Virus record (IMG/VR): IMGVR_UViG_3300036823_000117
Span: 1 to 64,000 of that record
Length of the DNA: 64,000 nt
Reading direction: 5' to 3' (one strand)
DNA from: a virus
Shown: positions 1 to 64,000 of the stretch, piece by piece
Layout of the letters: each line of letters begins with the position of its first letter
How positions within the stretch are numbered: position 1 is the first letter of the stretch
Notes under the pieces: model-generated
What the model saw: the letters and a program-made list of their open reading frames with translations, nothing else
What the model was told of the DNA's origin: nothing
Database searches by the model: none
Program-made: the position numbers and the translations under genes

Positions 1-1338
1 CAGGGCGTGCGTCACCATCGGCACGAGGTTCCCGCTGGTCGCTTCCGAGTCCGCGCCTTTTCCTTCCCGCGCGGTGATCGGCTGGGCGACCAGCCGATCA
101 CCGCGCGGGAAGGCCGGTCCGGCCACGAGGGTGACGTCGTCTTCCTGGCGCCGCCCGGGTGCGTTCACGCCAGCGCCTGCCGCACGGCCGGAGGTCAGCG
201 TCGCGGCGACCACCGGGGCCAGGATGAGGCCGTTGGTCGCGTCCGAGTCCGGGCCCTTGCCGTGGTGCGCGGTGATGGTCCGGCTGACCGCGATGGCCTT
301 TGGTGAACCGTCGGTGTCGAGCGTGAATGACGGGTCGCCATCCAGGCCGACACCGGATCCGTTGCCGCCCCAGTTGCCGACCTGCAGCGGGATGAGGTGG
401 CCGCCCGCAGCGCCCTCGGCGTCGACCCGGTGGCCGCGCCGTCCTCCGCCTTGCAGCGTCGAGGCGGTGATCAGGCTGTCCTCAGCGCTGATCTGATCGG
501 CGTACGGCCGGGTGGTCAGGGGCGCTGCTGTGCCAACTCCTCCAGCGCTTCCTGCAGCGGGCCCGGCAGAACTCTCCCCCGCCGGGCCGCCCGCCGGAGA
601 ATCCCCTTCGCCGCCTTCGGGCTCAAGCAGTACCTCTGCAGGTGCGGCCCAGTCTCCAAGACATCCGACAATGAACACACGCTCGCGTCGCTGGGCGACG
701 CCGAAGAACTGAGAGTCCAGAACTCGGTAGGCGAGCCCATACCCGAGCTCGCCCAGCGCCCCGAGGACGGTACCCATTGCGCCCCCGTGGGCTGCCATGC
801 AACCCGTTGCACAGGCACCGCCGGAGACCCCGTGGGGGACATTGGGGAACCATCGGGTGACATCAGGATTACGGGAGACGAGTCGCCATTCTCCGCAAGC
901 TCCGGGAACAGTTCGTCCGTTGTCGGTGCAGGTGTCGTCGCCGGGACAGTGGCAGACCGCCGACAGGAGACCGGGGACGTTCTCAAGAATGAGCCAGCGC
1001 GGGCGCAGAGCACGGGCCAGCCGCACGATCTCCCAGAACAGCCCCGAGCGTGCGCCACCCAGGCCGCGACGGAGGCCCGCCACGGAGAGATCCTGGCAAG
1101 GGAAACCTCCGCAGAGGATCCCTCGGTATGGAACAAATCCGGCTGCGAGAATTTCACGGGCGGGTACCTTCGTTACGTCGCCAAGCAGGACAGAGCCAGG
1201 GAAATGCCGGGCGATGACGCCGCGGGCATCAGGGTCGATCTCAACGGACGCCTTCACGGGCACGTCGTTGCGTTCCATCGCCAGGCCGAAGCCCTCAACC
1301 CCGGCGAACAGGCTGACGGCCGTCATGTCCACGGTCAT
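1..1338 (-). CDS. DNA (cytosine-5)-methyltransferase, runs off the left edge (absent from ORF track)
   Basis: Manual translation from ATG 1338 (ATGA overlap): motif I SLFAGVEG, motif IV GGFPCQDLS, motif VI LENVPGLL, motif VIII QRRERVFIVG. Confidence 0.93.
   Translation of the reverse strand, partial: MTVDMTAVSLFAGVEGFGLAMERNDVPVKASVEIDPDARGVIARHFPGSVLLGDVTKVPAREILAAGFVPYRGILCGGFPCQDLSVAGLRRGLGGARSGLFWEIVRLARALRPRWLILENVPGLLSAVCHCPGDDTCTDNGRTVPGACGEWRLVSRNPDVTRWFPNVPHGVSGGACATGCMAAHGGAMGTVLGALGELGYGLAYRVLDSQFFGVAQRRERVFIVGCLGDWAAPAEVLLEPEGGEGDSPAGGPAGESSAGPAAGSAGGVGTAAPLTTRPYADQISAEDSLITASTLQGGGRRGHRVDAEGAAGGHLIPLQVGNWGGNGSGVGLDGDPSFTLDTDGSPKAIAVSRTITAHHGKGPDSDATNGLILAPVVAATLTSGRAAGAGVNAPGRRQEDDVTLVAGPAFPRGDRLVAQPITAREGKGADSEATSGNLVPMVTHAL
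516..1157 (-). CDS. Alternative-frame ORF nested in the methyltransferase; candidate beta-type subunit
   Basis: 213-codon frame inside the MTase ending SLSDVLE...RYCLSPKAAKGILRRA (motif IX-like); layout recalls M.EcoHK31I alpha/beta. Confidence 0.6.
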   Translation of the reverse strand: MKFSQPDLFHTEGSSAEVSLARISPWRASVAAWVAHARGCSGRSCGWPVLCARAGSFLRTSPVSCRRSATVPATTPAPTTDELFPELAENGDSSPVILMSPDGSPMSPTGSPAVPVQRVAWQPTGAQWVPSSGRWASSGMGSPTEFWTLSSSASPSDASVCSLSDVLETGPHLQRYCLSPKAAKGILRRAARRGRVLPGPLQEALEELAQQRP

Positions 1339-1568
1339 GACGGCTCACCCGGCCCGTCTCCGGTGACCAGGTCGATGGCCTGGTCCTGGGCGCGGAGCAG
1401 AGCGGACTCGTCAGCCTCGCGCTGGCACAGGGTCCGCGTGTCTGCCGCGGGCAGGACGGGCACCGGGCGGGTGGACCTGCGAATCTGGTCCATGGCCATC
1501 TGGTGCCGGGCGTGTGACGCGGCGATGGCCGGGTGGGAGGGCAGCAGCTGCGGCGGGAGCGGCATCAT
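1335..1568 (-). CDS. hypothetical protein
   Basis: ATGA-coupled to both neighbours. Confidence 0.6.
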   Translation of the reverse strand: MMPLPPQLLPSHPAIAASHARHQMAMDQIRRSTRPVPVLPAADTRTLCQREADESALLRAQDQAIDLVTGDGPGEPS

Positions 1569-2020
1569 GCGGCTTCCTTCAGGGGTGCTTCGGCGGAGTA
1601 GGTCCCGGTGTTGGTGAGCCAGGTGGGCAGGTCGCCGTCGGTGGACGGCATGAGGATCGGGACGAGCAGCGGGTTCTGGCCGGTGATGAGGACAAACCCG
1701 CGGTCTTTCATCGACTCCATGACCGGGCCGGTCCCGATGGTGCATTTCCCGTGGCACCCGGTGACGGGCGTGCCGCAGGCGAGGACGCCGTTGGACAGCA
1801 CGTTCGCGAGCCGCGACCCGCCGGACTGCCGGTTATGGCGGTGGTGGACCTGCCCGCCGTACAGGCCCAGCCAGATCCCGCAGATCTCGCACAGCGCCTG
1901 GAAGGGGTCGCCGAGGCCCGCGCGGGTCCGGATGTCCAGCCGCTGGCCGGCCGCGAACCCGGTGTTGTGCCGCGGGCTGCGGAGCCGGCCGCCGCGGTTC
2001 ATCGGCGCCTTCCGCTTCAC
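1565..2020 (-). CDS. HNH-type nuclease
   Basis: CEIC...HHRHNR..GGS..N..SNG..ACG....CHG pattern; GTGA overlap. Confidence 0.7.
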   Translation of the reverse strand: MKRKAPMNRGGRLRSPRHNTGFAAGQRLDIRTRAGLGDPFQALCEICGIWLGLYGGQVHHRHNRQSGGSRLANVLSNGVLACGTPVTGCHGKCTIGTGPVMESMKDRGFVLITGQNPLLVPILMPSTDGDLPTWLTNTGTYSAEAPLKEAA

Positions 2021-2421
2021 CGCGGGCCTCCCCACTGGCCGGCTCCCCGGTACTGCTCCCGGACTGACCCGGCGATGGACTGCTGGAAACCGCCCTGCTT
2101 CCCGACGGTTTTCAGGTGGTCAGCCGCGGCTTGCCGGGCGGCGCGGGCTAGCATCCACGCCAGCTCCTCGTCCGCGCATTTGTCCTCGACCCACGCGTCG
2201 CGTTCGGCGCATGTCCACCCGTTGCGGCGGACCTTGGGGCACTCGTCGGACAGCAGCCACCTCCGCTTCGCTGCCCTGAGCGCCACCTCGGCGTCGACTT
2301 CCGCGTCACGCGCGGCTTTCAGCGCGTCCTGCGCTTCGTCGAGGGCGTCGGAGAAGGCCTGCAGCGCGGCTTCCGCGCCGGGCGGGGTCTGAGGGCTGTA
2401 GCCCTGGTGCGGGCTGTTCAT
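2017..2421 (-). CDS. hypothetical helical protein in recombination module
   Basis: Coupled ORF, Ala/Glu-rich helices. Confidence 0.7.
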   Translation of the reverse strand: MNSPHQGYSPQTPPGAEAALQAFSDALDEAQDALKAARDAEVDAEVALRAAKRRWLLSDECPKVRRNGWTCAERDAWVEDKCADEELAWMLARAARQAAADHLKTVGKQGGFQQSIAGSVREQYRGAGQWGGPR

Positions 2422-3557
2422 CGCGCGGCGTCTACCTGGGCCTCGGCGACCTGCTGCCAGATGTTGGTGGCAGCCGCCCCGGTGTCACCGTGGACGAGTT
2501 GCAGCATGTCGTCGAGGTACGCGCAGGCCGCGTCGACCTCGTCGCGGGACAGGTCAGCCAGCTTCGCGACGCTGCGGCCGGCACGCCACGTCAGGAACAC
2601 GCCCAGGTCATCGGGGGTGCCGGGGATGAGCTGGGCGATCATCTGGCCGAGCCGAGCCGCGCCCGTCCCGCCGCGCTTCGGCTTCTCGGGCTCCGCGGTC
2701 GGCGTGCTGGCCGCCCCCGCAGCGGGTGCTTCGGCCGGCTTGGCGGCCGCGGGCTGGGCTGGCTGGCGGATGATGTCTTCGGCGCTCAGCCGGGCCGGCG
2801 GGAACTCGTCGTCCTTGTTGGTCTCGCCGCGGAGTAGGGCCTGGCGGATGATGCGCAGCTGGGCGACGTCGTGGTCCCCCCACTTCGCCGTTGGCATCCC
2901 GATTTTCGTCTCGAGCTGCGGGACGGTGATGCCCATGTTGCCGAAAACCTCGATCGCGTTGGCGATCCGCGTGGCCAGGGGCAGGCCGTCGCCCTGGGCG
3001 ATGGTCTTGCTGCAGAGATCCTTGGCTTCCTCGACGAACCACGTGGGGAGCGAAGCGAGGATCGCTTCCCGAACCCGCCGAGCGCCGACATTTGTGTTGT
3101 TTTCGTACACTTCCCGCAGGCTGGTCAGTTCCTTGCCGCCCGTGTACCCGCGGTGCGGGTTGATGACGATCGACTGGTTACGGGCGTTGGTCTGCAGGTC
3201 GTAGGCGTAGGCCAGCATCTCCGACTGGATCTCGTTGCGGCTCAGCTCGGTCAGGCCGTAGGAGAAGTTGCCCCAGATCCGGGCCAGCTCGCGGGCCAGG
3301 TGGATCGACGGCCCAGTTACCATCTGGCCGCCCTGCGGGTACCGGAAGAACGCCCGGTCGGCCAGCTCCTTCCGGCGGCACGACTCCCGCATCTCCTCGA
3401 TCGCCCGGGAGACGTTTCGCGGGCACTGCTGGGCGACAATCACCGCGGCCTGGGCCTCGGCCACGGCCCGCGACTGCTCGATCAGCGTGCCCTGGCTCGC
3501 GGCTCCTGGTGCCATCGCGATGCGCGGTGACAGATGCTCCAGCTGCTGGCTGCTCAT
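2418..3557 (-). CDS. putative single-strand annealing (recombination) protein
   Basis: Directly downstream of the RecE-like exonuclease; FRYPQGG..VTGPSIHLARELARIWGN motif; function inferred from position. Confidence 0.55.
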   Translation of the reverse strand: MSSQQLEHLSPRIAMAPGAASQGTLIEQSRAVAEAQAAVIVAQQCPRNVSRAIEEMRESCRRKELADRAFFRYPQGGQMVTGPSIHLARELARIWGNFSYGLTELSRNEIQSEMLAYAYDLQTNARNQSIVINPHRGYTGGKELTSLREVYENNTNVGARRVREAILASLPTWFVEEAKDLCSKTIAQGDGLPLATRIANAIEVFGNMGITVPQLETKIGMPTAKWGDHDVAQLRIIRQALLRGETNKDDEFPPARLSAEDIIRQPAQPAAAKPAEAPAAGAASTPTAEPEKPKRGGTGAARLGQMIAQLIPGTPDDLGVFLTWRAGRSVAKLADLSRDEVDAACAYLDDMLQLVHGDTGAAATNIWQQVAEAQVDAAR

Positions 3558-4429
3558 AGGTAGTCCCCCCTTGCCTGCGCCCACGGCGGCAGGCTGATCA
3601 GTTCGATGTCATCGGAGTAAGCCGGCCACGCCCCCGCAGCCGTGCAGTCGCGGTAGATCTCCAGCGCCTCGTCGTTCCGGCGCCGCCCCGAGAGCCGCGT
3701 TTCCTCATCCAGTTGGCAGACCGTGATCAGGTACGGCGCCGTCGTCTCCTGGAACACGAACAGGAAAGGGCACCGCACCCCCGTGATGGCCTCGATCCCG
3801 TCGCTGTACCAGTCGTCCTGCATCTCGTAGCGGAAGTTCCGGACAGCCTTGGTGATCGCATTCAGATCAGCCGCAGTCGCAGATTTGTAGTCCCCGAGAA
3901 CCGGCCGTCCTCGGTCGAGCGGCGGCATCCAGTCCATGCGCCCCCGTCGCCAGATCCCCCACCGTTCGTCGAACCAGAAGAAGCTCTGCTCCGCGTGGCC
4001 GCCGCGCTCCGGATCGAACAGGGCGCTGGCGATCGGGTGCTCCCGCAGCGCCTTGGCCATTCCCTGGACGCGGCGGTAGTCCTTCGTAAGCAGCGGCACG
4101 CCGCCCTCCGCGCGGACCTCCGCGCCGCGCTCCTTGGTCGCCCTCTTCATCCAGTCGGCCGCGTCGATCTCGACGATTTTCGGACCCGTTCCGAGCACAA
4201 CGGTGTGCGCCGCGGTCCCGAGCTCCATCGCCTTCTTCGGGGGCGGCGGGTGCTCCCGCTCCCACGCGAACAGCGCCGGGCACGACGGGGCCAGCAGCTT
4301 CTTTGCCCCCGAGACAGACAGGCTGCCGCCGGGCACAAGGTCACCGTGGTAGACGTCCTCGGGGATGCCGTCGTAGATCCCCGGCTCGGTGATCTGCAGC
4401 ACCGGGGCCTCTTCCGCGAGCGCCGTCAT
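3554..4429 (-). CDS. RecE/exonuclease VIII-like PD-(D/E)XK nuclease (DUF3799 type)
   Basis: YH.D...SLSVSGAKKLL, GTAAH, RGRMDW, DYKS, YEMQDDWY. Confidence 0.88.
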   Translation of the reverse strand: MTALAEEAPVLQITEPGIYDGIPEDVYHGDLVPGGSLSVSGAKKLLAPSCPALFAWEREHPPPPKKAMELGTAAHTVVLGTGPKIVEIDAADWMKRATKERGAEVRAEGGVPLLTKDYRRVQGMAKALREHPIASALFDPERGGHAEQSFFWFDERWGIWRRGRMDWMPPLDRGRPVLGDYKSATAADLNAITKAVRNFRYEMQDDWYSDGIEAITGVRCPFLFVFQETTAPYLITVCQLDEETRLSGRRRNDEALEIYRDCTAAGAWPAYSDDIELISLPPWAQARGDYL

Positions 4430-4779
4430 GCGGCACCCCGGCGGGCCTCGATCAGCGCGGCCAGGGCCAGGTCGATGCTGAGGTAGTCGCCGTCGGCGAG
4501 GCAGTGGCCGCCGCCGTCACTGTCGAACCCGAGGCGGTCAGCGACCCGGGCCTTGGCGGCGTACACCATGGCGAAGACTTCCTCGGCCCGCAGCTGGTTC
4601 GCGCGGTGGACGGCTGCCCAGTCCCACGGAACCCACGGGAGGCCGTTCCGCGCGGCCGGCGTGACCCGGATTTCGCCGGCCGGCGTGGCCCAGGCCCACC
4701 AGTCGGTCCGGGGGTCGGCGTGGCCGAGTGCCCACGCGCGGGCCCGCTCCGGCGGCAGGCTCAGCGGCCCGGCGGCCAT
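4426..4779 (-). CDS. hypothetical protein
   Basis: Coupled ORF. Confidence 0.6.
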   Translation of the reverse strand: MAAGPLSLPPERARAWALGHADPRTDWWAWATPAGEIRVTPAARNGLPWVPWDWAAVHRANQLRAEEVFAMVYAAKARVADRLGFDSDGGGHCLADGDYLSIDLALAALIEARRGAA

Positions 4780-4991
4780 CAGGTGCCCAGCCCTGCAGCG
4801 GCCAGCCGGGTGTCGCGGCCCTCGAACGCGACGATGACGCCGGCGAGGCCGCCCATGAGGTTTCGGACATCCTGCGGGTTCCCGAACGACAGGGAAGACC
4901 CGTTAGTGAACGTCAGCGCGAAACCACCGGGGATCTCGATGACGCCCCTGACCTCCACTTTGCTGGCGACCGGGACCATGCAGATACTCAC
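4779..4991 (-). CDS. hypothetical protein
   Basis: GTGA overlap start. Confidence 0.55.
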   Translation of the reverse strand: MSICMVPVASKVEVRGVIEIPGGFALTFTNGSSLSFGNPQDVRNLMGGLAGVIVAFEGRDTRLAAAGLGT

Positions 4992-5236
4992 GCGGCCACG
5001 CCCTGCGGGGGCGGGCAGGCCAGCAGGAAAACCGTGGTCTCCGGGTTGCCGTACACCGTGCAGCCCGTCACGTTCCCCATCCCGGCCCAGTCGATGACCA
5101 CGGTCGGAGGCAGCGACCAGGACACGGCTACCGCGCGGACCTCTGTCACCTCGACGACGACGCCCCCGTCGAGGATCCGGTCGAAAGGCAGCAGGTACCT
5201 GGCCTGGATGGGGTGGCCGTCCATCACCGGGATCAT
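4988..5236 (-). CDS. hypothetical protein
   Basis: ATGA overlap. Confidence 0.55.
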   Translation of the reverse strand: MIPVMDGHPIQARYLLPFDRILDGGVVVEVTEVRAVAVSWSLPPTVVIDWAGMGNVTGCTVYGNPETTVFLLACPPPQGVAA

Positions 5237-5445
5237 GTGTCACGACCAGTCGCCTGGAGCCCGGCGAGGAACGCCTCGACCTCCGCGGCCCGGTAACGGC
5301 GATGGTTGCCGGGAGTGCGGCCCGAAGTGAGCTTCCCCTCGTTAGCCCACCGGGTCACCGTCTGCGGCCGGACCCGGAACATCTTCGCCACCTCAGCCGG
5401 GGTAAGGAGCCGGTCCTCCTCCGGGACGGCGATGCCGTTCGTCAT
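5233..5445 (-). CDS. BldC-family MerR-like DNA-binding protein
   Basis: LLTPAEVAKMFRVRPQTVTRWANEGKLTSGRTPGNHRRYRAAEV closely matches Streptomyces BldC as recalled. Confidence 0.85.
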   Translation of the reverse strand: MTNGIAVPEEDRLLTPAEVAKMFRVRPQTVTRWANEGKLTSGRTPGNHRRYRAAEVEAFLAGLQATGRDT

Positions 5446-5477
5446 GGTGCTGGTCCCCCTTCGTAGATCTGGTGCCG

Positions 5478-5639
5478 TCAGGCTGCGTCTTGCTGCCGCG
5501 GTTCCCGCAGGCCTGGCATCCGCTGCCGGATCGCCTGGACGGCGGCCTGGTCGAGCGGCGGGAACTCTCGGTCCGCGTCGTGCTCGATGGCCAACGCGGT
5601 GATCTCCCGCCGTTCCCGCTCGGCTTCGTCGGCGGTCAT
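5478..5639 (-). CDS. small hypothetical protein
   Basis: ATG just after the preceding stop. Confidence 0.45.
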   Translation of the reverse strand: MTADEAERERREITALAIEHDADREFPPLDQAAVQAIRQRMPGLREPRQQDAA

Positions 5640-5640
5640 G

Positions 5641-6501
5641 TCACACGGCGTCCGCGAGTGCGGCTTGAGGGGTTTCGCGGGTCCGGCGGGTGCCGTTGCC
5701 GGCCCGCCACCAGTCCGGGAGCTTCCGGCCGCCGCGGCCAGCGTTGATCGTCTCCGTGGCGGCCGCGGCGACACAGGTCTTGAGGGGCTTGCCGAACTGC
5801 CGCTTCAGGCCGCGGGCCTTCTCCAGGAGCCCGTACGAGCCGCCGGGGGCGACCTGCAGGCCGGCGATGGCGCGGGCGTCGTCGAGGACGGTGCCGTAGC
5901 GCTGCATCATCAGGCCGACGCCGCCGATGACGTGGTGGTCGAGGCCGGCGTAGCCGTAGGAGTCCTTGACGATGACCAGGGTGCGGGCGAGGCATTCCTC
6001 GCCGGCCTTCCTGTAGATCTCCTCAAGGGTCCTGACGGCGGAGATCGCCCCGTCGGACTTGCTGTCCAGCCCGATGCGCATCCCGCAGCTGACGACGATG
6101 TCGTTGATCGCGCATTCCTGGACGCGCCCGGCGGTGACGGCGATCTTGAACTTCTGGTACGCGCCGACTCCGAGGCGGTCGTTGAGCTGGAGGAACAGGT
6201 CGCCTTCCTCAGGCTCCGTCAGGCCCTCGTATGCCTCGCATTCCAGCTGCATGTGGCCCATGCCGCGGATTTCCAGCGCCCGGACCCGGTGCTGGCCGTC
6301 CACGACCATCCACTTCTTGGCGCGGAGGTTCACGGTCGGGTGGCCGAGCTTGTCGGGATCCAGGTTCGCGGCGATCTTGTTGGCGTGCGCGGGGTTGTAG
6401 TCCCGCTGCGCGACCGGTGACACGGCCATGTCGGCGATGGGGATCCACCGCATAGCGGCCCTGCGGGTGATGCGCACGGCGGTATCCTCGAGTGTGGTCA
6501 C
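5641..6501 (-). CDS. DGQHR/ParB-like N-terminal domain protein (DUF6551-like)
   Basis: QRDYN...VVDGQHRVRAL...EEGDLFLQLN. Confidence 0.8.
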   Translation of the reverse strand: MTTLEDTAVRITRRAAMRWIPIADMAVSPVAQRDYNPAHANKIAANLDPDKLGHPTVNLRAKKWMVVDGQHRVRALEIRGMGHMQLECEAYEGLTEPEEGDLFLQLNDRLGVGAYQKFKIAVTAGRVQECAINDIVVSCGMRIGLDSKSDGAISAVRTLEEIYRKAGEECLARTLVIVKDSYGYAGLDHHVIGGVGLMMQRYGTVLDDARAIAGLQVAPGGSYGLLEKARGLKRQFGKPLKTCVAAAATETINAGRGGRKLPDWWRAGNGTRRTRETPQAALADAV

Positions 6502-7439
6502 TGGGTGATCTCCTTCATCTTCTGCAGGTCTCTTTTCAACCGGTTGATGGCCCGGGTTGTGCGGGTGAGGGAGGTCACCCAGCCATGGATCAGGGCCGGG
6601 TCAAGGTCTGCGGGGTCGACGAACTCCACTCCCATGGCCAGGCCCTCCAGCGCCGCGACCGTGCCTTGCACGATCTGGTCCGAGTCGCGGCCGTGGTTCT
6701 TGCGGGTCACCTCATCGGCGGGGATCACGATCGCCTCTCGCCTGATGAGGTCCCTGACATATGGCTCCGACCGGCCGATGGCGTCGGCGATCTGCCGGGA
6801 CGTGTGACCGCCGGCGGCCATTCCCCTAATGACGCCAAGGCGCTGGCCGATGGCGGCGAAGCTGCGGTCGCCGGGGTCGGGGGCGTCGGGGTAGTCCGGG
6901 ACTGCCGGCCGCCGGCCGCCGTCCGGGATGACCACGTGGTCGAAGCCGAGGCGGCGGGCCACGCTGACCCGGGACAGGACGCCTTGCGCGCGGCCTGCGG
7001 CGAGCGCCGCCTCGAACGCCTCGTCGGTGATGCCGTCAGCGAGGTTGTAGATCCCCGCTGACCGGCCGTTGCCACCGGGATACAGGTCGTTCCTGGAGAC
7101 GTAGTCCGTCGCGCAGGGAATCCCGAGAGCGTCGAGGCTGTGGCCGCCGCGGGTCTGGATCGTGCCGGCTGCCTGGCCGGCGCGCAGCGCGACCCCGAGG
7201 GTCCTGTCGCCGCGGCGCTGAAGCTCGGCGGCGGCAAGCCGGGCCTCGGGTCCGAGGTGCGCGTCGCGGACGGCGACGCGGATGTCTTCCGCGGCCGCCC
7301 GGCAGCCGCAGATCGCGGGGATGTCGCCGCGCATGGCGGCCTCGCCCAGGCGGAGGCGGACCTGGTCGCAGGCTTCCCGGACGTCGGCGACGCTGGCGAA
7401 CTCGCACGGCGGCACGTCCCGGGCCAGCAACGCCGTCAC
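6498..7439 (-). CDS. hypothetical protein with HTH
   Basis: GHTSRQIADAIGRSEPYVRDLI; GTGA-coupled. Confidence 0.7.
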   Translation of the reverse strand: MTALLARDVPPCEFASVADVREACDQVRLRLGEAAMRGDIPAICGCRAAAEDIRVAVRDAHLGPEARLAAAELQRRGDRTLGVALRAGQAAGTIQTRGGHSLDALGIPCATDYVSRNDLYPGGNGRSAGIYNLADGITDEAFEAALAAGRAQGVLSRVSVARRLGFDHVVIPDGGRRPAVPDYPDAPDPGDRSFAAIGQRLGVIRGMAAGGHTSRQIADAIGRSEPYVRDLIRREAIVIPADEVTRKNHGRDSDQIVQGTVAALEGLAMGVEFVDPADLDPALIHGWVTSLTRTTRAINRLKRDLQKMKEITQ

Positions 7440-7729
7440 GCCGCGACCTTCTTCTTCGCGGGCCGGGCGATTCGCCGGGCCGGGCTGACTACCTCGAAGA
7501 AGTCGTCGAAGCCGAGCCCGGGGAACGCGTCGATGATGCAGGCGATGACCTGCTCGCCGGGTGCGTGCTGGCCGTTGAGGAGCCTGCTGAGGGTCCACCT
7601 GCTGAGGCGGGTGTGCTCGGCCTGGAGGGTGGCGGTGGTCAGACCGCGCTGCCGGCAATGGCGCTCGAACTGCGCGCCGCGGAACCGGATTTTCGGCAGC
7701 GGCAGCGGGGGCTCGTCGTTGCGGTGCAT
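7436..7729 (-). CDS. Cro-like XRE HTH protein
   Basis: LSRWTLSRLLNGQHAPG; first gene of the leftward operon, divergent from repressor. Confidence 0.75.
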   Translation of the reverse strand: MHRNDEPPLPLPKIRFRGAQFERHCRQRGLTTATLQAEHTRLSRWTLSRLLNGQHAPGEQVIACIIDAFPGLGFDDFFEVVSPARRIARPAKKKVAA

Positions 7730-7920
7730 GCGCAGCAAGCTACCACGGCTGGCGTCGCGGCGCATGCACCGCAACGCTTTTGGCTGGTCAACCGGCCGGG
7801 TTTTTTCGGCACCCCGAACGGCCTGGCGTGCAAGCATGCACCGTCGGGTCTCAGAGTGAGACGTGAGGCGCCTGTTGCCACCGGGGTTTTGTGCGCGGTG
7901 CTATGGTGCGTGCATGCACA
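7720..7920. promoter_or_regulatory. Lysis/lysogeny switch with GCATGCAC-type operators and leaderless promoters
   Basis: GTGCAAGCATGCAC (~7828), GTGCGTGCATGCAC (~7906), partial copies ~7724 and ~7761; extended -10 elements 6-7 nt before each ATG. Confidence 0.65.
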
Positions 7921-8351
7921 CGTGGGACAAGGAACTACTCCGGCGCCTGCTGATCCTCATCGTGGACGAGACAGGCATATCCCAGCGGAAGCTCGCTGAC
8001 CTGGCCGGAGTCCACCATGCGCAGGTATCCCGGTGGAAATCAGGGATGCACCGGCCGGACTACGAGAGCATGGCCCGCCTCGGCGCGGCTCTCCGCAGCG
8101 GCTACCCGCAGCTGCCTGACATGACCCAGGCCCTGCTCGCGGCCACCGGTCGCGGCGCCCCGGACGCCCCGGCCGGCGATGCCATCCCTGACGACGCCCC
8201 GCTCTGCACCTTTGAGCAGTCGATCCTTACGGAGACCGAGATCAGTGACGCCACGAAAGCACAACTGATCAACGTCCACCGCAAGGGCAAGCACGTGAAC
8301 TGCCGGCTCACCACCGAGGCGAGCTCAGCGGCCACGGCCGCCTGCTTATAG
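7914..8351 (+). CDS. immunity repressor (XRE HTH)
   Basis: GISQRKLADLAGVHHAQVSRWKSG..RPD. Confidence 0.82.
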   Translation: MHTWDKELLRRLLILIVDETGISQRKLADLAGVHHAQVSRWKSGMHRPDYESMARLGAALRSGYPQLPDMTQALLAATGRGAPDAPAGDAIPDDAPLCTFEQSILTETEISDATKAQLINVHRKGKHVNCRLTTEASSAATAACL

Positions 8352-8675
8352 GTCAGCGACCGACCGCAGCCGTGGCTCGCCCTCGCCGCCGGATCCCGGC
8401 CGGCCGGCCATGATCGCCCGGGTGAGCGCCATCTCGGTGGCGTGATACTCGTCGTCGCTGACGATGCGCTCGCCCGGCTTCAGCCGCGGCCCGCTGAAGT
8501 GCCGGAATGCCGTCCAGATGATCGCGCCTAGTGCGGCGGTGATTGCCCCGCCGTTCAGCAGCGCGTGGATCTGAGGGGTGAGGCGCAGGATCATTCCGGC
8601 GAACAGGTTGAGCGCCCACAGCAGGGCGGCCGCCGCCCAGGGCAGCCAGACTGCTGCCACGTCCCGCATTGTCAT
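8346..8675 (-). CDS. two-TM membrane protein
   Basis: Two hydrophobic segments. Confidence 0.65.
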   Translation of the reverse strand: MTMRDVAAVWLPWAAAALLWALNLFAGMILRLTPQIHALLNGGAITAALGAIIWTAFRHFSGPRLKPGERIVSDDEYHATEMALTRAIMAGRPGSGGEGEPRLRSVADL

Positions 8676-8720
8676 TCTTTGTTGTCCCCTCGCGCAGATC
8701 TGGTACCTGTGTGGCATCTG

Positions 8721-8900
8721 GTGCGCAAGTGGCCCCCGGTCAAGGTCTGCTTACCTTAGGCTGACCAGCGATCACTGCGCACAGTAATCAGATAATTGCA
8801 AGGAGTGACACGCTGTGATCGCACATAAGGCGCGGCGGGGCGGCAGCGCTCATGGTTCCTTGACCGGGAAGCCACCTGCGTGCCGCGTGCCCGCCGCGCC
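8721..8900 (-). ncRNA. candidate structured RNA leader
   Basis: Nested inverted repeats 8725-8745/8858-8880 and ~8769-8780/8810-8822. Confidence 0.4.
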
Positions 8901-9091
8901 GTTCGTGCCCGCGCCCTGGGTCTCGAGGCCGGGAGCTCCACTCTCAGTGTTACGCGATTCCGGTTGAATCCGCTACCAAAGCGAAGCGTTTTGATTGTCA
9001 ACCTTCAGAAATCTGCGAAGTATTTCCGATACTTGCCGTTCGCATGTGCGTGACGCAATCCCCTAACTCAGGGGCGCCGCAATCCGCGCGC

Positions 9092-9352
9092 CTACACCGG
9101 CCGGGAGTGCCGCTGCATCCGGCAGTGCGCGGTGTCCTGCTGGACCCGCCAGTCCGCGAGGACGCTCGCCATGACCGACACGAGGACCGGGAGGGGCTTG
9201 CCCGTCTCAGGGTTCGCCGTCGCCTGGACGCCGGGGTCGTCGCGGAGCGCCGCGGTGACCCGGAACCCGTGCACGCTGATGTCCCACTCGGCGTAGGTGT
9301 CGATGAGCTCCTGGAGCCGGAACGACCGGCCGAGGGGCTGGATGCCGCTCAT
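9092..9352 (-). CDS. hypothetical protein
   Basis: ATGA-coupled. Confidence 0.5.
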   Translation of the reverse strand: MSGIQPLGRSFRLQELIDTYAEWDISVHGFRVTAALRDDPGVQATANPETGKPLPVLVSVMASVLADWRVQQDTAHCRMQRHSRPV

Positions 9353-9744
9353 GACTGCCTCGCTGACGCGGGCACCGGGATGGCGTCCTGGATGCCGAGG
9401 AAGAACCCGAGGAGCTCGTGGTCGCCGGCGTAGACGGCGTAGGCCGGGGCTCCGGGACCGCGGGTCTCGCGGAGGTTGCCGCCTTTGCGGATGGCGTGCC
9501 ACCCGCCGCGCCAGCTGTACCAGATCTTCCAGTCCGGGAACTGGTTGCGGAGTTCCCACAGCCACTGGGAGCGGGCCTCGGCGAGGGCGCCCTCGATCGC
9601 GGCCGCGATGGCTGACGGCGCGGCGGGAGACGATTCCAGCGGCGGCAAGGAGCCCGCCTCCCGCCGCGCGTCTTCCCGACCCGAGGGGCGCCGGGGGTCA
9701 TCGGATACGTCCGGGGTTGCGCCTAATATGCTCCGTGCCGCCAT
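9349..9744 (-). CDS. hypothetical protein (FPDWKIWYS..GGWHA.R motif)
   Basis: Trp-rich motif; divergent from GntR gene. Confidence 0.6.
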   Translation of the reverse strand: MAARSILGATPDVSDDPRRPSGREDARREAGSLPPLESSPAAPSAIAAAIEGALAEARSQWLWELRNQFPDWKIWYSWRGGWHAIRKGGNLRETRGPGAPAYAVYAGDHELLGFFLGIQDAIPVPASARQS

Positions 9745-9859
9745 GCACCTACGGTAACGCTGGTGCTACCGGTTTGACCATAGAGGACATGGTGTTCGTA
9801 TAGCGCGTCGTCCTCGCCGGGCGATGGCAGCTGCAGGCGGTCCGCTTAAGTTGCCGGGC

Positions 9860-10105
9860 ATGGAGATCGACCGGTTCAGCGGGGTGCCCGCTTACAAGCA
9901 GGTGGCGGCGTGGCTGCGGGAGCGGATCCGGTCGGGTGAGCTGGCGGACCGGCTGCCGTCGGCGAAGGCGATCACTGAGGAGGCAGGCGTGGCGCCGTTC
10001 ACCGCGATCAAGGCGCTGCGGCTGCTGCGGTCGGAAGGTTACGCGCGGGTCTCGCCCGGGCTCGGGACATGGGTTGCGCCGCAGGAGTCGTGGCCGACGG
10101 ATTAA
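9860..10105 (+). CDS. GntR-family wHTH regulator
   Basis: PAYKQVAAWLRERIRSGEL..RLPS...GLGTWV. Confidence 0.88.
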   Translation: MEIDRFSGVPAYKQVAAWLRERIRSGELADRLPSAKAITEEAGVAPFTAIKALRLLRSEGYARVSPGLGTWVAPQESWPTD

Positions 10106-10293
10106 GCCGGCTAGCGGACGTTATTTAGCCTCGCATCGGGAGCAGGCGGGCACATTCCGACAACGCATATCTCAGACCCGCTTGCACCGTCCGCAATGTC
10201 AGTTCACTGTGGGTAGATGGCGGCGCACACTCGGAAGTCGGACGTGCCGTGCCGCAAACACCCCTGACCCCCTCGCCGGAGGAGACAACAAGC

Positions 10294-11115
10294 ATGCCCA
10301 AAACCGACACGTACCCGGTACAGACCACCGGCACGTTAGTCCTCGTCCACATCTCGAAAATCCACCCGAACCAGCGGAACGTCCGCAGCGAGCTCGGCGA
10401 TCTCACCGACCTGGCCGCGTCGGTCAAGTCCCGGGGAGTCGAGGTCCCCCTTATCGCCTACCCGCACCCCGACGACGACGGCCACGTCATCCTCATCGAC
10501 GGGCACCGCCGCTGGGCCGCCGCGGGCATCGCGGGCCTTGAGGAAATCCCCGTCACGCTCCGGGCCGTCCCCGCCCGGGCCGAGGCGGTCAAGCTGATGC
10601 TCGTCACCGGCCTCCACGGCCAGGACCTGTCCCCCATGGACAAGGCCCGCGGGTTCGGTGAACTGGCGGACGCAGGGATGAACGGGCCGCAGATCGCGAA
10701 AGCGATCGGGCAGTCAACCGCGACGGTATCGACCTACCTGACGCTCCTCCATCTCGACGCCGCGTCCCAGAGACGCGTCGATCGCGGCGACGTCTCCGTT
10801 GCCGACGGGGTAGCCGCCGTCCGCGAAACCCGGGCGAAGGAGCGGAAGAGGACCGGGAAGTCCGACCAGCGGGAAACCATGGCCGCCACCTGGGAACCAG
10901 AGCACTTCACCTGGCAGCACCCCCTGGCCCGGAAAGCCGCGAGCTTCTGCGACGCCCGAAGGCACAACGCCCGCCGGCGACTCGGCGGCGCAGCGTGCGG
11001 GGTGTGCTTCGAGGACGCCATCCGGCAGGACGCCAAAGTTGTGCTCCTGACCGAGATGAACCAGCAGGCGGACGTCAAGTTCATGCCGCCGGCACCGCTC
11101 GCGCACACAGGCTGA
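10294..11115 (+). CDS. ParB/RepB/Spo0J family protein
   Basis: IHPNQRNVR, LIDGHRRWAAA, DLSPMDKA, HTH IAKAIGQSTATVS; GGAGG RBS. Confidence 0.88.
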   Translation: MPKTDTYPVQTTGTLVLVHISKIHPNQRNVRSELGDLTDLAASVKSRGVEVPLIAYPHPDDDGHVILIDGHRRWAAAGIAGLEEIPVTLRAVPARAEAVKLMLVTGLHGQDLSPMDKARGFGELADAGMNGPQIAKAIGQSTATVSTYLTLLHLDAASQRRVDRGDVSVADGVAAVRETRAKERKRTGKSDQRETMAATWEPEHFTWQHPLARKAASFCDARRHNARRRLGGAACGVCFEDAIRQDAKVVLLTEMNQQADVKFMPPAPLAHTG

Positions 11116-11121
11116 CCGGCG

Positions 11122-11391
11122 TTGGGCGACCAGGCGGCAAGCCCGGCCAAAGACGTACTCCTGGACAGTTGCGACGACCGCGGCGAAGCGGGCCGGCGCA
11201 CGATGACATGGGCGGAACTGCTGGTGACGCTGCGCGTCCAGGACACCCACGGGGTCCGGATGTCGGTGATACCGGGAGTCCGGGCCTGGGGCATTTACCT
11301 GCACGAGCGGACGCCGGGGAAGCGGACCGCGCGGATGGTGCAGCTGGAAGCCCGGCTACACCGGATGGAAACCGGTCAGCGAGCAAGCTGA
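11122..11391 (+). CDS. hypothetical protein
   Basis: Follows ParB; hairpin downstream. Confidence 0.45.
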   Translation: MGDQAASPAKDVLLDSCDDRGEAGRRTMTWAELLVTLRVQDTHGVRMSVIPGVRAWGIYLHERTPGKRTARMVQLEARLHRMETGQRAS

Positions 11392-11560
11392 ACAAGCAAA
11401 AGGGCGGCCGGCGCCCAGCCCGCCGGCCGCCCCCGGTGCCTGCTAATCCTACCGGCCACGTGCCGTCTCACGGGCAAGGAAAAAGGGCCGGCCACCCGCC
11501 GTAAAGAACGGGGAGATCTCCCGTGGGATCCCGATAGGCCGGCCCGCGCCCCCAAATCAC

Positions 11561-11926
11561 TCAAACTGGGGCGACTTTATCCTCCGGTGCCGTCATCACC
11601 TGCGGCGATGCTACCGGGTGGCAGATGAACGTGCAGCGCCCCGGGCAGGGCGAGTCACCGTTGCACCCGTGCCTGCAGGCGGAGAAGTCCCAGAACGGCC
11701 AGCCCTCTGCCGCGGCCGTCTGGGCTTCGCGGATCCTCGGGCCGTCGGCCAGGTCCACGCCGGCCGCCGCAGCGGCGAACTCGCGGGCCAGCTCGCGGTC
11801 CTCGATGCGCCGGGCATCCCTGGCCGGCATCGTGCCTCCGCCCCAGCAGTCCGGGCCCGGCGGCCTGCCCGCGCGTGTGCCGGCGCAGCAGCCGGGAACC
11901 GGGGTGCGGCCGAGCATGCGGGCCAT
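11561..11926 (-). CDS. Cys-rich hypothetical protein
   Basis: AGGAGG RBS; CRHGCNG...CPGRCTFICH. Confidence 0.6.
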   Translation of the reverse strand: MARMLGRTPVPGCCAGTRAGRPPGPDCWGGGTMPARDARRIEDRELAREFAAAAAGVDLADGPRIREAQTAAAEGWPFWDFSACRHGCNGDSPCPGRCTFICHPVASPQVMTAPEDKVAPV

Positions 11927-11934
11927 CGCGCCTC

Positions 11935-12123
11935 CTACCAGTAGAAAGCTCGCTTGTTGCGCCGCGGCCGGTACGGCTCGGGCTCGGCCCCTCGCGCGAG
12001 AGCAGTCCTCGCCGCGGCCCGCTGCTGCTTGGACGCCGGGCGCACGTAGTTCCGGCTGAACCCCGGGTGGCGGATCCGGGGGAAAGACGCGCTGCCTCGC
12101 CGGGAGTTGTCGCTGCGGGCCAT
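11935..12123 (-). CDS. small basic protein
   Basis: Arg-rich ORF with RBS. Confidence 0.5.
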   Translation of the reverse strand: MARSDNSRRGSASFPRIRHPGFSRNYVRPASKQQRAAARTALARGAEPEPYRPRRNKRAFYW

Positions 12124-12428
12124 CAGTGGAGCACCTTCGGCCGCATCACGAGCTCGCCTACGCGGCAGCACCGACTCGTCGTCGAGCTCCTGGCCGCCCG
12201 CGGCCCAGGTCAGCCAGGGCGGACGATACGGGTGCGGTGGTCGTGTCTGCGGTCACGCCGCTCATCGTAGCCACTGTCAGTGACAAGGCGCCGCGACCCC
12301 GACAACACCCCGGCGTGCCGGGGTTGGTGGCGGCGGAACAGCCGGGCGATCAATCGGGCCATACTCACAAGAGTGCCATGCAGGCTGCAAAATACACAGA
12401 CCCGTATCCGGTGGGGTGCTGGGGTGGG

Positions 12429-12827
12429 TCAGGAAACTTGCCACTCGCCGCGGTCGACGGCCAGGCGGATCACGGTCCCGTCGGCCAGCGCGAACCGGTC
12501 GGACCGGCCGCAATCAAGGTCGTCGGTCAACGCCTCGTCGTAGCCGTCCAGGCCCAGGATGATGTCCTGCCAGATGTTGTTGCCCTGGTAGGCGTTCAGC
12601 GCGATCAGGATGCGGTCCATGTCGTCGGCGTCCCGGGCGGTGACGGCGGCGGCCACGGTCTCCAGCAGCAGGTCACTGGCCTCGGCGGGGATCGTGAAAC
12701 CGGCCCACATGCCGGGGCTCTTGGAGAACGAGATGGTCAGCTGGCCGGGGACTTCCTCGTAGACCTTGACGCGGTTGCCGCCCAGGTCGACCTCGTCGGC
12801 CAGCGGGTTATCGAAGCTGCTGCTCAC
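12429..12827 (-). CDS. hypothetical protein
   Basis: GTGA-coupled, high-GC3 codons. Confidence 0.65.
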   Translation of the reverse strand: MSSSFDNPLADEVDLGGNRVKVYEEVPGQLTISFSKSPGMWAGFTIPAEASDLLLETVAAAVTARDADDMDRILIALNAYQGNNIWQDIILGLDGYDEALTDDLDCGRSDRFALADGTVIRLAVDRGEWQVS

Positions 12828-13534
12828 CGGTCGGTCTCCTCGCTGCCGCGGCCAAGCGCCCGGCAGTCGTCGGCATGGGCGACGTAGTCGATGCCCTGCG
12901 GCGTGGCGATCTGGTAGCCAAGCCCGCAGGCCTCGCACCGGGGGTGAAGTTCCTCGCCCCAGATGACCGTGTGGTCGACATCCTCGTGACCGCTGTCCGG
13001 GTTGTCACCCTCGACGCCGCAGACGAAGCAGCGATAGGCGGGCAGCCCGATCTCATCGGGGGTGACGGGGTGCCGGATCAGGCCGTGCCACTCCTGGTCC
13101 AGGTCGTAGTCCGGGTGCAGGCACGTCCAGCAGAACCCGGACGAGCTGACCTGGTGCGAACCGTGGTCGTCGCGCTGGTCGTCCCAGTACTGGGAGCCGC
13201 CGCAGCTGTCCACGATGTAGAACTCCTCGCGGCGCGTCTCGCGGCCGGCGAGGTCGGTGAAGATGCGGACTTGCCAGATGGTGAGGGTTGAGCACCACTG
13301 GCCCGACAGGATATCGGCCATCTTGCAGGCCATCTCCCACGCGTCATCGTGCTCCAGTATCTCGTCCTTCGGGCTGAACACCAGCTGGCGCGGAAAGTCC
13401 TCGCGGTGGTCCGCGTCGGCCCGCAGCTCGTAGATCACGTCCGGGTTTGCGTCCTGCCGGGCCTGGAGGTCAGCGAGGACCTGGCGTGTTAATTGGGTCC
13501 GGTGGTCTTCGGTTGCTGCGTCGGTGTCGTGCAT
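12824..13534 (-). CDS. hypothetical zinc-binding protein
   Basis: Several CxxC pairs. Confidence 0.65.
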   Translation of the reverse strand: MHDTDAATEDHRTQLTRQVLADLQARQDANPDVIYELRADADHREDFPRQLVFSPKDEILEHDDAWEMACKMADILSGQWCSTLTIWQVRIFTDLAGRETRREEFYIVDSCGGSQYWDDQRDDHGSHQVSSSGFCWTCLHPDYDLDQEWHGLIRHPVTPDEIGLPAYRCFVCGVEGDNPDSGHEDVDHTVIWGEELHPRCEACGLGYQIATPQGIDYVAHADDCRALGRGSEETDR

Positions 13535-13740
13535 CAGGAACCGTCCTCGACCCGCGCCCAGCCCAGGATGTCCTGGGCCAGTTGCACCGCACTGGCGTCG
13601 TCGATGCAGACCGTGACGGTGCGGGGCATGAGCGGGGCACCGTTGTCGACGGCGATCAGCTGAAGGTGACCGCCGTTCTCCTCGCACCGGGTGACGTGCA
13701 GGGCTTTCTCGGCTGAGATGTCGGGGTAGGTGCTGGCCAT
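13534..13740 (-). CDS. hypothetical protein flanked by 14-bp direct repeats
   Basis: TCAGGAACCGTCCT at 13534 and 13742. Confidence 0.6.
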   Translation of the reverse strand: MASTYPDISAEKALHVTRCEENGGHLQLIAVDNGAPLMPRTVTVCIDDASAVQLAQDILGWARVEDGS

Positions 13741-13760
13741 TTCAGGAACCGTCCTTGGTG

Positions 13761-13997
13761 TCAGGGGTGGCGGTGTCTATCGGGGGCGCCCATGGCGACC
13801 CCGGCTCGCAGGCCGGCGCGGATCTCCGCGCCGAGCCCGTCGATCCGGGCGCCCTCCCAGTGGTTGATCTGCTGCCGCTGCTCCGTGCTCAGCTGCCCCC
13901 AGAGGCGGTCCGGGATGTTTCCCGACGGGAGCCTGCGGTCGTAGCTGATAGCGCACCAGAGCAGCCAGCCCAGGTCTTTGGAGGAGATCTCAGCCAT
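13761..13997 (-). CDS. hypothetical protein
   Basis: Overlap-coupled ORF. Confidence 0.55.
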   Translation of the reverse strand: MAEISSKDLGWLLWCAISYDRRLPSGNIPDRLWGQLSTEQRQQINHWEGARIDGLGAEIRAGLRAGVAMGAPDRHRHP

Positions 13998-14190
13998 GGT
14001 CCGGCTTGCTGGCGTCGGGGTCGTGCTTGTCGAGGTAGTCGGTCAGGGCCGCGCTGATGACGGCGTTGCGGGACAGGCCCGTGCGCGCGACGTAGGCGAG
14101 GAACCGGACCCGCAGCGCCCGCGGGGGGCGGATGGAGATGGCGTCCTCTCCTGCAAGGTGCCGGTCTGACTGCGATTTCGCACTTGCCAT
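13990..14190 (-). CDS. ribbon-helix-helix DNA-binding protein
   Basis: ISIRPP.ALR.....YVARTGLSRNAVISAALTDYL. Confidence 0.75.
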   Translation of the reverse strand: MASAKSQSDRHLAGEDAISIRPPRALRVRFLAYVARTGLSRNAVISAALTDYLDKHDPDASKPDHG

Positions 14191-14417
14191 AGGCCTCCCT
14201 CGGCAGTGGTATTACCACACCAAGGTAGGGCCGCGGGCGTCCCACCGTCAAGCACAACGCGACGACACACCTCCGGGGAGTGATCACCCTGGGATCGCGC
14301 CTGAAAACGAAAAGCCAAAACGATCAAGGCCGAAAAGGATTCAAAAACGCGCGAGCAAAAATCCGAAACCACTCGGCCGCCGGTCAGTAGGCTGGTCGGC
14401 GCCCCCAGCCGGGCAGC

Positions 14418-14459
14418 ACGGAAGGGCGCATCCAGTGAGCGACCGGATGCGCCCTTCCG
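14418..14459. terminator. strong hairpin terminator
   Basis: CGGAAGGGCGCATCC-loop-GGATGCGCCCTTCCG perfect 15-bp stem. Confidence 0.7.
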
Positions 14460-14485
14460 CACGTACCGGCCGGGTTGCCGGGCCG

Positions 14486-14692
14486 TCAGCCGGAGTGCGA
14501 CTGCGCCGCAGCAACAAGCACGATGATCACCGCAGCAGCGAACCCCGCCCCGAACAGCCACGCCAGGAACACGACGGCCGCCCTGATGTGGCGGAGGTAC
14601 CGCAACTCGAGTGGCTCGGCCGCGAGCTCAGCTGGTGTTTTCGGCGGCTTGCGTTTCCCGGCGGGCTGGTCGCGGGCGGCCGTGTCGGTCAT
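14486..14692 (-). CDS. small membrane protein
   Basis: C-terminal hydrophobic helix. Confidence 0.6.
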   Translation of the reverse strand: MTDTAARDQPAGKRKPPKTPAELAAEPLELRYLRHIRAAVVFLAWLFGAGFAAAVIIVLVAAAQSHSG

Positions 14693-14776
14693 CAGGGTTC
14701 CCCTCAGGTTCGGTGCTGGCACGCGGCACGGTAACCCGGGGTGGCCTCACCGGTCAGCGGAAGGACACTACGCGGC

Positions 14777-14980
14777 CTACCGGCCCCTGAAGGCGCCGCC
14801 CTTGACGGCCTCGGTGAACGCCTGCCACGCCCCGCCGGCGAACCTCAGCGTCCCGCCGTCCCGGTTCTTGGTGTCGCGGACCAGGACCACCCGCGGCGCC
14901 GGCCACGCAACCTCCACGCAGTTGCCGTTGAAAGTGTTCCACGAGCTCTTGCGCCACCCAGCCGAACCCGTGTTGGTCAT
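14777..14980 (-). CDS. DUF397 protein
   Basis: WRKSS....NGNCVEVA....VLVRDTK....L.F....W.AF...VK. Confidence 0.92.
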   Translation of the reverse strand: MTNTGSAGWRKSSWNTFNGNCVEVAWPAPRVVLVRDTKNRDGGTLRFAGGAWQAFTEAVKGGAFRGR

Positions 14981-14987
14981 GCGCCAA

Positions 14988-15362
14988 TCATGCCCGCAGC
15001 CGCAGCAGCCGCCGCGCAACTTCCTGCAGCAGCGCCTCATCGCTGACATCTCTCAGCGTGAACGCCGACCCGGGGACGGGTGTCCCGTCACGGATCGCCT
15101 CGAGGTCCCGGTACGAGAGCCGCACCGTGGTCAGGACGTTGTCCGGCGATGCAAGGTCCGCGACGACGAGCTGGTAGGACTCGATGTCCTCGGAGTCGCC
15201 CTGGCAGCGGCGGATCAGGTCAGCGACCTGATCCGTGACCTGCGCCTTGTTCCAAAGGTCAAGCCACAGCTGGTCGGTGGCCACGTCGGTGACGTAGACA
15301 CCGCCTAGCAGCGGCCGCGGCCTCGTTCTGCGCAAGGTGACCTTGTAGGCCTGTTCCGTCAT
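14988..15362 (-). CDS. hypothetical protein
   Basis: ORF ending VSDEALLQEVARRL. Confidence 0.55.
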   Translation of the reverse strand: MTEQAYKVTLRRTRPRPLLGGVYVTDVATDQLWLDLWNKAQVTDQVADLIRRCQGDSEDIESYQLVVADLASPDNVLTTVRLSYRDLEAIRDGTPVPGSAFTLRDVSDEALLQEVARRLLRLRA

Positions 15363-15394
15363 GACATCAGGGTCGCACAGAGACGGCAGTCTCG

Positions 15395-15826
15395 TCAGCT
15401 AGCGCTTCCCTGGGCGCTGGAGTCGCTGGCCAGCTGCCCGATCGTCTCGGAGGCCCAGTACTCGCGCAGCGCGGCGATCTGGTAGTGGCCGTCCCCGGCG
15501 TAGGCCAACTCGAGCACGGCGATCTCCTTCATGTGCTTGCGCGTGCCCTGCGCCAGGTCGTCGAACTCAGCCTCCCATTCCGCGATGGCCGTGTCCCCGT
15601 CGATGTACAGATTCCTCAGCAGGCAGACGATGTTGGCCTGGGCGCCAACGACCTTGTCCTGCCAGTACTGGCGGATGGCCTCACGGCCGGGGATCGGGCC
15701 AGCCAGCACGCGCTCATGGTAGGTCGCGTGCTGGGTGAAAATCGTGCAGATGAGATCCGGATCCTGGTCCTGCCAGGCCTCGATGTACGTGGCGATGACC
15801 GCGCGAACGTCGTCTTTGGTCAGCAT
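15395..15826 (-). CDS. NTF2/SnoaL-like protein
   Basis: YIEAW..QDPD....IFT..ATY....GREAIRQYW; DGDTAIAEW. Confidence 0.85.
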   Translation of the reverse strand: MLTKDDVRAVIATYIEAWQDQDPDLICTIFTQHATYHERVLAGPIPGREAIRQYWQDKVVGAQANIVCLLRNLYIDGDTAIAEWEAEFDDLAQGTRKHMKEIAVLELAYAGDGHYQIAALREYWASETIGQLASDSSAQGSAS

Positions 15827-16629
15827 CAGGGTTCCTCTCCAACGTCGGCCAGCGAAAGGGGCACGTCGAACTCCGAATGGTTCATCATGAGGTCGTGCAG
15901 GTCAGCTGGTTTGCGCAGGACGGTTCCCGCGAGGTTGGCGCCCGGTTCTGCGTCGAGGCGGATCCACTTCCAGTCGCCCCGCGAGACCTCGACGTCGCTG
16001 GCGACCCCGGTGTACTGGCCGAGCATGACTGTCTCGCCCGGCAGGACGGCCAGCTGCAGGCCGCCGCAGTAACGGGTGTCGGACTTGTTCTGCCACTGGC
16101 CGATGAGGTGCCGGCCGGCGAGGGTGGCCTCGATCTCGTTGCGGAACGCCTGCCGGCGGCCCTGGCTGCGGGGCTCGGGCGGGTGGTTGACGGCCCGGAC
16201 GCGCGACTCGGATTCCGCGACGATGTGGGCGATGTCCGCGTGGTAGTGCGGGCGCCCGGCATGGGTGAACGCAAAAGTGGTCACCCAGGGGCCAGAAAGT
16301 GCGGCGGCGGGGAATGCCGGGGGGACCGCGGCGAGCAGCGGCTGTGCCAGCCCAGGTATCCGCATCGTGGCGGCAGAGCAGGCGAGGACGACGTCGCCGG
16401 GCGGGACCACGTCGTCTTCCCACGCCTCGATGGCCTCCGGCAGGACATCCCAGCCGGTTAGCTCCCGGATGTACCGGGCGAAGTCCGGGCGGCTCATGCC
16501 GAGCTGGCGGCGGGCTGCGCCGACCTGGCCGCACGCGAGACTGGCGTAATCAGCTGCCCGGCCGGCGCCGATGCTGACGACTTCGGCGCTACCGCCGCCC
16601 ACTGCCGGCCGCCGTGTCTGCCTGCTCAC
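15826..16629 (-). CDS. XRE-like HTH regulator with beta-rich C-terminal domain
   Basis: ARRQLGMSRPDFA...IEAWE; alternating beta strands downstream. Confidence 0.7.
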   Translation of the reverse strand: MSRQTRRPAVGGGSAEVVSIGAGRAADYASLACGQVGAARRQLGMSRPDFARYIRELTGWDVLPEAIEAWEDDVVPPGDVVLACSAATMRIPGLAQPLLAAVPPAFPAAALSGPWVTTFAFTHAGRPHYHADIAHIVAESESRVRAVNHPPEPRSQGRRQAFRNEIEATLAGRHLIGQWQNKSDTRYCGGLQLAVLPGETVMLGQYTGVASDVEVSRGDWKWIRLDAEPGANLAGTVLRKPADLHDLMMNHSEFDVPLSLADVGEEP

Positions 16630-16993
16630 GCCTGCCTCCGCGGGGCTTCCCGGTCAGCGTCGCGAGCTCGGCTTCCATGCGGCCGAACCTCTGGCGCAAC
16701 TCGGCCATCTGCTGCTGAAGCTCGGCGACCTGCTCCCGGACGGACCGGTCGTCGATCCGCTGCGCTGCGGCCTGCTCGGCCGTGATCAGGGCCCGGTACC
16801 CCGATCCCTGCTGCGGTTCGATGAGCCCGCGTTCCGCGAGGTGCTCCGCGGCTTTCCGCGCGGCCCAGTCCTTGACCCCGGCCGCTTTCGCCGCCTCGGG
16901 GACGGTGAACAGCGGGCCAAGCTTGCCGGCCGCGATCAAGCCGAGGATGTCCTCCGCTGCCTGCCGGTAGGCCGGCAGCCCCCGTCCGGTCAC
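16589..16993 (-). CDS. GntR-like wHTH regulator (KorSA/TraR-like position) with coiled coil
   Basis: PAYRQAAEDI...IAAGKL...QGSGY; divergent from the transfer operon. Confidence 0.75.
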   Translation of the reverse strand: MTGRGLPAYRQAAEDILGLIAAGKLGPLFTVPEAAKAAGVKDWAARKAAEHLAERGLIEPQQGSGYRALITAEQAAAQRIDDRSVREQVAELQQQMAELRQRFGRMEAELATLTGKPRGGRREQADTAAGSGRR

Positions 16994-17007
16994 GTGGAAG
17001 CCCTTTC

Positions 17008-17102
17008 GGCACTCTGTCGGTCACTGTGCGCTCGGTAGACACCGTACAGCACGCTCCTCCGCGATTTCCCGCTTGACAAGTCTGAGTACAGAGTGCCACA
17101 GT
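17008..17102 (+). promoter_or_regulatory. transfer-operon promoter with inverted operator pair
   Basis: TTGACA 17073; GGCACTCTGT 17008-17017 inverted to ACAGAGTGCC 17088-17097. Confidence 0.6.
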
Positions 17103-17147
17103 GTCGTCAGACGTTCAAACCCTACGAATCGAGCGAGACAGGCGGAC

Positions 17148-17378
17148 ATGCCGAACCTTTCAGAGCAGACGACAGCAGAGAGGTTCCTGCGGCCCAAGCA
17201 GGTCCAGGCAATCCTCGGCGTCGCCGCGACCACGCTCTGGAACTACGCGCACCGCGGGCTGCTGAAGCCCTCGCATCACACGGTCGGCGGCCACGCCCGC
17301 TACCGCGAGACAGACGTCGCCGCATTCAAGGCCCGGCTGTCCGGCTCCCCGAAACCCCACGCAGAAGTGGCGGCCTGA
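17148..17378 (+). CDS. MerR/BldC/Xis-like HTH protein
   Basis: LRPKQVQAILGVAATTLWNYAHRGLL....TVGGHARYRETDV. Confidence 0.82.
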   Translation: MPNLSEQTTAERFLRPKQVQAILGVAATTLWNYAHRGLLKPSHHTVGGHARYRETDVAAFKARLSGSPKPHAEVAA

Positions 17379-17380
17379 CC

Positions 17381-17689
17381 ATGACCGACACCACCGTCGA
17401 CGCTGACGTCACCCACGTCCTGTCCTGGGTGCCCGCGTCGTTCATCGAAGGCGCCTCGCATGGCTGCTGGGAGCTGCGCTCCGCGGTGGCCGACCAGTTC
17501 GGTGCCCCGCCTGAGTACGACGGCTTCGACGTTCCCGAGGACACCCCGGCCGACCTCCTGGCCTACCTGACCTTTTCCCAGGTCGGTTTCCCCGTTGATC
17601 TTGAGGCGTGGGAGCACGACATCAGGCTCACCCGCCGGTTCGCCCGGTGGCAGCGGGTGCCCGTCTACTACGTCCGGAGGGCCTCGTGA
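17381..17689 (+). CDS. hypothetical protein (paralog of next gene)
   Basis: VTHVLSW.PA...QVGFPVDLEA. Confidence 0.7.
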   Translation: MTDTTVDADVTHVLSWVPASFIEGASHGCWELRSAVADQFGAPPEYDGFDVPEDTPADLLAYLTFSQVGFPVDLEAWEHDIRLTRRFARWQRVPVYYVRRAS

Positions 17690-18015
17690 GCTTCCTCCGT
17701 GACCGGCAGCAGCGCCGCGCGATGACTGCCAACGGCGTCACCCACGCCCTGACGTGGCGTCCGGCTCGTGCGCTCCTCGGCGAGTCCGTGGGCCTCTGGG
17801 ACTTGTACACGCCCGAGCAGTACTTCGACAGCCGCCACTGCGGCCACGACGGCCCATTCGCCTACGACGTCGAAGACGTCCCCCAGGCCGACCTGACCGC
17901 GTGGGTCGCAACCCAGGTCGGCTTCCCCGTCGAACTGGAGGCCGTCGACCCGCCGCAGCGCAACTTCGGCGACACCAACATCGAGACCCGGTTCTGGGTT
18001 CGGAGTGCGGCATGA
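17686..18015 (+). CDS. hypothetical protein (paralog of previous gene)
   Basis: VTHALTW.PA...QVGFPVELEA. Confidence 0.7.
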   Translation: MSFLRDRQQRRAMTANGVTHALTWRPARALLGESVGLWDLYTPEQYFDSRHCGHDGPFAYDVEDVPQADLTAWVATQVGFPVELEAVDPPQRNFGDTNIETRFWVRSAA

Positions 18016-18281
18016 GCGCCAAGCGCGTGGTCAGCGACTTCTTCGCCGATGACGGTGCGGGCCGGGTCCTGGTCTACGACGACGGCACCGATGTCCCGCG
18101 TCCGGGGACTGTGGCTGAGGCCCGCGCCGAGATGGTGCGGTTCGCTGAGTCGCTCGAGCCGGGATCCCCGGTCCGGGGGGCGTGGGAGGAACTGGCCGCC
18201 CAGGGCGTCTTCGGCGTGGTGTTCGTCACCGACGAGATGGCTGAGATTCTCGACCGGTTCCAGGGCGGGGAGGCGTCATGA
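18012..18281 (+). CDS. hypothetical protein
   Basis: ATGA-coupled. Confidence 0.6.
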   Translation: MSAKRVVSDFFADDGAGRVLVYDDGTDVPRPGTVAEARAEMVRFAESLEPGSPVRGAWEELAAQGVFGVVFVTDEMAEILDRFQGGEAS

Positions 18282-18433
18282 TCGCCCCGGTTCTTACCGG
18301 GTGGTGGCTTGGGTCGCTGGTCATGCTGGTGGCCGACCATTCCCCTGCTGCCCGGCATTTGGCGCTGGTCAGCGCAGCTGTCGCTGGCGTCTTCCTGGTC
18401 CTCCTTGCGATCACCCGGAGCCTGCTGCCATGA
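18278..18433 (+). CDS. small two-TM protein
   Basis: Manual translation MIAPVLTGWWLGSLVMLV...; ATGA overlaps at both ends. Confidence 0.55.
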   Translation: MIAPVLTGWWLGSLVMLVADHSPAARHLALVSAAVAGVFLVLLAITRSLLP

Positions 18434-18573
18434 ACCCGGTCATCTCGCTGGTGATCTTCGCCATAATCGGCGTCGGCGTCGTGCTGCTGTTCCTCGGGTT
18501 CGAGCGCAATGACCCGGACACTGACTCCGGCCGCGACTTCCCCCGCGGCCGGCCATCTTCGGGCGGTGGCTGA
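18430..18573 (+). CDS. small membrane protein
   Basis: MNPVISLVIFAIIGVGVVLLFLGF. Confidence 0.55.
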   Translation: MNPVISLVIFAIIGVGVVLLFLGFERNDPDTDSGRDFPRGRPSSGGG

Positions 18574-19115
18574 TGCCCCCGCCATGCACCTGCCCGAGCA
18601 ACTCCGGCGGCAAGAAGCTCGCGGCCGGCGGCCTTGTTGTCGTCGCGCTGTTCGCTGCAGGCCACGCCAAGCCTGGCCACGCCGCCAAGCCCGCGGCCGC
18701 AGTTGTCGCTGATGCTGCCCGCCCGGCCGATAGTGACCGCGGCGCTGTAGCTGTCGCGTGGGCCCGCCGCCAGATCGGGGTCGCGTACCTGTGGGGCGGC
18801 ACCGGGCGGGGCGGCTTCGACTGCTCGGGACTGGTCTACGAGGCATGGCGGCACGCCGGGGTCAGCATTCCCCGGACCACGTTCAAGCAGTGGCCGGCAT
18901 TGCGTCACATCTCCCGAAGCCAACTCCGGCCGGGTGACCTGATCTTCTACGCCGGGTCGGACGGCACGCAGGCCAACCCGGGTCACGTCGTCATGTACAT
19001 CGGCGGCGGCTGGGTAATCCAGGCATTCGAGACCGGCACCAACGTGATGCTGACCCGGCTCGCCGACGTCAACGCCGGCCCGCTGACCGGCTACGCCCGG
19101 CCGGGGGGTGCGTAG
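18573..19115 (+). CDS. secreted NlpC/P60 peptidoglycan endopeptidase
   Basis: IGVAYLWGG...FDCSGLV...PGDLIFY...GHVVMYIG; N-terminal hydrophobic segment. Confidence 0.93.
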   Translation: MPPPCTCPSNSGGKKLAAGGLVVVALFAAGHAKPGHAAKPAAAVVADAARPADSDRGAVAVAWARRQIGVAYLWGGTGRGGFDCSGLVYEAWRHAGVSIPRTTFKQWPALRHISRSQLRPGDLIFYAGSDGTQANPGHVVMYIGGGWVIQAFETGTNVMLTRLADVNAGPLTGYARPGGA

Positions 19116-19117
19116 CC

Positions 19118-19657
19118 ATGGGATGCAAGCGCCACGGCAAGAGCAGCAGCGGAGGCGGCGTTGCCGCTGTCGCTGCGGTCGTTGTCGGCGTGGCCATGGC
19201 CAGCGGCGCCCACCACGGCAAGCCCGGCGACCATCCGGCGGTCGTCGCCGACGCGGTCGCGCCTCCCCCGCCCCCGGCGACGCGCACGGTGGCGCATGGC
19301 GCGTTCCCCGGGCGCCGCGCCTGGGCGGCCGACTTCCTCCGCGCCGCCGGCCTGCCGGTCACCACGTGCAACGTCAACGCGATCACCGCCCAGGCAGCCG
19401 CCGAGAACAGCAACGCCCGGTTTAACCCGCTGGACACCGAAAGGCAGGAGCCGGGCAACACGCTCTACAACTCCGCCGGCGTCCGCAACTACGTCTCGCT
19501 CGCCCAGGGCCTTCACGCCACTGTCGTGACGCTCTACAACGGCCACTACCCCGGCGTCATCGCCGCGCTCCGCGCCGGCCACAACGCCGAAGCCGTCGCC
19601 CGCGCCATCTGGGTCCCCCACGTGTGGGGCACCCAGCCCTTCTCCGCCTCCTGCTGA
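19118..19657 (+). CDS. secreted lysozyme-like cell-wall hydrolase (putative)
   Basis: AAAE...FNPLDT...NSAGVRNY.S...G..AT; signal-like N-terminus. Confidence 0.6.
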   Translation: MGCKRHGKSSSGGGVAAVAAVVVGVAMASGAHHGKPGDHPAVVADAVAPPPPPATRTVAHGAFPGRRAWAADFLRAAGLPVTTCNVNAITAQAAAENSNARFNPLDTERQEPGNTLYNSAGVRNYVSLAQGLHATVVTLYNGHYPGVIAALRAGHNAEAVARAIWVPHVWGTQPFSASC

Positions 19658-19697
19658 CCGGGACCGACCCGGCCAGCGCAACCCGAAAGGAACCGCA

Positions 19698-19901
19698 GTG
19701 AACCCGACCGCCGCGACCGACTTCGTCGCCAAGGCATGCACCAACAAGACGTGCTGGCACCAGTACGCCATGGGCCGCCTCAACAACGCCGGCCACCAGT
19801 TCGCCAACATCGGCGCGCACGGCGGCTGGCTCCTCGTCCTCGCCCTGGTCGCCCTGGTCGCCGTCATCGTCTGGCGTGCCAAGACCCGCAGCAGCAACTG
19901 A
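19698..19901 (+). CDS. small membrane protein
   Basis: GAAAGGA RBS; C-terminal TM. Confidence 0.6.
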   Translation: MNPTAATDFVAKACTNKTCWHQYAMGRLNNAGHQFANIGAHGGWLLVLALVALVAVIVWRAKTRSSN

Positions 19902-19941
19902 CCGACGCCCGCCCGCGACCCGCCAACCAAGGAGGCCAGCG

Positions 19942-20088
19942 ATGCATACCGCTGCCGTCGCCCATCACGCCGCCAGCCACAGCGGCGACGCCATCGCCGT
20001 GGTGGTCATCGTCATCGTCCTCGCCGTCCTCAACCACATGTGGGCCAACGCCAGGCAGCGCCGGCGGGCCCGCGACCTCGAGAACTAG
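19942..20088 (+). CDS. small membrane protein
   Basis: AAGGAGG RBS; single TM. Confidence 0.6.
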   Translation: MHTAAVAHHAASHSGDAIAVVVIVIVLAVLNHMWANARQRRRARDLEN

Positions 20089-20114
20089 CCGACCACCCGA
20101 AGGGAGATCCCGAG

Positions 20115-20450
20115 ATGACGACCACGACAGCCGACACGGACTGGTCCACGGAAGCCGAGGACGCCATCCGGGACTACCTCTCGAATGGCGACAGCAAGCG
20201 GGCCCTGAACCGCGCGCTCCACACCCTGCAAGCCCAGTTGGCCATCCTGCGGCACGCCCGCAAGGGGCGCCCATCCGATGGCCAGCACCTCGACGCGCAC
20301 CTCGCCGGCACGGTCCTGGCCATTGCCGTCCAGGTCGGCCGGCACGCCCGGCCCGACGATTTCCCCGGCAGGCCCCGCGGCTATGACCTGCTGACCGTGT
20401 TCCAGGCAGCTTACGAAGCAGCACTCGCTCACCCCGGAGAGGGGGAATGA
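20115..20450 (+). CDS. hypothetical protein
   Basis: RBS, high GC3. Confidence 0.65.
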   Translation: MTTTTADTDWSTEAEDAIRDYLSNGDSKRALNRALHTLQAQLAILRHARKGRPSDGQHLDAHLAGTVLAIAVQVGRHARPDDFPGRPRGYDLLTVFQAAYEAALAHPGEGE

Positions 20451-20454
20451 CGAC

Positions 20455-21102
20455 ATGGGTACCGCAGGCGCCATTGAGGCGCTCCGGGGCGTGTTCCGCG
20501 GCGCCGACGACTCTGGCGGCTGGGAGGACATCCCGGCCCCGGAGCCGGCGCTGGAGCGCGATCCCGATGACACGACCGAACTTCCCGCCCTCACCGACCG
20601 ACCGGCGGTCGTGGCCCAGCAGGCCGAGATGACCTACGCCCGGCACCTGCTGGCCTCTTACCGCCACGTCCGCCGCATGGCGAAGGACGAGGAGCAGCGG
20701 GAAGGCAGCTGGGTCCGCCGCGCCCTGGACGCCCGGTGGTCGATCCAGGACGACTTCGACTACGCCACCGGCCGGAAATGGGTTCCGCCGGGCGGGGAGG
20801 GCGGGTTCGCGGAGCAGTCCGGGGTCCTGTACTGGGCGCTGATCGGCCGCCGTGGCGTGGCTACCGCGGGGTTCAAGCGGTGGATCTACTCCCGGCCGAC
20901 CCACTGGGTTCTTTACAGGGCCGCGTGGCTTGCCGTGGACCTGTGCGTCCTCGCCGGCCTCGGCCACCGGTCCCTCGCCGAGCACATCGCCTACGCCATC
21001 GCTGTCCCCATCGCACTGGTCCTCGCCGGCCTCATGCTCGCCCGCCCACGCCACGTCCACACCGAAGACGAGGAAATCGTCGAGGAAGAAGTCCCGTCAT
21101 GA
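20455..21102 (+). CDS. membrane protein
   Basis: Two C-terminal TMs. Confidence 0.7.
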   Translation: MGTAGAIEALRGVFRGADDSGGWEDIPAPEPALERDPDDTTELPALTDRPAVVAQQAEMTYARHLLASYRHVRRMAKDEEQREGSWVRRALDARWSIQDDFDYATGRKWVPPGGEGGFAEQSGVLYWALIGRRGVATAGFKRWIYSRPTHWVLYRAAWLAVDLCVLAGLGHRSLAEHIAYAIAVPIALVLAGLMLARPRHVHTEDEEIVEEEVPS

Positions 21103-21815
21103 AGAACCTGAGCCTGTCGTTCATCGACCCGAACGTGATGCTGCTGCTGGCCATCCTGCTGCCGTCATGCCTGATCTTCTGGTTCTTCGACGTCAAGAAG
21201 ATGCGGCGTCCCGTCGCGGTCGGGTTCTCGCTGGCCGCCGCACTGCTGGTCATCGGCGTGAGCACCTGGCAGGACTCGCTGGCGTCGCTGATCAGCACCC
21301 CCCGGTCCCTGGCCGTGCTCGTCATCGTCGCGACGGCGTCGATCTGCATGTTCGCCGTCCACCTCGGCTCCGGGAAGAAGATGAAGCTCAGCCTCCGCCG
21401 GGGCGACGCCCCGGCGGCCGGCAAGCAGGGCAAGGACCGGTACCACCACGTGTGGACCCACGTCGCCGGCGCCATCGCCGGGACGACCGCGGCGCTGCTG
21501 TTCGCCGACGGGATCAACTTCCTCCGCGCCGTCGGCAAGGCCCCGTCGGGCGCCGGGAGCGCGCTGACCACCACGATGCACCGGGTGGCCAGCGGCAAGG
21601 CCGCCGCGGCGGTCCAGGCGGGCCACGGCCTGCCGCCCACCGCGATGCTCGGCGCCGTCGTGGCGGGCCTCGCCGTCCTCGTGTACTTCGCCCGCCGTCA
21701 CCCGACCGTCCGCACCGAGCCGAAGGCCAAGGCCGCCGTCCGCGGCGCCCCCACCCGGGCCGCCATCCCGTCAGGTCCGCCTCCGCAGGCGGCCATAGAC
21801 CGAAGGGCCCACTGA
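21099..21815 (+). CDS. multi-pass membrane protein (spread-protein-like)
   Basis: About five hydrophobic helices; upstream of FtsK. Confidence 0.7.
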   Translation: MKNLSLSFIDPNVMLLLAILLPSCLIFWFFDVKKMRRPVAVGFSLAAALLVIGVSTWQDSLASLISTPRSLAVLVIVATASICMFAVHLGSGKKMKLSLRRGDAPAAGKQGKDRYHHVWTHVAGAIAGTTAALLFADGINFLRAVGKAPSGAGSALTTTMHRVASGKAAAAVQAGHGLPPTAMLGAVVAGLAVLVYFARRHPTVRTEPKAKAAVRGAPTRAAIPSGPPPQAAIDRRAH

Positions 21816-21818
21816 GCC

Positions 21819-21971
21819 ATGCTGAAGAAAGTCATCACCTGGGGCATCGTCATCTTCGTCATCTACTACCTGGTGAGTAACCCGGGCGGCGCCGCCAACG
21901 TCGTTCATTCGGCGTTCGACGGCATGAAGACCGTCGGCCATTCCTTCTCCGGGTTCTGGACGAGCCTGTAA
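21819..21971 (+). CDS. small membrane protein
   Basis: MLKKVITWGIVIFVIYYLVSNPGGAANVVHSAFDG..; TAATG-coupled to FtsK. Confidence 0.65.
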   Translation: MLKKVITWGIVIFVIYYLVSNPGGAANVVHSAFDGMKTVGHSFSGFWTSL

Positions 21972-23938
21972 TGACCAGCCAGCCGGGAGGAGCCCGCCAC
22001 GCAGCCGCCGAGCACCGCGCCATCCTGGCGCCTGCCGGCTGGATGATCGCGGCGTGGATCTGTGCGAACGCGTTTACCCGCGCTCACGGCAACGACCCGG
22101 TTGAGCTGGCCGTGTTCGCTGATGCAGGCGTCGCGGTGTGGGCGTGGTTCGCCCGCATCCGCCACCTGCCCGCGGCGGCCATGACCGACAGCGGCCGGGA
22201 AGCCCGGCTGCGGCGGTACGCGTGGCGCTGCTATATCGCAGGCGCGATCTGGCTGGCCGCCGCATCCGCCGTGTTCGGCCCGACGTGGTGGATGGACCTT
22301 TTCCTGGTCATCGGCGGCCTGGTCCTCGCATCGCCGCACCTGTACCGCAACCAGATCGACCACTCCGAAGGCCCGAAGGTCATCGCCGGGGTCATCGCTC
22401 CCGCCGGGGAGCAGTCCGCGCCGCCACGCCAGCAGCCGGCCCGGTCGCAGGCACCCCAGCGGCCAGGCACCCCCCGGCAGTACGCCGCCCCGGGTACCAC
22501 GACCCTCCGGCCGGCCGCCAAGCCGCGGCCGCGGCCGACCGCCGACCCGGCCCGCGACGCCATCACCCGCGTGCTCCGCGAGTTCAAGATCGACGCGAAA
22601 GTCACCGGGTGCATCACCGGGCCCGCGGTCCTGCAGTACCAGATGACACCCGGTCCCGGCGTCAAGGTCGAGCGGATCACGCAGCTGACCGCGAACTTCG
22701 CCATGGCCCTCGGTCTCGGCAGATCGTCCGTGCGGATGATCGCCCCGGTGCCCGGCCGGTCCGTCATCGGGCTGGAAATCCCCCGCGCACCCGAGGACCG
22801 GCAGGTCGTCGCCCTCCGCGAAGTCCTTGAGTCCCCGGACATGCTCGCCGACCCCCACCCCCTGACCGTGCCCCTCGGCGTCGACAACGAGGGAAACGTC
22901 GTCACGCACGCCCTGCACAAGGGACCGCACACCCTGATGGCGGGTGCGACCGGCGCGGGCAAGTCGGTCAGCCTCAACGGCGTGATCGTGTCAATCCTGG
23001 TCCGCGCCACCCCGGCCCAGGTCCGGCTCCTGATGATCGACCCGAAGCGCGTCGAGCTCGCCGCTTACTCCGGCGTCCCGCACCTCCTCGGCCCGATCAT
23101 CACCAACCCTGTCGTGGCTGCCCAGCGTCTCGCCTGGGTGTGCGAGCAGATGGAAGCCCGCTACGACGCCATGGCCGCCGCCCACGTCAAGCACATCGAC
23201 GACTACAACAAGATCGACGGAGCCGACCCGTGGCCGTACTGGCTCGTCATCGTCGACGAGCTCGCCGACCTGATGATGGTCAGCAAGCAGAAGGTCAAGG
23301 ACATCGAGGTCCCCGACGTCGAGGACTGCATCGCCCGGATCAGCCAGCTCGCCCGGGCGTGCGGCATCCACCTCCTGCTCGCCACGCAGCGGCCCACCGT
23401 GGACGTCGTAACCGGCCTGATCAAGGCCAACGTCCCGTGCCGGATCGCGTTCGCCGTGGCCAGCCTTACTGACTCGCGGGTCATCCTCGACGCGCCTGGC
23501 GCTGAGCGGCTTAACGGGCAGGGCGACGGGCTGTTCCTCCCGATGGGCGCGAAGGACGCCATCCGCTTCCAGGGCGCCTTTGTCACCGAGGCCGAGATCA
23601 AGCAGGTCGTCGCCGAGTGCGTGGCCCAGGTAGCCCCGCCGTCTGCGCCAGTCCGCGGAAAGGTCATCCCCGCCGCGGTCGAGGCGCCCAGGCCTGAGCT
23701 TGACCCGGAACTGGTGCAGCAGGCCAGAGACCTCGTCGTCGCGACACAGTTCGGGTCGGTGGCGATGATCTCGCGGAAACTCCGCGTCGGCTTCGTCGAG
23801 GCCGGCGCCATCATGGCCGCCCTGGAACTTCAGGGGATCGTCGGGCCCGAGCCGGAAGACAGGTCGAAGGCCAGGGACGTCCTGGTCCGGCCGCAACCCA
23901 CGGAAGCGGCCCCGGCTGCGGAGGAAGAGGACCACTGA
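21971..23938 (+). CDS. FtsK/SpoIIIE DNA translocase (TM, alpha/beta motor, gamma wHTH)
   Basis: GATGAGKS, MIDPKRVEL, VIVDELADLMM, LATQRP, GAERLNGQGD, gamma SRKLRVGF..A. Confidence 0.95.
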   Translation: MTSQPGGARHAAAEHRAILAPAGWMIAAWICANAFTRAHGNDPVELAVFADAGVAVWAWFARIRHLPAAAMTDSGREARLRRYAWRCYIAGAIWLAAASAVFGPTWWMDLFLVIGGLVLASPHLYRNQIDHSEGPKVIAGVIAPAGEQSAPPRQQPARSQAPQRPGTPRQYAAPGTTTLRPAAKPRPRPTADPARDAITRVLREFKIDAKVTGCITGPAVLQYQMTPGPGVKVERITQLTANFAMALGLGRSSVRMIAPVPGRSVIGLEIPRAPEDRQVVALREVLESPDMLADPHPLTVPLGVDNEGNVVTHALHKGPHTLMAGATGAGKSVSLNGVIVSILVRATPAQVRLLMIDPKRVELAAYSGVPHLLGPIITNPVVAAQRLAWVCEQMEARYDAMAAAHVKHIDDYNKIDGADPWPYWLVIVDELADLMMVSKQKVKDIEVPDVEDCIARISQLARACGIHLLLATQRPTVDVVTGLIKANVPCRIAFAVASLTDSRVILDAPGAERLNGQGDGLFLPMGAKDAIRFQGAFVTEAEIKQVVAECVAQVAPPSAPVRGKVIPAAVEAPRPELDPELVQQARDLVVATQFGSVAMISRKLRVGFVEAGAIMAALELQGIVGPEPEDRSKARDVLVRPQPTEAAPAAEEEDH

Positions 23939-24198
23939 TGCCTAGGCCCAGGGAAACGATGCTTGGCCAGCCGATCCAGGTTCGCGCCGGACTCCAGGCC
24001 ACCTGCCGGACCTGCTCCTCGCGCGGCGTCAGGGGCGGCGGCCGCCTCGTCACCGACGGGACGGAGATCGCAGACGTCACCCAGGAGACCCGGTTCAACG
24101 GGCGGTTCACCGTCACCACCGGGCGTGCCGCTGTCTTGCTGGACTGCCCGGACTGCGGCAGCCCTGTCCAGTTCGCCGTACCCAATATCAAGATCTGA
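23938..24198 (+). CDS. small zinc-ribbon protein
   Basis: CRTC...CPDC. Confidence 0.6.
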   Translation: MPRPRETMLGQPIQVRAGLQATCRTCSSRGVRGGGRLVTDGTEIADVTQETRFNGRFTVTTGRAAVLLDCPDCGSPVQFAVPNIKI

Positions 24199-24209
24199 GA
24201 GGCAGCCTG

Positions 24210-24530
24210 ATGTCCCCCGTCCTCATCCTCGCCGCCATCGCCGCCGCCCTCGTGCTCGTGTACGTCATCTCGAAGGCCGACGCGTGGATGCCCGTCACGG
24301 TCCTGGGCCTCTCCGGCGCCGCCTGCTACTACGGGGTGTCGAGTTGGCTCAGGAAGACGCCGGCCGCGGCCAGGCCGCCCGCGCCGAAGATCGTGACCCA
24401 CGTCATCACCCACGTGGTCACCCGCCCGGGCAAGCCCACGCTGACCGGAGGCGAGATCACCCTGCTGCTCATCGTCGGCGGCGTCCTGGCCCTCGCTTAC
24501 CTGATCAACCGCACCCGCAGGAGCAGCTAG
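24210..24530 (+). CDS. three-TM membrane protein
   Basis: Hydrophobic segments. Confidence 0.7.
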   Translation: MSPVLILAAIAAALVLVYVISKADAWMPVTVLGLSGAACYYGVSSWLRKTPAAARPPAPKIVTHVITHVVTRPGKPTLTGGEITLLLIVGGVLALAYLINRTRRSS

Positions 24531-24532
24531 CC

Positions 24533-24967
24533 ATGGGCATCTTCGGAGCCAAGCGCGCCCGCTTCACCGACACCTACCAGACCTGGACGGCCTGCTTCGC
24601 CGAGCCGGTCGTGGCCCGGTCCTCCGACATGGAGGACGACGACCTCATCGTCGGCGCCCGCGCTTACGGCGCCCGGTTCGACTCACCGTCTGCGCCCGGC
24701 GCTGCGCTGAGCATCTGGGCGTACCCGGCGCCCGCCGGGCCCGGGACCCCGGACGGCACCATCGTCCTCGCCTACCGGGTCCACTACTCGGTCGGCTCAT
24801 GGGGGACCGCCCTGTACCACTGCGACGTCGCGTGCGGCGAGTGGTACGACAACCTCCCCGCCGCCGAGGCGGACGCCGTCAGATTCATCGCCGGACTCAT
24901 CAGTTCCGGTCCCCACACGGACCGGGTTCCGGACTTCTACACCGACTGGGATGGGCGGCGATTCTGA
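24533..24967 (+). CDS. hypothetical protein
   Basis: ORF with RBS. Confidence 0.6.
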   Translation: MGIFGAKRARFTDTYQTWTACFAEPVVARSSDMEDDDLIVGARAYGARFDSPSAPGAALSIWAYPAPAGPGTPDGTIVLAYRVHYSVGSWGTALYHCDVACGEWYDNLPAAEADAVRFIAGLISSGPHTDRVPDFYTDWDGRRF

Positions 24968-25070
24968 TGCCCCCCTCCCGGCCCGGAAGCCTCAAGGCGC
25001 GGATAGATCCGCCCGCGGATGGATCCGCGCCCGCGCGCGGGAACTACCACGACGAAAGCGGACGAGTCAA

Positions 25071-25226
25071 GTGAGCACTGACCTAATCGCCTTCCTCGCG
25101 TGGCTCACGGTCGTCGTCACGGTCGTCGTGATCTACCGCCGGTCCCACCGCAACTGGCCCCCTGACCCCAATCCGCCCCATCCGCAACAGAACCCCAGCG
25201 ACCCAGACGAAGAGGCGTCACCATGA
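25071..25226 (+). CDS. small membrane protein
   Basis: Single TM; coupled. Confidence 0.5.
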   Translation: MSTDLIAFLAWLTVVVTVVVIYRRSHRNWPPDPNPPHPQQNPSDPDEEASP

Positions 25227-26284
25227 CCGCCATGCTGCATGACATCCCGTGGGAGGTCCCCGCGTCGCTGGCCGGCGCTGCCCTGCTGCTGCACACCGCC
25301 CGGCGCGTGTTCCGCGCCATCCGCGACCGCCAGCCGGCCGGCTCACGGCACGGCCTGCGCACCGCCATCATCGCGCTCGGCGCGGCGCTGGCCCCCGTGT
25401 TCTTCACCGACATGTTCATGACCGTCGTCAACCTGCTCGGCCCGTCGTTCCACGGGTGGGCGTGGACGGTCCCCGCTGCGACAGAAGGCAGCTTCATCTT
25501 CCTGTACCTCCTCGACCTGTACCTCCTCGCCGAGGGCAAGCCGATGGGATGGCTCCGCTTCGCGCCGTACCCGTTCGCGCTCGCGTCGCTCGTGCTGAAC
25601 GTCTACAGCTCGTTCGGCGACGCACCGGGCATGCTCGGCCACGGCGTCGTCACTGTCGCGTTCTTCCTGCCGCTCCTGGCGGGCGAGGCGGCCGTCAAGT
25701 CGATGTCCGTCAGCGACAAGGAGGTCGCTCTGGCCGACGAGATGAAAGCGGCCCGCCAGTACGCCATTGACCTGGTACGCGACCAGCTGGGGTTCTTCTG
25801 GCGGCTCCGCCCGTCAGTCCCGACGCTGCTCCGCACCCGCATCGTCAGCGGCCGCCTCCCCGGCCATGTGGCCCGCGCGGTCCGCGACGGCGTAGCCGCC
25901 TGCGACGCGACAGTCTGGGAAGCCGCCGTCGAGAAAATGGTCACCGATGCGCTGACGCAGCGCGCCAAGATGGCCGCCGCTGTCGTGCGACAGGAACGCG
26001 ACATCCAGCAGACCGCCGATGCGACAACCGACACGACAACGGATGCGACAACCGGTGCGACACGGGATGCGACACCAGAGCGACAGGCCGCGCGACAGCC
26101 CAAGCGACAACTCACCGCCAGCGAGCGCGACAAGAACCGCGCGAAAGCCGCCCGCATTGTCGCGGCCGAGCCGGCCATCCGCGCTGAGGATCTGGCCGCC
26201 CGGTGCGGTGTCACGAAGCGGTCGGCTGAGAGGTGGAAGGCCGAGATGAGCCGCCCCAACCTCCAACTCGCCGAGAGCTCGTAA
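25223..26284 (+). CDS. DUF2637/Spd-like membrane protein with C-terminal HTH
   Basis: WAWTVPAATEG, SLVLNV, several TMs; C-terminal DLAARCGVTKRSAERWK. Confidence 0.7.
   Translation: MTAMLHDIPWEVPASLAGAALLLHTARRVFRAIRDRQPAGSRHGLRTAIIALGAALAPVFFTDMFMTVVNLLGPSFHGWAWTVPAATEGSFIFLYLLDLYLLAEGKPMGWLRFAPYPFALASLVLNVYSSFGDAPGMLGHGVVTVAFFLPLLAGEAAVKSMSVSDKEVALADEMKAARQYAIDLVRDQLGFFWRLRPSVPTLLRTRIVSGRLPGHVARAVRDGVAACDATVWEAAVEKMVTDALTQRAKMAAAVVRQERDIQQTADATTDTTTDATTGATRDATPERQAARQPKRQLTASERDKNRAKAARIVAAEPAIRAEDLAARCGVTKRSAERWKAEMSRPNLQLAESS
25988..26132 (+). repeat. phased CGACA direct-repeat array (clt/TRS-like)
   Basis: CGACA at 25988, 25999, 26022, 26034, 26046, 26058, 26070, 26081, 26093, 26105, 26128. 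Confidence 0.8.
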
Positions 26285-26381
26285 CCCGCCAATAGACGTC
26301 CCGGCGGCGCTAACGCAGGCGTCCCCCCCGCCTGGCCAGCGCCGCCGGGGCTCCAACCCGAACTGATCAAGGAGAAGCTCC

Positions 26382-26627
26382 ATGAGCAACTACGCAGCAC
26401 CCGGTGCCCGCGTCGGCCTCCAGGTTGACGGGAGCGTCACCATCACGGGCGGCCTCGTCATCGACATGAGCGACCCGAACTGGCCGGGCCGCGACGCTGG
26501 CGAGCCGGCCAGCGACGAAGACCGCGAGATGACCGCGGTTCAAGAAAGCCCCTTCAACGTCGCCGGCGGTAACGACGTCGTCGGCGTCCAGGCCGGCACC
26601 GTGACCCGAGACCTGGACGAGTCGTGA
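26382..26627 (+). CDS. hypothetical protein
   Basis: AAGGAG RBS; VGLQV/VGVQAG repeats. Confidence 0.6.
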   Translation: MSNYAAPGARVGLQVDGSVTITGGLVIDMSDPNWPGRDAGEPASDEDREMTAVQESPFNVAGGNDVVGVQAGTVTRDLDES

Positions 26628-27067
26628 GCACTGCATGGGACCGGTTCGCCGCGGACTGGCCCGAGTCGGCCGCGCTCGCGCAGCGGCAGTGGGACATCGC
26701 CCGCGGCCTGGAGCAGAACGAGATCCTCATCCTCGACGAGGAGTACCACTGTTCCGACGGCACCCCGGCCGTGATCGGGTTCATCGACACAGACCTGATC
26801 CTCGCCGTAGTCGCCGGCACCGCGGAGGAAGCGGGCGCCGGGATGCAGCCGGACCGGCTGGCGTATCTGCGGGCCGAGGCCTGCACCTGGGCTGACCGCA
26901 TCCGCGGCACCCGCGGCCTCCAGCCGGGAACAGTCCCGTATGACGTGCGGCGCCTCCTGCTCGGCGGTCGGCTCGACACCCTGCGGGTAGACGTCACCTA
27001 CAGCGACGCCGACCACCTGATGACCTGGCAGCGGAACGTCGGCGGCCTCGTCGGGCTCGCGTCATGA
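26624..27067 (+). CDS. hypothetical protein
   Basis: Coupled ORF. Confidence 0.6.
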   Translation: MSTAWDRFAADWPESAALAQRQWDIARGLEQNEILILDEEYHCSDGTPAVIGFIDTDLILAVVAGTAEEAGAGMQPDRLAYLRAEACTWADRIRGTRGLQPGTVPYDVRRLLLGGRLDTLRVDVTYSDADHLMTWQRNVGGLVGLAS

Positions 27068-27282
27068 GCGCCGACCCGGATGCCTGCACCTGGACGACCA
27101 GCCCCGCCGGCGAGACCGCGGCCCATCCCTGCACCCGGCACGAGGACGGCCAGCACGTCTTCGCTAACGGGCACCGCCTGCCGCTCGCCGTCACCTCGGT
27201 CACCTACCCGCCCGTGCGGCCCGCCGAGCCCGGCGCGTCGGTGGACGTGCGGGAGTTCCTCGCGGCCCGCGGGCTACGCTGA
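27064..27282 (+). CDS. hypothetical protein
   Basis: Coupled ORF. Confidence 0.55.
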   Translation: MSADPDACTWTTSPAGETAAHPCTRHEDGQHVFANGHRLPLAVTSVTYPPVRPAEPGASVDVREFLAARGLR

Positions 27283-27286
27283 CCTC

Positions 27287-27472
27287 ATGACGGGTGGCGA
27301 GATCCCGCAAGAACTGATCGACATCCTTGACAGCCGCGCCGGGAAGACCCATTCCCGGCGCGGCTCCGTCGTCACCTGCCTCGCCGAGATCCTCACCCGG
27401 TACGACGAGATCCGCGGTCGGTTGCACTCCCGCGAGGAGCCTTCCACCGAGAAAGGCCACGAGCACCGTTGA
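27287..27472 (+). CDS. hypothetical protein
   Basis: IPQELIDILD.RAGK.HSR.GSVVTCLAEILTRY. Confidence 0.55.
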   Translation: MTGGEIPQELIDILDSRAGKTHSRRGSVVTCLAEILTRYDEIRGRLHSREEPSTEKGHEHR

Positions 27473-27801
27473 TTGAGGACGAACGCGGCGCCTTCTATTC
27501 CTGGGAGTACCAGTTGGATACCGCACGCGTTCTCCGCTACACGGGTCTCCGCGACCAGATCCACCCCCTCGACGCCGTCGCCTGCACCTACGACGGCCGG
27601 GCCCACTTCGACGAGTCATCCCGCCGCGACCGCGAGATCCACGAGAACGCCGTCCACGGACCGTGGGTCACCGAGGCCGGCCTGGTCGCCATCATCGACT
27701 TGCGGCCCCAGCTGGAACGCATGGGATGCGCCCCCACAGACCCGGCGCTGCCCGACGACATCCCCCAGCGCTGGGAGCGCAACCCCCTGACCTACTCGTA
27801 A
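27469..27801 (+). CDS. hypothetical protein
   Basis: TTGA-coupled. Confidence 0.55.
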   Translation: MIEDERGAFYSWEYQLDTARVLRYTGLRDQIHPLDAVACTYDGRAHFDESSRRDREIHENAVHGPWVTEAGLVAIIDLRPQLERMGCAPTDPALPDDIPQRWERNPLTYS

Positions 27802-27875
27802 CACCCTGTAGTGTCCCGTCACGTTCCGTGTACCCTCTGCCTCACCTGCATCATCGTGGCGCGGAGGTGGTCAGC

Positions 27876-28736
27876 ATGAACAGCGACGGGCAGCGGCCCT
27901 GCGCCCGCGGGGTTTGGTGCGGGGCGGCCACCATCACGGTCGAGGACGGCCAGCGCGTCGTCACCCCCGCGTGGACATACCGCCCATTTTGCGAACCGTG
28001 TGAGCGGCACCTCGTCGGCCTCCTCGAAGGCATCCCCGACGACCCGGCCCGCAGCTTCGCGCAGCTCTACGGCCGGCTCGGCGCCGCGATCGGTGACCCG
28101 CAGCAAGCCGACGTCCACGTGCCCGCCCCGTTCGGACCGCAGACACCCATCCGCGAGGACATCGACGCCTGCATGCGGCTGACCGCCGTCACGCTCCGCG
28201 GCTGGGCGGCACGCACCAGGGCGGCCGCCCGCCTCACCGCGGCCCGCCACGCACCAGGCACCGCCGACGGAGTCGCCGAAGACGCCCGGGTGCTCGCGCT
28301 CAACATCACCGTCCTGCTGTCTCTCCAGCCCGGGTGGATGCGCCGCACCTACCGGACCCCCCTGTCCGACGAGCTGGCCGGCTGGCTCGCAGACGATGAG
28401 ATCATCAGCGTCTCCGACCACGACGTCACCGTCATGACCGAGGTTGACGGGGAAACCGCCGGCCAGGAATTGCTGCACCTGCACTACCTCGGCCGCAGGT
28501 GCTTGCTGGAGACCAACCCGCCGCCGGAGATATTGGTCATGCCGTGCCGGAAGTGCACCCACAGAGAGCTGCGCCGGGCTTACCCCGACGGAGAACGCGA
28601 CCTGTACTCCCGGTGCGCCCGGTGCAGCGACGAGATGACCGCACAGCAGTACGACGTGAACGCCCGCCGCTGGCGCGCGTACTACCAGGCCAAGCAGCGG
28701 AACCGTGCTGTTCTCGGGCCCGCAGTCGCAGCCTGA
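27876..28736 (+). CDS. zinc-binding protein, candidate late-gene regulator
   Basis: Multiple CxxC; immediately precedes a promoter plus terminator. Confidence 0.65.
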   Translation: MNSDGQRPCARGVWCGAATITVEDGQRVVTPAWTYRPFCEPCERHLVGLLEGIPDDPARSFAQLYGRLGAAIGDPQQADVHVPAPFGPQTPIREDIDACMRLTAVTLRGWAARTRAAARLTAARHAPGTADGVAEDARVLALNITVLLSLQPGWMRRTYRTPLSDELAGWLADDEIISVSDHDVTVMTEVDGETAGQELLHLHYLGRRCLLETNPPPEILVMPCRKCTHRELRRAYPDGERDLYSRCARCSDEMTAQQYDVNARRWRAYYQAKQRNRAVLGPAVAA

Positions 28737-28744
28737 GCACCTCC

Positions 28745-28822
28745 TTGCCAGGACGACAGACGATCCCGGTATGATCAACCTGCGAGACGAGTCTGCCCCG
28801 GTGCACCTGGCCGGGGCTTTTT
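28745..28822 (+). promoter_or_regulatory. promoter followed by intrinsic terminator
   Basis: TTGCCA-19-TATGAT then GCCCCGG...CCGGGGC TTTTT. Confidence 0.65.
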
Positions 28823-28841
28823 GCTTTCCTGGGGGTGGGGA

Positions 28842-29105
28842 TTGCTGGATGTCGCACCGGAGGTCATTACGCCGGGCCCGGACGGGTGCATTGACACTCG
28901 CCAGGCGGCACGCCTCTGCGATGTTTCACCGATAACCGTTCGCAATTGGATACACCGCGGCTGGCACGACGAAGACGGAAACATCTGCAAACTCCCCGTC
29001 AAGTACCGCTATAAGGGCCAGATCCGCCTCGACCCGGTAGAAGTCGCCAAAGCGGACTATGCCACTGCGGTCCGCGCTCGCCGTATCAGCGCCGCGGTGC
29101 TCTAA
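28842..29105 (+). CDS. HTH DNA-binding protein
   Basis: IDTRQAARLCDVSPITVRNWIHRG. Confidence 0.75.
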   Translation: MLDVAPEVITPGPDGCIDTRQAARLCDVSPITVRNWIHRGWHDEDGNICKLPVKYRYKGQIRLDPVEVAKADYATAVRARRISAAVL

Positions 29106-29237
29106 CCGCTGGCCGATGCCCCGGTAAGGGCCGGAATCACTCCGTTTCAGCGGAAGCGAAATGCGCTGTGCCGTCAGCAGACCGCGGGCATGGACGGGCC
29201 GGCCGCCAGCACCAACCACCCACCGAGGGGAGGCGGC

Positions 29238-29744
29238 GTGCATCTTCCCGATTTTCTCGCCGCGGTCCGGTCCGAGTTGAGCCCGCACCTGGAAACGCTG
29301 CGGCAGATCGAGCAGGGCGCCGTGACCGACGGAGACGCCGCAGAAAGAGACCTGGCCGCCCTCACCGCGTCGCTGATGCGCGACGCGGCGCACGGCGGTC
29401 ATGCAAGCCAGCTGGCCGAGATCCGCGCCGCGCTGGATCGAATCGAGCAAGCACAGGAGAAGATCGCCATGTCTCAGTCCGACATCGACGCCGCGACCGG
29501 CGCCCTCACTTCCGCAGCGTCCACGATCAGCGGCGTGGCCGCCGACCTGGAGACCGCCGAGGCGAACATCCAGGCCGAGATCACCGCCCTGCAGAACGCC
29601 AACCCCGGCCTCGACACCACGGCGCTCAACGCCGCTGTCACGGGCCTCTCGGCGCCGCTGTCGGCACTCCAGGCCGCGGACACGTCGGTGGACTCCCTGG
29701 AGACCCCGGCGGCTCCTGCGCCCGCTGAGCCGTCCGCCAGCTAG
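29238..29744 (+). CDS. coiled-coil protein with possible internal start at 29469
   Basis: GGGAGG RBS; internal AGGAG...ATG. Confidence 0.6.
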   Translation: MHLPDFLAAVRSELSPHLETLRQIEQGAVTDGDAAERDLAALTASLMRDAAHGGHASQLAEIRAALDRIEQAQEKIAMSQSDIDAATGALTSAASTISGVAADLETAEANIQAEITALQNANPGLDTTALNAAVTGLSAPLSALQAADTSVDSLETPAAPAPAEPSAS

Positions 29745-29842
29745 CAGCAGAAAACGGCGGGGTTCCGGCCCCGCCGCTGTTCGACCGCTGAGACTCCGGG
29801 GCCGGGCGAGGTGCGGCGCTGCGCCCGGCCCCGGTTCAGCGT

Positions 29843-30139
29843 TTACGACTTCCGTGCGGCCGGCCGCGGGCCGGTGCCTGACCCGGGGAGCGAGTCACGC
29901 CACGCCTTGATCTCGGGCAGGCGGGACGGTTTCCACCCCGGCAGCGTCCGGGTACCGGCCTCGTGCTCGTCGGCCAGCCCGATGTACACGTCCGGCGCGG
30001 GGAACGTCGCGGCGGCCCTGATGGCGGCCGGGGAGCGGAACGGGGAGTACCTCGTGCGCCACATCCGCACGTGCGACGGGTCGACGCCCATCTCGCGGGC
30101 AATGTCCGCGGAAGACAGGTAGTGTGCGGCGCGGGGCAT
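29843..30139 (-). CDS. AlpA-like HTH regulator
   Basis: YLSSADIAREMGV....VRMWRTRY...FPAPD...PGW. Confidence 0.75.
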   Translation of the reverse strand: MPRAAHYLSSADIAREMGVDPSHVRMWRTRYSPFRSPAAIRAAATFPAPDVYIGLADEHEAGTRTLPGWKPSRLPEIKAWRDSLPGSGTGPRPAARKS

Positions 30140-30202
30140 GACGATCCCTTTCTGTGTGATGCTACGGTTACGCGGTTAGGCTACACGTTACATTGCGGGC
30201 GA

Positions 30203-30406
30203 TCAGACTGCAAGCGCCCCGGCTGCCAGCACATCGGGCACTTCTCGCGTACGCGTAATTTGCCCAGGCCGGATCGTGACCTCGATAGCGGGGCGCCGGC
30301 GGCGCGCGTAGGCATCCCATCCGCGCGCCGGGCAGCTCACGGCCGCCTCGGCTGTCCCGTGCTTGTGGCCGCATCCTGTCGAGAAATACGTTTCCGCCGC
30401 AGTCAT
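30203..30406 (-). CDS. small hypothetical protein
   Basis: GAGGGGG RBS; CGHKH.T...A..C. Confidence 0.55.
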   Translation of the reverse strand: MTAAETYFSTGCGHKHGTAEAAVSCPARGWDAYARRRRPAIEVTIRPGQITRTREVPDVLAAGALAV

Positions 30407-30487
30407 GGCGTCCCCCTCGGTTTGATTGGTCGGCTGAAATGCCGTAGCGGCGGCCGTCGGTACGGGCACGGCCGCCGCTACGGCGCG

Positions 30488-30832
30488 TCAGACGTTGTTC
30501 GCGGGTGTGTTCTGGTCCACGATGCACCACGGCTCGCACGGCTTGCCGGCCGGCGCGTGGCACTCGGGGCACTCCATGTCCGGCGCTTCGGCCGGCCCGG
30601 TCTTGAAAACGGTGTCGCCGCCGACACAGATCCGCATGGGCACTTCCCCGTTGACCTCCATGTCGTCGGCGTCGTCCAGGTCGACGGACACGCGGAGCAG
30701 CCCGTCTTTGATGTAGGCGAACACGAGCACGCTCCCGATCCGGACGGCCGGCAGCGACATGGACTCCTCGGCCCGCGCGGGCAGGAATTCGGCGGCCAGG
30801 TTGACGGCCCGCTCCGCTGGCGTCTCGCTCAT
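30488..30832 (-). CDS. hypothetical protein with C-terminal zinc finger
   Basis: CPECHAPAGKPC. Confidence 0.65.
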   Translation of the reverse strand: MSETPAERAVNLAAEFLPARAEESMSLPAVRIGSVLVFAYIKDGLLRVSVDLDDADDMEVNGEVPMRICVGGDTVFKTGPAEAPDMECPECHAPAGKPCEPWCIVDQNTPANNV

Positions 30833-31299
30833 CGCCCGGCCTCCTGTGCCACGTAGGCGGCCACCCCGGCCGCGATCTGGTTGCCCGCCTCGGCCGCCTC
30901 CCGCAGCACCGCCAGCGCCAACTCCGCGCCGCCCAAATCCTGCCCGCTGCTGTCGCCCAGGCGCCGCATCGGAGAGAACAGCGAACGCACGGCCAGGCCG
31001 CCCGTCCCGTCAAGGTACAGAGCCCAGTGATACCCGCACTCCTCGCCATCGTGCGGCACGAAATCAAAGAACAGCTCCTGGTCCGTGGGCTGCCCGGTGT
31101 CCGCCAGAATCCCCGCGGCGAACGCGGCCAGCACCAGATCTGACGTCTCCGAGCCGTAATCACTGTCCACCCCGAATCCGTAAGTGCTCAGGATTCCGTC
31201 GGGCAAGCCCGGGCCCGTTGGGGCTAAGCCCTCGTTCGCATCGATTACCCGCGCGATCCACTCGCGGGCCTTGGCCTCGTCCAGCGTGAACCTGCTCAT
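30829..31299 (-). CDS. hypothetical protein (paralog of 31414-31905)
   Basis: MSRFTLDEAKAREWIARV. Confidence 0.75.
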   Translation of the reverse strand: MSRFTLDEAKAREWIARVIDANEGLAPTGPGLPDGILSTYGFGVDSDYGSETSDLVLAAFAAGILADTGQPTDQELFFDFVPHDGEECGYHWALYLDGTGGLAVRSLFSPMRRLGDSSGQDLGGAELALAVLREAAEAGNQIAAGVAAYVAQEAGR

Positions 31300-31320
31300 T
31301 GCTTCCCCTCGCTCGTGTTC

Positions 31321-31393
31321 TGTTAGCTACACACTAGGGCTACACGCTGTCCGTGTCAAGCACAATGCAGAAAGCCCGCGCCGTGGCGCGGGC
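31321..31393 (-). promoter_or_regulatory. repeated terminator-promoter cassette, copy 1
   Basis: Minus strand: hairpin then TTGACA-17-TAGTGT with GTGTAGC direct repeats. Confidence 0.85.
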
Positions 31394-31413
31394 CTCCCGA
31401 TCCTGCAACCTCG

Positions 31414-31905
31414 CTAGCCGGCGGCGTACGCGGCCAGCTCGTCGGCCATCGCGTTACCCATCGCCACCGCCTCCTGCAGCACGCCCAGGGCCAGCACCGC
31501 CCCGGTCATCTCCGCGGCCGTCCCCTCGAACACGTCCGCGCCGGCCAGCCCCTCAATCTCGTTGAACGCGGTAGCGGCATAGATCCCCGGCGACGTACCC
31601 CCCACGCTGAGCATCCAGTGATACCCGTCGTAGTCATCCGACCCGGCACCCGGGTCAAACTGGAAAGCCAGCCGCGGCGCGAACGGCTCGCCCGGCCGCG
31701 CGTCCGCGATGATCCCCGCGACCTGGGCGTTCCACACCAAGTCGTTGGTCGTGTTCCCGTCGTCGGCCCGCGTGGTCTCCACGCTGTAGTCCGCGTCAAG
31801 GTGCAGATCAGTGCTCTTGCGCCGCTCGAACGGTCGAGTCTCACCCGCGACGGCCCGGGCGATCCAATCGCGTGCCTGGTCCTCGTGAAGCGTGAACCTG
31901 CTCAT
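31414..31905 (-). CDS. hypothetical protein (paralog of 30829-31299)
   Basis: MSRFTLHEDQARDWIARA. Confidence 0.75.
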   Translation of the reverse strand: MSRFTLHEDQARDWIARAVAGETRPFERRKSTDLHLDADYSVETTRADDGNTTNDLVWNAQVAGIIADARPGEPFAPRLAFQFDPGAGSDDYDGYHWMLSVGGTSPGIYAATAFNEIEGLAGADVFEGTAAEMTGAVLALGVLQEAVAMGNAMADELAAYAAG

Positions 31906-31989
31906 GGTGTCCCCTCGTTGCTCGGTTGCCGGCTGGTCAGCCGCGGCGAGCCGGCGCGCGTCATGAGGCACGCTGGCCACCGTGGCGGG

Positions 31990-32292
31990 TCAGCGGGTCG
32001 CGTAGTTGATCGCCTGGGCGAGAACTTCCGCGGTCGGGGTGCGCGCCCACCCGCTGACCCGGTTGCCGTGCCCGTCCGACACCGGGCCGCCCACCCGGGC
32101 AAACTCCGGATCGACAGCTATGACTGCCTGCCAGAGCGTCAGCCCGAAACCGACGTCGGGATTCAAGACGATGGAATGCGCGTCGTCCCACGTCGCCTCG
32201 CCCGGCTGCTCCACGGCCGCCATCAGCCGGGCCCGCACGTCCTCGCCCAGTGCCCCGAACATGTTGCTCGCGGCGTTCAGGTCAATCTGCAT
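31990..32292 (-). CDS. hypothetical protein
   Basis: RBS; TWDDAHSI...TLWQAVIAVDP.F. Confidence 0.7.
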   Translation of the reverse strand: MQIDLNAASNMFGALGEDVRARLMAAVEQPGEATWDDAHSIVLNPDVGFGLTLWQAVIAVDPEFARVGGPVSDGHGNRVSGWARTPTAEVLAQAINYATR

Positions 32293-32462
32293 CTCGGTTC
32301 CCCTCGCCCCATACGCCCGTCGCCGGCCCTTCGCGGTCAGCGTCGCCGGGCTCGTTGATGAGCTGCCCGCTCGTGAATCCCTGCGCGGCCAGCTCCGACA
32401 CGCGCTCGAAATCGGCTTCGGTCGGCTCGCCCGTGAAAATGAGTTCCCACCACGTGGCCATG
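32282..32462 (-). CDS. small acidic protein
   Basis: MATWWELIFTG..; RBS. Confidence 0.55.
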
Positions 32463-32463
32463 T

Positions 32464-32682
32464 TCAGTCCTCCCACGTCTTTGCCCTGCCCAGGCTGAGC
32501 AGGTAAGCGGCTACTGCCTGCCGGTCCCAGATGGCCCCGGCCCCGGTCTGCGTCGATTCCGGCGCGGTTTCGTGCGTCCGCCGATCCATGAGCTGCGCGG
32601 CACGCTGCCGGCTGACGCCGGCCATCGCGCCGATATCCGAGACGCTCACCACGTCGGGCGCCGCACCATGCGGCCCGTTCAT
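32464..32682 (-). CDS. AlpA-like HTH protein
   Basis: VSDIGAMAGVSRQRAAQL...P.......IW....V. Confidence 0.72.
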   Translation of the reverse strand: MNGPHGAAPDVVSVSDIGAMAGVSRQRAAQLMDRRTHETAPESTQTGAGAIWDRQAVAAYLLSLGRAKTWED

Positions 32683-32999
32683 GCCAGGGTGACCAGGAAG
32701 TCGTCCGGCAGGTGCGTTCCGCCGACCCGGTGATCGGGGCCCACCTCGTAACTGGTCGCGTTCAGGTACGCGGAGCGGAGCGCGTCGCGGATGCCGTCGG
32801 ATGCGATCAGGGTTTCGCGTGCCGCTGCCACGTCGGCCTCTACGATGGCCTGTGCTTCCAGCGTGGTCCGCACGTCGCGGCAGTCCACGGGGGAGAACCA
32901 GTCGTCGCCAACCGGGAAAGTCTCCAGCGGCGTGATCCGGAACAGGCGCCCTCCTGCGCGCACGTGAAACGGCGTTGCCGGGATCGCGTCGGTCGTCAT
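32679..32999 (-). CDS. hypothetical protein
   Basis: GAGGGG RBS. Confidence 0.6.
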   Translation of the reverse strand: MTTDAIPATPFHVRAGGRLFRITPLETFPVGDDWFSPVDCRDVRTTLEAQAIVEADVAAARETLIASDGIRDALRSAYLNATSYEVGPDHRVGGTHLPDDFLVTLA

Positions 33000-33027
33000 C
33001 GTGTCGTCCCCTCGGTTCGTTGTCATG

Positions 33028-33106
33028 CCTGAACCTTACACGGTCAAGATGCCGCTGTCAAGTAAGACACGGAAGCCCGCACCGTATGGCGCGGGCTTCC
33101 GTGTGC
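33028..33106 (-). promoter_or_regulatory. variant terminator-promoter cassette
   Basis: Hairpin then TTGACA-17-TAAGGT with a CTTGAC direct repeat. Confidence 0.7.
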
Positions 33107-33118
33107 TTTCCCTGATGG

Positions 33119-34132
33119 TCAGGCGTCCGCCGCCTCCCGGCGGTCCGCCTCCGCCACGATGGCCGCCATGTCATCGGCCGACTTGCGGCCCATCACCTTG
33201 TGATACGGGATCGTGTCGGTCCAGGTGCAGCGGCCGCCGGCCTTGGTCACGACCGGCCCGTCGTTGATCATCGCGGGAATCGTCACGCTCTTAGCGCTCA
33301 CCCGGAGCACCTCGAACCACGTTCCGTGGAACAGCATGAAGTCACCCTTGGTGAAGTCGGCCCGCGACCAGAGCTTCACGCCGGCCGCCTCCTGGTCGGC
33401 GACGTGCTGGCGCCAGTAGGCCAGCTGGTCGGCTATCTCCGCGAGGCGGCCGGTGAGCCGCTCCAGGTATTCGCCCGTCGCCGGCTTGCCGTAGTTCATG
33501 TACGGGTCGGTTCCGTCCACGCGGCGCTGTAGCTTCCGCTGGTCGGCCTCCAGCTTTTCGATTCGCCGCTGTGTGGTGCGCACGTTCTCGCGTGACTGCT
33601 GGTGCGTGGCGGCCGACTCGGCTCGGCTCTCGTGGTAGTCGCGCTTGCCGATCTCTTCCAGGCCGCGGCGCATGTGGTTGTCCGCGCGTGCCAGGTCGCG
33701 GCGGTGGCGGCCTTCGCTGTGGTGCCCTACCAGGATCGGCTGACCGGGCGGGATGAAGTCGAGAATTGCGCGCTCAGCTTTCCAGTGCCCGTCGGCGCGT
33801 GCGTCCGCGGCCTGGGCGCGCTCCTCGTGGTATTCCGCGCGGCTGTCGGCGCGTGCGTACCGGTCGGCCTCCACTTCGGCGAACGGCCGCGGTGCCGACT
33901 CGTCAATTTCGACGGTGACCTCATGGCCGGCGGCGCGGAGCGCGGCGGCGGCGCGGTTGATCTTGTACCGGTCGGCGGTCTTGTCGCGCGACTGGCCAAG
34001 CCCGATCTGTGCGAGCGAGCGGAAGTAGCGCCAGTTGTCATGCAGCCCCTTAAGCAGCTCATAGACCCCGTCGCCCTTGCTCGAACCGTCGATCAGGGTC
34101 CCGTCAGCGTGCGTGTGGCCAATCGTGATCAT
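33119..34132 (-). CDS. DUF3560 domain protein
   Basis: IPPGQPILVGHHSEGRHRRDLAR. Confidence 0.88.
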   Translation of the reverse strand: MITIGHTHADGTLIDGSSKGDGVYELLKGLHDNWRYFRSLAQIGLGQSRDKTADRYKINRAAAALRAAGHEVTVEIDESAPRPFAEVEADRYARADSRAEYHEERAQAADARADGHWKAERAILDFIPPGQPILVGHHSEGRHRRDLARADNHMRRGLEEIGKRDYHESRAESAATHQQSRENVRTTQRRIEKLEADQRKLQRRVDGTDPYMNYGKPATGEYLERLTGRLAEIADQLAYWRQHVADQEAAGVKLWSRADFTKGDFMLFHGTWFEVLRVSAKSVTIPAMINDGPVVTKAGGRCTWTDTIPYHKVMGRKSADDMAAIVAEADRREAADA

Positions 34133-34159
34133 CGTGCCCCCCTGCTCGGTAGCCTTACC

Positions 34160-34240
34160 TGATAGATACACACTATGGATACGCGTTAGCGTTGTCAAGC
34201 CAGACACGGAAACCCGCGCGCCGTGACGGCGACGCGGGCC
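34160..34240 (-). promoter_or_regulatory. repeated terminator-promoter cassette, copy 2
   Basis: CTTGACAacgcTAACGCGTATCcaTAGTGTGTATC. Confidence 0.85.
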
Positions 34241-34268
34241 CTCGGTCGAACGTGTGACGCGCCCGGCC

Positions 34269-34496
34269 CTACCAATACGGATTCGTCCAGGGCCGCGCCT
34301 TGACAACGGTCCGCGCCGCGGGCAGGTCGCTGGCCGTAGTGCCCGCCTCCGCTTCGAAGGCACCCGGATACTCAGGGTCGTCGTACACCTCGAATCCGGC
34401 CGCCTCCAGTGCGCGCCGGAGCGCTGCGGTTGCGTCGTCGCCGCTGGCCGCTTCGATGTTGGCCACTACGGGCAACGATGTGTTGTAGATCGCCAT
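34269..34496 (-). CDS. hypothetical protein
   Basis: RBS. Confidence 0.6.
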   Translation of the reverse strand: MAIYNTSLPVVANIEAASGDDATAALRRALEAAGFEVYDDPEYPGAFEAEAGTTASDLPAARTVVKARPWTNPYW

Positions 34497-34593
34497 TGCT
34501 TGCGCCCTTCCGTTTTCTGTGATGTGCTTCCGGCCCTGCTGGCCGGCCAGGGCAGCGAACGCGCGGCACGCGCCCGCCACCCTGGCCGGCCAC

Positions 34594-34962
34594 CTAGCCG
34601 AGGGGCCAGATAGCCTCGGCCGCCGCGGTCAGGTGACGCGCACCAACCGCCAGCCGCAAAGCGCCGGCCAGCTGCCGGCGCAACTCCGGCCGCAGCACGA
34701 TAACCAGCGTGACCAGCACAGCAAACGCCAGCTCATCCAACGGGCCCGGCACAGCTAGAAGCGCCGCAGGCAGCCACCTAAGCCACCGCGGGAGCAACGC
34801 CACACCGAACCCTGCCAGGACCGCGACCACCCGTAGCGGCGTACTCCGCGCCACGGTCCGCCGGCCAGCCAGGACCACCCGGGCGAGCAACCGCCGGCCG
34901 GCCAGGATGACCCCCAGGGCCCGCACGTCGGCCGCACGCGCGGCCACCATGATCACGCTCAT
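34594..34962 (-). CDS. membrane protein
   Basis: Hydrophobic; VPGPLDE motif. Confidence 0.6.
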   Translation of the reverse strand: MSVIMVAARAADVRALGVILAGRRLLARVVLAGRRTVARSTPLRVVAVLAGFGVALLPRWLRWLPAALLAVPGPLDELAFAVLVTLVIVLRPELRRQLAGALRLAVGARHLTAAAEAIWPLG

Positions 34963-35007
34963 TACTTCCCCCTCGCTTGAATGCTGCTCGGATGCTTTCT
35001 GGACCCG

Positions 35008-35349
35008 CTAAGCCGGCAGGTGGCGCTGATACGCGCGCCGCGATGCCCGCGGCTGCGTCCATGCGTGCTGGCGCCACCCGCACCCGTCGCACTGGCCTAT
35101 GGCCTGCCCCGGGTACTCCTGGCCGTGAATCTCGCGGTACGCATGCGCCGGGCGCGGGTCACCCTCACCCGCGAACCGTGTCCGCGCCGCCGCTAGGTGC
35201 AGGTACAGCCCGTACGCGGTATCGGTCGGCGCGCGGCCGGCTACCGCGTCGTAGTAGGCGCGGTCAATCGCGGCCGTCATCCACGCGCCGCCCCACCCGT
35301 CGAATCGGTCGTTAATCCTGATCAGTTCGGTTACGGGGTTCTCGCCCAT
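35008..35349 (-). CDS. hypothetical protein
   Basis: AAGGAG RBS; CDGCGW. Confidence 0.6.
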   Translation of the reverse strand: MGENPVTELIRINDRFDGWGGAWMTAAIDRAYYDAVAGRAPTDTAYGLYLHLAAARTRFAGEGDPRPAHAYREIHGQEYPGQAIGQCDGCGWRQHAWTQPRASRRAYQRHLPA

Positions 35350-35379
35350 CTGGTGCTCCTTCCGCTTGCTCGGAATGTG

Positions 35380-36243
35380 TCAGGCCAGCACCGCGGCGAC
35401 CGCGGCCCGCTTATCTGCCCGCAGAAACATGGACCCGTCCGGGCGGACCCCCCACCACGCCCACCGCTTGAAACCGTTCGCCTTGTCTGTGACCTGGGCG
35501 CGGTAGGCGTGCCCGGCGCCTACTCCCCCGCGGCTGATTTCGACCCGGGCGCCGTCGTCTGTGTCGCGGGTGACGACTGGTCCGCGAACATGTCCAGCGT
35601 TCCCAGCGGGCACGCGGCCGGCGCCGGCGCCGGCTTCGGTTCCGGGAGCAGGTCGGGAAACAAGCTGCTCCCCGCGGTCTGCACAACCGCGCGGGCTTTC
35701 TTCCCCGGCGCTAGCGACTGGTCGAAATGAAGCGGGCTCATCTGGTCCCATGCCGTCATCAGCGGTGCCCCCATCGGTCGCGGCGCCGGCGTCCATGCCG
35801 GCGCGGTCCATGTCGTCGCGGTAAACCTGCTGTGCGTTCGCGTGCTGTGCCAGGTACGCGGTCACGGTCACCCGCGGGTTTTCCAGCCAGAAATTCGCCA
35901 GCTCTTCCGACGCGTGCGCCATGGCGAACCGCTCGCTTCCCGACCACAGCCGGAACGCGTCGGTCAAAGGCGAGCCGGCGCGGACCAGGTACCCGTTGGT
36001 GACTGCCTCCGCGGCCAGGTACTGCGCATAGGCCGCCTGCCGCCATTCCTCGCGGAGCGCGTTGTTCCGCGCGTTTACCTCACGCCAGTACGCGGCGGCC
36101 TGGTCGCGGCGGGTGACTATGGCCAGGATGACGCGCTGCAACTCGGCGTCGGCGTCCGCGCATGCCCGGGTGAACAGGGCGGCCAGGTCGTCGTCTGTGA
36201 GCTTGGCCAGGTCGGCCGGCTTCACGTCAAGTGCTGTGCTCAT
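35380..36243 (-). CDS. hypothetical protein, leaderless
   Basis: ATG directly after promoter copy 3; TNGYLV...LWSG.......ASEEL..FW...PR.T. Confidence 0.7.
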   Translation of the reverse strand: MSTALDVKPADLAKLTDDDLAALFTRACADADAELQRVILAIVTRRDQAAAYWREVNARNNALREEWRQAAYAQYLAAEAVTNGYLVRAGSPLTDAFRLWSGSERFAMAHASEELANFWLENPRVTVTAYLAQHANAQQVYRDDMDRAGMDAGAATDGGTADDGMGPDEPASFRPVASAGEESPRGCADRGEQLVSRPAPGTEAGAGAGRVPAGNAGHVRGPVVTRDTDDGARVEISRGGVGAGHAYRAQVTDKANGFKRWAWWGVRPDGSMFLRADKRAAVAAVLA

Positions 36244-36327
36244 GGCTACACACTAGCGCTACGGGTTACGTCTGTCAAGCACAACGCAGCAACCCCGCGC
36301 GCCGTACCGGCCGCGCGGGGTTTCTGC
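36244..36327 (-). promoter_or_regulatory. repeated terminator-promoter cassette, copy 3
   Basis: CTTGACAgacgTAACCCGTAGCgcTAGTGTGTAGC. Confidence 0.85.
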
Positions 36328-36337
36328 AGGTCACGTT

Positions 36338-36919
36338 CTACGACGGGCCGGCCGTGCCGTTCCGCCGCACGATGCACGACCCGCCGCCGACCTTGCCGCG
36401 TGTCGTGCCCGTGCCGCCCCACACGATCACGGACACCCCCGGGCCGGGCCGCCAGTGCACCCACCCGGGAAGCGCACGCGCCGGCGTCACGCTCGCCACG
36501 TCACCCGGGACCGAGCACACCCGCGCCGACCCGCCCCACTGCTCCGCCGTCATCGCAGCATCCGCAGCCGCAGTGAACGCCATCACGAATGCATCCCCCG
36601 AACGCGGGTCATTGACCGCGGCCGCCGTACGGGCCAGCGCCGGATCCCCCGCGCGGCGCAGCACCCGCGCCCACGCGGCCGCCCAGCTCGGCTCATTCCA
36701 CGGCAGCCCGTCCGAACCGATGACCAGGCCGGCCATGCGCGACACGTGCCGGTAAGCCGCGAGAAGCTTGGTGCAGTCCGGAACGGGCGCCGGGCGGGCC
36801 GCAGGCACGGTGGCAGCGTGCGCCAGCGCGGGCCCGGCAATTCCCGCCGAGCCGGCCAGCACGGCCGCCGCGGTAACGGTCACGGCCACGCGGGCCGCGG
36901 TGCGCATTGGGTTGCTCAT
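36338..36919 (-). CDS. secreted hypothetical protein
   Basis: Signal peptide with ALA/AHA cleavage motif. Confidence 0.65.
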   Translation of the reverse strand: MSNPMRTAARVAVTVTAAAVLAGSAGIAGPALAHAATVPAARPAPVPDCTKLLAAYRHVSRMAGLVIGSDGLPWNEPSWAAAWARVLRRAGDPALARTAAAVNDPRSGDAFVMAFTAAADAAMTAEQWGGSARVCSVPGDVASVTPARALPGWVHWRPGPGVSVIVWGGTGTTRGKVGGGSCIVRRNGTAGPS

Positions 36920-37000
36920 TGGTTCCCCCTACAGGTTGGTTTCGGTGAGCCCTAGCGGGCTGCACGCGCCACGGGCGGCACCCGCGGCGCATGCGGTGCG

Positions 37001-37213
37001 CTAGGCCGGCTTCGCTACGCTGAACGTCGTGAACTGATTGACCAGGTAGGTACGGCACAGCGCGTCCCTCACCGTGTCCGGCAGGTGACCGGCCAGGTCG
37101 GCGAACGTCTCGCCCGGGTCTAGCCCGTACTCACGCGCGTAGTCGGCGCGCTGCTCCGGGGTCATCTTGAACGTGATGGTCACGCTCGTGAATTCGTCTT
37201 GCTCGGTTGGCAT
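37001..37213 (-). CDS. hypothetical protein
   Basis: AGGAG RBS. Confidence 0.6.
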   Translation of the reverse strand: MPTEQDEFTSVTITFKMTPEQRADYAREYGLDPGETFADLAGHLPDTVRDALCRTYLVNQFTTFSVAKPA

Positions 37214-37289
37214 GTCGTCTCTCCTGTAGCTCGTGACCTGCCCTAGCTGGGCAACAAGGCCCGCGTGCAAGACGCGGGCCCGATGCCCG

Positions 37290-37637
37290 CTAGGACATGC
37301 ACAGCGATGCGGCCGCCGCGCCGGCCTGCAATTTCCAAAGCGTGTCCGGGTCAATGCGCGTGTCGGTCCGTACCTCTACCGACTGACCAGCGGCCAAAAG
37401 CAGCGTGCTCGTCTGCCCAACGAAATCAGCGTGCATCGCGTGAGTCATGCCAGTGATGCCGTTGTGCCGAACGTCGGTCACGACATGCCACCCGCCCATG
37501 TCGCGCACCAGGTCACCAGGCATCAGCGTTCGCCCGGGCCGGCTCTCGGACGTGACGAAACCTCCGGTCGGCGATGCGCCGGCCAGGTCGAACAGGATGG
37601 AATTCCCGTCCTTGCCAAGTGCGTCAATCGTGATCAT
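37290..37637 (-). CDS. hypothetical protein
   Basis: AGGAG RBS. Confidence 0.6.
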   Translation of the reverse strand: MITIDALGKDGNSILFDLAGASPTGGFVTSESRPGRTLMPGDLVRDMGGWHVVTDVRHNGITGMTHAMHADFVGQTSTLLLAAGQSVEVRTDTRIDPDTLWKLQAGAAAASLCMS

Positions 37638-37718
37638 GGTCAGTTCTCCTGTCTGGTGATCTGCCCTAGCGGGCATGGCGCCGGCCCGGGTAGCCCGGGC
37701 CGCACCGAACGCGCTAGG

Positions 37719-37979
37719 TCAGTCGCAGCAACCGCAGCACGGCGCGTCTTCGCAGCGGCGGCTGGACATGGTGACCCGCGCGCCGCTGTTGGTGTACGCG
37801 TACTTGGAATCGCGGCGGCCGGCACGTGCGCGCCGCGGCGCGTCCATTGCCTGGCATGCCTGGTGAGTGATGGCGCCGGGCCCGCCGTAGTTGATCCGGG
37901 CGCCGGCGGGAATCTCCGGGTCGGGGCACTGCGGGTCACAGCATGTGTCGGAGCGCTTCGCTGTGATGACTGTTGCCAT
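37719..37979 (-). CDS. Cys-rich small protein
   Basis: C-terminal RCEDAPCCGCCD. Confidence 0.7.
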   Translation of the reverse strand: MATVITAKRSDTCCDPQCPDPEIPAGARINYGGPGAITHQACQAMDAPRRARAGRRDSKYAYTNSGARVTMSSRRCEDAPCCGCCD

Positions 37980-38008
37980 GGTGTCCCCCTAGGGTCCGTG
38001 TGCTGTGC

Positions 38009-38088
38009 TGATAGCTACACAGTAGAGCTACGCGTTAGACGTGTCAAGCCACATAGAAAAACCCGCGCGCCGTGTCGGCACGCGGGTT
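38009..38088 (-). promoter_or_regulatory. repeated terminator-promoter cassette, copy 4
   Basis: CTTGACAcgtcTAACGCGTAGCtcTACTGTGTAGC. Confidence 0.85.
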
Positions 38089-38105
38089 AGACCAGGCCGG
38101 GCAGG

Positions 38106-38462
38106 CTACGCGGTCCGCGGCTTGATCTCGGTACGAAACTCCCCGTCGTAGCGGTACACCACTACCGGCGCCGGCCCGTCCAGAAACCCGCGGAGCAGCG
38201 AATCCGTGTGCGCGTGATACCCGATCCCCTCATACGACGTCACCGCGCCGCCGGCCGACAGCTCCGCCCCCCACGTACCCGCACACGAGATACTTACCTC
38301 GGTCGCTTCCCCGCTGATGCGCAGCCCTTCCGCGTACTGCTCCGCGGCACGCTCCGGATTCAGCGTGTCGTAGTGCGTGCCGAAATTCTCCCAGGCCAGG
38401 TAAGCCCCAGCGGGCAGGGCCCGCAGCACCGCGTAAGACTCCCCGTGCGTGATCTCACTCAT
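38106..38462 (-). CDS. hypothetical protein
   Basis: GAGGGGGAAG RBS. Confidence 0.65.
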   Translation of the reverse strand: MSEITHGESYAVLRALPAGAYLAWENFGTHYDTLNPERAAEQYAEGLRISGEATEVSISCAGTWGAELSAGGAVTSYEGIGYHAHTDSLLRGFLDGPAPVVVYRYDGEFRTEIKPRTA

Positions 38463-38558
38463 GATCGCTTCCCCCTCGCGTAGTGCCGGATCTTGCCTTG
38501 AGTGCCCGGCGGTGCATTCGCTGCGTACCGCGCTAACCGGCCCGCCGGGCGGGTAGTC

Positions 38559-38753
38559 CTACAGGGTGCAGCAACACGGCGTGCAGTACCGGCACCCGCT
38601 GCACACGCAAGACAACCGGGCCGGGAGCACAACCGCGAGAGTCTCGGCGTTGCCCACGCGGCCGCCCGAAACCCGCGCGCCGCGGTCCGCCAGCTGGTCA
38701 CTGGTGAGCATCCGCACCGGGCGAGTGTTCCGGCTGGCAACAATCGGTTCCAT
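38559..38753 (-). CDS. small Cys-rich protein
   Basis: CVCSGCRYCTPCCC. Confidence 0.45.
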   Translation of the reverse strand: MEPIVASRNTRPVRMLTSDQLADRGARVSGGRVGNAETLAVVLPARLSCVCSGCRYCTPCCCTL

Positions 38754-38795
38754 GATCGTTTTCCCTCTCGTGTTCGCTGGTATCGGTTCGCTGGC

Positions 38796-38975
38796 CTAGC
38801 GGGCCCACGCGTAGGGCAGGAATCCCCCGCGGGTGAGCCACTCGTCAAGCACTTCGACGTGCTCCGCAAGCCGGAGCGATGCCTCCTGGAAGTGCGCGAT
38901 GCTGTCTCCCGGCTGCGCGCCGTTCACGTCCGCGATTGCCTGCCGGATTGCGGCGAGCGTGGCGTTGGGGTCCAT
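38796..38975 (-). CDS. small phage protein (below ORF-track cutoff)
   Basis: Manual translation MDPNATLAAIR...LDEWLTRGGFLPYAWAR; GGGAGG RBS. Confidence 0.7.
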   Translation of the reverse strand: MDPNATLAAIRQAIADVNGAQPGDSIAHFQEASLRLAEHVEVLDEWLTRGGFLPYAWAR

Positions 38976-39000
38976 GTGACTGCCTCCCGTTGTGCGTTGC

Positions 39001-39085
39001 TGTTAGCTACACACTAAGGCTACGCGTTAGGCATGTCAAGCGACACGCGGAAACTCCCCGTGCCAGCGTTCGGCACGGGGAGTTG
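39001..39085 (-). promoter_or_regulatory. repeated terminator-promoter cassette, copy 5
   Basis: CTTGACAtgccTAACGCGTAGCctTAGTGTGTAGC. Confidence 0.85.
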
Positions 39086-39095
39086 GGAGAGCCGG

Positions 39096-39344
39096 CTAGC
39101 TCCGCGCGCGCTTGCACTCCGCGACCCACGCAGGGTCACTGCCCGCCACGAGAGACGCAGCGCGGGCTAGCGTGTCACGCGCGCCCAGCTCCGCGCCGGC
39201 CGCAGACCAGGCCATGCCCGCGGACACGTAACCGACGCGTTCCCCCGACTCGTGAAACACCGTGTGAGTTGCGCCGGCCGGCGGTTCCTCCCAATCCGCG
39301 ACCGGCAGCACGTCGTAATGCCCGTGATCAGTGTCAACGTCCAT
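39096..39344 (-). CDS. hypothetical protein
   Basis: GAGGAG RBS. Confidence 0.55.
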   Translation of the reverse strand: MDVDTDHGHYDVLPVADWEEPPAGATHTVFHESGERVGYVSAGMAWSAAGAELGARDTLARAASLVAGSDPAWVAECKRARS

Positions 39345-39345
39345 A

Positions 39346-39687
39346 TCAGATCTCCTCATCTTCCGGCCGCACCGTGTGACCCGTGATCGTGCGGAGCTTG
39401 TAACCGTCCGCGGGCCGGTACAGCACCGCGACCGCGGCCAGGTCGCTGACACGGGACACGAAACGCGAACCGTCGGGGCGGGTGACTTCGGTAACGGTCT
39501 CCAGGCCGGCCGGCGGGTAGTTCTCGGCTATCCACCCGTCCGCTTCAGGCCGCGTGTCGAAAGCGCGCTCGTAACCGTCCGATTCCGTCACGATGTGCTG
39601 CCACGGGTGACTGATCACGTTCCGCATTCGGTCGCCATCCCACCTGGTCCAGGTGACGCGAACGCGCTTGACGGTCGGCATGTCCAT
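39346..39687 (-). CDS. hypothetical protein
   Basis: Coupled ORF. Confidence 0.6.
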   Translation of the reverse strand: MDMPTVKRVRVTWTRWDGDRMRNVISHPWQHIVTESDGYERAFDTRPEADGWIAENYPPAGLETVTEVTRPDGSRFVSRVSDLAAVAVLYRPADGYKLRTITGHTVRPEDEEI

Positions 39688-39885
39688 TTACTTTGTCCCC
39701 TTGCGTGTCGGCTTGCAATGGATCTTGTAACCCTCGGCGTGTGACCCGGTAACCGGTCCGTGCCGCGGTCCTACCTCGGCCAGGCAGTCGGAGCACGTCC
39801 CGTAGTGCAGGTTCACGCCCGGCCCCTTGGCCCGTACGGGCCCGCGTGCCCGCACCCTGGGCTGCGGAGGGTTCATCAAGCTCAT
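39688..39885 (-). CDS. small hypothetical protein
   Basis: First gene of the leftward array; CSDC. Confidence 0.5.
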   Translation of the reverse strand: MSLMNPPQPRVRARGPVRAKGPGVNLHYGTCSDCLAEVGPRHGPVTGSHAEGYKIHCKPTRKGTK

Positions 39886-39952
39886 AGAGGTAAACGTATA
39901 CCTCTACTGTGAGGCAGGCAAGCCGAACCGCCGAACAGGTATACTCAAACTC

Positions 39953-40288
39953 ATGGGCAGGCCAGCGCTACCACACGGACGCCACGTCACCATCAGCGCC
40001 AAAGTCTCCGACGCACAGCTAGCCGCGATAGACGCCGCACGCGGCCAGCTCTCACGCTCCGCATGGCTAGCGTCCGCGGCCGCAGCAGCCGCGCCACCTG
40101 CCGCCGGGCCCGCCGCGAGCTCCACACACACGCCGGCCACCGCGGATAGTCCGGCGCCGGCCGAGGTGAAGCGCACCAGGAAAGCCTCTCAGCCGCCCGC
40201 ACAGGCCGCCACGTGCCCGCACAGGGGACTGCAGCCTGGTGCTTACTGCCGTGCGTGTAAGTCAGTCGTGCCAGGCAAGCCATCGTGA
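39953..40288 (+). CDS. CopG/ribbon-helix-helix protein
   Basis: MGRP......TISAKVS...LAAIDAARGQLSRSAWL; C-terminal CPH...CRAC. Confidence 0.7.
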   Translation: MGRPALPHGRHVTISAKVSDAQLAAIDAARGQLSRSAWLASAAAAAAPPAAGPAASSTHTPATADSPAPAEVKRTRKASQPPAQAATCPHRGLQPGAYCRACKSVVPGKPS

Positions 40289-40662
40289 GGCCTGCACTAC
40301 GGCACGGCAACAGGTAAACGTATACGGATACACCCCAGGTAAAGGTAAACGTAAACCAATACCCGGATACAAGTAAACGTATACAGCAACCGGCGAACAC
40401 ACACTGAGCAAGGGTGACCCCCCGCGCGAAACCAGCGGCCGGCACGACTATGGACGTTGCGCGCGTGCGCGGTTCTACTAGCGGGGATGCTCGGCGGGGA
40501 TGCGCCGGTAAGGCGGCCGGTAAGCGGAGGGTTGCCCTGGCAGTTAGGCGATAACGGACAGCGGCATTGTGTTGGGTAGCTGTGTATTACCGGGCAATCT
40601 CGCGTTTGTGCAGGTCAAGGCTTCGCAGTTTGGCAAAGGCAAGCCATTGATAACGTAATGCA

Positions 40663-40690
40663 GCTTTACCTAAGGTTTATTATCGGCGCG
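40663..40690 (-). other. dif-like XerCD site
   Basis: Minus strand CGCGCCGATAA-TAAACC-TTAGGTAAAGC, 11-6-11 architecture resembling actinobacterial dif as recalled. Confidence 0.7.
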
Positions 40691-41084
40691 ACATTTAAGG
40701 CGCTTCCCGCATTCCCTGCCTTATCACCCACCTGCCCAGCTAGCACATGCCTGGCCATTCCCTCACTGTGCATACCGCAGCGAATGCGGACAGGTCACCT
40801 GGTCACGAGCTGGACATTCCCCCGCATAGGGGAGGGTGCATTCCTCCTATCCCACCCCATCATGCATGTGTGCATATCCACATGGGATCGGACATTGACA
40901 CCAAGCATCAATGCGACATGTCCGGGAATCAGGCCCATCCCACAACGGGGCGTACCCGGACAGGTCCCCACCCCCACATATCCCCCCCCACCCCCCCAAA
41001 CCGGCACGGGGTCACCCCCGGCGTATCCCTCTTGTCTGTGTATCCGATTTCCAAGACCATGTTTCCGTTTTGAGGGGGTTTGCC

Positions 41085-41567
41085 GTGCCGGGTCGTCCGA
41101 GGCGTCGTGTTGGGCCGCCTGCGGTGAGGGGCGGGAATGGTTCGTGGGATCAGTTCGCTCCGGGTAATTCGGCTGCGCTGGTTCACGGGGCTCGGAGCGA
41201 GGCGGTGTTTTCCCCGGTGGCTGAGGCGATCGCGGCGGAGGCGTGCGGGTCGGCGCCGGAGTACTTGTCGGACAGGTCGTTCCGGTTTGCGTTGCGGTCG
41301 TGGGCGGAGGCTGAGGCGCAGCTGCTGTTGTATGAGTCGTGGATGGAGCAGCTGCCGCAGAATGCGCGGTACAGCGCGAAGGGGGCGCAGGCTCCTCCGG
41401 TTGATCAGTGGCGGAAGCTGTCGGCTCATGCTGCGAATCTGCGGAAGCCGCTGGGCCTGGATCCGGTGTCCAGGGTGCGGATCGGGCAGTCGCTGGCCTC
41501 CCAGAACGTGGACCTGGCGCGGCTGGCGATGATGGAGTTCGGTGACGACGGCGAGGCCGAGGATTAG
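41085..41567 (+). CDS. terminase small subunit (putative)
   Basis: FAPGN.AAL.HGARS; LGLDPVSRVRIG; upstream of terL. Confidence 0.75.
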   Translation: MPGRPRRRVGPPAVRGGNGSWDQFAPGNSAALVHGARSEAVFSPVAEAIAAEACGSAPEYLSDRSFRFALRSWAEAEAQLLLYESWMEQLPQNARYSAKGAQAPPVDQWRKLSAHAANLRKPLGLDPVSRVRIGQSLASQNVDLARLAMMEFGDDGEAED

Positions 41568-41896
41568 GGTCTGAGCCAGGCGACGGCGCGGCGCCACCGT
41601 GGGGCCTGCGCGCGGGTGCGCTGTTCGTACGCGGCCTGGTACTCGGCGGTGTGCGTCTGGAGGTAGTCCTCGAGGTGGCGCTGGTCCTCGTCTTCGGGGC
41701 GGCTGTCGAGGAATTCGCGGAGCGCCCGGCCGGTCGTGACGCCGTACCGGCGCTGCAGGTGGCCGCACAGGGTGTCGTCGAGGTAGAACTTCCGGCTTCG
41801 CGCGTAGAGGTTCCGGCGGCCGTCGGGGAGGAACTCGGGGCCGAGGCATCCTGGCTGCCAGCAGTCGGTGACCATGTCCGGGCAGTTGATGCACAT
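41564..41896 (-). CDS. hypothetical protein
   Basis: Antisense operon between terS and terL. Confidence 0.55.
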   Translation of the reverse strand: MCINCPDMVTDCWQPGCLGPEFLPDGRRNLYARSRKFYLDDTLCGHLQRRYGVTTGRALREFLDSRPEDEDQRHLEDYLQTHTAEYQAAYEQRTRAQAPRWRRAVAWLRP

Positions 41897-41899
41897 GGC

Positions 41900-42202
41900 T
41901 TACCTCGGCGCCGTGACGTTGAGGGTGGCTGCGCGGACGGGCATGCGGGTCATCTGCTGGATGCACAGGTCGAGGTCGTCGATGGCGAGGCCGGCGGTGG
42001 CACGGTAATGGCCGGCGTGACGCTCGAGGTCGGCCCAGGTGATCAGGTCCGGGATGCGGGCGCCCATGTCGCGGGCCATCCTGGTCGTGTAGCTGGCGAG
42101 GCGGGCGTCGGCGGTGACGATGGTGAGCTGCTCCGCGGCGGCGTACGCGATGAGCTCGGTGGTCTTGCCCGTGCCCCTGGCACCGGAGATGACGACGTCC
42201 AT
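41900..42202 (-). CDS. minimal P-loop protein
   Basis: VVISGARGTGKTT; LAIDDLD. Confidence 0.65.
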   Translation of the reverse strand: MDVVISGARGTGKTTELIAYAAAEQLTIVTADARLASYTTRMARDMGARIPDLITWADLERHAGHYRATAGLAIDDLDLCIQQMTRMPVRAATLNVTAPR

Positions 42203-42669
42203 CACGCGGCCGGCGCGACGGGGACGGTGACCTCCAGGACGGTTTCCCCGAACCGCCCGGGGGTCGTGGTCTCGCCGGGCAGGGCCAGCATGACGCACCC
42301 GGCGTCCAGGGTGGCGATGGCCAGCTGCTCCCGCGCCCGTTTCCTCGCGTGCTCCAGGACCCCGGCCATCGCCCCGTTCGCGTACTCCGACACGGTCGCG
42401 GTGCACTGCACCGCGCGGGCCCGGGCAATCGCGGCGCCCTCGACAACTTCCATGACGAGGGGGCCGCGGCCCGGGGCCACTTCCAGCCGGAACTCCGGCG
42501 GGCCGCTGAACAGGGACGTGACCGGCTGCTGGTAACTCCGCGGGTAACACGCCGGCTGGTAGCTCACGTCGAACTGCGCGGCGGCCGGGTGGTCGCAGGA
42601 CACCCGGCGGACCATCCCGTCGGAGTACTCCGCGACCACGCAGATCCGGGTCACGTACGCCGTGCTCAT
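42202..42669 (-). CDS. hypothetical protein
   Basis: TGATG-coupled. Confidence 0.55.
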   Translation of the reverse strand: MSTAYVTRICVVAEYSDGMVRRVSCDHPAAAQFDVSYQPACYPRSYQQPVTSLFSGPPEFRLEVAPGRGPLVMEVVEGAAIARARAVQCTATVSEYANGAMAGVLEHARKRAREQLAIATLDAGCVMLALPGETTTPGRFGETVLEVTVPVAPAA

Positions 42670-42947
42670 CAGAGCCGGCCCGGGGCCTGGCACGTCTTGA
42701 GATGCGCCGCGGCTTCCTCGAGCGCGGTCAGCAGCGACTGGAAGCTGATGGTGTACTCCCCGTCAGCGGAGTGCTCCCACGGGGTCATCGCCACCGTCCA
42801 CTCCGTCGCGCAGGGCGCATGCTGAACCCTGGCATCGAGGGCCTCGATTGTGCCCTGCTGCGTTGTCTCCACCGTGTTCTTCTCGGCTCCGAGCGAGAAC
42901 TCGTGCATGAAGGCCAGGGCCAGCTCATTGATCTGCGGCGTTGTCAC
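42669..42947 (-). CDS. hypothetical protein
   Basis: Coupled ORF. Confidence 0.5.
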   Translation of the reverse strand: MTTPQINELALAFMHEFSLGAEKNTVETTQQGTIEALDARVQHAPCATEWTVAMTPWEHSADGEYTISFQSLLTALEEAAAHLKTCQAPGRL

Positions 42948-42979
42948 CCTCCCATTGTCTTGCCTGGAGGTGACCGGAG

Positions 42980-44491
42980 TTGGCGCTTCCCGCCGGCCGT
43001 GAGCTGCTCCGCGCCCTCGCCGACCCGGTCAGGTTCGCCCAGGTGCTGTGCGGCGCCGAGCTGTGGGACCACCAGATCGCCGTGGCCCGGTCGAGCGCAA
43101 GGTACCGGATCATCTGCTCGGGAAGGCAGGCAGGGAAGTCGCGGCTCCTCGCGATCCTGGCGCTTTTCCAGGGTTTCACGAAGCCCGGGTCGCTGACCCT
43201 GGTGGTGTCCGCGGGGGAAACGGCGGCGAAGAGGCTGCTCGAGGAAATCGCTACCCTGGCGTCCGCGGAAATTCTTGCGCCCAGTGTGGTTGAGGACAAC
43301 CAGACAATCCTGGTATTGTCCAATGGGTCGAGGATTATGTCCGTGCCCGCCTCTCAGAAGCAGATCCGAGGCTGGCCCGTTGACCTTTTGATCCTGGATG
43401 AGGCCGGTTTCATCGAGAATGATATCTGGCGTGCGGCCGAGCCGGCGATCATCGCCCGGCCTGGTTCCCGGGTCATCCTGTGCTCCAGCCCCTGGGGCGG
43501 CGTCGAGGCGTTCTTCCGCCAGCTGTGGCAGCGGGGCATGGATTCCCCCGATGCGATGTACGAGTCGTGGCACTGGCCGTCGTCGATCTCGCCGATGGTC
43601 GACGACAAGCTTCTCGAGGAAATCCGCAAGCGGGAAACCGCCGACTACTTCACCCGGGAGTTCCTCGCCGAGTGGCAGGACGAGTACGGCGCGTACCTGA
43701 CCGAGGAGGAAATCTCCTCCGCGGCGGCCGGGTACCGGCTCGCGTCGCCGCAGATGGTGTCCGGGTGGTCGCCGTGGGATCCCTACTCGCAGCGGAAAGA
43801 GCGTCCCTACACTGCGGTGTCCGGCGTCGACTGGGCGTTCTCCAGGGACGCGAACGCCCAGGTGCTCATGGCGGCCCTGGACGACGGGAACCTCAACCCG
43901 GGCGGCGAGCTCCGGTATTTCGTCCCGTGGATGGAATACGCGTACAAGACCCCGTACTCGAAATGGGTCACCACCGTCGCGGACACCGCGAAGGGCTACG
44001 GGCTGCGGGTCGTCGCGTCCGAGGCCAACGGCGTCGGGGCAGCTCCCACCCAGAGCCTCCAGGACGAGATGGGCCGCCGGGCGTCGGGGTGCTTCGTCGC
44101 CGCAGTGTGGACCGACGCGCGGCGGAAGATGTCGGGCTTCGGCCAGATCAAGATGATGCTGCAGCAGGGCCTCCTGGTGCTGCCCCGCGAGCCGGAGCTC
44201 CTCAAGCAGCTCCGCAGCCTGGAGTTCGAGAACCTGCCCGGCGGCGGTGTCCGCATCGCCGTCCCCGAGCGCGCCGGCCACGACGACCTCGCGATGGCGC
44301 TGATGCAGGCCGTGTCGTGCATCCGGCCGACGACCCGCGGCGAAGGCGAGATACCCGACCGCGGCGCCCTGCCCCACGACACCACCGGGTCCGGGGTGAA
44401 GGTCCCGCTGCAGCCCCGCCCGGTGCAGTGGCACTCAATGTCGTACGCCGCCCCGGCGGGCCGGGAACGCGAGCCTGCATCCGCGTGGTGA
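42980..44491 (+). CDS. terminase large subunit
   Basis: GRQAGKS, LLILDEAG, CSSP, REFLAEW, GVDWA, HDDLAMAL. Confidence 0.95.
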   Translation: MALPAGRELLRALADPVRFAQVLCGAELWDHQIAVARSSARYRIICSGRQAGKSRLLAILALFQGFTKPGSLTLVVSAGETAAKRLLEEIATLASAEILAPSVVEDNQTILVLSNGSRIMSVPASQKQIRGWPVDLLILDEAGFIENDIWRAAEPAIIARPGSRVILCSSPWGGVEAFFRQLWQRGMDSPDAMYESWHWPSSISPMVDDKLLEEIRKRETADYFTREFLAEWQDEYGAYLTEEEISSAAAGYRLASPQMVSGWSPWDPYSQRKERPYTAVSGVDWAFSRDANAQVLMAALDDGNLNPGGELRYFVPWMEYAYKTPYSKWVTTVADTAKGYGLRVVASEANGVGAAPTQSLQDEMGRRASGCFVAAVWTDARRKMSGFGQIKMMLQQGLLVLPREPELLKQLRSLEFENLPGGGVRIAVPERAGHDDLAMALMQAVSCIRPTTRGEGEIPDRGALPHDTTGSGVKVPLQPRPVQWHSMSYAAPAGREREPASAW

Positions 44492-44511
44492 CCAGGCGAT
44501 AACATTGCGTC

Positions 44512-44691
44512 ATGTCCGCTCGCTGGTACCTGGCGTTCCTTGCGTGCTACGCGACTGCCGCCGTTCCCCTGTGGTTCCTCGCCGGCTTCCGGCACTGGAA
44601 CCGGTACCTGGCCGCCGCTGCCGTGGCCGGCTGGGCTGTCGCGTCGTCGTGCGCCGCCGACCGCATCGTTCGCGGCGGCCGCCGTGGGTGA
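44512..44691 (+). CDS. small two-TM protein
   Basis: Manual translation MSARWYLAFLACYATAAVPLWFLAG.. Confidence 0.5.
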   Translation: MSARWYLAFLACYATAAVPLWFLAGFRHWNRYLAAAAVAGWAVASSCAADRIVRGGRRG

Positions 44692-45412
44692 CACCATCTG
44701 GCTCCGCGGCGAGTCCGGCGTGATCTTCACCTTGGACCAGGCCGCGGTCACCGACCACTGGTACCGGAGGATCACGGGCCCGCGGCCCGGGCTCACCCAG
44801 GTCAAAGAGGACGGGTCGCCGTGGACCGGGCCGCCGGTCTCGCCGCCCGTCCCGTCGTGGTCTCCTTCGGCGCGGTCCGCGCTGAGCCCCTCCCGGCCCG
44901 GCTGGGGGCCCGAGGAGGTCCCGCTCGAGGACCCGGATGACGAGCCCGTCCTCACCCTTGACACCCTCCGCGGGTACCGGTCGTGGGCGGAGTGGGAGCA
45001 CGGCACGTGGGTGATGCGATCTCATGACCGGTTCCCGTGGCCGCCCGGCGAGTGGGCGCAGGCGCGTTGCAAGGCCTGCGAGACAGCTGGCCGGCCCGTC
45101 CCGGTATGGGGGAAGTGCCGGACCTACGGATACGGGTGCGGCTTGTATGCGGCGTCGACCCCTGAGATCGGGGTCCGCGGCGGCGTCTGGGGCGTCCTGG
45201 AGGCCAAGGGGCGGATCGTGTCCCACGGGTACGGGTTCCGCGCGCAGTACGCGCGCCCGGTTGCGCTTGCCCGCCCGGATCAGCCCGGGTTCCGCGGCGA
45301 GCCCGACCTTGCCGAGCTTCGGCAGGCCGCGAGGGGCATCGCCCGGGCCTACGGCATCCCGCTCCTGCCAGCCGAGCAGCTCGAGGCGGAGTACCCTCCG
45401 GACACAGGCTGA
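44684..45412 (+). CDS. hypothetical protein
   Basis: LRGYRSW...GCGLYA...G.I..H..GFRAQYAR. Confidence 0.65.
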   Translation: MGDTIWLRGESGVIFTLDQAAVTDHWYRRITGPRPGLTQVKEDGSPWTGPPVSPPVPSWSPSARSALSPSRPGWGPEEVPLEDPDDEPVLTLDTLRGYRSWAEWEHGTWVMRSHDRFPWPPGEWAQARCKACETAGRPVPVWGKCRTYGYGCGLYAASTPEIGVRGGVWGVLEAKGRIVSHGYGFRAQYARPVALARPDQPGFRGEPDLAELRQAARGIARAYGIPLLPAEQLEAEYPPDTG

Positions 45413-45427
45413 CCTGGGAGGGAACCT

Positions 45428-45556
45428 GTGGACATCGGCGAGCCCGAGAAGATCATCATCAGTGAGCCGGCGGACGAGCCGGCGACCGTGCAGGAACCTG
45501 AGCCGGCGTCTGCGCCTGCTGAGCCTGCGCCTGTCCTCGAGCCGGTCCCCGCGTAG
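45428..45556 (+). CDS. acidic Pro/Glu-rich peptide
   Basis: GGGAGG RBS; MDIGEPEKIIISEP... Confidence 0.55.
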   Translation: MDIGEPEKIIISEPADEPATVQEPEPASAPAEPAPVLEPVPA

Positions 45557-45857
45557 ATGCCCGGCGAAGCGGACCCGGGCGGCGTCTACCGGGGAGCGCG
45601 CCGTGCTAGTCGCGTTCCTCGCTGCCGTCCACCCGGCGATTATCGGTGTTGACGAGGCCGAGCCGGACTGGCCGGTCATCTACGTCAGCACGCCGAACGG
45701 GCAGCTGTCCTGGCATCTCAGCAAGGATGACCTGGACCTGTTCCCGCACGTCCCGCAGACGACCGGCCTGCTCACCTGGGACGGGCACAGCACGGCGGAG
45801 AAGTACGAGCGGCTCAGGATGCTGACTGCCCGGCACGCCCTGACAAGCAAGCTATGA
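45557..45857 (+). pseudogene. WDGH-motif protein with apparent +1 frameshift
   Basis: Removing one G from GGGG 45591-45594 joins MPGEADPGGVYR to ERAVLVAFLA...GQLSWH...WDGHSTAEKYERL. Confidence 0.65.
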
Positions 45858-46291
45858 CCGCCGTCCCCGTGATCAGCTGCGGGGAAGCCCGCGGCGCAGT
45901 CTGGTGCGCGACATGCCAGGAAGCATGGTCGGTACGCGTCCCCCTGTTCGCCGACGGGGTCCTCGCCGGCGAGTTCTCCTGCTGCCCCGGGTGCGGCACC
46001 TCCCACGCGGTCCCGTCCGCGAAGATCGAGGACGGCGACCAGCCGGCCGGCGCGACCGCGGCCGAAGGCCGCCGGGTCATGCTGCCCTTCCCGGCGCGGC
46101 TCCGCTCGGCGTGGCTGGCAGTCCGCGGCCGCGACGAGACACTGCCGGGCTGCGCGTACGGCGACTGCGGGCGCCGCGGGTCAAGCCGCTGGCAGTTCGC
46201 GCTGCCTGTAGATGACGGAACTTACAGGTACGCCTTCTGCCGGAAACGACATCGTGATCGGTGGGCGGCTGAGAACCAGTTCGTCAGTTAG
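45854..46291 (+). CDS. zinc-binding hypothetical protein
   Basis: CxxC pairs; FCRKRH. Confidence 0.6.
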   Translation: MTAVPVISCGEARGAVWCATCQEAWSVRVPLFADGVLAGEFSCCPGCGTSHAVPSAKIEDGDQPAGATAAEGRRVMLPFPARLRSAWLAVRGRDETLPGCAYGDCGRRGSSRWQFALPVDDGTYRYAFCRKRHRDRWAAENQFVS

Positions 46292-46613
46292 CGTCCCGGC
46301 GGCCGGCGTCCAGCTGATCGGCCCTATCTCGATGTGCGCCCACTGGCTGTGATCTTCCGGTGATGACCCGGGCGCCCCGAACGAGATCATCGAGCATCCT
46401 GCCCGGCACCTGTCGCACCGCAGGTCTTCCTGGGTGACCTGCGACTTGCAGGGGTGCCCTGTCCACCGGCCGCACTGGCAAGTCGGTCGCTTCAAAGCAC
46501 ATCCCCCTGGAATGACGGCGGATCCCGATAAGATGTTCTAGACAATGGTGGCCTGACGGTGGTGACACACCGCCAGGCCGTCCGCCGATCACCTGATCTC
46601 ACCAGGGACCGAC

Positions 46614-47396
46614 ATGGCCAAGAGTAAGTGCACCGCCCCCGGCTGCGAAAGAGTCGAGCAACTTCGGCGCGGCCTATGCAACAGGGACCGTCAGCGCCTC
46701 GCCCGGACCGGCTCCCTCGCCGACCCGGCGCCCATCACCGAGTGCGCCAAGGGCCACGAGTACACGCCCGAGAACACCTACACCGACCCGGCCGGCAAGC
46801 GGCACTGCCGCGAATGCGGCCGGGGAGTGAACAAGCGGTGGCGCGACAGGCGCGAGAAGGTGCCCTGCACGCTCTGCGCCCGGACCGCTGAGAAGCACGG
46901 GCTGTGCACGTCACACTTCCGGCGGCTGCAGGCGACAGGCAACCCGCTGAGCTCGGCTATCCGCGAGGCGAAACTAGACCCGGGGGAAAGACTCCGCCGC
47001 CGTCGCGCGGCTGTGCGGGCCTACGGTGCCGAACACGCCGTGGAACTGCTCGCCAAGCGGCAAGCGCTGCGCGAGGCCAACCCGGAACTGATCCGGGCCA
47101 TGGCTCGATCGCGGGCCGGGTTCTGGCGCGCAACCCATCCCGATGCCCTCCGCATCGACCGGCCGGCGGTCGACGCCGAGAAGGTTGACTACTCGGCGCT
47201 TCTTGACGAACACGGCATGGTCTGCCACATATGCGGCGGGGACATCGGCGGGTGGGGCGACCTGCACTTCGATCACGTCATCCCGATCGCCCGCGGCGGC
47301 GGCCACACCGCGGAGAACGTCCGGCCAGCGCACGCGCTGTGCAATCAGCGCAAGAAAGACAAGCTCATGTCCGAGCTGGGAGACATCGCCAGCTAG
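46614..47396 (+). CDS. HNH homing-type endonuclease
   Basis: CHICG....HFDHVIPIARGG.H..ENVRPAH..CN..K; N-terminal C..GHEYTPENT module. Confidence 0.92.
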   Translation: MAKSKCTAPGCERVEQLRRGLCNRDRQRLARTGSLADPAPITECAKGHEYTPENTYTDPAGKRHCRECGRGVNKRWRDRREKVPCTLCARTAEKHGLCTSHFRRLQATGNPLSSAIREAKLDPGERLRRRRAAVRAYGAEHAVELLAKRQALREANPELIRAMARSRAGFWRATHPDALRIDRPAVDAEKVDYSALLDEHGMVCHICGGDIGGWGDLHFDHVIPIARGGGHTAENVRPAHALCNQRKKDKLMSELGDIAS

Positions 47397-47437
47397 ATGT
47401 CACCCCTTCTTGGGAGAGGGGGTGATGCAGGTTGGTT

Positions 47438-49185
47438 ATGGCATTTCAGATGCCCATGGCGGATAACCGGGCTCAGTCCGCTATTCCGCAGGCAAACGCA
47501 CCATGGCCACCGATGGACAGCGAGGCTATTTCATACCAGTATCGTATCTGGAGTGCGTGGTTGTCCGGAAGTGTGGATGAGCTGGCTTGGGTGTATTATA
47601 ACCTATTCCAGAATAGTCCGGTTGCGCGAGCATATTTCGCCACGACCGGCGAGCGCGGACTACCAGTCCCTCGGCCGGGTCAGTACCGTGGCGGGCTTCT
47701 GGGATCCATTAACCGATTACCAAACGCACATTCCATGGCCAGCCGGTGCCCCCTGGTGAAAAGAGGACAAGATACCACATTCCCCTGGCCGGCGACATCG
47801 CCGCCACCAGCGCTGACCTGCTGTTCTCCCGGTTCCCGAAAGTCGCCGCGAAGGACAAGGGCACGCAGACAGTCCTCGACCAGCTGCTCGACGACGGCGC
47901 GCACGCCACGTTCCTGGAAGCCGCGGAGATGTGCTCGGCCCTGGGCGGCGTGTTCTTGAGGACCGTGTGGGATACCGAGGTCAGCGACCGGCCGTGGATC
48001 GACCTGGTTGCCGCCGACGCCGCGGTCCCGAGGTTTTCGTACCGCAAGCTGGTCGGCGTCACCTTCTGGCGCATCCTGTCCGATGACGGCAAGGAAGTCG
48101 TCCGCCACCTCGAGACCCACGTGCCCGGCCAGAACCGGATCGTGCACGGCGTCTACAAGGGCGACCAGCAGGACCTTGGCCGGCAGTACGCCCTGACGGA
48201 CTTCCCGGAGACGCAGCAGTTCGCCCAGTACCTCACCGCGGGCGACTCGATTGAGTTCCCCGACCAGCCAAAAGACGCGTCGACCGTCACGTACATCCCG
48301 AACATGCTGCCGAACCGGATCTGGCGGCAGCTCGGGCCGCAGGCCGCGCCGCTGGGCCGGTCGGATTACTCGGGCTGCGAGACGCTCCTCGACGCGCTCG
48401 ACGAGACGTGGACGAGCTGGATGCGGGACATCCAGCTGGCCAAGGCCCGCCTGATCGTCCCGCAGGGCTACGTCGACAACATCGGCAGGGGCAAGGGCGG
48501 CGTTTTTGACCCTGACCGGCAGGTGTACGTCCCCGTTGCCAGCCTCGCCGGGTCCGGCGGGGCGAGCCAGGACATCATGGCGAACCAGTTCAAGATCCGG
48601 TACCTCGAGCACAAGCAGACCATCTCCGAGGCCATCTCCCAGGTGGTCCGCCGCGCCGGGTACTCAGTCGGCGACTTCGGCGAGGATGACAGTACCGTGG
48701 CGCTGACGGCCACGGAGATCGAGGCGCGGGAGCGCCGGTCCCTGATCACCAGGGACAAGAAGATCCTCTACTGGCGGCCCGCGACCCGGGACATCCTGTA
48801 CGGGCTCCTGTCGGTGCAGGCGTCCATGTTCGGCGACAAGTCGATTACCGTCGAGCGGCCCGACATCAACTGGACCGAGATCGTCCTGCCCGACAAGCTC
48901 GAGATCGCGCAGACTGCCGCGGCCCTCGCCGGCGCTGAGGCCGCCTCCAAGCAGACCCTCGTGCAGATGGTCCACCCCGACTGGACCACCGACCAGATCA
49001 ACGAGGAAGTCCAGCGGATCAACCTTGAGGTCGGCACCGAGCTCCTCACTCACGCCCGCATCGACCTCGCCGGAGTCATGGGCGAGCCTCTCGGGCAGCA
49101 GATCCAGGACATCGTCCAGCCAGTGTCCGTGCCGGATGTCCCGGCGCACGTACCGGGTGAGGACGTCGACATGGGAGGCCAGTAA
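47438..49185 (+). CDS. portal protein, frameshifted near 47716-47726
   Basis: 5' frame WPP...WSAWLSG; 3' frame GEKRTRYHIPLAGDIA.TSADLLF, LGRSDY, W.SWMRDI.L.KAR. Confidence 0.88.
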
Positions 49186-49397
49186 TGCCAGATGCGAAGC
49201 AGCGGGCACGGGACGCGCTCGAGCACCTCAGGGCGTTCGAGCAGGGCGCGCTCGCCGACGTGAAGACCGAGCTCGCCAAGCTCGCGGGCCTGCTCCAGGG
49301 CAACGGCGACCCGGTCGCGGAGCCGGAGCCCGATGAGGCCCCGGCCGCGCCCGCGCCACCGGCTCCCGTCCCGCCGAAGCCGGCCGCCGGGTCCTGA
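49185..49397 (+). CDS. hypothetical protein
   Basis: TAATG-coupled. Confidence 0.6.
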   Translation: MPDAKQRARDALEHLRAFEQGALADVKTELAKLAGLLQGNGDPVAEPEPDEAPAAPAPPAPVPPKPAAGS

Positions 49398-49398
49398 C

Positions 49399-49626
49399 AT
49401 GGCTAAGGCCACGATCAAGTCGCCCGGCAAGAAGCCAGTCACCTTCACCAAGGGCGGCCTGCACCAGTCCACCGGCACGCCGCAGGGCCAGAAGATCCCG
49501 GCCGCGAAGATGGCCGCCGCGGCGGCCGGGAAGCTCGGGCCGAAGGCCCAGAAACAGGCCGTCATGGCCAAGGGCATGCTGGCCGCCGGCCGGAAGACCG
49601 CGGCCTCCAACAGGAAGAAGGGATAG
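49399..49626 (+). CDS. small Lys-rich protein
   Basis: KGGLHQSTGTPQGQKIP. Confidence 0.7.
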   Translation: MAKATIKSPGKKPVTFTKGGLHQSTGTPQGQKIPAAKMAAAAAGKLGPKAQKQAVMAKGMLAAGRKTAASNRKKG

Positions 49627-49630
49627 CGCC

Positions 49631-49828
49631 ATGGCTATCGGAGCAAGCGGACCCGCCTCCCACGTCCCCACGACCTGCCCGGTTTCCGGTGCGGGTGCCC
49701 AGCCGGCCGCGGGCCGGGTCGGCGCGCACGTCTCGGGTTCCGGCACGATGCCGGGCACCGGGGCGAAGGCCAGTGCGCCGACGCCGCAGCACCCGGGCAA
49801 CACCCACCGGACGTCCGGGCTGAAGTGA
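49631..49828 (+). CDS. small hypothetical protein
   Basis: Operon position. Confidence 0.5.
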   Translation: MAIGASGPASHVPTTCPVSGAGAQPAAGRVGAHVSGSGTMPGTGAKASAPTPQHPGNTHRTSGLK

Positions 49829-50115
49829 CCCAGCCCAACCGGCGGCAGCCGGCCGGCGCGCACGTCGCGTCGGCTGTCGCCGGCCAGGGGCCGCGGGACC
49901 TGTCCGCGACCCTGGAACGGCACCGGCAGCGCGAAGCGGGCCCGACGCAGCCGCCATCCGCACCGCAGGGCGGCTGGCCGAAGACCGCCGGCCGCGACCC
50001 CGACTCCCCCGTGGGCATCGAGCCGTCGACCCCGTTCACAGGTGACCCGCTGACCTCCGCGACGCCGTTCGCGTACACGTCAGGCAACCAGTCCCACCCG
50101 AACCCGAACTACTAG
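49825..50115 (+). CDS. hypothetical protein
   Basis: GTGA-coupled. Confidence 0.55.
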   Translation: MTQPNRRQPAGAHVASAVAGQGPRDLSATLERHRQREAGPTQPPSAPQGGWPKTAGRDPDSPVGIEPSTPFTGDPLTSATPFAYTSGNQSHPNPNY

Positions 50116-50125
50116 GAGCGCCGCC

Positions 50126-50590
50126 TTGCAGCCGTCTGTCGGTCGCGTGGTTCACTACGTCAGCTACGGGACGCCCGGCGGCGAGTACGGCAAGGAATGC
50201 CGGGCCGCGATCATCACCGAGGCAAAGGCTGACCTGGGCATGACCGACCGTGTCGGGCTCGCCGTGCTCAACCCGTCGGGGCTGTTCTTTGACCCCGGCG
50301 TCGTTTACCACGCAGGCGGCGAAACCGCGGGCACGCCCGGTTGCCCCGATGCGGCGTCGCACGGAAACCCGATGCGGTACTGCGCGTGCGGCTGGACCGA
50401 GGCCGCCTACGCGGGCGGGACCTGGCACTGGCCCGAGCGAACGGGCGACCAAGCGCCGCCGGTCACAGTCAGCTTCTCGGGGGCTGGCCCGCTGAGCGAG
50501 CAGATGATTGCCGGGATCAGGGACATCGTGGCCGCCGAATTGCGCAAGCACGGCGGCCACGAACTGGGCGCCCGCCCGCCTCGGTACTGA
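50126..50590 (+). CDS. phage hypothetical protein
   Basis: PSVGRVVHYVS.GTPGGEY...CRAAIIT...GTWHWPER. Confidence 0.75.
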   Translation: MQPSVGRVVHYVSYGTPGGEYGKECRAAIITEAKADLGMTDRVGLAVLNPSGLFFDPGVVYHAGGETAGTPGCPDAASHGNPMRYCACGWTEAAYAGGTWHWPERTGDQAPPVTVSFSGAGPLSEQMIAGIRDIVAAELRKHGGHELGARPPRY

Positions 50591-50681
50591 TGGACGACCT
50601 CACCTGCCGGGCCTGCCGCCGCGGCGACTGCGAGCGGTGCCAGGACCCGAACTGCACCTGTGACCACGGAGGAGACGACTG

Positions 50682-50945
50682 ATGGCCGCGCCTAAGAAGG
50701 ACGGCAAGTCCCGTGTCTCCCGCGCCGCGGCCGCGGCGAAGGCCCGCACTGACGGCGGCGCGGTGAACTCCAAGGCTGACCTGAAGGAGAACGTCGCTCG
50801 CGGCGCCGGCCCGACTGTTCCTGGCCGCAACAAGCCTGTCAGCCGGCCCGTGATGAAGCCCCCGGCGGTCAGCAAGCAGGGTGGCGGGACGATCGCGCAG
50901 CGCGCCAACGCCGTCGCGGCCCGCAGGGCGGCGACGGGGAAGTGA
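50682..50945 (+). CDS. basic hypothetical protein
   Basis: GGAGGAG RBS; Lys/Arg-rich. Confidence 0.6.
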   Translation: MAAPKKDGKSRVSRAAAAAKARTDGGAVNSKADLKENVARGAGPTVPGRNKPVSRPVMKPPAVSKQGGGTIAQRANAVAARRAATGK

Positions 50946-51286
50946 GCGCCGCCGACCTGCAGGCCCTCGTCGGCGGCCTGGTCGCCGACGCGGTCGACTC
51001 CGCAGGAGCGGGCAGCGAGAACATCGGCTACGCCGTCACGTTCTCCCCGATCAACTCCCCTGACGGATCCGGCGCGGTCGCGTGGATGTTCATCCTCACC
51101 ATCCCCAGCGTCCTTTTCGGCACGCTCCCCCACTGTGTCCAGACGGACCCGCTGATCTGCGCGTCGGTCCCGTCGCAGCTGCAGGTCTCCCAGGTCGTCG
51201 GCGCGTGCCTGCCGCCGCTCCGCGCAGCCCGGCAGGCCGAGCGGGAAACCATCCTGGCCGATGGCGCCCAGGGCCGCCTCAACTGA
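50942..51286 (+). CDS. hypothetical protein
   Basis: GTGA-coupled. Confidence 0.55.
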   Translation: MSAADLQALVGGLVADAVDSAGAGSENIGYAVTFSPINSPDGSGAVAWMFILTIPSVLFGTLPHCVQTDPLICASVPSQLQVSQVVGACLPPLRAARQAERETILADGAQGRLN

Positions 51287-52313
51287 ACCCTCGGGGCAGG
51301 CCCGCGATGACGCTGCTGCGCAGGCCTCCGCCCGGGGCGCCGCAGTCATGGGCGCCGCCGAGACCCTGATCCTCGCCGCCATCGCCGCCGCGGTCCGCAA
51401 GGTACTCGGCGGAATGCCCGCGTCACTCGCGGCCCGCCAGCTCCGCGCCACCCTGGTCGATGTCATGACCCAGGCCCGTTCCGCGATGAACGGGATCCTC
51501 GCCTCAGCCACCCGCGACGCCCGCGCCGACGTCCAGCGGGTTGTCAGCGCCGACCTCGGCGAGCTCGCCGGGATCCTGCCGCAGCGGCCGCTCCCGCCGC
51601 TGGCCCGCCTCGCCGGGGACCTGCGCACCGCCGAGCACACCGCAGCCGCCGCAGCCATGGCCGCCCTCACCGCGATCCTCGCGGCCGCGCTGGCAGCCAG
51701 CACCGTGACCGGCCGTCTCGCCGAAGCGCAGCGGCTCCTCGATGACCTCGCCGCCGCCGGGCTGCACGCCCACACCGACCGCGCCGGCCGCAAGTGGGGA
51801 CTCGGCACCTATGCCTCCGCGGCCACCGCCGGCGCGGTCGCCGCGGCGCACCTGGCCATGCAGCTCGCCGCGTACGAGGACGCGGGCGTCGACCTGGTCC
51901 TCATCACCCGCGACTCCTCGAAGCCGCCGTGCCCGAGGTGCGCGCCGTACCTGTGGAAGGTGCTGTCCCTGTCCGGCCACCACGCCGGCCCGGTCACCAT
52001 CACCGACGCGTCTGGCCGCGACCAGACCCTGCACGTGTCCGGCACCCTCGCCGACGCGCAGGCACACGGCCTGTTCCACCCGAGGTGCCGCGACTCCGCT
52101 CACCCCTGGGCCGACGGCGCGCACATCACCGCCGACGTCCCGCCCGGCCCCGCCGCGGCCCGCGAGCACCAGGCCCGCTACCAGGCCGAGCAGCAGCAGC
52201 GACGCGCAGACCACGCCCGGCTCACCGCCCGCCGACGGCAGGCCATGGCCCTCTCACCGCAGGCCCGCACCCGCGCCCGCCGCAAGGCCGCCGCCCTCAA
52301 GACCACCCGCTGA
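51261..52313 (+). CDS. minor capsid/head morphogenesis protein
   Basis: DRAGRKW.L.TY, CPRCAPY..KVLS, GLFHPRCR. Confidence 0.85.
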   Translation: MAPRAASTEPSGQARDDAAAQASARGAAVMGAAETLILAAIAAAVRKVLGGMPASLAARQLRATLVDVMTQARSAMNGILASATRDARADVQRVVSADLGELAGILPQRPLPPLARLAGDLRTAEHTAAAAAMAALTAILAAALAASTVTGRLAEAQRLLDDLAAAGLHAHTDRAGRKWGLGTYASAATAGAVAAAHLAMQLAAYEDAGVDLVLITRDSSKPPCPRCAPYLWKVLSLSGHHAGPVTITDASGRDQTLHVSGTLADAQAHGLFHPRCRDSAHPWADGAHITADVPPGPAAAREHQARYQAEQQQRRADHARLTARRRQAMALSPQARTRARRKAAALKTTR

Positions 52314-52326
52314 CCGCGGGTTCCAC

Positions 52327-52351
52327 GCCCGGCCAGGCGCCGGGCTTTTCT
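52327..52351 (+). terminator. intrinsic terminator
   Basis: GCCCGGC...GCCGGGC TTTT. Confidence 0.65.
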
Positions 52352-52373
52352 CATGCCCCAGGAGGGCCAGTCG

Positions 52374-53318
52374 ATGCTCGACCGATTCCTGCCCGTGACG
52401 CCTGGCGCGCTCATCGGCTACCGCCGCAACGGCACACCGATCCGGCTCATCGCCGGCGGATCTGAGGCAGCCCCGGAGGCTCCTCCCGCACCGCCAGCCG
52501 ACCCGGCGCCGCAGCCACCCGACCCGACCGTGCAGCCGCCTGCCCAGCCGGCCGCCGCACCCGACCCCGCTGGCCAGCCGCCCGCAGACCCGGCCCAGCC
52601 GGCCGCTGAGAGCGTCGACCAGTTGCCCGCGTGGGCGCAGAAGACGATAGCCGAGACGCGCCGCGAGGCCGCCGCAGCCCGCACGAAGGCCAAGGAACTC
52701 GGCGACGCGCAGGCAACACGGGACACCCAGCACGCCGAGCAGATGGCCGGCATCGCCCGCGCCCTCGGCCTCGCCCCCGAGGAAACCACCCCCGAGCAGC
52801 TCACCGCCCAGCGCGACCAGGCCCGTGCCGACGCCGCAGCCAACGCCGCCAGCGCCCGCGCCACGCAGGTCGAGCTCGCCGTGTTCCGCGCCGCCCACCA
52901 GGCCGGCGTGAACGCCAGCGCCCTGCTCGACTCCCGCACCTTCGTCTCGACCCTCGACGGGCTGGACCCGTCATCCGAGGGGTTCGCCCAGGTCGTCGCC
53001 GACAAGATCGCCGCGGCCGTCGAGACGAACCCCGCATGGAAGGCGCAGGTCCCCGTCCCGGCAGTCCCGGCGACTGCCCCCGCGGCCCCGCCGCCCCTCG
53101 CACCGCCCGCCCCGGCGCCACCGGAGCAGGGCGTGCAGCCCCCCGCGGTCCCGGCATCCGGGCCGCAGGGCGGGTTCCCGTCACCGCCGCCTCCGGGCGG
53201 CAGGCAGCTCACTGCCGCGGACGCGCAGAACATGACAGCCCAGCAGGTCCAGGAGGCCATCAACGCGGGGCTGTTCATGGAGGCGGGCTTCGGCCCGGCG
53301 CGCTCGACGCGGCGCTAG
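52374..53318 (+). CDS. capsid scaffolding protein
   Basis: LPAWAQ.....RREAA..R; LLDSR.F; Pro-rich; precedes the capsid gene. Confidence 0.8.
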   Translation: MLDRFLPVTPGALIGYRRNGTPIRLIAGGSEAAPEAPPAPPADPAPQPPDPTVQPPAQPAAAPDPAGQPPADPAQPAAESVDQLPAWAQKTIAETRREAAAARTKAKELGDAQATRDTQHAEQMAGIARALGLAPEETTPEQLTAQRDQARADAAANAASARATQVELAVFRAAHQAGVNASALLDSRTFVSTLDGLDPSSEGFAQVVADKIAAAVETNPAWKAQVPVPAVPATAPAAPPPLAPPAPAPPEQGVQPPAVPASGPQGGFPSPPPPGGRQLTAADAQNMTAQQVQEAINAGLFMEAGFGPARSTRR

Positions 53319-53429
53319 TACGACCCCTTCAGCCAGTTCGACCGGTACGCACCCCCAGGCGGGGTGGCCGGCAGTACGTCAGCCAGCCACTCAGTCCCAA
53401 ACGGACATTAGCCAAAGGCGGTGTTAAAC

Positions 53430-54353
53430 GTGTCGGTACTAGCGTTTAAGCCCGAAATTTGGAGCAAAGTCATCCTCGCCGCGCTCCAGAAGAACCTCGT
53501 TTACGGCTCCCCCGCAGTCGTCAACAGCGACTACGAAGGTGAAGTCGCGGGCCCGGGAAACGTCGTGCACATCACGCAGTTCAGTGACCCGACGATCACC
53601 GCGTACACCCCGAACGCGACTCTGACCTACCAGGCGCTGTCGGACGCCGGGTTCGACCTGAACATCGACCAGGCGCAGTCGTTCAGCTTCGCGGTCGACG
53701 ACGTCGACCGGCGGCAGGCCGCAGGCGACATGCAGTCCTACCTGGAGGAGAGGGCTTCCTACCAGCTGGCCAACACCGCGGACACGTTCCTCGCCGGCCT
53801 GTACACCGGGGTCTCGACGAGCAACGTCATCGCGAACGGCGCGAACTCGTCGATCACCGCCACCCACGAGCTGACCCCCGCGGTCTACTCGTCGACCCAC
53901 CCGGCGGACTTCTACCAGCAGGTCGCCCTGCCTTTGAAGGTCGCCCTCACCCAGGCGAACATCCCCATGAAGGGTCGCTACATGATCCTTCCGCCCTGGG
54001 CCGAGGCACTCATCGAGCAGACCCAGGCGTTCATCGCGATCACCAACATGCAGGGCCAGGCGTCGGAAGTCTTCCAGGAGGGTTCCATCGGCCGCATGGC
54101 CGGCTTCGACCTCTACGTGTCGAACAACGCCGTCAACTTCGACCCGACCGCCAACTCCAACCAGGGCGGGTGGATCGTCCAGGCCGGACATCCCATGGCG
54201 TTGACCTACGCTGAGCAGATCGTTCAAACGGAGGCCCTGAGGCTTCAGACGACATTCGCGGACGGCGTACGCGGATTGCACGTTTACGGGGCAAAGCTGG
54301 TCCGTCCCGACGCAATCGCCGTCGCGGGCGTCATCCGGCCAACCGGCATCTGA
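53430..54353 (+). CDS. major capsid protein
   Basis: FKPEIWS, NSDYEGE...GNVVHI, FADGVRGLHVYGAKLVRP. Confidence 0.92.
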   Translation: MSVLAFKPEIWSKVILAALQKNLVYGSPAVVNSDYEGEVAGPGNVVHITQFSDPTITAYTPNATLTYQALSDAGFDLNIDQAQSFSFAVDDVDRRQAAGDMQSYLEERASYQLANTADTFLAGLYTGVSTSNVIANGANSSITATHELTPAVYSSTHPADFYQQVALPLKVALTQANIPMKGRYMILPPWAEALIEQTQAFIAITNMQGQASEVFQEGSIGRMAGFDLYVSNNAVNFDPTANSNQGGWIVQAGHPMALTYAEQIVQTEALRLQTTFADGVRGLHVYGAKLVRPDAIAVAGVIRPTGI

Positions 54354-54390
54354 TCCCTGACCGCAGCGATACAGCAAGGAGACAGGGCAG

Positions 54391-54828
54391 ATGACTGCTC
54401 GTACCGTGATTCCGGCGGCCAACATCCTCGCCGTCAGCAGGGATTCCTTCGGGACCCTGCCGTCGGCGGTGGCTGGCGCCGCGACGATGTACTTCAACTC
54501 GAACCCGACGGCCGGCATTCAGGCTCCGTCGAAGGTGCTGTTCTTCTTCGTGATCGGCAGCACCGCGACGGTCGTGACGATCCGGGCGTCGAGCAACGGC
54601 GTGAACGTGGCGGGCACGGCGCAGACCGCGCTGGCGCCGGCGTCCACGGTGTTCACGCAGTCGACGGTCGGTGACCTGGTGTCGGCATCGACGACCAGCG
54701 CGACGATCACCGCGGGGCCGCTGAACTCGGACCGGTTCCAGCAGCCGGACGGGAACATCTACATCGACCTGTCCCAGACCACGTCGGTGACGGTGTACGC
54801 GCTGCAGCTGCCGTTCAACGCTATCTAG
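54391..54828 (+). CDS. putative virion (decoration) protein
   Basis: Beta-rich; RFQQPDG.IYID. Confidence 0.65.
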   Translation: MTARTVIPAANILAVSRDSFGTLPSAVAGAATMYFNSNPTAGIQAPSKVLFFFVIGSTATVVTIRASSNGVNVAGTAQTALAPASTVFTQSTVGDLVSASTTSATITAGPLNSDRFQQPDGNIYIDLSQTTSVTVYALQLPFNAI

Positions 54829-54831
54829 CCG

Positions 54832-55191
54832 ATGGCCGACGCGTGGCTGCGGGGGGAGAACGGGGCGGTCCTGACGGTGGGTGAGCCGCTGCCCGCAGGG
54901 GTGGCGGCCCGCCTGGCGTCGGGCGAGTTGTCCCGCATTCCCCCGCCAGCCCGCGGCGGCGTCATCCCGGCCCAGCTCGCCGTGACCGCGGATCAGCCGA
55001 GCATCGAGCTCGCGGCCGCCGCGCATGTGATGCCGGCTGTTCCGCCCCCGGCCGCGGATGCCAAGCGGGGCGAGTGGGCGAGGTACGCGATCAGCCAGGG
55101 CGCTGACCCGGGTGAGGCGTGGAAGATGTCCCGCGACGCGCTGGCTGCCCGGTTCGGTACCCAGCTAGGAGAGGATCTGCGGTGGCCCTGA
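54832..55191 (+). CDS. hypothetical head-associated protein
   Basis: GE.G.V; K.EW..YA...G. Confidence 0.65.
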   Translation: MADAWLRGENGAVLTVGEPLPAGVAARLASGELSRIPPPARGGVIPAQLAVTADQPSIELAAAAHVMPAVPPPAADAKRGEWARYAISQGADPGEAWKMSRDALAARFGTQLGEDLRWP

Positions 55192-55445
55192 CGCTGACGC
55201 AGGTGGCAGTCACTTCGGCCGCCACCGCGCTCCCAGCGCTGTCCCTCGGCTCGGCAGTCACGCTTATCGCGTCGGCTGCCACGAACATCGGCACCAGCAA
55301 TGCGGTAACAACCAGCACGGGATTCGTCCTTCCGGCGAATGTGCCGGTCACGCTGCCGCTGCTGGATTACATCGGCCAGTCCCCCGCGGCGCTCTACGCG
55401 ATCACGGCCTCGACGGCCACCCTGAGCGTCGCGATTTCCTCGTAG
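55182..55445 (+). CDS. small virion protein
   Basis: Thr/Ala-rich beta protein. Confidence 0.6.
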   Translation: MALTLTQVAVTSAATALPALSLGSAVTLIASAATNIGTSNAVTTSTGFVLPANVPVTLPLLDYIGQSPAALYAITASTATLSVAISS

Positions 55446-55458
55446 CAGGGGGTGAGCG

Positions 55459-56208
55459 GTGTCCGGCAGCGTCCTTTCCTACACCGTGTCGGATGTCATT
55501 CCCGGCGGGCAGATCCTTCTGACGCAGCTGTTCGAGACGTTCGTCGGCAGCGGCCAGGCGGCGAGCGCGTCGGGCGTGACGGTCACGATCGCTGCGGCGG
55601 CCGGCCCGTCGGGCGGGTCGGGTACGCCGGTCCCGGCGACGAGCACGGGCCTGTCGAGCACCAGCGGCAGCCTGTACACCTACACCTGGAACTGCCTGGC
55701 CAGCACGGTCCCGGGCGACTACACCGTCACATTCGCCGGCAGTGTCGGCGGGACGGCGATCTCGTACTCGTGGGTGGTCACGGTCGCGGCGCCCCCTGCG
55801 GCCGCGCCCGCACCGGGCGTGTATGCCACCCTCGCGCAGTACCAGGACGAGGTCGGTGACACGGCTACGCCGCCGTCGCTGGTGACGGCGAAGCTGCGGC
55901 TGGCCTCCGATGACATTGACATGGCGCTGGTCGGCGCGGTGTACCCGGTGAACCCGCAGGGCATGCCGACGGACCCGCTGGTGATCAACGTGCTTATGCG
56001 GGCGTGCTGCCAGCAGGTCGCGTTCCTTCTCGCTGATAACGATGACCAGGGCGTGAAGCGGCAGTACTCGACGACGTCCTCGAGCGGGGTGTCGGCGACG
56101 AGGACGGCGAGCGCTCAGGGGATGCTCCTGCCTCCTCTGGGGCCGCGGGCCCTTCAGATTCTCCGCACGAACGGCGTGCTGCAGGCCGCCGTGCTCATCG
56201 GCTGGTAG
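55459..56208 (+). CDS. head-tail adaptor with N-terminal Ig-like domain
   Basis: YATL...LRLAS.DID..L..AVY......PTD...A.C.QV. Confidence 0.75.
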   Translation: MSGSVLSYTVSDVIPGGQILLTQLFETFVGSGQAASASGVTVTIAAAAGPSGGSGTPVPATSTGLSSTSGSLYTYTWNCLASTVPGDYTVTFAGSVGGTAISYSWVVTVAAPPAAAPAPGVYATLAQYQDEVGDTATPPSLVTAKLRLASDDIDMALVGAVYPVNPQGMPTDPLVINVLMRACCQQVAFLLADNDDQGVKRQYSTTSSSGVSATRTASAQGMLLPPLGPRALQILRTNGVLQAAVLIGW

Positions 56209-56273
56209 CCGCTTCCTCATTCTTTGCCGTGCTGTTGCGTGGCCACTGTTCTCGCGCCTGAAAGGACACCACC

Positions 56274-56906
56274 ATGCCCGTGTACCTGACCGAGTCCGGC
56301 GGCCTTGCTTCGGGTGGTTCGCCCGCCAGCCTCGACTACGTGGCGACGCAGGCGCCGCTGTACGCCAACCAGGCTGACCCGCCGGTCGGCGGGGGCATCG
56401 CGGGTCACATCGCGGAGACGGTGGCGGCGTCGTCGGCTACGGCGGCGCTGACGATGGTGTCGGGCAGTGCGTCGATCGCGGCGGTGCGGCTGGTCGCGGG
56501 GCAGGTGGTCAGCAACGCCGGGTTCGTGACGTCGACGACGGCGGGCATCACGATGACGCACTGGTGGCTGGCGCTGCTTGACAGCTCGTACACGGTGCGG
56601 GCGGTGTCGGCGGATCAGACCAGCGGGGCGATCGGGGCGTCGACGTGGTTCACGCTGCCGTTCGCTTCGGTATACACGGTCCCGTCGACCGGGGTTTACT
56701 TCGTCGCCGTCATGATCGCGGCGTCGACGGTGCCTACGCTGTGCGGTTCGACGGCGCCGCTCGCGGCCATGATCACCGGCACGGGTGCGCCGGCGCCGCT
56801 GCTCGGCGGGGTGTCCACGACCGGCCAGACGACCGCCCCGGCGGTGGGCACCGCGCTGATCGCGCCGACCGCCGCGGCTGTGACGCCGTACCTGTTCCTC
56901 TCCTAG
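56274..56906 (+). CDS. putative virion protein
   Basis: Thr/Ala-rich beta sandwich. Confidence 0.65.
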   Translation: MPVYLTESGGLASGGSPASLDYVATQAPLYANQADPPVGGGIAGHIAETVAASSATAALTMVSGSASIAAVRLVAGQVVSNAGFVTSTTAGITMTHWWLALLDSSYTVRAVSADQTSGAIGASTWFTLPFASVYTVPSTGVYFVAVMIAASTVPTLCGSTAPLAAMITGTGAPAPLLGGVSTTGQTTAPAVGTALIAPTAAAVTPYLFLS

Positions 56907-56915
56907 GAGCCGGCC

Positions 56916-57254
56916 GTGGTCGCCGAGACCGCTAACACGACGGTCGCCTTGTTCCGCGGGACCGATTTCGACGGTTACGGCGACGTGACCGATTCGCCGC
57001 TGCCGTACATCCAGGGTGTCGCCGCGACGCTGATCGAGACGACGCAGATCGTCCAGGATCCGGCGACGCAGACTCCCAGGGTGATCCGGATGTCGACGGC
57101 CCTGGTTCCGCTGTGGCTGGGCGTGAAGGACAGCGACCGGCTGGAGAACGAGCTCAGCGGCGACATCTTCATGATCGAGGATGTCATCCGGATCCCGAAC
57201 CTCACGGGGGCGGTCCCGGACCTGAAGCTGGTCTTGAAGCGGGTCACCCAGTAG
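56916..57254 (+). CDS. head closure/stopper protein
   Basis: RGT..D.YGD..D; DRL; position. Confidence 0.7.
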   Translation: MVAETANTTVALFRGTDFDGYGDVTDSPLPYIQGVAATLIETTQIVQDPATQTPRVIRMSTALVPLWLGVKDSDRLENELSGDIFMIEDVIRIPNLTGAVPDLKLVLKRVTQ

Positions 57255-57263
57255 GGGGTCCGC

Positions 57264-57935
57264 GTGCGGGTTGTGGTGGATGACGACGCCCGGGAGAAAG
57301 CCGACGCGGCTGTTGTCCCGTGGATGCGGGAGCAACTCGGGCCGGAGATCGAGGAGCGGGCGAAGCGGTACGTCCCGATCGACACGGGGGCGCTGCGCGA
57401 GTCCATTGAGCATCACATGGACGGCACGACGCTCGTGGTGTCGGCCACCGGTTCTGACGTGCGGACGTACGCCGCGTACATCGAGCTCGGGCACCGGGTG
57501 TATCACCCGTCGACCGGGAAGGTCGGCCCCGAATGGGTTCCGGCTCAGCCGTTCCTGCGGCCGGCGCTTTACGGCGGGTCGTCGCACCTGCGCGCCAAGG
57601 CGTTCCGTGAAGACTCCGTCATGCAGGACCGCAAGACCGCGGCCCGGGCTGCGGCGCGGACGGCGAAGTGGGAGGCGCGGCGCGAGCGGGAACGCGAGGC
57701 GCGGGCCCATCTCACCGACGAGGAACGCGCGGCCCGCGAGGCGAAGTGGCGCACCGAGTCGGCGGAGCGCACCGCGCGCCGCGAGCGGGAACTCGCGAAC
57801 TACGAGCGGTCCATGGAAGTCCTGGCTGAGCGCAAGGCCAGGGAAGACAAGTGGCGGGCCGCGCAGGAGCAGCGCTACATCGAGAAGTGGGAGCGCGAGC
57901 ACCCCGGCGAGCCCGGCGGTCCCGTGCCGTTCTAG
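57264..57935 (+). CDS. HK97 gp10-like neck protein with charged C-terminal extension
   Basis: VPIDTGALRESI, YAAYIELG, AQPFLRPAL. Confidence 0.85.
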   Translation: MRVVVDDDAREKADAAVVPWMREQLGPEIEERAKRYVPIDTGALRESIEHHMDGTTLVVSATGSDVRTYAAYIELGHRVYHPSTGKVGPEWVPAQPFLRPALYGGSSHLRAKAFREDSVMQDRKTAARAAARTAKWEARREREREARAHLTDEERAAREAKWRTESAERTARRERELANYERSMEVLAERKAREDKWRAAQEQRYIEKWEREHPGEPGGPVPF

Positions 57936-57947
57936 GGCGGAGGGCCG

Positions 57948-58427
57948 GTGCCGGTAAGGCTCCTCGCCAACAGCGAGCTCGTTGCGGTGTCCTACTTCCA
58001 GCAGATGCCGGGCTTGAAGGCGGACGTGATCGCGACCCAGCTCCCGAAGGATGAAGCGGACTGGGCGGCGAACGGCGCGATCACCGTCCAGGTTGTCGGC
58101 GGTCACCCCGATTCTGACTTGCCGGTCCGCAACCCGCTGGTCCAGGTGGACTGCTGGGCGACGACGCTCAAGAGCAACAAGCCTCCGTGGTTCAAGGCGG
58201 CCGCGCTCGCTGAGGCGGCGTGGCTGGGAACCCGGAACCGGAACCGCGGCGCCCGGCGGGTGCCCGTCTCCGCCGGCCCGGTGGTGTACCCGGCGGCGAT
58301 CGTCTTGACGGCCCTGTGGCTGACCGAGTGGCGGCGGGTTTACGACGACAAGGCCGACGCTGCCCGTTACTCCGCGGACCTCGGGATGTCGTGGGCGCCT
58401 GCTGACCCGATTCCCGAGCCGTTCTAG
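57948..58427 (+). CDS. tail terminator protein
   Basis: VGG.P......PLVQVDCWA...KPPW.KA. Confidence 0.75.
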   Translation: MPVRLLANSELVAVSYFQQMPGLKADVIATQLPKDEADWAANGAITVQVVGGHPDSDLPVRNPLVQVDCWATTLKSNKPPWFKAAALAEAAWLGTRNRNRGARRVPVSAGPVVYPAAIVLTALWLTEWRRVYDDKADAARYSADLGMSWAPADPIPEPF

Positions 58428-58436
58428 GAGGCCCCT

Positions 58437-58640
58437 GTGCCGCTGGTGAAGCTCACGATCCGCGAGGAGCCCGTCGAGGTCGACGACGGCGAGCTGCTGG
58501 TTCTCCGCGGCCAGAACCTGGTCGACCGCGTCCTGGACGCCGTCCCGGCCGCAACGGCCCCGGCCCGGCCACCGGGTCCTGTCGATCCCCCTGTTGTGCC
58601 CGCCCCGGCCAAGCCCGGACCCAAGAAGCAGGAGAAGTAG
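58437..58640 (+). CDS. small hypothetical protein
   Basis: AGGAGG RBS. Confidence 0.6.
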   Translation: MPLVKLTIREEPVEVDDGELLVLRGQNLVDRVLDAVPAATAPARPPGPVDPPVVPAPAKPGPKKQEK

Positions 58641-58997
58641 ATGGCAACTCAGACCCTCCTCCCGACCGTGGCCGTTCCCGATGGCCCGGGCCTGGACATC
58701 ACCGCGCTGCTGGCCACCCCGACCGGCACGACGCTGCTGTTCGCCAACACCGGCCGGGAGCAGCTGTACATCTCCGCCGGCGCCGTGTCGGAGACCGTGA
58801 CCGTGGACATGGGCGCGCTCGTCGACGGGCAGACCGTGACCAACTTCCCGACGGTGAACCTGACGAACGGCCACATCTACCGGTTCGGCGAGTTCCACAG
58901 CGTGCTCGACAACACCGGGACGAACCAGGTCCAGGTCACCCTGTCGACGGTCACGAGCATCACGGTCGCGCTTGTGCAGGACGCCGCTGTCTTCTAG
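58641..58997 (+). CDS. putative virion protein
   Basis: F.NTGRE.L.I; beta-rich. Confidence 0.65.
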   Translation: MATQTLLPTVAVPDGPGLDITALLATPTGTTLLFANTGREQLYISAGAVSETVTVDMGALVDGQTVTNFPTVNLTNGHIYRFGEFHSVLDNTGTNQVQVTLSTVTSITVALVQDAAVF

Positions 58998-59023
58998 GCC
59001 GCCGCGCTTCACCCCGCTTGTCC

Positions 59024-59049
59024 GCCCTGGCCTTGGCCGGGGCTTTTTT
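59024..59049 (+). terminator. intrinsic terminator
   Basis: GCCCTGGCC..GGCCGGGGC TTTTTT. Confidence 0.7.
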
Positions 59050-59093
59050 CATGCCCGCCCCCTAGTACCCGGCAAACGGGATAGGAGCGCTCG

Positions 59094-59672
59094 ATGTCCG
59101 TCGTGCCTAGCAACTTGACCCAGGGCCCCGGAGTTCTCTGGTACGCCCCGTTCGGAACCGCAGCCCCCGCGGACTCCGCGTTCGCCTCCGCCCCCGGATC
59201 CAGCTGGATCGACGTCGGCGGCACCCAGGGCGGCATCATGGCGGAGATCGACAACACCTACATGCAGCAGGTGGTCGACCAGATCCCCATCTCCGTCGGC
59301 GGCCGCCTCACCAAGCAGGCCATCACCGTCACCACCCAGCTCGCCGAGACCACGCTGAACAACCTCAACCTGGCCATGAACGGCCTGATCAGCATCACCC
59401 AGCAGTCCGGCTACTCGACCACGGACCTGCAGACCGCCACGAGTGCGACGCAGCCGCAGTACTCCACGCTGATCGTGGACGGCTGGGCGCCGACCACCGG
59501 CACCACCGAGCCGTCCTGCCGGCGCCGGCTGATCATCTGGAAGGTGCTCTCCCAGGGCAAGGCCACCTTCGAGTACTCGATGGAGAAGAACTCCGTCTAC
59601 AGCGTCACGTTCGAGGCGTACTACGTGTCCGGGTCGGTTTCGCCCTGGCACAGCATTGATCAGACGAGCTAG
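59094..59672 (+). CDS. major tail protein
   Basis: QGPG.L..A.FG, W.DVGGT.GG, VDQ, LAE.TL.NL..A.N. Confidence 0.85.
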   Translation: MSVVPSNLTQGPGVLWYAPFGTAAPADSAFASAPGSSWIDVGGTQGGIMAEIDNTYMQQVVDQIPISVGGRLTKQAITVTTQLAETTLNNLNLAMNGLISITQQSGYSTTDLQTATSATQPQYSTLIVDGWAPTTGTTEPSCRRRLIIWKVLSQGKATFEYSMEKNSVYSVTFEAYYVSGSVSPWHSIDQTS

Positions 59673-59684
59673 GGCAAATAACCC

Positions 59685-60080
59685 ATGGTCGCCGCAAACA
59701 AGGCGCGTGCCTCAGTGCCCGCCCGCCCGCGCGTCATCGAGCCGGACGACATCCTCGACCCGGCCGAGACCGCCCCGCTTGAGATCACCTCGGGCTCCCG
59801 CAAGAAGGGCCGCCGGATCGTCATCTTCTACATCGACGGCACGCCCCACTCGGTACCCGAGGACCCGCCCGCCATCATCATGATCAACTACCTGGACGCG
59901 GTCCGCCGCCACGGCCCCGTGCCCGCGTCCACGTACCTGCTCGAGGCCATGCTCGGCTCGGACTCCTACGCCGCGCTGTGCAGCAGCGAGGACATCACGC
60001 AGGAGCAGCTGGGCCAGGTGATCGAGAAGGTCGACGGGATCCTGATGGCCGCGCAGAGGTCCCCAAAAGCCGGGTCCTAG
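59685..60080 (+). CDS. tail assembly chaperone (gpG-like)
   Basis: Between tail tube and tape measure; slippery CCCAAAA at 60062-60068. Confidence 0.82.
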   Translation: MVAANKARASVPARPRVIEPDDILDPAETAPLEITSGSRKKGRRIVIFYIDGTPHSVPEDPPAIIMINYLDAVRRHGPVPASTYLLEAMLGSDSYAALCSSEDITQEQLGQVIEKVDGILMAAQRSPKAGS

Positions 60081-60421
60081 CTTCGTACCAGGAACACGGC
60101 TGGGTCCTGGGCCACCTGGATGACCTGGAGTCTGACTTCAGCGTCTTCCACCGGGTCGATGACATGTACGAGATGCCGGCCAGGAAATTCCGTGTCCTGG
60201 CCGGCCGGCTCGTGCATTACGAGGGCGCGTTCCGGGCGGCCGTGAAGGCGCAGGACCAGCCCGGTGCCCCGGTGCCCGCGACGAAGCTCATGTACGACAT
60301 GAACCCTGACCTCCGCGGCCTGTCCACGTTCGCGGAGGTGGCCAGGCCCGCAGAGCTGACGCCTGACCAGCAGGCATACGTCGACTCTCACCCCGAGTTG
60401 CAGGCCCCTCCCCGCCGCTAA
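60062..60421 (+). CDS. tail assembly chaperone -1 frameshift extension (gpGT-like)
   Basis: -1 frame open: PKSRVL...W...LDDLESDFSVFHRVDD. Confidence 0.78.
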   Translation, partial: PKSRVLASYQEHGWVLGHLDDLESDFSVFHRVDDMYEMPARKFRVLAGRLVHYEGAFRAAVKAQDQPGAPVPATKLMYDMNPDLRGLSTFAEVARPAELTPDQQAYVDSHPELQAPPRR

Positions 60422-60448
60422 CCGATCACTGCAAGGCGGTGAACGGAC

Positions 60449-63400
60449 ATGGCGGGAGAAGAGGGCTTTCACGTAGCGAGAGCGTACGTAACGGTCGAAC
60501 CGGACGCTACGGACTTTCCGGAGAAGCTGAAGGCTCAGCTGGAGGAAAACAAGTTCGACCTGCGGGTCCCCGTCGCCCCGCAGATGGACGGCTTCCGCGA
60601 GGAAATGCAGGCCGGCCTCGAGAAGGAGAAAGGCCAGGACGTCACTGTCGACGTCGAGCCCGACCCAGGCAGCGTCGCTGACTTCACCCCGAAGGTGCAG
60701 GCGGCCCTCGACGCCAACAAGGCCAAGGTCGAGGCCGGGGTCGAGCCAGACCAGGAGTCCGTCGCCGGGCTCCCCGGCAAGGTCCAGGCCGAGCTGGACG
60801 CCGAGCGGAAGCCGACGCTCAACATCAAGTCCAACCTTGACGAGGCGTCCCTCGCCGCGAAGGTCGCGGAGGCCCGCAGCGAACTCGGGGACCTGAAGAT
60901 CGGCGATGACCTGTTCGCCGCGTTCAGCCGGACCGGCAGCAACTCGTTCATCGCCCAGTACGCCACGGACCTGAAGGATCTCACCGGGGACGCCGAAGCC
61001 GCAGCCGGGGCGGTGCGCCGGACTGCGGCCGCCGTGGACCAGGCAGGCGCGGCGGCCCGGAAGTCGGATCAGGCGTTCCGGATCTTCGGTGTCGGGATCA
61101 GCAAGCTCGCCGTCCACGGTGTCGTCACGGGGGTGATCGACTTCCTGGCCGTGGCTATCCCGGCGGCGGCCGCGGCGGGTGCGTGGGCTGCGGCGTGGTC
61201 GAAGGGCGCGGAGCAGGTCGAGCAGCACATGGTTGCCCTGCACACGGCCACGCAGGCGACCAATGCCATGTTCGGGCAGACGACCGGGTCGGCCCTGGGC
61301 CTGGGCGGTGCCCTGGCCAAGGCCCAGACCGCTGCCCGGCCCGAGGTGTGGTCGGCCCTGGGCGCGGCGATCAACCTTGCCAAGGAGCGCATGGGGGACT
61401 TCTCCTCCGTCGGCCTGCAGGTCGGGCGCATCTTCGACAACTTCGCGGCGAAGCTTGTCTACGACTTTTCCTCCGCGGGTGACGCGGGGAAGACGTTCGG
61501 CGGCCTGCTGTCGAACATGGTTCCCGACCTGACCCAGCTCGGCGAGGTCTTCGGGAACATCGGGCACGCCGTTGGCAGTTTCGCATCGCAGATGCCCGGT
61601 GTCGCCCAGGTGCTCCTCGCTGGCCTTGCCGGGGCGACGAAGCTGGCCACGAGCCTCATCGACCTGTCTGGGCGGTTCAAGATCGCCGGGGCGTCGGCGC
61701 TGACCCTGATCATGGGGTTCCACGAGCTCAACACGTGGGGCAGCATCGGCGTCGCCGCCCTGGGCAAGATGGGCCTGGCGACCTCCGAGGTGACCGGCGG
61801 GTTCTTCTCGCTGGAGCGCGCCGGCGGTGTGCTGTCGAACATGCTGGGCGTTGTCCCGACGCTGCTGTCCAAGATCACCGCCGGGCTCAGCGGCATGACC
61901 CGCGGGGTCGGCTCCGTTGTCAGCGGGCTTGGCGGGATGGTCGGGAAGATCGGCGGCGACGGCAACGTCTTCAGCAAGCTCGGCGCGGGCGCTGAGGGTG
62001 CTGGCAGCAAGGTCGACCGGCTGGGCGTGACTATCGGCGGCCTGGGCTCTGACCTGGAGGAAAGCGCGTCGGGGCTCGGCTTGTGGCAGGTTGCGCTGAT
62101 CGGCGCCGCTGCGGCCGGGCTCGGGTTCCTGATCTACAAGCTGGCCACTACGAAGACCGCGGCGCAGCAGTTCGCCGACTCGCTGCAGGCCAGCATCGAC
62201 AAAGCCTCGAACCTTCAGTCGCTGAGCGCCCTGGCGGCCGGGATGGGGCAGCTCGGCGCGGCCACCCAGAAGGCGGCGACCCAGCAGCAGTACGCGGGCG
62301 GCATGTCCACTCGCTACGCGCAGACTCTGTCAACTGCCGGGGCGGCTGTCGCCACGTTCGGCGCGAAGCAGGAGCAGCTGGCCGAGCAGTTCGTCACGGT
62401 CAACAAGCACGCCTCCATGCTCGCCACCCAGTACGGCACGTCCTTTGTCGGCGCCCTCGCCTTGGCTGACGAGGCCGGCGTCAAGCTGAACCAGACCATG
62501 ACCCGGCAGCAGTGGGTCATGGCCCAGATCAAGATCTCTGATCTGGTGAAGGGCTACCAGGCCATGGGCCAGCCGATGGGCGCCGTCGGCAACGACATGG
62601 ATGCCCTGGCCATTCAGTCGGGGCTGGCCGCGACGAAGGTGGCCGCGCTGAACTCGGCGTGGGACGAGTTCATGTCGAACCTGACCGGTGGTACCACCGG
62701 GCTGGCCGGGTTTGAGCAGGCCCTGACGAACCTCAGCACCGGCACTACCAAGATCACCAACGTTCTCGGAAAGGGCGGCAGCGTCACCCTGTCGGTGAAG
62801 GACTTCGCCAGTTCGCTGCAGTCGTTCACGGGCAAGGGGGCTCAGGCCTGGCAGAACTTCAACCAGGTCGTGGGCACGAGCGCCCCTCAGCTCATCGACT
62901 GGCTGCGCACTGCCGGCGCCGAAGGAGCCCTGTCCGGGCAGAACCTGTCTCACGGCCTGTCACAGGGCACGACGGCTGCGAAGAACTTCCAGCAGGGCAT
63001 CCTGGACATGATCTCCCAGCTGACCCCGCTGGCGTCCAAGAGCAAGACCGCCCAGGCCGAGTTGGTCGGGCTGGCGCAGCAGGCCGGGCTGAACATCACG
63101 ACGTTCCCGCAGCTGACCTCAGCGATTCAGGCCAGCCATGCGTCCGTCAGCAACCTGCAGGCCATCATCTCGCAGGCCACGATCAAGATGGGCAACATGT
63201 CGGCCGTTGCCCAGAACCTGGGCAACGTCCTCAACTCGGCGGTCGCGTCGGCGATCTCGAACGCGTCGCTGAAGGCCTCCGGGTTCTACAAGGACATGTC
63301 CGATCTGACGGCGGCCACGCAGAAGTACGGCGCTAACTCCCCGCAGGCCATCGCGGCCGCCAACAAGGTCGCTACCGCGCTGCACACCGCCAGCGCGGAC

Positions 63401-64000
63401 GCGTCCTCCATGGCGACCAATGTCGGGAAGGCCGGCAACGCCTCCGCCACGGCCGGCGACCAGATGGAAACCGCCGCGACCAAGGCCTACAACCTCCGCA
63501 CCGCGATCGACGACCTGCACAGCAAGACCGTCGACATCAACGTCCTGTTCAACATCAGCGGAAAGCAGCCCGGCGCTGGCGTGGCACTGCCCGGGGCGCC
63601 GCAGTACGCGGCAGGCGGCGTCGTCCCGGGCCGCGACACAGGCCGAGACGAGCACCTGGTCCTTGCCCGCGGCGGCGAAGGGATGATCATCCCCGAGGCC
63701 GTGCAGGGGCTGGGCGGCCCGAAGGCCATCGACGCGATCAACCGGGCATACGGCGGCGGCCGCAAGACCGCCAGGGGCCGGTTCGCGGCCGGCGGCGTGG
63801 TCACGGAATCGGCGCAGTTCGGGTTCCCCCAGGACGTGTTCAACTTCCAGATCGGCCCGATCGGTTTCGGCGGCTCGCGGACCACCGTGGGCGGCGGCGG
63901 GGCCTTCACGGGATTCCAGCAGCTCGCCGACGAGCTCAAGGGCTTCAAGACAGCTGGCGCCCAGTACCCGGGCCAGAGCGCGTCATCGTACGCCAATTAC
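60449..64000 (+). CDS. tape measure protein, runs off the right edge
   Basis: MAGEEGFHVARAYVTVEPD; long Ala/Gly-rich frame; YAAGGVVPG.D.G.D motif. Confidence 0.9.
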   Translation, partial: MAGEEGFHVARAYVTVEPDATDFPEKLKAQLEENKFDLRVPVAPQMDGFREEMQAGLEKEKGQDVTVDVEPDPGSVADFTPKVQAALDANKAKVEAGVEPDQESVAGLPGKVQAELDAERKPTLNIKSNLDEASLAAKVAEARSELGDLKIGDDLFAAFSRTGSNSFIAQYATDLKDLTGDAEAAAGAVRRTAAAVDQAGAAARKSDQAFRIFGVGISKLAVHGVVTGVIDFLAVAIPAAAAAGAWAAAWSKGAEQVEQHMVALHTATQATNAMFGQTTGSALGLGGALAKAQTAARPEVWSALGAAINLAKERMGDFSSVGLQVGRIFDNFAAKLVYDFSSAGDAGKTFGGLLSNMVPDLTQLGEVFGNIGHAVGSFASQMPGVAQVLLAGLAGATKLATSLIDLSGRFKIAGASALTLIMGFHELNTWGSIGVAALGKMGLATSEVTGGFFSLERAGGVLSNMLGVVPTLLSKITAGLSGMTRGVGSVVSGLGGMVGKIGGDGNVFSKLGAGAEGAGSKVDRLGVTIGGLGSDLEESASGLGLWQVALIGAAAAGLGFLIYKLATTKTAAQQFADSLQASIDKASNLQSLSALAAGMGQLGAATQKAATQQQYAGGMSTRYAQTLSTAGAAVATFGAKQEQLAEQFVTVNKHASMLATQYGTSFVGALALADEAGVKLNQTMTRQQWVMAQIKISDLVKGYQAMGQPMGAVGNDMDALAIQSGLAATKVAALNSAWDEFMSNLTGGTTGLAGFEQALTNLSTGTTKITNVLGKGGSVTLSVKDFASSLQSFTGKGAQAWQNFNQVVGTSAPQLIDWLRTAGAEGALSGQNLSHGLSQGTTAAKNFQQGILDMISQLTPLASKSKTAQAELVGLAQQAGLNITTFPQLTSAIQASHASVSNLQAIISQATIKMGNMSAVAQNLGNVLNSAVASAISNASLKASGFYKDMSDLTAATQKYGANSPQAIAAANKVATALHTASADASSMATNVGKAGNASATAGDQMETAATKAYNLRTAIDDLHSKTVDINVLFNISGKQPGAGVALPGAPQYAAGGVVPGRDTGRDEHLVLARGGEGMIIPEAVQGLGGPKAIDAINRAYGGGRKTARGRFAAGGVVTESAQFGFPQDVFNFQIGPIGFGGSRTTVGGGGAFTGFQQLADELKGFKTAGAQYPGQSASSYANY

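Follow-up and report, generated by a model that had tools for sequence, protein, structure and literature searches.

Chromosomal FtsK proteins of Actinomycetota combine alpha, beta and gamma domains, with intact ATPase motifs and a winged-helix gamma domain that carries an R-x-x-R-[IV]-G-[FY] stretch; the FtsK gamma structures 2J5P, 2VE9 and 5DCF come from Proteobacteria. In Streptomyces plasmids and AICEs of the pSVH1 and pSAM2 type, TraB or Tra is an FtsK-family pump that associates with the membrane and carries a winged-helix reader at its C-terminus, and its gene adjoins genes for multi-pass membrane (Spd) proteins, with peptidoglycan-interacting proteins and a GntR regulator nearby. According to the available text of Thoma 2015 (PMC4447253), TraB assembles with Spd proteins into a translocation complex, and SpdB2 homologues in the actinophages phiC31 and VWB were proposed to aid the spread of phage DNA. 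FtsK-like genes have also long been noted in phages, including Cluster J mycobacteriophages and phages of Streptomyces and Bacillus; in the literature we found, no function was assigned to them. The gamma domains of the Cluster J proteins differ from host gammas and vary more than the rest of the protein, and the available part of that report leaves their function unassigned (PMC3706429).

The window, the whole 64-kb stretch of DNA analysed here, is the first part of a soil phage record of 118,586 bp (~118.6 kb; CheckV completeness 97%). The record encodes terminase, portal, capsid, tail tube, tape measure and Dit proteins, and the element carrying the window ftsK makes virions; unlike AICEs, it has no RepSA, Nudix or other AICE genes. 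Its TerL is less than 30% identical to that of any cultured phage, and a megablast search of 24 kb of the phage against phages gave no match; neither comparison gave a cultured relative or a clue to the host. The ftsK gene and the parts of its product are as follows.

21971..23938, plus strand: ftsK gene, 655 aa (P0001), from the ORF call, Pfam and NCBIfam; GC3 0.90
21989..22348, plus strand: N-terminal membrane domain, residues 7-126, four helices predicted by AF2
22349..22540, plus strand: short Pro/Gln/Ala-rich linker, ~65 residues (127-190), from sequence and AF2 pLDDT
22541..22783, plus strand: FtsK alpha, residues 191-271 (PF17854, E 4.4e-21, 75.4 bits against a cut-off of 22.9)
22814..23398, plus strand: FtsK beta (RecA-like) motor, residues 282-476 (PF01580, FtsK_SpoIIIE, E 8.7e-51, 172.9 bits)
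22943-22966, plus strand: Walker A, GATGAGKS, within the beta motor
23708..23887, plus strand: FtsK gamma winged helix, residues 580-639 (PF09397, E 4.3e-13, 49.2 bits against a cut-off of 30.6)
23792..23830, plus strand: recognition helix H3, FVEAGAIMAALEL, residues 608-620, from an ungapped alignment to E. coli gamma

Overlapping codons join ftsK to both neighbours: its start shares ATGA with the stop of a 50-aa ORF upstream, and its stop shares TGATG with the start of the ORF that follows. Judged from these sequence matches, the window protein is FtsK proper, with alpha, beta and gamma domains all recognised by Pfam, as an earlier note on this DNA had claimed; that note had placed gamma at 23700-23890, and the Pfam match falls within this interval. 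A six-frame search gave gamma 54 bits, and phmmer matched it to PDB 2J5O, 2VE8/2VE9, 2J5P and 5DCF (E 2e-4 to 4e-3). The motor also has the Walker B DE at residues 429-430 and TQRP at 472-475, in the arginine-finger region; Walker A, Walker B and TQRP residues are invariant across FtsK alignment A1. PADLOC similarity to SspH and mad8 was confined to the motor domain, and a defence assignment on that basis was rejected.

The AF2 model had a mean pLDDT of 78.7. At the N-terminus it predicts long, hydrophobic helices at residues 7-37, 43-63, 76-100 and 106-126, with 10-residue blocks of pLDDT ~78-88 except in the 61-80 loop; Pfam nevertheless gave no FtsK_4TM (PF13491) match in this protein. PF13491 is likewise absent from short-type relatives and present in cellular FtsKs. 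The linker is modelled as disordered up to the alpha domain at ~191, with pLDDT below 50 at residues 134-136 and 140-166, and gamma as three helices (579-592, 597-604 and 608-620) and a wing. With its short linker, which the earlier note had also pointed out, the protein has 655 aa, against 800-1050 aa for its chromosomal relatives.

The closest cellular kin are actinobacterial chromosomal FtsKs, with 50-55% identity over motor and gamma. An alignment query found 423 relatives in IMG/VR, where a single-protein query found 0, and several of them lie on DTR-bounded, 100%-complete records. These short phage-borne FtsKs, in which four TM helices of a distinct type precede a short linker and the alpha, beta and gamma domains, form a lineage present in many large (~50-150 kb) viruses of high-GC Actinomycetota. 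The portal protein of the window phage had no match in five related FtsK phage records, indicating that the FtsK lineage is common to otherwise unrelated phages. In both trees, the window protein and P0002 were sisters (100*) within starred phage-only sets, the window protein lying on a long branch inside this old and diverse phage lineage. The earlier description of the protein as chromosomal-type thus fits its architecture but not its location in a phage genome, and by its tree position the gene is not a recent capture from a host; two rootings of the tree disagree on whether the lineage passed from host to phage or from phage to host.

The protein was also compared with described pumps. The enterobacterial FtsK model PRK10263 (NCBIfam), 1355 positions long, gave 309.4 bits against a cut-off of 1566, and the NCBIfam TraB model (NF041214) only 32.8 bits against a cut-off of 800. 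In the tree, whose Tra sample consisted of five AICE Tra and left out pSVH1- and pIJ101-type TraB, these five formed a separate, very long and saturated branch, whereas the window protein lay inside the FtsK clade; from this distance, it does not group with TraB, the placement that the earlier note had named as refuting its idea. Cluster J FtsKs (Omega gp203, Thibault gp178) are, like the window protein, phage-encoded motors (47-51% identity) from temperate siphovirus-type genomes of ~100-120 kb, but they form a separate clade; their C-termini fail the gamma motif, whereas the window gamma is recognised by Pfam, and they are ORFs of 434-532 aa described, in the available part of the report, as having no N-terminal membrane domain (PMC3706429).

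To place the gamma residues, we anchored E. coli numbering on RQFRIGYNR as 1289-1297 (PMC5052618, available text). The gamma string that had drawn attention to this gene, AMISRKLRVGFVEAGAIM, comprises residues 598-615 (nucleotides 23762-23815); in H3, V609 corresponds to E. coli 1296, E610 to 1297, A613 to 1300, A616 to 1303 and E619 to 1306. The cellular set comprised 80 chromosomal FtsK loci from ~25 named actinobacterial genera, of which 77 matched the motif expression and 3 did not. After [QRKL(R/K)(V/I)GF], all 77 motif-matching proteins read AKAGRLMD, in accord with the actinobacterial consensus given in the earlier note, and the window protein reads VEAGAIMA. The alignment also bore out the claim that residues of the KOPS-reading region are replaced: K1297, R1300 and D1303, kept in 77/77 cellular gammas, are E, A and A in the window. 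Further changes are A to V, Q to S, S to A and T to V, and the wing is longer by one residue. The fold scaffold and the XerD-contacting R-x-x-R-[IV]-G-[FY] stretch are retained.

Among 42 distinct phage-type gammas, the window gamma is the most diverged, and only it has E at 1297 and A at 1303. These changes exceed chance drift, for none of the three helix-3 positions varies among the 77 cellular proteins. Position 1300 is R in 28 of the 42, A in 5, W in 4, Q in 2, and E, D and S in 1 each; a 91-row tree shows at least 9 changes of Arg-1300, affecting 15 rows, and 0 in the named cellular rows. Phage FtsKs have therefore repeatedly altered a key reader Arg that cellular ones keep. By contrast, the phage set shows no variation at the scaffold residues Q1280, G1282, S1283, M1286, R1289, K1290, R1292, G1294, A1298, E1306 and G1312. 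In most phage FtsKs of the lineage, helix 3 is still the host-type AKAGRLMD, indicating that the general role of the module tolerates host-type reading.

Of the E. coli KOPS readers R1300, E1303 and E1306, the window gamma keeps only E1306. With Ala at 1300 and 1303, it resembles the engineered alleles FtsK[R1300A], FtsK[E1303A] and 'blind' FtsK (R1300A E1303A E1306A); unlike them, it is a natural variant whose effect is predicted, it keeps Glu at 1306, and it is also altered at 1284, 1285, 1288, 1296, 1297 and in the wing. The word 'blind' perhaps overstates the case here, given the residual KOPS recognition of the E. coli R1300A and E1303A single mutants and the retained E1306. The assignment of reader residues is E. 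coli-based; we found no published mapping for actinobacterial FtsK. On this assignment, the KOPS-reading side chains of helix 3 appear to be lost, and the most likely consequence is loss of KOPS reading.

The variant is maintained in nature. Contigs from a second soil study span ftsK at ~96% identity, and 15 of the 19 listed in-ORF differences are synonymous, the other 4 being conservative. None of the listed differences falls in residues 602-619. Between 23659 and 23837, 7 of the 9 listed differences are synonymous; 8 lie within gamma, 6 of these synonymous. The ftsK variant is under purifying selection, and the locus thereby adds a natural allele that mimics engineered KOPS-defective substitutions and is kept by selection.

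We then examined the genes around ftsK, which comprise the following.

9824..10105, plus strand: small GntR-type HTH regulator, TraR/KorSA class (PF00392, E 1.3e-9)
18573..19115, plus strand: NlpC/P60 peptidoglycan endopeptidase with hydrophobic N-terminus, RipC-like (PF00877, E 1.1e-22)
19118..21971, plus strand: run of small genes preceding ftsK, most with membrane or secreted products, from GC3 gene calls and a hydropathy scan, namely the next five lines
19118-19657, plus strand: signal-anchor gene, with homologues in 3 related viral loci
19698-19901, 19876-20088 and 20455-21102, plus strand: small ORFs (GC3 gene calls)
20040-20450, plus strand: small ORF, with homologues in 4 related viral loci
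~21099-21815, plus strand: ORF with 5-6 TM (hydropathy scan)
21819-21971, plus strand: 50-aa ORF with 1 TM (hydropathy scan)
23938..25226, plus strand: small ORFs separating ftsK from the DUF2637 gene, from GC3 gene calls and hydropathy, including the next three lines
23938-24198, plus strand: Cys-rich ORF, 86 aa (gene call)
24210-24530, plus strand: ORF with 2 TM (hydropathy scan)
24951-25226, plus strand: ORF with 1 TM (hydropathy scan)
25223..26284, plus strand: DUF2637-type multi-pass membrane protein with C-terminal HTH, 353 aa (P0121; Atlas, PF10935)
27663..28736, plus strand: Cys-rich putative DNA-binding protein (phrog_1568, E 6e-7)

The small genes at 19118..21971 had no Pfam or PHROG match, and the ORFs between ftsK and the DUF2637 gene no family match. 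The product of 27663..28736 is conserved downstream of ftsK, with tblastn matches in 9 of 80 viral loci (the best 8 of the 9 being listed). Of 80 viral loci, 7 have an NlpC/P60 homologue no more than 8 kb from ftsK, and in 4 viral loci a GntR homologue lies 5-8 kb upstream of it; the latter is a weak link of the regulator to the ftsK module.

P0121 scored 18.7-19.4 bits against PF10935 (E 5.7e-5), under the Pfam cut-off of 22.8. Its Atlas features reached 0.91-0.92 to DUF2637 clusters, with SpdB_N (ranks 15 and 27; 0.86-0.87) and HTH lower. Of its 33 homologues, at E <= 0.01, 26 matched PF10935 (best 3.4e-7) and 12 matched HTH_23. Its profile, A2, aligned weakly with DUF2637 proteins of AICEs and phages (hhalign E 0.19), and tblastn searches of plasmid and phage collections found no match, whether for the window DUF2637 gene or for a canonical one from a phage. 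An equation of DUF2637 with SpdB2 is therefore suggested by the Atlas lead and synteny, not by alignment.

The DUF2637 gene lies 1.3 kb downstream of ftsK. At least 9 further phage records or loci also have the two genes within ~2.5 kb of each other. Of 24 viral records with FtsK, 8 have a PF10935 match, which in 7 of the 8 is 0.75-2.5 kb from ftsK on the same strand, and the A2 HMM added two more loci (L039 and L040). The other 16 of the 24 had no PF10935 match at E <= 0.01, among them G001/L039 with its divergent, A2-detected copy, so that the pairing is frequent but not obligatory. No match to the A2 HMM was found in the 80 chromosomal ftsK loci, nor to PF10935 in a search of three Cluster J records. 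Three Streptomyces genomes gave 18 DUF2637 matches, 5 of which directly follow a Tra translocase of ~450 aa; these five AICE loci have GntR genes alongside, and RepSA in two of five. The phage pairing is thus the same as that beside Tra translocases in conjugative elements. The earlier idea of a TraB-like system gains support from this context, at the level of synteny.

Like phiC31 and VWB, the window phage, a probable actinophage, has a putative Spd-type membrane protein gene. Neither of those two is known to carry an FtsK pump beside the Spd-like gene, whereas FtsK and DUF2637 genes are linked in ~10 phage genomes. In the phage pump, unlike TraB or Tra, both alpha and gamma are true FtsK domains. 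In a complex prediction run without controls, gamma (A1 560-655) paired with the cytoplasmic region of the DUF2637 protein (A2 160-353) scored 0.12 against a mark of 0.32, which counts neither for nor against their binding.

We propose, with belief and doubt about evenly weighed, that the phage encodes an FtsK pump that has lost KOPS reading and that, with a DUF2637 module, moves phage DNA at septa. The protein is a phage-encoded FtsK dsDNA pump, predicted to be membrane-anchored and catalytically intact, and is neither the septal FtsK of the host nor TraB. With Ala at the R1300 and E1303 positions and Glu for the basic residue at 1297, its gamma would no longer read the polarity signals of the host, and the pump would load without KOPS guidance or with a different preference. 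Judged from conserved synteny, the pump most likely works with the DUF2637 membrane/HTH protein, with the secreted wall hydrolase of NlpC/P60 type and with several of the small membrane proteins. Together they would form a membrane DNA-translocation module, carrying phage DNA at septa or cross-walls, and analogous to the TraB/Tra-Spd systems of actinomycete conjugative elements though separately evolved. Such a module would give phages a virion-independent route of spread in multicellular bacteria, and would mean that an FtsK pump had been recruited a second time, independently, to move DNA horizontally. Should the proposal fail, the gene is still a natural experiment on how gamma-domain specificity evolves. 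We think it quite unlikely that the likeness goes as far as a counterpart of Streptomyces Tra/Spd made by large temperate actinophages themselves, in which the FtsK pump with its own membrane anchor, the DUF2637 protein, the hydrolase and small membrane proteins would move the genome between hyphal compartments or cells without virions, with gamma, in the lineage of the window protein, freed from KOPS and tuned to phage DNA or to the DUF2637 partner.

The earlier note had instead proposed that gamma was retargeted to a new motif; on this reading, helix 3 would recognise a phage-specific oriented motif or a clt-like site and the pump would load and orient on phage DNA only. Gamma variation among phages does concentrate at the DNA-facing positions 1296, 1297, 1300, 1303, 1304, 1307 and 1308 on an invariant scaffold, the variant is under purifying selection, and the sister protein P0002 has Y, E and H at the same three helix-3 positions. 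TraB offers a precedent, with its reading of 8-bp clt repeats (PMC4447253, available text), and the Cluster J FtsKs were presumed to act on phage DNA through their divergent gammas (Pope 2013, PMC3706429, in the part available). However, Ala, Ala, Glu and Val remove H-bonding or basic side chains and add no obvious readers. Analysis of 7-/8-mer strand skew and single-switch polarity in the 118.6-kb genome found nothing beyond chance; the top skewed word was explained by the T-arms of 34 tRNA genes, and GGGNAGGG counted 10 versus 6. The only short cluster of direct repeats near ftsK is a coding 12-nt repeat inside the DUF2637 gene, which holds 4 copies of GCGACA[AC]C at 26021-26111, a word that is not enriched (12 found versus 10.9 expected), and no clt-like 8-bp repeat array was found. 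Retargeting is thus unlikely.

We consider it improbable that the target is host DNA or the division machinery, the pump being a takeover moron that clears the septum, aids sporulation or traps phage DNA in spores, for example, and not a component of a module for phage DNA transfer. PHROGs classes phage FtsK/SpoIIIE-like proteins as "moron, auxiliary metabolic gene and host takeover", and reviews propose DNA translocation in infection, control of sporulation and manipulation of development (PMC4113786 and PMC10117723, in the parts available). Oriented work on the host chromosome is, however, at odds with the loss of the host-type KOPS readers, and the DUF2637 linkage, absent from the 80 chromosomal loci, points to a dedicated module.

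About equally improbable is that gamma is kept mainly to switch on a tyrosine recombinase, either a phage Xer-like enzyme or host XerCD at a phage site, for dimer resolution or integration, with KOPS dispensable. The phage does encode such an enzyme, listed here by its position in the phage record.

87094-88074 of the record (G000): Xer-like recombinase, 326 aa, SAM_1 and Phage_integrase; best NCBIfam scores XerC 127 and XerD 114 bits, below cut-offs

It also encodes ParB and, separate from the Xer-like enzyme, a large serine recombinase. In E. coli, RQFRIGYNR suffices for XerCD activation, with R1289 critical (PMC5052618, available text), and KOPS-blind alleles still support XerCD-dif recombination; the window counterpart, RKLRVGFVE, keeps the two R, the G and the aromatic residue. 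The R-x-x-R-[IV]-G-[FY] stretch is, however, invariant in all FtsKs examined and so does not discriminate between explanations, and N1296 and R1297 of the minimal peptide are altered here. Of 5 related FtsK phage records, only 1 has a full-length relative of the Xer-like enzyme, a weak co-occurrence. No ParA was found adjoining ParB, and a simple scan for AT-rich 28-mers as dif-like sites gave three AT-rich spots, none palindromic by eye.

Finally, that gamma is a functionless relic under relaxed selection is very improbable: its divergence and the absence of gamma from the relatives P0023, P0037 and P0040 would fit such decay, but its Pfam score is above the cut-off, its AF2 helices are confident, its scaffold is invariant, and the listed differences are mostly synonymous, within gamma as well.

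The window encodes a 655-aa FtsK whose gene is translationally coupled at its 5' and 3' ends. The FtsK-like alpha, beta and gamma domains, short linker and gamma string described in the earlier note were recovered by Pfam, by coordinates and in a structural model.

Features of the window ftsK gene and its product
21971-23938, plus strand: ftsK ORF, 655 aa
residues 191-271: FtsK_alpha (Pfam)
residues 282-476: FtsK_SpoIIIE (Pfam)
residues 580-639 (nucleotides 23708-23887): FtsK_gamma (Pfam, 49.2 bits; cut-off 30.6)
residues 598-615 (nucleotides 23762-23815): gamma string quoted in the earlier note

In the AF2 model, for which 28 relatives served as input (mean pLDDT 78.7), the N-terminus is predicted to form four long helices (7-37, 43-63, 76-100 and 106-126), followed by a linker with predicted disorder (pLDDT below 50 at residues 134-136 and 140-166). 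A second disordered stretch (557-573) separates motor from gamma, which is modeled as three helices (579-592, 597-604 and 608-620) with a less confident wing. The Walker A, Walker B and TQRP region did not vary among relatives.

We compared the gamma domain with those of chromosomal FtsKs at 80 loci, drawn from about 25 named genera of actinobacteria; 77 fit the motif regex and 3 did not. AKAGRLMD followed QRKL(R/K)(V/I)GF in all 77 matching FtsKs, in line with the actinobacterial consensus of the earlier note; the window reads VEAGAIMA, confirming that basic residues in the region that reads KOPS (host chromosome polarity signals) are replaced. No gap was needed in this region when phmmer aligned the window gamma with gamma-domain structures from E. 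coli and P. aeruginosa (2J5P, 2J5O, 2VE8/9 and 5DCF; E 2e-4 to 4e-3). Because a passage of Keller et al. (PMC5052618) places RQFRIGYNR at FtsK 1289-1297, the residue numbering could be fixed: R602, V609, E610, A613, A616 and E619 correspond to E. coli 1289, 1296, 1297, 1300, 1303 and 1306, respectively. The triple mutant R1300A/E1303A/E1306A is termed 'blind' in an excerpt of PMC2680272; two of the three substitutions of this E. coli FtsK occur naturally in the window gamma, together with a charge reversal at 1297.

Similar changes were found in other phage-type gammas, of which 42 distinct sequences (28 short-type proteins and 14 viral loci, deduplicated) were set against the 77 cellular ones.

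Residues at four positions in cellular (77) and phage-type (42) gammas
1296: cellular A77; phage-type A36, V3, S1, K1, T1
1297: cellular K77; phage-type K25, R10, Q3, E1, Y1, L1, D1
1300: cellular R77; phage-type R28, A5, W4, Q2, E1, D1, S1
1303: cellular D77; phage-type D39, A1, H1, E1

The scaffold residues Q1280, G1282, S1283, M1286, R1289, K1290, R1292, G1294, A1298, E1306 and G1312 were invariant in all 42 phage-type gammas and, except for one R-to-K change at 1292, in the 77 cellular gammas. In these two sets, E at 1297 and A at 1303 were each unique to the window. When reader changes were mapped onto the tree (75 rows with a recognisable gamma), Arg-1300 had changed at least nine times (15 of 75 rows), the basic residue at 1297 at least five times and the acidic residue at 1303 once; no named cellular row had a change at any of the three positions. 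The regex fit 30 of 80 viral loci, and AKAGRLMD was present in 15 of those 30, so the host-type helix is kept by most phage FtsKs. Judged from these alignments, the window gamma is an extreme case of a recurrent trend among phage FtsKs.

The gene does not lie in a chromosomal setting, as had been supposed, but on a phage record. That IMG/VR virus record is 118,586 bp long and is rated as 97% complete; the window corresponds to its bases 1-64000. Within the window lie genes for a terminase (42980-44491), the capsid and tail tube proteins and an SPP1-type portal, and the first part of a 1516-aa tape-measure-like ORF. Elsewhere the record carries genes for a Dit protein, a glycosyltransferase, a GDSL lipase, a TROVE/Ro protein, a DnaN-like protein and a Dam methylase. 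TerL shared less than 30% identity with every cultured phage compared, and megablast of 24 kb of the DNA against phages gave no match. A profile scan retrieved 423 relatives from IMG/VR; many of the 80 loci kept sit on records of 85-154 kb, and the records of several relatives have terminal repeats and 100% completeness.

Homologues of the window FtsK fell into an upper set of 640-710-aa proteins, which aligned from end to end, N-terminal domain included, and had no Pfam FtsK_4TM, and a lower set of canonical 800-1050-aa FtsKs with FtsK_4TM (about 54% identity across 72% of the query). In a first tree of 91 rows (92 chosen, one lost in trimming), named cellular FtsKs formed one clade (97, starred) that included the IMG/VR rows L007, L012 and L027, and Cluster J proteins formed a separate clade. 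The query and its sister protein P0002 paired (100, starred; stem 0.87) within a 21-row starred phage-type set. In a second tree, with five Tra translocases of actinomycete integrative conjugative elements (AICEs) as outgroup, the query again fell within the FtsK clade and Tra occupied a saturated branch. This placement and the NCBIfam TraB score (32.8 bits against 800) rule out TraB identity, in agreement with the earlier assignment to FtsK. The second rooting nests the phage set within cellular FtsKs and the first shows the reverse, so transfer may have run from hosts to phages or from phages to hosts. The 1284-aa FtsK of L007 (ORF 5532-9386), nested in the Streptomyces cellular clade, reads AKAGQLMD (Arg-1300 to Gln), and may be a recent capture or the host flank of a provirus call. 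An 822-aa 'DNA translocase FtsK' with a gamma is encoded on a genuine actinomycete plasmid, Micromonospora maris pVMKU (NC_015409.1; L166), directly 3' of a gene resembling type IV coupling proteins and close to ParAB, showing that plasmids too can carry FtsK-type, not TraB-type, pumps. The ftsK neighbourhood of Tsukamurella 'plasmid 15' (NZ_LR134457.1; L167) is chromosomal (RNase J, dapA, pgsA and CinA), and the record, although filed under plasmids, is probably a piece of a chromosome.

We then considered the neighbours of ftsK, which belongs to a plus-strand gene run.

Genes of the run, all on the plus strand
18573-19115: secreted-type NlpC/P60 hydrolase
19118-19657: signal-anchored protein
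within the run: several membrane proteins of 50-240 aa
25223-26284: multi-pass membrane protein, 353 aa, HTH at the C-terminus, encoded 1.3 kb 3' of ftsK

The last of these is, with moderate confidence, a predicted DUF2637 member. In Atlas it lies near DUF2637 clusters (0.91-0.92) and, lower, SpdB_N and HTH clusters (0.86-0.87). PF10935 scored 19.4 bits on the six-frame record and 18.7 on the protein alone, both below the cut-off of 22.8; among 33 homologues, 26 had PF10935 at E <= 0.01 and 12 had HTH_23. PF10935 was present in 8 of 24 FtsK-bearing viral records; in seven of these eight it sits on the ftsK strand, at a distance of 0.75-2.5 kb from that gene. Searching with a profile of the window's own subfamily added two viral loci (L039 and L040) and gave no match in the 80 chromosomal ftsK loci. 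Homologues of NlpC/P60, the 27663-28736 protein and a small GntR occurred near ftsK in seven, nine and four viral loci, respectively. Four of five actinomycete genomes searched had PF10935 matches (three Streptomyces, one Micromonospora); an FtsK_SpoIIIE ORF of about 450 aa lay immediately 5' of 5 of 18 DUF2637 genes, all five in Streptomyces. These loci contain GntR regulators and, in two, RepSA (844 bits in L174, above the cut-off of 700, and 558 in L176, below it), arranged as in pSAM2-type integrative conjugative elements.

According to passages of Thoma et al. (PMC4447253), TraB and Spd proteins form a membrane complex that translocates DNA in intramycelial spreading, peptidoglycan is bound by several of the component proteins, and the SpdB2 C-terminal domain contacts the C-terminal DNA-recognition part of TraB. 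Because the DUF2637 gene is linked to ftsK, the TraB-like system proposed earlier became unexpectedly plausible as an analogy, although the pump itself is FtsK-type. Phage-encoded FtsK is already known; what differs here is the reader changes and the DUF2637 pairing. Cluster J FtsK-like proteins, as described in part of Pope et al. (PMC3706429), lack a membrane domain, have divergent, variable gammas and no assigned function, and other publications simply list such genes. In the open-access literature searched, we found no paper describing phages that pair DUF2637 with a membrane-anchored FtsK.

Taken together, with function inferred from synteny, the best-supported reading is a phage-borne, active and selectively maintained FtsK pump. 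It would move DNA with a gamma released from host KOPS, and would act inside a membrane module resembling Tra/Spd by analogy, not descent.

Retargeting of gamma to a new DNA motif, as previously suggested, is unlikely, since the genome gave no supporting skew, polarity, repeat or dif-like signal. No 7- or 8-mer in the whole record exceeded a strand skew of |z| about 4. A single-switch polarity test had one standout word, GGTTCGAG (18 vs 1), rejected as a polar motif since it is the T-arm of a tRNA array (34 genes). The sole local repeat, a 12-nt periodic coding repeat at 26009-26111 (GCGACAAC-type word, four to five copies), encodes T/D/A-rich repeats in the linker of the DUF2637 gene; it is a weak lead as a clt-like site, its 8-mer showing no enrichment in the window. 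No dif-like site stood out in the genome scan. On a 118-kb genome these tests have low statistical power, and a rare loading site could escape them. That the pump instead serves host manipulation seems quite improbable. We give slightly less credence still to a gamma kept as a recombinase activator: the XerD-contacting peptide is retained (R1289, R1292, G1294 and the aromatic 1295) and the same phage encodes an Xer-like enzyme, but a full-length one occurred in just one of five related records.

Soil metagenomes from two studies contain near-identical DNA. In the second study, contigs of one run show 24 differences across 23308-23899, and a relative at greater distance is present in another run. 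Among 19 listed differences that fall in the ftsK ORF, 15 were synonymous and four conservative (I30V, V118A, Q621K and I623V); nine lay between 23659 and 23837 (eight within gamma), seven of them synonymous, and none of those listed altered residues 602-619. This pattern, as partial evidence, suggests that the variant gamma is maintained, and makes a decaying domain very improbable.

Several other genes accompany the phage pump. The window carries a C5 cytosine methyltransferase gene (1-1338, minus strand, cut by the window start), a PDDEXK-like DUF3799 gene (3554-4429, minus strand), a ParB-type gene (ParB_N and HTH_ParB, 10249-11115) with no adjoining ParA gene, and an HNH endonuclease gene (46614-47396) separating the terminase and portal genes. 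The ParB-type protein may act in partitioning an extrachromosomal prophage or in some other role. Outside it, at about 88,500-93,320 of the complete record (9499-14319 of the fetched locus L084), the tRNA array lies on the minus strand and represents most amino acids. This one phage also encodes both a large serine recombinase (83622-85100; L084 4622-6100) and the Xer-like tyrosine recombinase (326 aa, 87094-88074; L084 8094-9074; 127 bits to the XerC model, below cut-off), with the TROVE/Ro-like gene close by at 81167-82888.

Follow-up and report, generated by a model that had tools for sequence, protein, structure and literature searches.

A phased GCGACA array inside a phage membrane-protein gene is a candidate DNA docking site beside an FtsK-like translocase

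A 64,000-nt window of a soil actinophage genome (IMG/VR record IMGVR_UViG_3300036823_000117, positions 1–64,000) carries a phased array of ten GCGACA and two other CGACA words on an 11–12-bp lattice (25987–26132, plus strand), inside the gene of a predicted membrane protein, P0001. Sequence comparisons indicate that the array is a DNA-level cis site, and neither a peptide repeat nor the product of fresh slippage, and that homologs whose divergence is ancient have retained it as DNA. Because the word is maintained as DNA and not as protein, its most likely role is that of a docking site for the phage genome. Our preferred explanation, which we hold tentatively and at somewhat less than an even chance, is that this candidate docking site in coding DNA is bound by P0001's own HTH and tethers phage DNA beside an FtsK-like pump.

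A phased array within the P0001 gene

Sequence inspection and motif search place 12 plus-strand CGACA words at 25988–26132, starting at 25988, 25999, 26022, 26029, 26034, 26046, 26058, 26070, 26081, 26093, 26105 and 26128. The successive spacings are 11, 23, 7, 5, 12, 12, 12, 11, 12, 12 and 23 bp, giving a mean lattice step of about 11.7 bp when each 23-bp gap is counted as two steps. Ten of the 12 copies extend to GCGACA, the other two reading CCGACA (26028) and ACGACA (26033), and a purine precedes the word at position −3. Most spacer positions carry 0.15–0.8 bit of information, and the flanks are variable. Tandem Repeats Finder describes 8.1 copies of a 12-bp period (72% matches) and also picks out a 24-bp unit, duplicated 2.4 times with 84% identity; part of the array is a recent 24-bp duplication, and slippage contributes to copy number.

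The cluster is a local feature. Over the whole window, neither CGACA (196 against 180 ± 12 expected) nor GCGACA (55 against 66 ± 8) is enriched, and chance is ruled out locally for the array, not globally. No other 146-bp stretch, whichever the strand, contains more than 3 CGACA or 2 GCGACA, compared with 12 and 10 in the array. All GCGACA-N5-6-GCGACA pairs in the 118,586-bp record lie in the array (6 forward, 0 reverse), the reversed-pattern control giving 0 in the same record, and the array is the only such cluster in this 118.6-kb phage genome. Isolated plus-strand GCGACA copies occur elsewhere in the P0001 gene, at 25478–25483, upstream of the array, and at 25713–25718 and 25907–25912; altogether this gene holds 13 of the 15 plus-strand copies found between 20 and 30 kb.

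P0001 (353 aa; 25223–26284, plus strand) is DUF2637/SpdB-like by weak matches. Its AF2 model (mean pLDDT 80) predicts a helical membrane domain to about residue 162, a cytoplasmic helical domain (165–273), a disordered linker (274–298) and a C-terminal three-helix HTH (299–343), with helices at 299–315, 321–328 and 332–343 (pLDDT 93–96). The HTH coding region (26117–26251, plus strand) overlaps the last array copy in part. The array codes for residues 256–304 and spans a helix end, the disordered linker and the first helix of the HTH, which is confidently folded and begins at the array's end; the first two copies and the last code for confidently folded helices, not linker.

Among families, Pfam gives only a weak DUF2637 match (E 1.7e-3; 18.7 bits, cutoff 22.8), and no PHROG or NCBIfam family matches. 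HTH_23 falls below its cutoff in P0001 (E 6.9e-4) and above it in the homolog at locus L005 (4.2e-7, 30 bits), in both proteins within the C-terminal 62–71 residues. Atlas searches supply leads only, namely DUF2637, SpdB_N and HTH_23, with neighbouring clusters that carry SpdB_N plus HTH_23/24 (scores 0.86–0.87). The fold has no PDB match at E ≤ 1e-3, tblastn finds no match to P0001 in phage records or in plasmid records (E 1e-3), and a single-sequence scan of viral contigs recovered no relatives. We assembled 36 P0001 homologs, four of which bear PF10935 in precomputed annotation; a repeat profile scan recovered three of the four loci of an earlier one. A profile from the homolog alignment (A1) detects the membrane domain in 77 of 401 genomes from the order of the genome that carries locus L019. 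The layout of membrane domain plus C-terminal HTH is also found in 30 chromosomal relatives, and no comparable array occurs in these 30 DUF2637-like genes of the same architecture.

The word as DNA and as peptide

Three comparisons bear on the level at which the array is kept. First, we recoded P0001 synonymously 200,000 times, holding the peptide constant and taking codons from the usage of 20 genes in the window. Recoded sequences held a mean of 1.7 CGACA and at most 7, against 12 observed, and a mean of 0.99 GCGACA and at most 5, against 10 observed. The array is read in three codon phases: Ala-Thr (GCG-ACA, once ACG-ACA), Arg-Gln (G-CGA-CAR) and Arg-Asp (cGC-GAC-A, plus acC-GAC-Acg). Its Arg-Gln copies use CGA in four of four cases, though CGA makes up 4.3% of Arg codons, and its Thr codons are ACA, though ACA stands at 6.8% in codon usage.

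Second, the pattern, base by base, tracks a DNA word and not the codon. In the GCG-NCA phase, the non-synonymous base N varies (encoding Thr, Pro or Ser) while the silent G and A are held; of the 22 linker Ala-[Thr/Pro/Ser] pairs, 13 are written GCG-NCA. For Arg-[Gln/His] pairs, 19 of 20 take the form G-CGN, the Arg codons being CGA (10), CGG (5), CGT (4) and CGC (1). Whether homologs keep the peptide while synonymous positions drift, which the initial annotation had named as evidence against a DNA-level site, has a mixed answer that favours DNA: the synonymous base drifts in the Arg-Gln phase, and in the Ala-Thr phase the drift at this same DNA position is non-synonymous, with the silent bases held.

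Third, homologs of 63–68% identity, with synonymous sites near saturation, hold GCGNCA on the same lattice. Locus L005 (68% amino acid identity) has 15 GCGNCA with spacings that include the run 13, 12, 12, 12, 11, 12, 12, 23, 12, and L006 has 10 GCG[AT]CA; an 11-bp phase step, GCGNCA-N5-GCGACAG, is common to both and to the present phage. At four-fold sites of residues 1–250, the present phage is identical to L005 at 61% (74/122), to L006 at 49%, to L009 at 52% and to L007 at 42%; with only 42–61% identity at these sites, the array lineages are old. The word conserved in this subfamily is GCGNCA, whose fourth base depends on the lineage and which the present phage has narrowed to GCGACA.

Other loci carry other words on the lattice: GGACA in L004 (13 copies, nine as CGGACA), CGTCA in L007 (8), GCGACA in L009 (6) and AGTCA in L013 (5). 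Each of these counts lies above all 20,000 synonymous recodings of its locus, nulls that are optimistic because the motif was picked post hoc and pooled codon usage was applied. The self-match of linker 4-mers peaks at a lag of 12 or 24, and not at other multiples of 3, in 12 of 15 loci; in L001 it peaks at 23. Three loci whose proteins have another C-terminal domain (L003, L015 and L016) show a single-phase lattice, xxPE/xxPK, and in that subfamily a four-residue peptide repeat may be all that is kept. The array is free of indels in a 96.6% identical relative from a second soil study, and the three differences listed in the array zone (25996, 26067 and 26077) all fall in spacers, a comparison with no statistical power; that contig has six further, unlisted differences.

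Several points of the initial annotation can be upheld or corrected. It had listed 11 CGACA copies, missing the one at 26029 and giving the spacings otherwise correctly, and had recognized two codon phases where there are three. Its claim of conservation at the DNA level is borne out by the recoding null and by the homologs; its choice of CGACA as the conserved word gives way to GCGNCA.

The same data weigh on a very unlikely reading in which the array has no DNA-level function and is a low-complexity, disordered linker that changes by slippage, any selection acting on the peptide. The 24-bp duplication agrees with this reading, as do the number of units (8 in the present phage, 7 in L005 and 6 in L006), the disorder of the segment encoded by the array's middle, the single-phase lattice of the L003, L015 and L016 subfamily, and the Arg-Gln peptide retained in L005 while its synonymous base drifts. 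However, neutral slippage is expected to leave a single phase and an even decay over the unit, and the array instead has three phases, with lags of 11 and 23 belonging to the lattice, and exact 6-bp cores set among near-random spacers. In the Ala-Thr phase the non-synonymous base varies and the silent ones are held, lineages with 42–61% identical four-fold sites still use the rare codons, and three lineages share one phase step. The copies that code for folded helices, at both ends of the array, also fit poorly with a drifting linker.

Two further readings were rejected. For an RNA-level element, the fold z-score is −0.61, no Rfam match lies near the array and no promoter-like site was found in 24500–27000. 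A pause at rare codons does not account for L005, in which the Arg-Gln copies use common codons yet retain the word.

Neighbouring genes and candidate readers of the array

Upstream of the array gene lies a 655-aa FtsK-like DNA translocase (21971–23938, plus strand) with a hydrophobic N-terminus and alpha, motor and gamma domains, the last at residues 580–639 (Pfam FtsK_SpoIIIE 8.7e-51, FtsK_alpha 4.4e-21, FtsK_gamma 4.3e-13). Its stop codon is 2.05 kb from the array, with three small ORFs between, and the array is within another gene. Its best NCBIfam matches are FtsK models and its plasmid_TraB score is 32.8 bits against a cutoff of 800; by these profiles the protein is of the canonical FtsK type and not a member of the TraB family, which corrects the TraB parallel drawn in the initial annotation. 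Searched as DNA against phage records, 21900–26400 matches only over the FtsK motor (62 records, 60–80% identity), and the nearest named FtsK-like relative, Cluster J mycobacteriophage Thibault, has no comparable gene after its FtsK-like gene.

The proximity of repeats and pump, which the initial annotation had also remarked on, holds across loci. An ORF of 590–900 aa lies upstream of the array gene in the present phage and in all ten homolog loci with enough upstream DNA, and nine of the ten in homolog loci have links to FtsK/HerA-like ATPases. In relatives, either nothing or a single ORF separates the ATPase from the array-bearing gene. The upstream ORFs represent four or more types unrelated to one another, whereas the array gene and its 12-bp lattice remain: the array travels with the P0001 gene while the ATPase changes. 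Every ATPase type except that of L009 ends in a gamma domain or in a winged-helix-like segment, G-[VR]-[IV]-x-[KR]...G-x-Y. The L009 protein is an ortholog of the present FtsK (47% identity) that stops shortly beyond its motor domain; no frame encodes anything gamma-like, yet its locus retains six GCGACA.

One candidate reader is the translocase itself, acting at a TraB/clt-type loading site through the FtsK gamma domain here and through the C-terminal winged helix of the ATPase in relatives, as the initial annotation had proposed for gamma. We regard this as unlikely. It is encouraged by the gamma-bearing FtsK 2 kb upstream, by the winged-helix-like or gamma ends of all ATPase types but one, and by published clt loci, described in the cited accounts as 5–9-bp direct repeats bound by the TraB C-terminus (PMC4447253, PMC3583192). 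The ATPases of L002 and L007, of one type and 69% identical, also go with related words (GC[GT]CAC and CGTCAR), and the C-terminal domains of the corresponding membrane proteins differ. But the gamma-less FtsK of L009 stands beside a retained array, and the ATPase has been replaced at least four times with the array remaining in the membrane-protein gene, both of which weaken the case for gamma. The gamma domains of the present phage and L004 are 54% identical, but the two ATPases are otherwise unrelated and a single inserted base distinguishes the words. Furthermore, GCGACA shows none of the strand polarity along the genome that is expected of a gamma-guided motif, and the plasmid_TraB score is far below its cutoff. 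Overall, the interpretation given in the initial annotation is partly supported.

As a candidate reader, the HTH of P0001, whose coding sequence comes immediately after the array, ranks no lower than gamma. We favour it because a gamma-less FtsK keeps the array and because the ATPase type changes while the gene and lattice persist. Under this docking model, several copies of the C-terminal HTH would bind the lattice side by side, anchoring phage DNA at the membrane next to the FtsK-like pump, whose gene lies just upstream, and the pump would then take up or sort the membrane-docked DNA, for example in movement across hyphal cross-walls or septa or in segregation of phage genomes. The array would thus be a functionally clt-like loading or docking site that is read by a membrane adaptor and not by the FtsK gamma domain. 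Here we infer three things, namely that protein binds the array, which protein does so and what the tether is for. Counting against the model, L019 has the HTH and no array, the 30 chromosomal relatives carry no comparable array, and the related words of L002 and L007 suit an ATPase reader as well. Covariation between word and reader gives no clear signal: L005 and L006 share an identical HTH helix, GVSKRTAERWK, yet differ in fourth-base usage. A complex prediction for FtsK residues 1–290 with P0001 scored 0.00, run with no controls, which speaks neither for nor against binding.

The HTH could instead bind its own coding sequence as an operator or roadblock that controls this gene and those downstream, with no docking. 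Site and candidate binder do lie within one gene, and a GC-rich inverted repeat follows the P0001 stop codon; we nonetheless find such autoregulation highly improbable, as ten to fifteen phased sites far exceed the needs of an operator, the interval 24500–27000 that lacks a promoter-like site surrounds the gene, and a membrane anchor would be unusual in a pure regulator.

The element itself is a temperate siphophage and neither a plasmid nor an AICE. We rejected a ParB centromere, given the 15–20 kb that separate the ParB genes from the array, a word that is not palindromic and the lack of anything comparable beside parB. A pac site is unlikely, the terminase gene being 17 kb away and the array travelling with the P0001 gene at loci without phage structural genes seen in the flanks. 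Downstream of P0001, a Cys-rich, zinc-ribbon-like protein of 357 aa (27663–28736, plus strand; true start probably near residue 75) is kept in L001, L003, L007 and L011, as judged from synteny by tblastn and invariant Cys columns in the alignment. It matches phrog_1568, 'DNA binding protein' (6.2e-7), and nothing in Pfam, NCBIfam, PDB or phage records; its AF2 model is too poor to use (pLDDT 46.6), and Atlas returns only unnamed viral clusters. The plus-strand block to which these genes belong also includes, close to its head, a gene for a protein with an NlpC/P60 peptidoglycan hydrolase domain (18573–19115, plus strand; Pfam NLPC_P60 1.1e-22; PHROG tail/lysin families).

Comparison with known systems and implications

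Arrays of the same word occur in phage replication genes. Of eight unrelated phage ORFs with GCGACA arrays at 11–12 bp, seven are O-like/DnaD-like initiators (L061, L073, L078, L106, L115, L120 and L144), with the array just after the DNA-binding domain, and they set a precedent for the architecture seen here. As in P0001, these 11–12-bp direct repeats lie in interdomain linker-coding DNA of the putative binder's gene, and the encoded peptides are Ala-Thr, Arg-Gln and Arg-Asp, of the same kind because the word is the same. The phage lambda origin likewise lies within gene O, as iterons. We therefore considered the array as a replication origin or organizing site, with iterons in the binder's own gene and a membrane protein that would tether replicating phage DNA, and judge it decidedly unlikely. 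Besides the initiator-gene arrays of the seven unrelated phages, this reading draws on the homeodomain-like (HTH_23) C-terminal domain of P0001 and on the fact that no initiator, polymerase, primase or helicase was recognized among the ORFs scanned in the 118-kb genome. Unlike the O/DnaD initiators, however, P0001 is a membrane protein with its DNA-binding domain at the C-terminus rather than the N-terminus, shows no similarity to the O/DnaD families and matches no PHROG or initiator family. Unlike lambda-type origins, the array adjoins no AT-rich region: it is itself 66% GC, the surrounding 600 bp or so contain no AT-rich stretch, and the lowest 40-bp GC content within 25400–26800 is 50%, at the ribosome-binding site of the next gene. 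No turn in GC skew occurs near 26 kb, the cumulative minimum being near 92 kb, and the constant partner of the array gene is a DNA pump, not a replication gene.

Two other systems offer partial parallels. KOPS/SRS are polar 8-bp guide motifs of FtsK gamma, dispersed and strand-skewed over a whole replicon. The phage FtsK has a gamma domain and the repeats are short, oriented DNA words, but the present word is clustered at one place and unskewed elsewhere. In phage phi29, p16.7 anchors replicating phage DNA at the membrane through a C-terminal homeodomain-like domain, and P0001 resembles it as a phage membrane protein with such a domain at its C-terminus. Phi29 p16.7 has a single membrane helix and binds without sequence specificity, and we know of no dedicated site array or FtsK partner for it.

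The closest functional parallels come from conjugation in mycelial bacteria. In published clt loci, short direct repeats are clustered into arrays (PMC4447253, PMC3583192), as the initial annotation had noted; those reported include nine 9-bp repeats in pJV1, four 7-bp in pWTY27 and three 5-bp in pIJ101 (PMC3583192). The clt of pWTY27 reaches into coding sequence. Like the clt loci in these accounts, the array is a cluster of short same-orientation repeats by an FtsK-family double-stranded DNA pump and an SpdB-type membrane protein, and like pWTY27 clt it overlaps coding sequence. It differs in lying on a temperate tailed phage, in its 6-bp core, strict ~12-bp lattice and 10–15 copies, in its position wholly inside the membrane-protein gene and not in or after the pump gene, in the canonical alpha, motor and gamma architecture of the pump, and in its retention at a locus with a gamma-less ortholog. 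SpdB2 of pSVH1, which acts in intramycelial spread, is described as a four-helix membrane protein that binds double-stranded DNA and interacts with TraB, with homologues on actinophages (PMC4447253, PMC3583192). P0001 is similarly a predicted helical membrane protein beside an FtsK-like pump, with predicted DNA binding, a likeness drawn from weak matches and architecture. The DNA binding of SpdB2 is reported as non-specific (PMC4447253), and the portions of these papers that treat SpdB2 describe no cognate site.

A broader and unlikely proposal is that the phage carries a conjugation-like DNA-spreading device composed of an FtsK-type pump, an SpdB-like membrane adaptor and a clt equivalent in the adaptor's linker-coding DNA. 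Phage genomes would be docked at hyphal cross-walls by the HTH lattice, and the pump would pass naked phage DNA between compartments or to adjacent hyphae with no need for virions; site and adaptor together would form a portable cassette able to recruit unrelated FtsK/HerA-type pumps.

A full-text literature search found no description of such an array, and under 'DUF2637' it returned only unrelated papers. The signature used here, a word that runs across codon phases with silent bases held and a coding base free, is a clean finder of binding sites buried in genes; the same search also revealed the origin-like arrays in several unrelated phages' initiator genes. Actinophages commonly carry FtsK-like genes, whose role, in the passages of phage papers that mention them, is only conjectured. 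A 146-bp candidate site beside one such gene makes the question of that role experimentally simple. If the HTH of P0001 reads the array, the pair would constitute a sequence-specific membrane tether of a phage genome and a portable 'site plus adaptor' cassette for interchangeable pumps.

The repeat array and its gene

The array lies within the plus-strand gene 25223-26284, where positions 25987-26132 hold 12 plus-strand copies of CGACA, 10 of them as GCGACA, at spacings of 11, 23, 7, 5, 12, 12, 12, 11, 12, 12 and 23 bp. Counting every 23-bp gap as two gives a mean lattice step of about 11.7 bp. The initial annotation had recognized this cluster as 11 copies in two codon phases; the cluster is real, and we add a missed copy at 26029 and a third phase, so that the word is read as GCG-ACA (Ala-Thr), G-CGA-CAR (Arg-Gln) and cGC-GAC-A (Arg-Asp). 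Part of the array consists of a recent 24-bp duplication. Neither CGACA nor GCGACA is enriched across the window overall, and any other 146-bp stretch on either strand of it holds at most three CGACA or two GCGACA. All GCGACA-N5-6-GCGACA pairs in the whole genome fall in the array (6 forward, 0 reverse), and the reversed pattern, used as a control, has 0 matches. Three further, isolated GCGACA copies occur in the same gene, 5′ of the array.

The encoded peptide does not account for these counts. With the peptide fixed and codons drawn from 20 other window genes, 200,000 synonymous recodings gave a mean of 1.7 CGACA (maximum 7) and 0.99 GCGACA (maximum 5), against 12 and 10 observed. All four Arg-Gln copies use CGA (4.3% of Arg codons), and the Thr codon of the array is ACA (6.8%).

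The AlphaFold2 model of the 353-aa product, P0001 (mean pLDDT 80, built on 37 sequences), shows helices as far as about residue 162; a well-defined helical domain follows (165-273), then a disordered stretch (274-298) and a bundle of three helices (299-343). Residues 256-304 are those encoded by the array, which therefore runs from the last part of the long helix, through the entire disordered linker, into the HTH's first turns. The HTH_23 match of the bundle is below cutoff here and above cutoff in the homolog L005; the N-terminal part has a sub-threshold DUF2637 match, and Atlas neighbours carrying DUF2637, SpdB_N and HTH_23/24 serve as leads only. All 36 relatives in a collection of 5.8 billion proteins are metagenomic. 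In-frame stops in three homologs, L008 (TAA), L013 (one stop) and L019/L145 (TAG), may mark decaying copies or assembly errors; L019, from a Streptosporangiaceae MAG, is the only match in a bacterial genome collection. Just 3′ of the gene's stop, a perfect 12-nt GC-rich inverted repeat (26300-26311 and 26338-26349; 26-nt loop, no T run) may act as a terminator or as a further protein site.

The window covers the first 64 kb of a virus record of 118,586 bp with 69% GC. The element is a temperate siphophage, with terminase, SPP1-type portal, capsid and tail-tube genes at 43-60 kb and genes for tail Dit, amidase, a serine recombinase and a tyrosine integrase beyond this block. Two ParB-like genes, at 5641-6501 (minus strand; DUF6551/phrog_1033) and 10249-11115 (plus strand; ParB_N and HTH_ParB), coexist with the two integrase-type recombinases, and the flanks of the second showed no parS-like repeats. 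Imperfect tandem repeats at 52491-52604 (periods 21-42, 72-81% matches) encode a Pro-rich segment within gene 52353-53318, 5′ of the capsid gene. Outside the window, minus-strand genes encode a Ro60/TROVE-domain protein (G000:C1:81167-82888), a Mom-like DNA modification protein (111444-112115) and a D12-class adenine methyltransferase (111980-112813).

Conservation of the word among homologs

DNA from 19 homolog loci supports the proposed DNA-level conservation. First, L005 (68% identity) carries 15 GCGNCA, with spacings that run ...13, 12, 12, 12, 11, 12, 12, 23 and 12; L006 carries 10 GCG[AT]CA and L009 6 GCGACA. Read codon by codon, the lattice is common to this phage, L005 and L006, as is the 11-bp step from the Ala-Thr to the Arg-Gln phase. 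The lineages are old, since four-fold sites, counted where the residues of codons 1-250 are identical, are only 61% (74/122), 49%, 52% and 42% identical between this phage and L005, L006, L009 and L007, respectively.

Second, in the GCG-NCA phase the amino-acid-changing base varies (Thr, Pro or Ser) and both silent bases are held, including a rare A-ending codon. Pairs of Ala with Thr, Pro or Ser are written GCG-NCA in 13 of 22 cases in the linkers versus 6 of 25 upstream. Arg-Gln or Arg-His pairs take the form G-CGN in 19 of 20, with Arg codons CGA (10), CGG (5), CGT (4) and CGC (1), against CGC (5) and CGG (2) upstream. Peptide conservation with silent drift, which the initial annotation named as a result that would refute it, is found at the word's fourth base only, and that base drifts equally where the change is non-synonymous.

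Third, distant homologs keep the lattice with other words: GGACA in L004 (13 copies, nine as CGGACA), CGTCA in L007 (8) and AGTCA in L013 (5), counts above all 20,000 recodings, for words picked after inspection and with pooled codon usage. A word-free test agrees with this recoding result: linker 4-mer self-matches peak at lag 12 or 24, compared with lags of 9, 15, 18, 21, 27 and 30, in 12 of 15 loci, among which L015, L016 and L017 are near-duplicates of one another. The exceptions are L001 (peak at 23), L012 (9) and L019 (20).

A 96.6% identical relative from a different soil metagenome study (contig record 10 of run X2; 1274 nt, aligned to 25164-26347 with 40 differences) has no indel in the array, and the listed array-zone differences are three, all in spacers, a comparison without statistical power whose listing leaves out six of the contig's differences. 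Its listed differences lie mostly at third codon positions.

Several observations count against a DNA-level reading. L019 has the HTH and lacks the array, and no such array lies in the Pro-rich linkers of 30 chromosomal DUF2637-like genes with this layout. To these we add the 24-bp duplication, the single-phase lattice (xxPE/xxPK) of L003, L015 and L016, which have a different C-terminal domain and whose lattice could be a peptide repeat, and the varying unit number (8 here, 7 in L005, 6 in L006), by which slippage shapes copy number. Judged from the sequence comparisons, conservation tracks the DNA word, not the codon, and we consider it likely that the array is a functional DNA-level site.

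Exchange of the neighbouring ATPase

A complete FtsK (alpha, motor and gamma) ends 2.05 kb upstream of the array, in a plus-strand block shared with the P0001 gene and an NlpC/P60 protein; downstream, a Cys-rich protein gene (27663-28736) is kept in four loci. An ORF of 590-900 aa precedes the P0001 gene, directly or one ORF away, both here and in all ten homolog loci whose sequence extends far enough upstream. Compared by Pfam and all-against-all BLAST, the ORFs form at least four mutually unrelated groups: canonical FtsK (this phage and L009, 47% identity); L004 and L010, with a gamma domain in L004; L002, L007 and L012, with weak FtsK/HerA matches; and L003, L011 and L019, with weak P-loop or FtsK matches. 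The 612-aa ORF of L001 is left unclassified. Further up (L001:196-2097), this 'viral' contig encodes a type IV coupling-protein-like ATPase (TraG-D_C, T4SS-DNA_transf), which suggests that some family members reside on conjugative elements, not phages.

We infer rather than observe the identity of the array reader. The FtsK gamma domain, proposed initially, or an ATPase winged helix is close to the array and has the TraB/clt precedent, as described in PMC4447253 and PMC3583192; moreover, L002 and L007, which share the ATPase type and not the C-terminal domain, have related words. However, the L009 FtsK ortholog (L009:3272-5524) ends about 30 residues past the motor domain, no gamma-like sequence occurs in any frame of the 7.5-kb L009 locus, and an array with the same word is still present. 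The array also remains in the P0001 gene through repeated ATPase replacement, and GCGACA has no strand skew along the genome. The array is thus probably not a gamma-domain target.

Arrays in initiator genes and the role of the array

When viral contigs were scanned for three GCGACA copies spaced by 11-12 bp, at least 119 stretches were found; of eight array-bearing ORFs tested, seven encode O-like/DnaD-like initiators and carry the array just past the DNA-binding domain. These arrays are probably in-gene origins. Loci L061, L073, L078, L106 (likewise L111 and L114), L115, L120 and L144 have 5-8 GCGACA at 11-12 bp in initiator linker-coding DNA, in unrelated, mostly lower-GC phages; L078 additionally encodes an FtsK homolog on the same strand, at a distance of about 4 kb.

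These genes provide a parallel for the other candidate reader, P0001's own HTH, as cases in which the repeats sit in the linker-coding part of the gene whose product binds them. The HTH coding region follows the array directly, and array and HTH are therefore passed on together. Against it, the recognition helix is identical in L005 and L006, which differ in fourth-base usage, and SpdB2, the pSVH1 membrane partner of TraB, is reported in PMC4447253 to bind DNA non-specifically.

The main functional rival is an origin or replication tether. Among the phage ORFs scanned, no polymerase, primase, helicase or initiator is recognizable, and the lack of a recognizable initiator speaks for this rival; against it, neither an AT-rich region near the array nor a skew turn near 26 kb was found, and P0001 has no similarity to initiators. 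RNA-level, promoter, centromere and pac readings were without support.

We favour a clt-like docking site, at which an HTH lattice occupying several sites would hold the phage genome at the membrane, next to the pump; the full model, with docking by P0001's own HTH, is a tentative proposal that we put at somewhat below even. The clt-like site for FtsK first envisaged survives in part: the array is a real conserved DNA-level site that accompanies an FtsK-like module, though probably not a strict member of the TraB/clt family. It represents a new variation on known cis sites, namely clt and in-gene iterons.

Follow-up and report, generated by a model that had tools for sequence, protein, structure and literature searches.

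The 64,000-nucleotide stretch analysed here (the window) is the first part of a single virus record of 118,586 bases from a soil metagenome, classed as linear and 97% complete; the contig of this 118.6-kb record has no terminal overlap. A non-coding region of ~1.2 kb (39886..41084) lies between leftward small genes and a terS-like gene and holds a set of repeats together with a 28-bp Xer-type (dif-like) site at 40663..40690 on the minus strand. The site comprises an XerC-type arm, CGCGCCGATAA (40690-40680), a TAAACC centre (40679-40674), and an XerD-type arm, TTAGGTAAAGC (40673-40663). Re-reading the minus-strand letters from 40690 to 40663 yields CGCGCCGATAA-TAAACC-TTAGGTAAAGC, identical to the original prediction, and the AT-rich noncoding setting described there is borne out by a GC content of 0.58 (40290-41084) against ~0.69 for the record and by the flat codon-position GC of the overlapping open reading frames (ORFs). 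In ORF 40658-41167, which overlaps the site, GC at the three codon positions is 0.55/0.64/0.61, as compared to 0.70/0.53/0.80 in the terS-like gene. Searches of 39886..41084 against Pfam and PHROG return no match, an Rfam scan of the non-coding region around the site finds no family, and a consensus scan of the same region finds no promoter or terminator. ORF 39956-40288 resembles a ribbon-helix-helix protein by eye; since it has no family match and its codon-position GC is flat, we set this candidate aside and treat the ORF as non-coding.

A repeat search of the plus strand identifies four copies of a 23-nt motif with the core GGTAAACGTA(T/A)AC, at 39885-39907 (a palindromic copy), 40309-40331, 40340-40362, and 40368-40390. 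From their sequence, these repeats look like iterons or operators. The heptamer AGGTAAA is concentrated in the same region, with 5/7 of the copies in the 118.6-kb record falling within 39888-40671 and one of them lying inside the XerD-type arm. Cumulative GC skew, whose meaning in a phage genome is uncertain, reaches its extremes at about 14-17 kb and 93 kb, and position 41 kb is a local minimum only. The phage site therefore does not occupy the replicon terminus or GC-skew switch at which a chromosomal dif is located.

As the original prediction held, the site adjoins the packaging genes: it lies 395 bp upstream of the terS-like ORF and 2.29 kb upstream of the gene for the large terminase subunit (TerL). 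The terS-like gene (41085..41567, plus strand) is a small terminase candidate with a coding-type GC3 that directly precedes TerL in relatives, where tblastn gives 52 matches among 83 related loci. Searches of Pfam, PHROG, and NCBIfam with this gene return no match, and we use the name terS on the basis of position and by-eye resemblance. TerL itself (42980..44491, plus strand) has a T4-type N-terminal domain (Terminase_6N, 1.6e-7; phrog_2, 9e-33) and 473 homologues at E<=1e-20. Four minus-strand ORFs (41564..42947), one of which matches phrog_1828, separate the two genes in the window; they have no tblastn match in the related loci, where terS abuts TerL.

The window also encodes an FtsK-like translocase (21971..23938, plus strand) composed of alpha, motor, and gamma portions (Pfam FtsK_alpha, 4.4e-21; FtsK_SpoIIIE, 8.7e-51; FtsK_gamma, 4.3e-13), so that the phage FtsK named in the original prediction is present with its gamma domain. 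It scores 309 bits against the NCBIfam FtsK model and 33 bits against plasmid TraB, and its hydrophobic N-terminus shows hydropathy peaks at residues 17-35 and 100-120. FtsK-gamma activates XerD in E. coli, as stated in the available text of PMC3130261, and the phage protein could possibly play the same part.

Two recombinase genes lie further along the record. A large serine recombinase (83622-85100) contains Resolvase and Recombinase domains and matches the integrase family phrog_95 (6e-67). An Xer-like tyrosine recombinase of 326 aa (87094-88074) combines a SAM-like N-domain with a catalytic domain and matches the XerC and XerD models over their full length, although its score against the XerC model is 127 bits where the curated cut-off is 335. 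The protein belongs to a large, almost metagenome-only family with ~30% identity to source-labelled XerC or XerD proteins. The absence of an integrase, from which the original prediction had drawn support for integration, is thus correct for the 64-kb window and wrong for the record, and the argument built on it fails because the same record encodes two recombinases. The start of the tyrosine recombinase gene lies 46.4 kb from the site, an arrangement that departs from the gene-beside-site organization of Cre/loxP and XerS/difSL. Comparison as a route to the target of this enzyme was given up, since viral relatives came down to one locus (47% identity). A weak dif-like core, CATAA-N6-TTATG, occurs at 86363-86390, 700 bp before the recombinase operon. 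We considered it as a second dif site, but it overlaps a plausible promoter recognized by eye (TTCACA-N18-CATAAT), and we make no claim for it for this reason.

The available text of Kono et al. (2011; PMC3025954), in which actinobacterial dif sites are predicted, suggests CACGCCGATAATGCACATTATGTCAAGT as the dif of Frankia alni. The window site aligns with this sequence without gaps at 21/28 positions; the XerC arm contributes 10/11, the XerD arm 8/11, and the centre 3/6. No other place in the record exceeds 18/28, and an identity of 21/28 is attained by one of 300 permutations of the record. To extend the comparison beyond a single sequence, we searched 61 sampled Actinomycetes genomes, three unpublished ones included, for the core CGATAA-N6-TTATG, using the reversed pattern as a control. 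The core is present in 54/61 genomes, mostly once per genome, with four control matches; a looser dif pattern is present in 108/151 genomes (six unpublished ones included), with one control match.

We built a PWM from 28 genomic dif-type sites of the 54/61 tally, omitting the unpublished genomes. With this matrix, in which positions 6-11 and 18-22 are fixed by the pattern that collected the sites, the window site scores 28.5 bits, as compared to 35-51 bits for the training sites. Scoring of this kind had been put forward as a check in the original prediction, and the site stands out clearly: the second-best score in the 118,586 bases scanned is -0.6, which leaves a single high-scoring copy per replicon, and the maximum over 300 permutations of the record is 14.5 bits, with 0/300 reaching 28.5. 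Likewise, CCGATAA-N6-TTATGT with at most one mismatch occurs once in the window and in 0/100 dinucleotide-preserving shuffles. Coincidence is excluded by these shuffles.

The site also aligns without gaps to the 28 genomic sites in their layout of two 11-bp arms and a 6-bp central region. Across the XerC-arm core GCCGATAA (positions 4-11), it is identical (8/8) to the genomic consensus, in which positions 5-11 are invariant in 28/28 sites (6-11 being pattern-fixed) and position 4 is a G in 22/28. Across the XerD-arm core TTATGTCA (positions 18-25), it matches at 6/8 positions and differs at positions 21 and 24. The A at position 24 has parallels: 3/28 genomic sites carry it, as does the nearest site-bearing clade of relatives. 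The G at position 21 (TTAGGT) is found in 0/17 other phage sites and in 0/28 genomic sites, where a T at this position is fixed by the pattern. Scored on the arms alone, the site reaches 25.7, next to the lowest genomic value (range 25.6-43). Taken together, these comparisons make the dif-like nature of the 28-mer well supported and, in our judgement, quite probable.

We sought counterparts of the site in related phages through TerL. Identity to cultured phages is <30% (tblastn), megablast with 39800-41600 finds no close cultured-phage relative, and a single-protein scan of viral contigs finds no close relative either. Homologues of TerL nonetheless number in the hundreds, coming from metagenomes as well as from prophages of Nonomuraea, Streptosporangium, Pseudonocardia, Arthrobacter, and others, and the nearest kin are 85-99% identical. 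Nonomuraea or Streptosporangium was considered as the host, as the closest named TerL proteins (57-61%) come from there, yet the arms of the Nonomuraea dif differ from those of the site. The site matches the Nonomuraea dif at 5/11 positions of the XerC arm and at 4/6 of the centre, which is TGAACA in Nonomuraea.

The gathered set comprised 32 bacterial-genome loci (one genome per species), 51 viral-contig loci, and 80 metagenome-contig loci; removal of duplicates and of loci short of upstream DNA left 90 distinct loci, in each of which a site was sought within 1 kb before terS. Arms-only PWM scores of these loci are bimodal, being either 22-37 bits or <=13.8 bits. A dif-type site is present in 18/90, every one located 80-215 bp before the extrapolated terS start, and the site-bearing loci divide into 0/29 from bacterial genomes, 11/24 from viral contigs, and 7/37 from metagenome contigs. 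Conservation in relatives, one of the points on which the original prediction was to be judged, is therefore confirmed at the same pre-terS place in this subset. Judging from its sequence and position, the 28-mer is the counterpart of a site kept directly upstream of terS by a subset of related actinobacterial siphoviruses.

On the XerC side of the six central bases, the relatives carry GCCGATAA or the variants GCTGATAA and GCCGGTAA; on the XerD side, they carry TTATGTCA or TTATGTAA, with TTATGACA found once and ATATGTCA twice. In one locus (L054), both arms equal those of the F. alni dif (22/22) and the centre matches it at 2/6 positions. The site lies on the strand opposite terS in 14 loci and in the window phage, and on the same strand in L040, L045, L285, and L309, which form the nearest clade by TerL (L315 being counted as a duplicate). 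In the XerD arm, 9/11 positions of the window site agree with TTATGTAAAGT, the corresponding arm of the nearest site-bearing clade. Its distance to terS is 395 bp, as compared to the 80-215 bp of the relatives. In a lower-GC clade, the site is embedded in a conserved region of ~300 bp that contains a 25-nt block, aaccgagtcgtgatcgtcgcg, and a hairpin with a conserved loop; DnaA-box-like TGTGGATAA motifs are found on both sides of the site in 7/14 loci of this clade, and none flank the site of the window phage. In two complete relatives, the contig ends overlap by 121 nt (G003) and about 210 nt (G004) and the site is internal; phage genes flank it on both sides in these two and in G000. G003 is a standard temperate siphovirus with an integrase (Int, 412 aa), an excisionase-like protein, WhiB, RusA, and a YqaJ nuclease. 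G005, classed as a provirus whose borders come from the classification only, has an integrase at its end and an internal site.

The arms of the phage sites are conserved and agree with the Actinomycetes genomic consensus; their centres do neither. Among 18 phage sites (the window's own and 17 from relatives) there are 17 distinct centres. ACA at positions 15-17, present in 21/28 genomic sites, is found in 0/17 phage centres (Fisher p=3e-7); the window site has ACC in its place and so lacks the genomic-type centre of a chromosomal dif. The XerC-side half of the centre is more genomic-like than the XerD-side half, with a T at position 12 in 15/17 phage centres. L045 and L285 differ at 3/6 positions of the centre and at 0/22 of the arms, as well as at 0/43 of the adjacent bases on the far side and 11/200 on the terS side. 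Within the arms, the XerC arm is the more variable among phage sites (CTGATAA in 5/18 and CCGGTAA in 3/18). The available text of Carnoy and Roten (PMC2731167) describes the chromosomal dif centre as conserved within species and weakly so between them, and the XerD arm as more conserved than the XerC arm. Conserved arms around a free centre form the pattern expected of a crossover site and not that of a plain operator or of an AT-rich unwinding element. We regard this arm/centre pattern in the sequences as the main evidence that the phages carry working Xer sites. Xer recombination requires matching centres, and a centre unlike the chromosomal one should prevent recombination with the host dif.

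We also considered a recombination breakpoint located exactly at the site. When the flanks of 21 loci are compared, the transition from the conserved packaging side to the variable far side falls near the site and not at it; between L045 and L285, for example, similarity breaks 43 nt from the site. At one locus (L040), the right flank is 99.7% identical to that of L315, and the 22 bases on the left show no relation to their L315 counterparts; these 22 bases lie at a contig end, and no second contig contains them.

We propose, with a probability of about 45%, that the 28-mer is an Xer site carried by the phage for recombination within a single molecule, serving either to resolve multimers or to circularise terminally redundant DNA. 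Host XerC and XerD would bind the site and recombine two copies of it on the same molecule, the product being a monomer circle. The two copies could be supplied by circular dimers, by concatemers, or by both terminally redundant ends of headful-packaged DNA whose packaging started near terS. Packaging from a start just upstream of the site would leave the site just inside that start, so that the terminal redundancy of the first headful would contain a second copy; with a site at both ends, this DNA could then be circularised by XerC/XerD. The same site may also serve to reduce dimers to monomers, and a private crossover region would keep it from recombining with the chromosomal dif. In the 118.6-kb phage, its own FtsK, through the gamma domain, and its Xer-like recombinase may contribute. 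The placement of the site agrees with this scheme, as it heads the packaging module, within the sole sizeable non-coding region of these genomes, and a T4/Mu-type TerL together with the permuted circular assemblies of G003 and G004 is compatible with headful packaging. Genes suggestive of a plasmid state, which the original prediction had associated with dimer resolution, amount in this record to two ParB-like genes (5641-6501 and 10249-11115), with no ParA or Rep match.

Several observations count against the within-molecule reading. The G at position 21 is one, as XerD binding of this particular copy may be weakened. The same G creates AGGTAAA, the core of the nearby repeats, so that a different protein could be the binder here, or the site could be in decay. 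The site is missing from 72/90 related loci, all 29 bacterial-genome loci among them. Finally, it is not obvious why integrative phages with concatemer-based packaging would require dimer resolution, and a YqaJ-type recombination nuclease is encoded by G003 as well. A broader and distinctly speculative form of the proposal is that a family of temperate actinobacterial siphoviruses leaves genome circularisation and monomerisation to the host chromosome dimer-resolution machinery, as a host-enzyme equivalent of P1 Cre/lox, to which the 118.6-kb member would add an FtsK that switches XerD on away from the septum.

Several features that weaken the within-molecule reading would fit a site that is a decaying, non-working relic of an ancestral terS-proximal Xer site, an explanation we consider unlikely and in which we include pure coincidence, whose own share is very small. 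Besides the G at an otherwise invariant position, the arms score at the bottom of the genomic range, the distance to terS is larger than in relatives, and in the contig of another soil run, the flanks of which can be aligned, 267 different letters replace 40470-40745, the segment that bears the site. Since it is absent from 72/90 relatives, the site is also dispensable. Against decay, the site retains 21/28 identity to the F. alni dif, a perfect XerC-arm core, and an XerD arm that agrees at 9/11 positions with the nearest site-bearing clade. In a further reading, which we consider doubtful, XerC/XerD or another protein would bind without recombination, the site forming part of a cis-control region of the packaging operon as an origin, a pac/cos recognition element, an FtsK stop, or a transcription control. 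The conserved ~300-bp region of the lower-GC clade, with its hairpin, its aaccgagtcgtgatcgtcgcg block, and the TGTGGATAA motifs of 7/14 loci, suits such a region, as do the iteron-like repeats 270-780 bp away and the AGGTAAA inside the arm in the window phage; FtsK, moreover, halts at XerCD-dif in the available text of PMC2800217. Exact conservation of the Xer arms around a freely varying 6-bp centre is instead the signature of a crossover, and the region yields neither a promoter or terminator consensus nor an Rfam family.

The enzyme acting on the site might not be that of the host. In this decidedly doubtful alternative, the phage's own Xer-like tyrosine recombinase (87094-88074) would act on the site in a self-contained system for resolution or cyclisation, as in Cre/lox, and the odd XerD arm would reflect the specificity of that enzyme. 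The Xer architecture of the 326-aa protein, its membership of a family that is almost metagenome-only and ~30% identical to labelled XerC/XerD, and the restriction of the G at position 21 to the window copy are all in keeping with this idea. The gene lies 46 kb from the site, however, whereas single-recombinase Xer systems are linked to their sites in the available text of PMC2731167. The XerC-type arm fits the host-type genomic consensus exactly at positions 4-11, and relatives of 40-47 kb retain the site without such a recombinase, Pfam giving solely the 412-aa integrase in G003. The weak core at 86363-86390 could also be the target of the enzyme instead. The remaining alternative, raised by the original prediction, makes the site the attP of an element that integrates at the chromosomal dif of the host through host XerC/XerD, an IMEX-type route comparable to that of filamentous vibriophages. 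A dif-like site with good arms is what this would require, and the XerC-side half of the phage centres is the nearer to genomic sites, a pattern known from some IMEX attP sites. The unrelated left flank of L040 could likewise be read as a junction, but it consists of 22 bases at a contig end that are absent from any other contig, and none of the contigs of the soil runs joins the site to foreign DNA. The record itself encodes a serine integrase and a tyrosine recombinase. Four of five checked site-bearing relatives (all four at >=92% completeness) have a tyrosine integrase of their own (380-443 aa) 14-24 kb from the site, one of them with an excisionase as well and one classed as a provirus with an internal site; no integrase is seen in the fifth (60% complete), and no serine recombinase in any of the five. 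With a dif-like site within 1 kb before terS in 0/29 bacterial-genome loci, a site that is internal between phage genes in G000, G003, and G004, and centres that are not of the genomic type, integration at the host dif is clearly unlikely, and this part of the original prediction is not upheld.

Known Xer sites belong to chromosomes, plasmids, and dif-integrating filamentous phages. The plasmid core sites ColE1 cer and pSC101 psi have crossover regions of their own, and phage P1 carries loxP near pac, where Cre circularises terminally redundant DNA and resolves dimers. The phage site resembles these plasmid sites, and Acinetobacter pdif, in being an Xer core that has a crossover region of its own, is carried by a mobile replicon, and is presumably served by host enzymes, and also in the greater variability of its XerC arm; extra dif-type cores additionally occur on secondary contigs of actinomycete genomes. 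It differs from them in having no recognisable accessory-protein region, in its fixed place just before terS, and in its replicon, a tailed phage with integrase genes. The parallel with P1 would be a site-specific recombination site near the start of headful packaging, although this start is only putative here, the presumed recombinases are host XerC and XerD, the site is of the 11-6-11 dif type, and no recombinase gene is adjacent. In common with chromosomal dif/XerC-XerD/FtsK systems (PMC3025954, available text), the phage has the 11-6-11 layout, the identical GCCGATAA core, an XerD arm that matches the F. alni dif at 8/11 positions, one copy per replicon, and an FtsK with a gamma domain, here phage-encoded; the differences are a location away from a chromosomal terminus and from any global GC-skew extreme, ACC in place of ACA in the centre, and the G at position 21. 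IMEX elements, phages of the CTX-phi type that use Xer to enter the chromosome at dif (PMC12715192, available text), are likewise phage genomes with a dif-like site. Here, by contrast, the phages are tailed and encode their own integrases, every assembly has the site internally, and a dif-integrated copy was not found. The XerS/difSL and XerH/difH systems share with this phage the presence of one encoded Xer-like recombinase; there the gene is linked to its site (PMC2731167, available text), whereas here it lies 46 kb off and the site has two different XerC/XerD-type arms.

The literature covered, which is incomplete and includes few subscription journals, contains no description of Xer/dif sites at terS in tailed actinophages. 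A canonical XerC/XerD site fixed just before terS in integrase-bearing tailed phages would be a new use of host machinery. If the site works, it would offer a testable route to circularisation or to the monomer state in hosts with slow homologous recombination, and it would account for the FtsK genes that are frequent in actinophages and to which no role has been assigned. In sequence data, the site offers an easy marker of where the packaging module begins, and its variable centres could become orthogonal recombination sites for actinomycete genetics. Among soil sequencing runs, the stretch is present in one, from which it may derive, and small shares of it are present in eight others.

The dif-like Xer site of this phage, a 28-mer at 40663-40690 on the minus strand, is unevenly represented among the 90 distinct related loci, that is, loci encoding a TerL of the same family. 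It is present in 18 of 61 viral or metagenome loci, whereas none of the 29 loci from bacterial genome assemblies carries it, a split that could stem either from which clades were sampled or from a selective disadvantage of an additional Xer site on a chromosome. Comparison of two of these sequences, L040 (1-50) and L315, shows right flanks that are 99.7% identical across 600 nt, while the 22 known bases to the left of the L040 site are unrelated to L315. The left junction of L040 was found in no other viral contig, and the break may mark a junction located at the site or be an artefact of the contig end. In three contigs from different assemblies (L324, L325, and L326), the TerL match ends at residue 189, and a dif-like site, AGCGCCGATTA GGAATT TTATGTAAAGT, lies 86 bp past this end (position 5632 in L324).

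The surroundings of the site in relatives contain several recurrent elements. DnaA-box-like TGTGGATAA motifs, read on the terS strand, occur on either side of the Xer site at a distance of ~20-75 bp in seven loci (L046, L051, L053, L054, L293, L298, and L359), and scans of the whole of L046, L051, L053, and L054 revealed no boxes of this type other than those flanking the site. No DnaA-box-like motifs are present near the site of the phage studied here. Two blocks, one of 25 nt (aaccgagtcgtgatcgtcgcg) and one reading ccccgcg, are conserved upstream in L046-L065, L298, L347, and L359, situated 75-130 nt from the site on the side away from terS. In L047, L049, and L065, the interval separating the site from terS contains a hairpin whose loop, GGAGCTGATGTCC, is conserved. 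These two blocks and the hairpin may be packaging or late-control elements. The phage itself carries four copies of a 23-nt motif (39885-40390; core GGTAAACGTA(T/A)AC) spaced at 424, 31, and 28 nt, the first of which is a near-perfect palindrome. To judge from their sequence, these repeats resemble iterons or operators. Five of the seven copies of the heptamer AGGTAAA in the whole record also fall within 39888-40671.

Four minus-strand ORFs at 41564-42947 separate the terS-like gene from TerL. Because these ORFs have no match in the relatives, where the end of terS directly adjoins the TerL start, the packaging operon appears to have acquired them by insertion. In a related soil contig from metagenome run X4 with alignable flanks, window positions 40470-40745, which include the Xer site, are swapped for 267 other letters, and the alignment of a contig from a second run, X3, likewise ends at 40746.

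The phage FtsK (21971-23938) displays the domain layout of the full cellular architecture, with alpha, motor, and gamma domains as well as an N-terminus that is hydrophobic and a linker rich in P and Q, and its FtsK model score is far above its plasmid TraB score. Outside the window, positions 83622-93319 of the complete record encode a serine integrase and an Xer-like tyrosine recombinase, followed at 88.5-93.3 kb by a minus-strand array of 34 tRNA genes. The second-best dif-type core of the record, CATAA-CTAGCA-TTATG (86363-86390, or 8363-8390 of the fetched stretch L002), precedes the gene for the Xer-like recombinase by ~700 bp; this core may be without significance, since it overlaps a plausible promoter, TTCACA-N18-CATAAT.

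Two Nonomuraea genomes (L261 and L263) contain, besides their chromosomal dif (TTGCTTGATAA TGAACA TTATGTCAAGT), a further conserved Xer-type site with the centre AGATCC and flanks conserved in both genomes. A search within 1.5 kb of this additional site found no match to proteins of the phage.

An IMG/VR scan recovered the exact pattern GCCGATAA-N6-TTATGTCA in at least 120 viral contigs (L093-L212), only four of which, among the matches listed, encode the TerL family of this phage, indicating a wide occurrence of predicted dif-type sites among actinobacterial virus records. Among these matches, some with 6-bp centres of the kind found in chromosomal dif-type sites of Actinomycetes may be host flanks of proviruses. 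A Bifidobacterium phage family and matching IMG/VR contigs (18-34 kb) carry a pair of dif-type sites that are identical in sequence, inverted relative to each other, and separated by 709-811 bp (L101, L106, L112, L135, L142, L164, L179, and L203; 6500-7236 in L259, Bifidobacterium phage BP742P1, OP172705.1). The architecture of this pair is reminiscent of dif modules on Acinetobacter plasmids or, alternatively, of a putative invertible segment.
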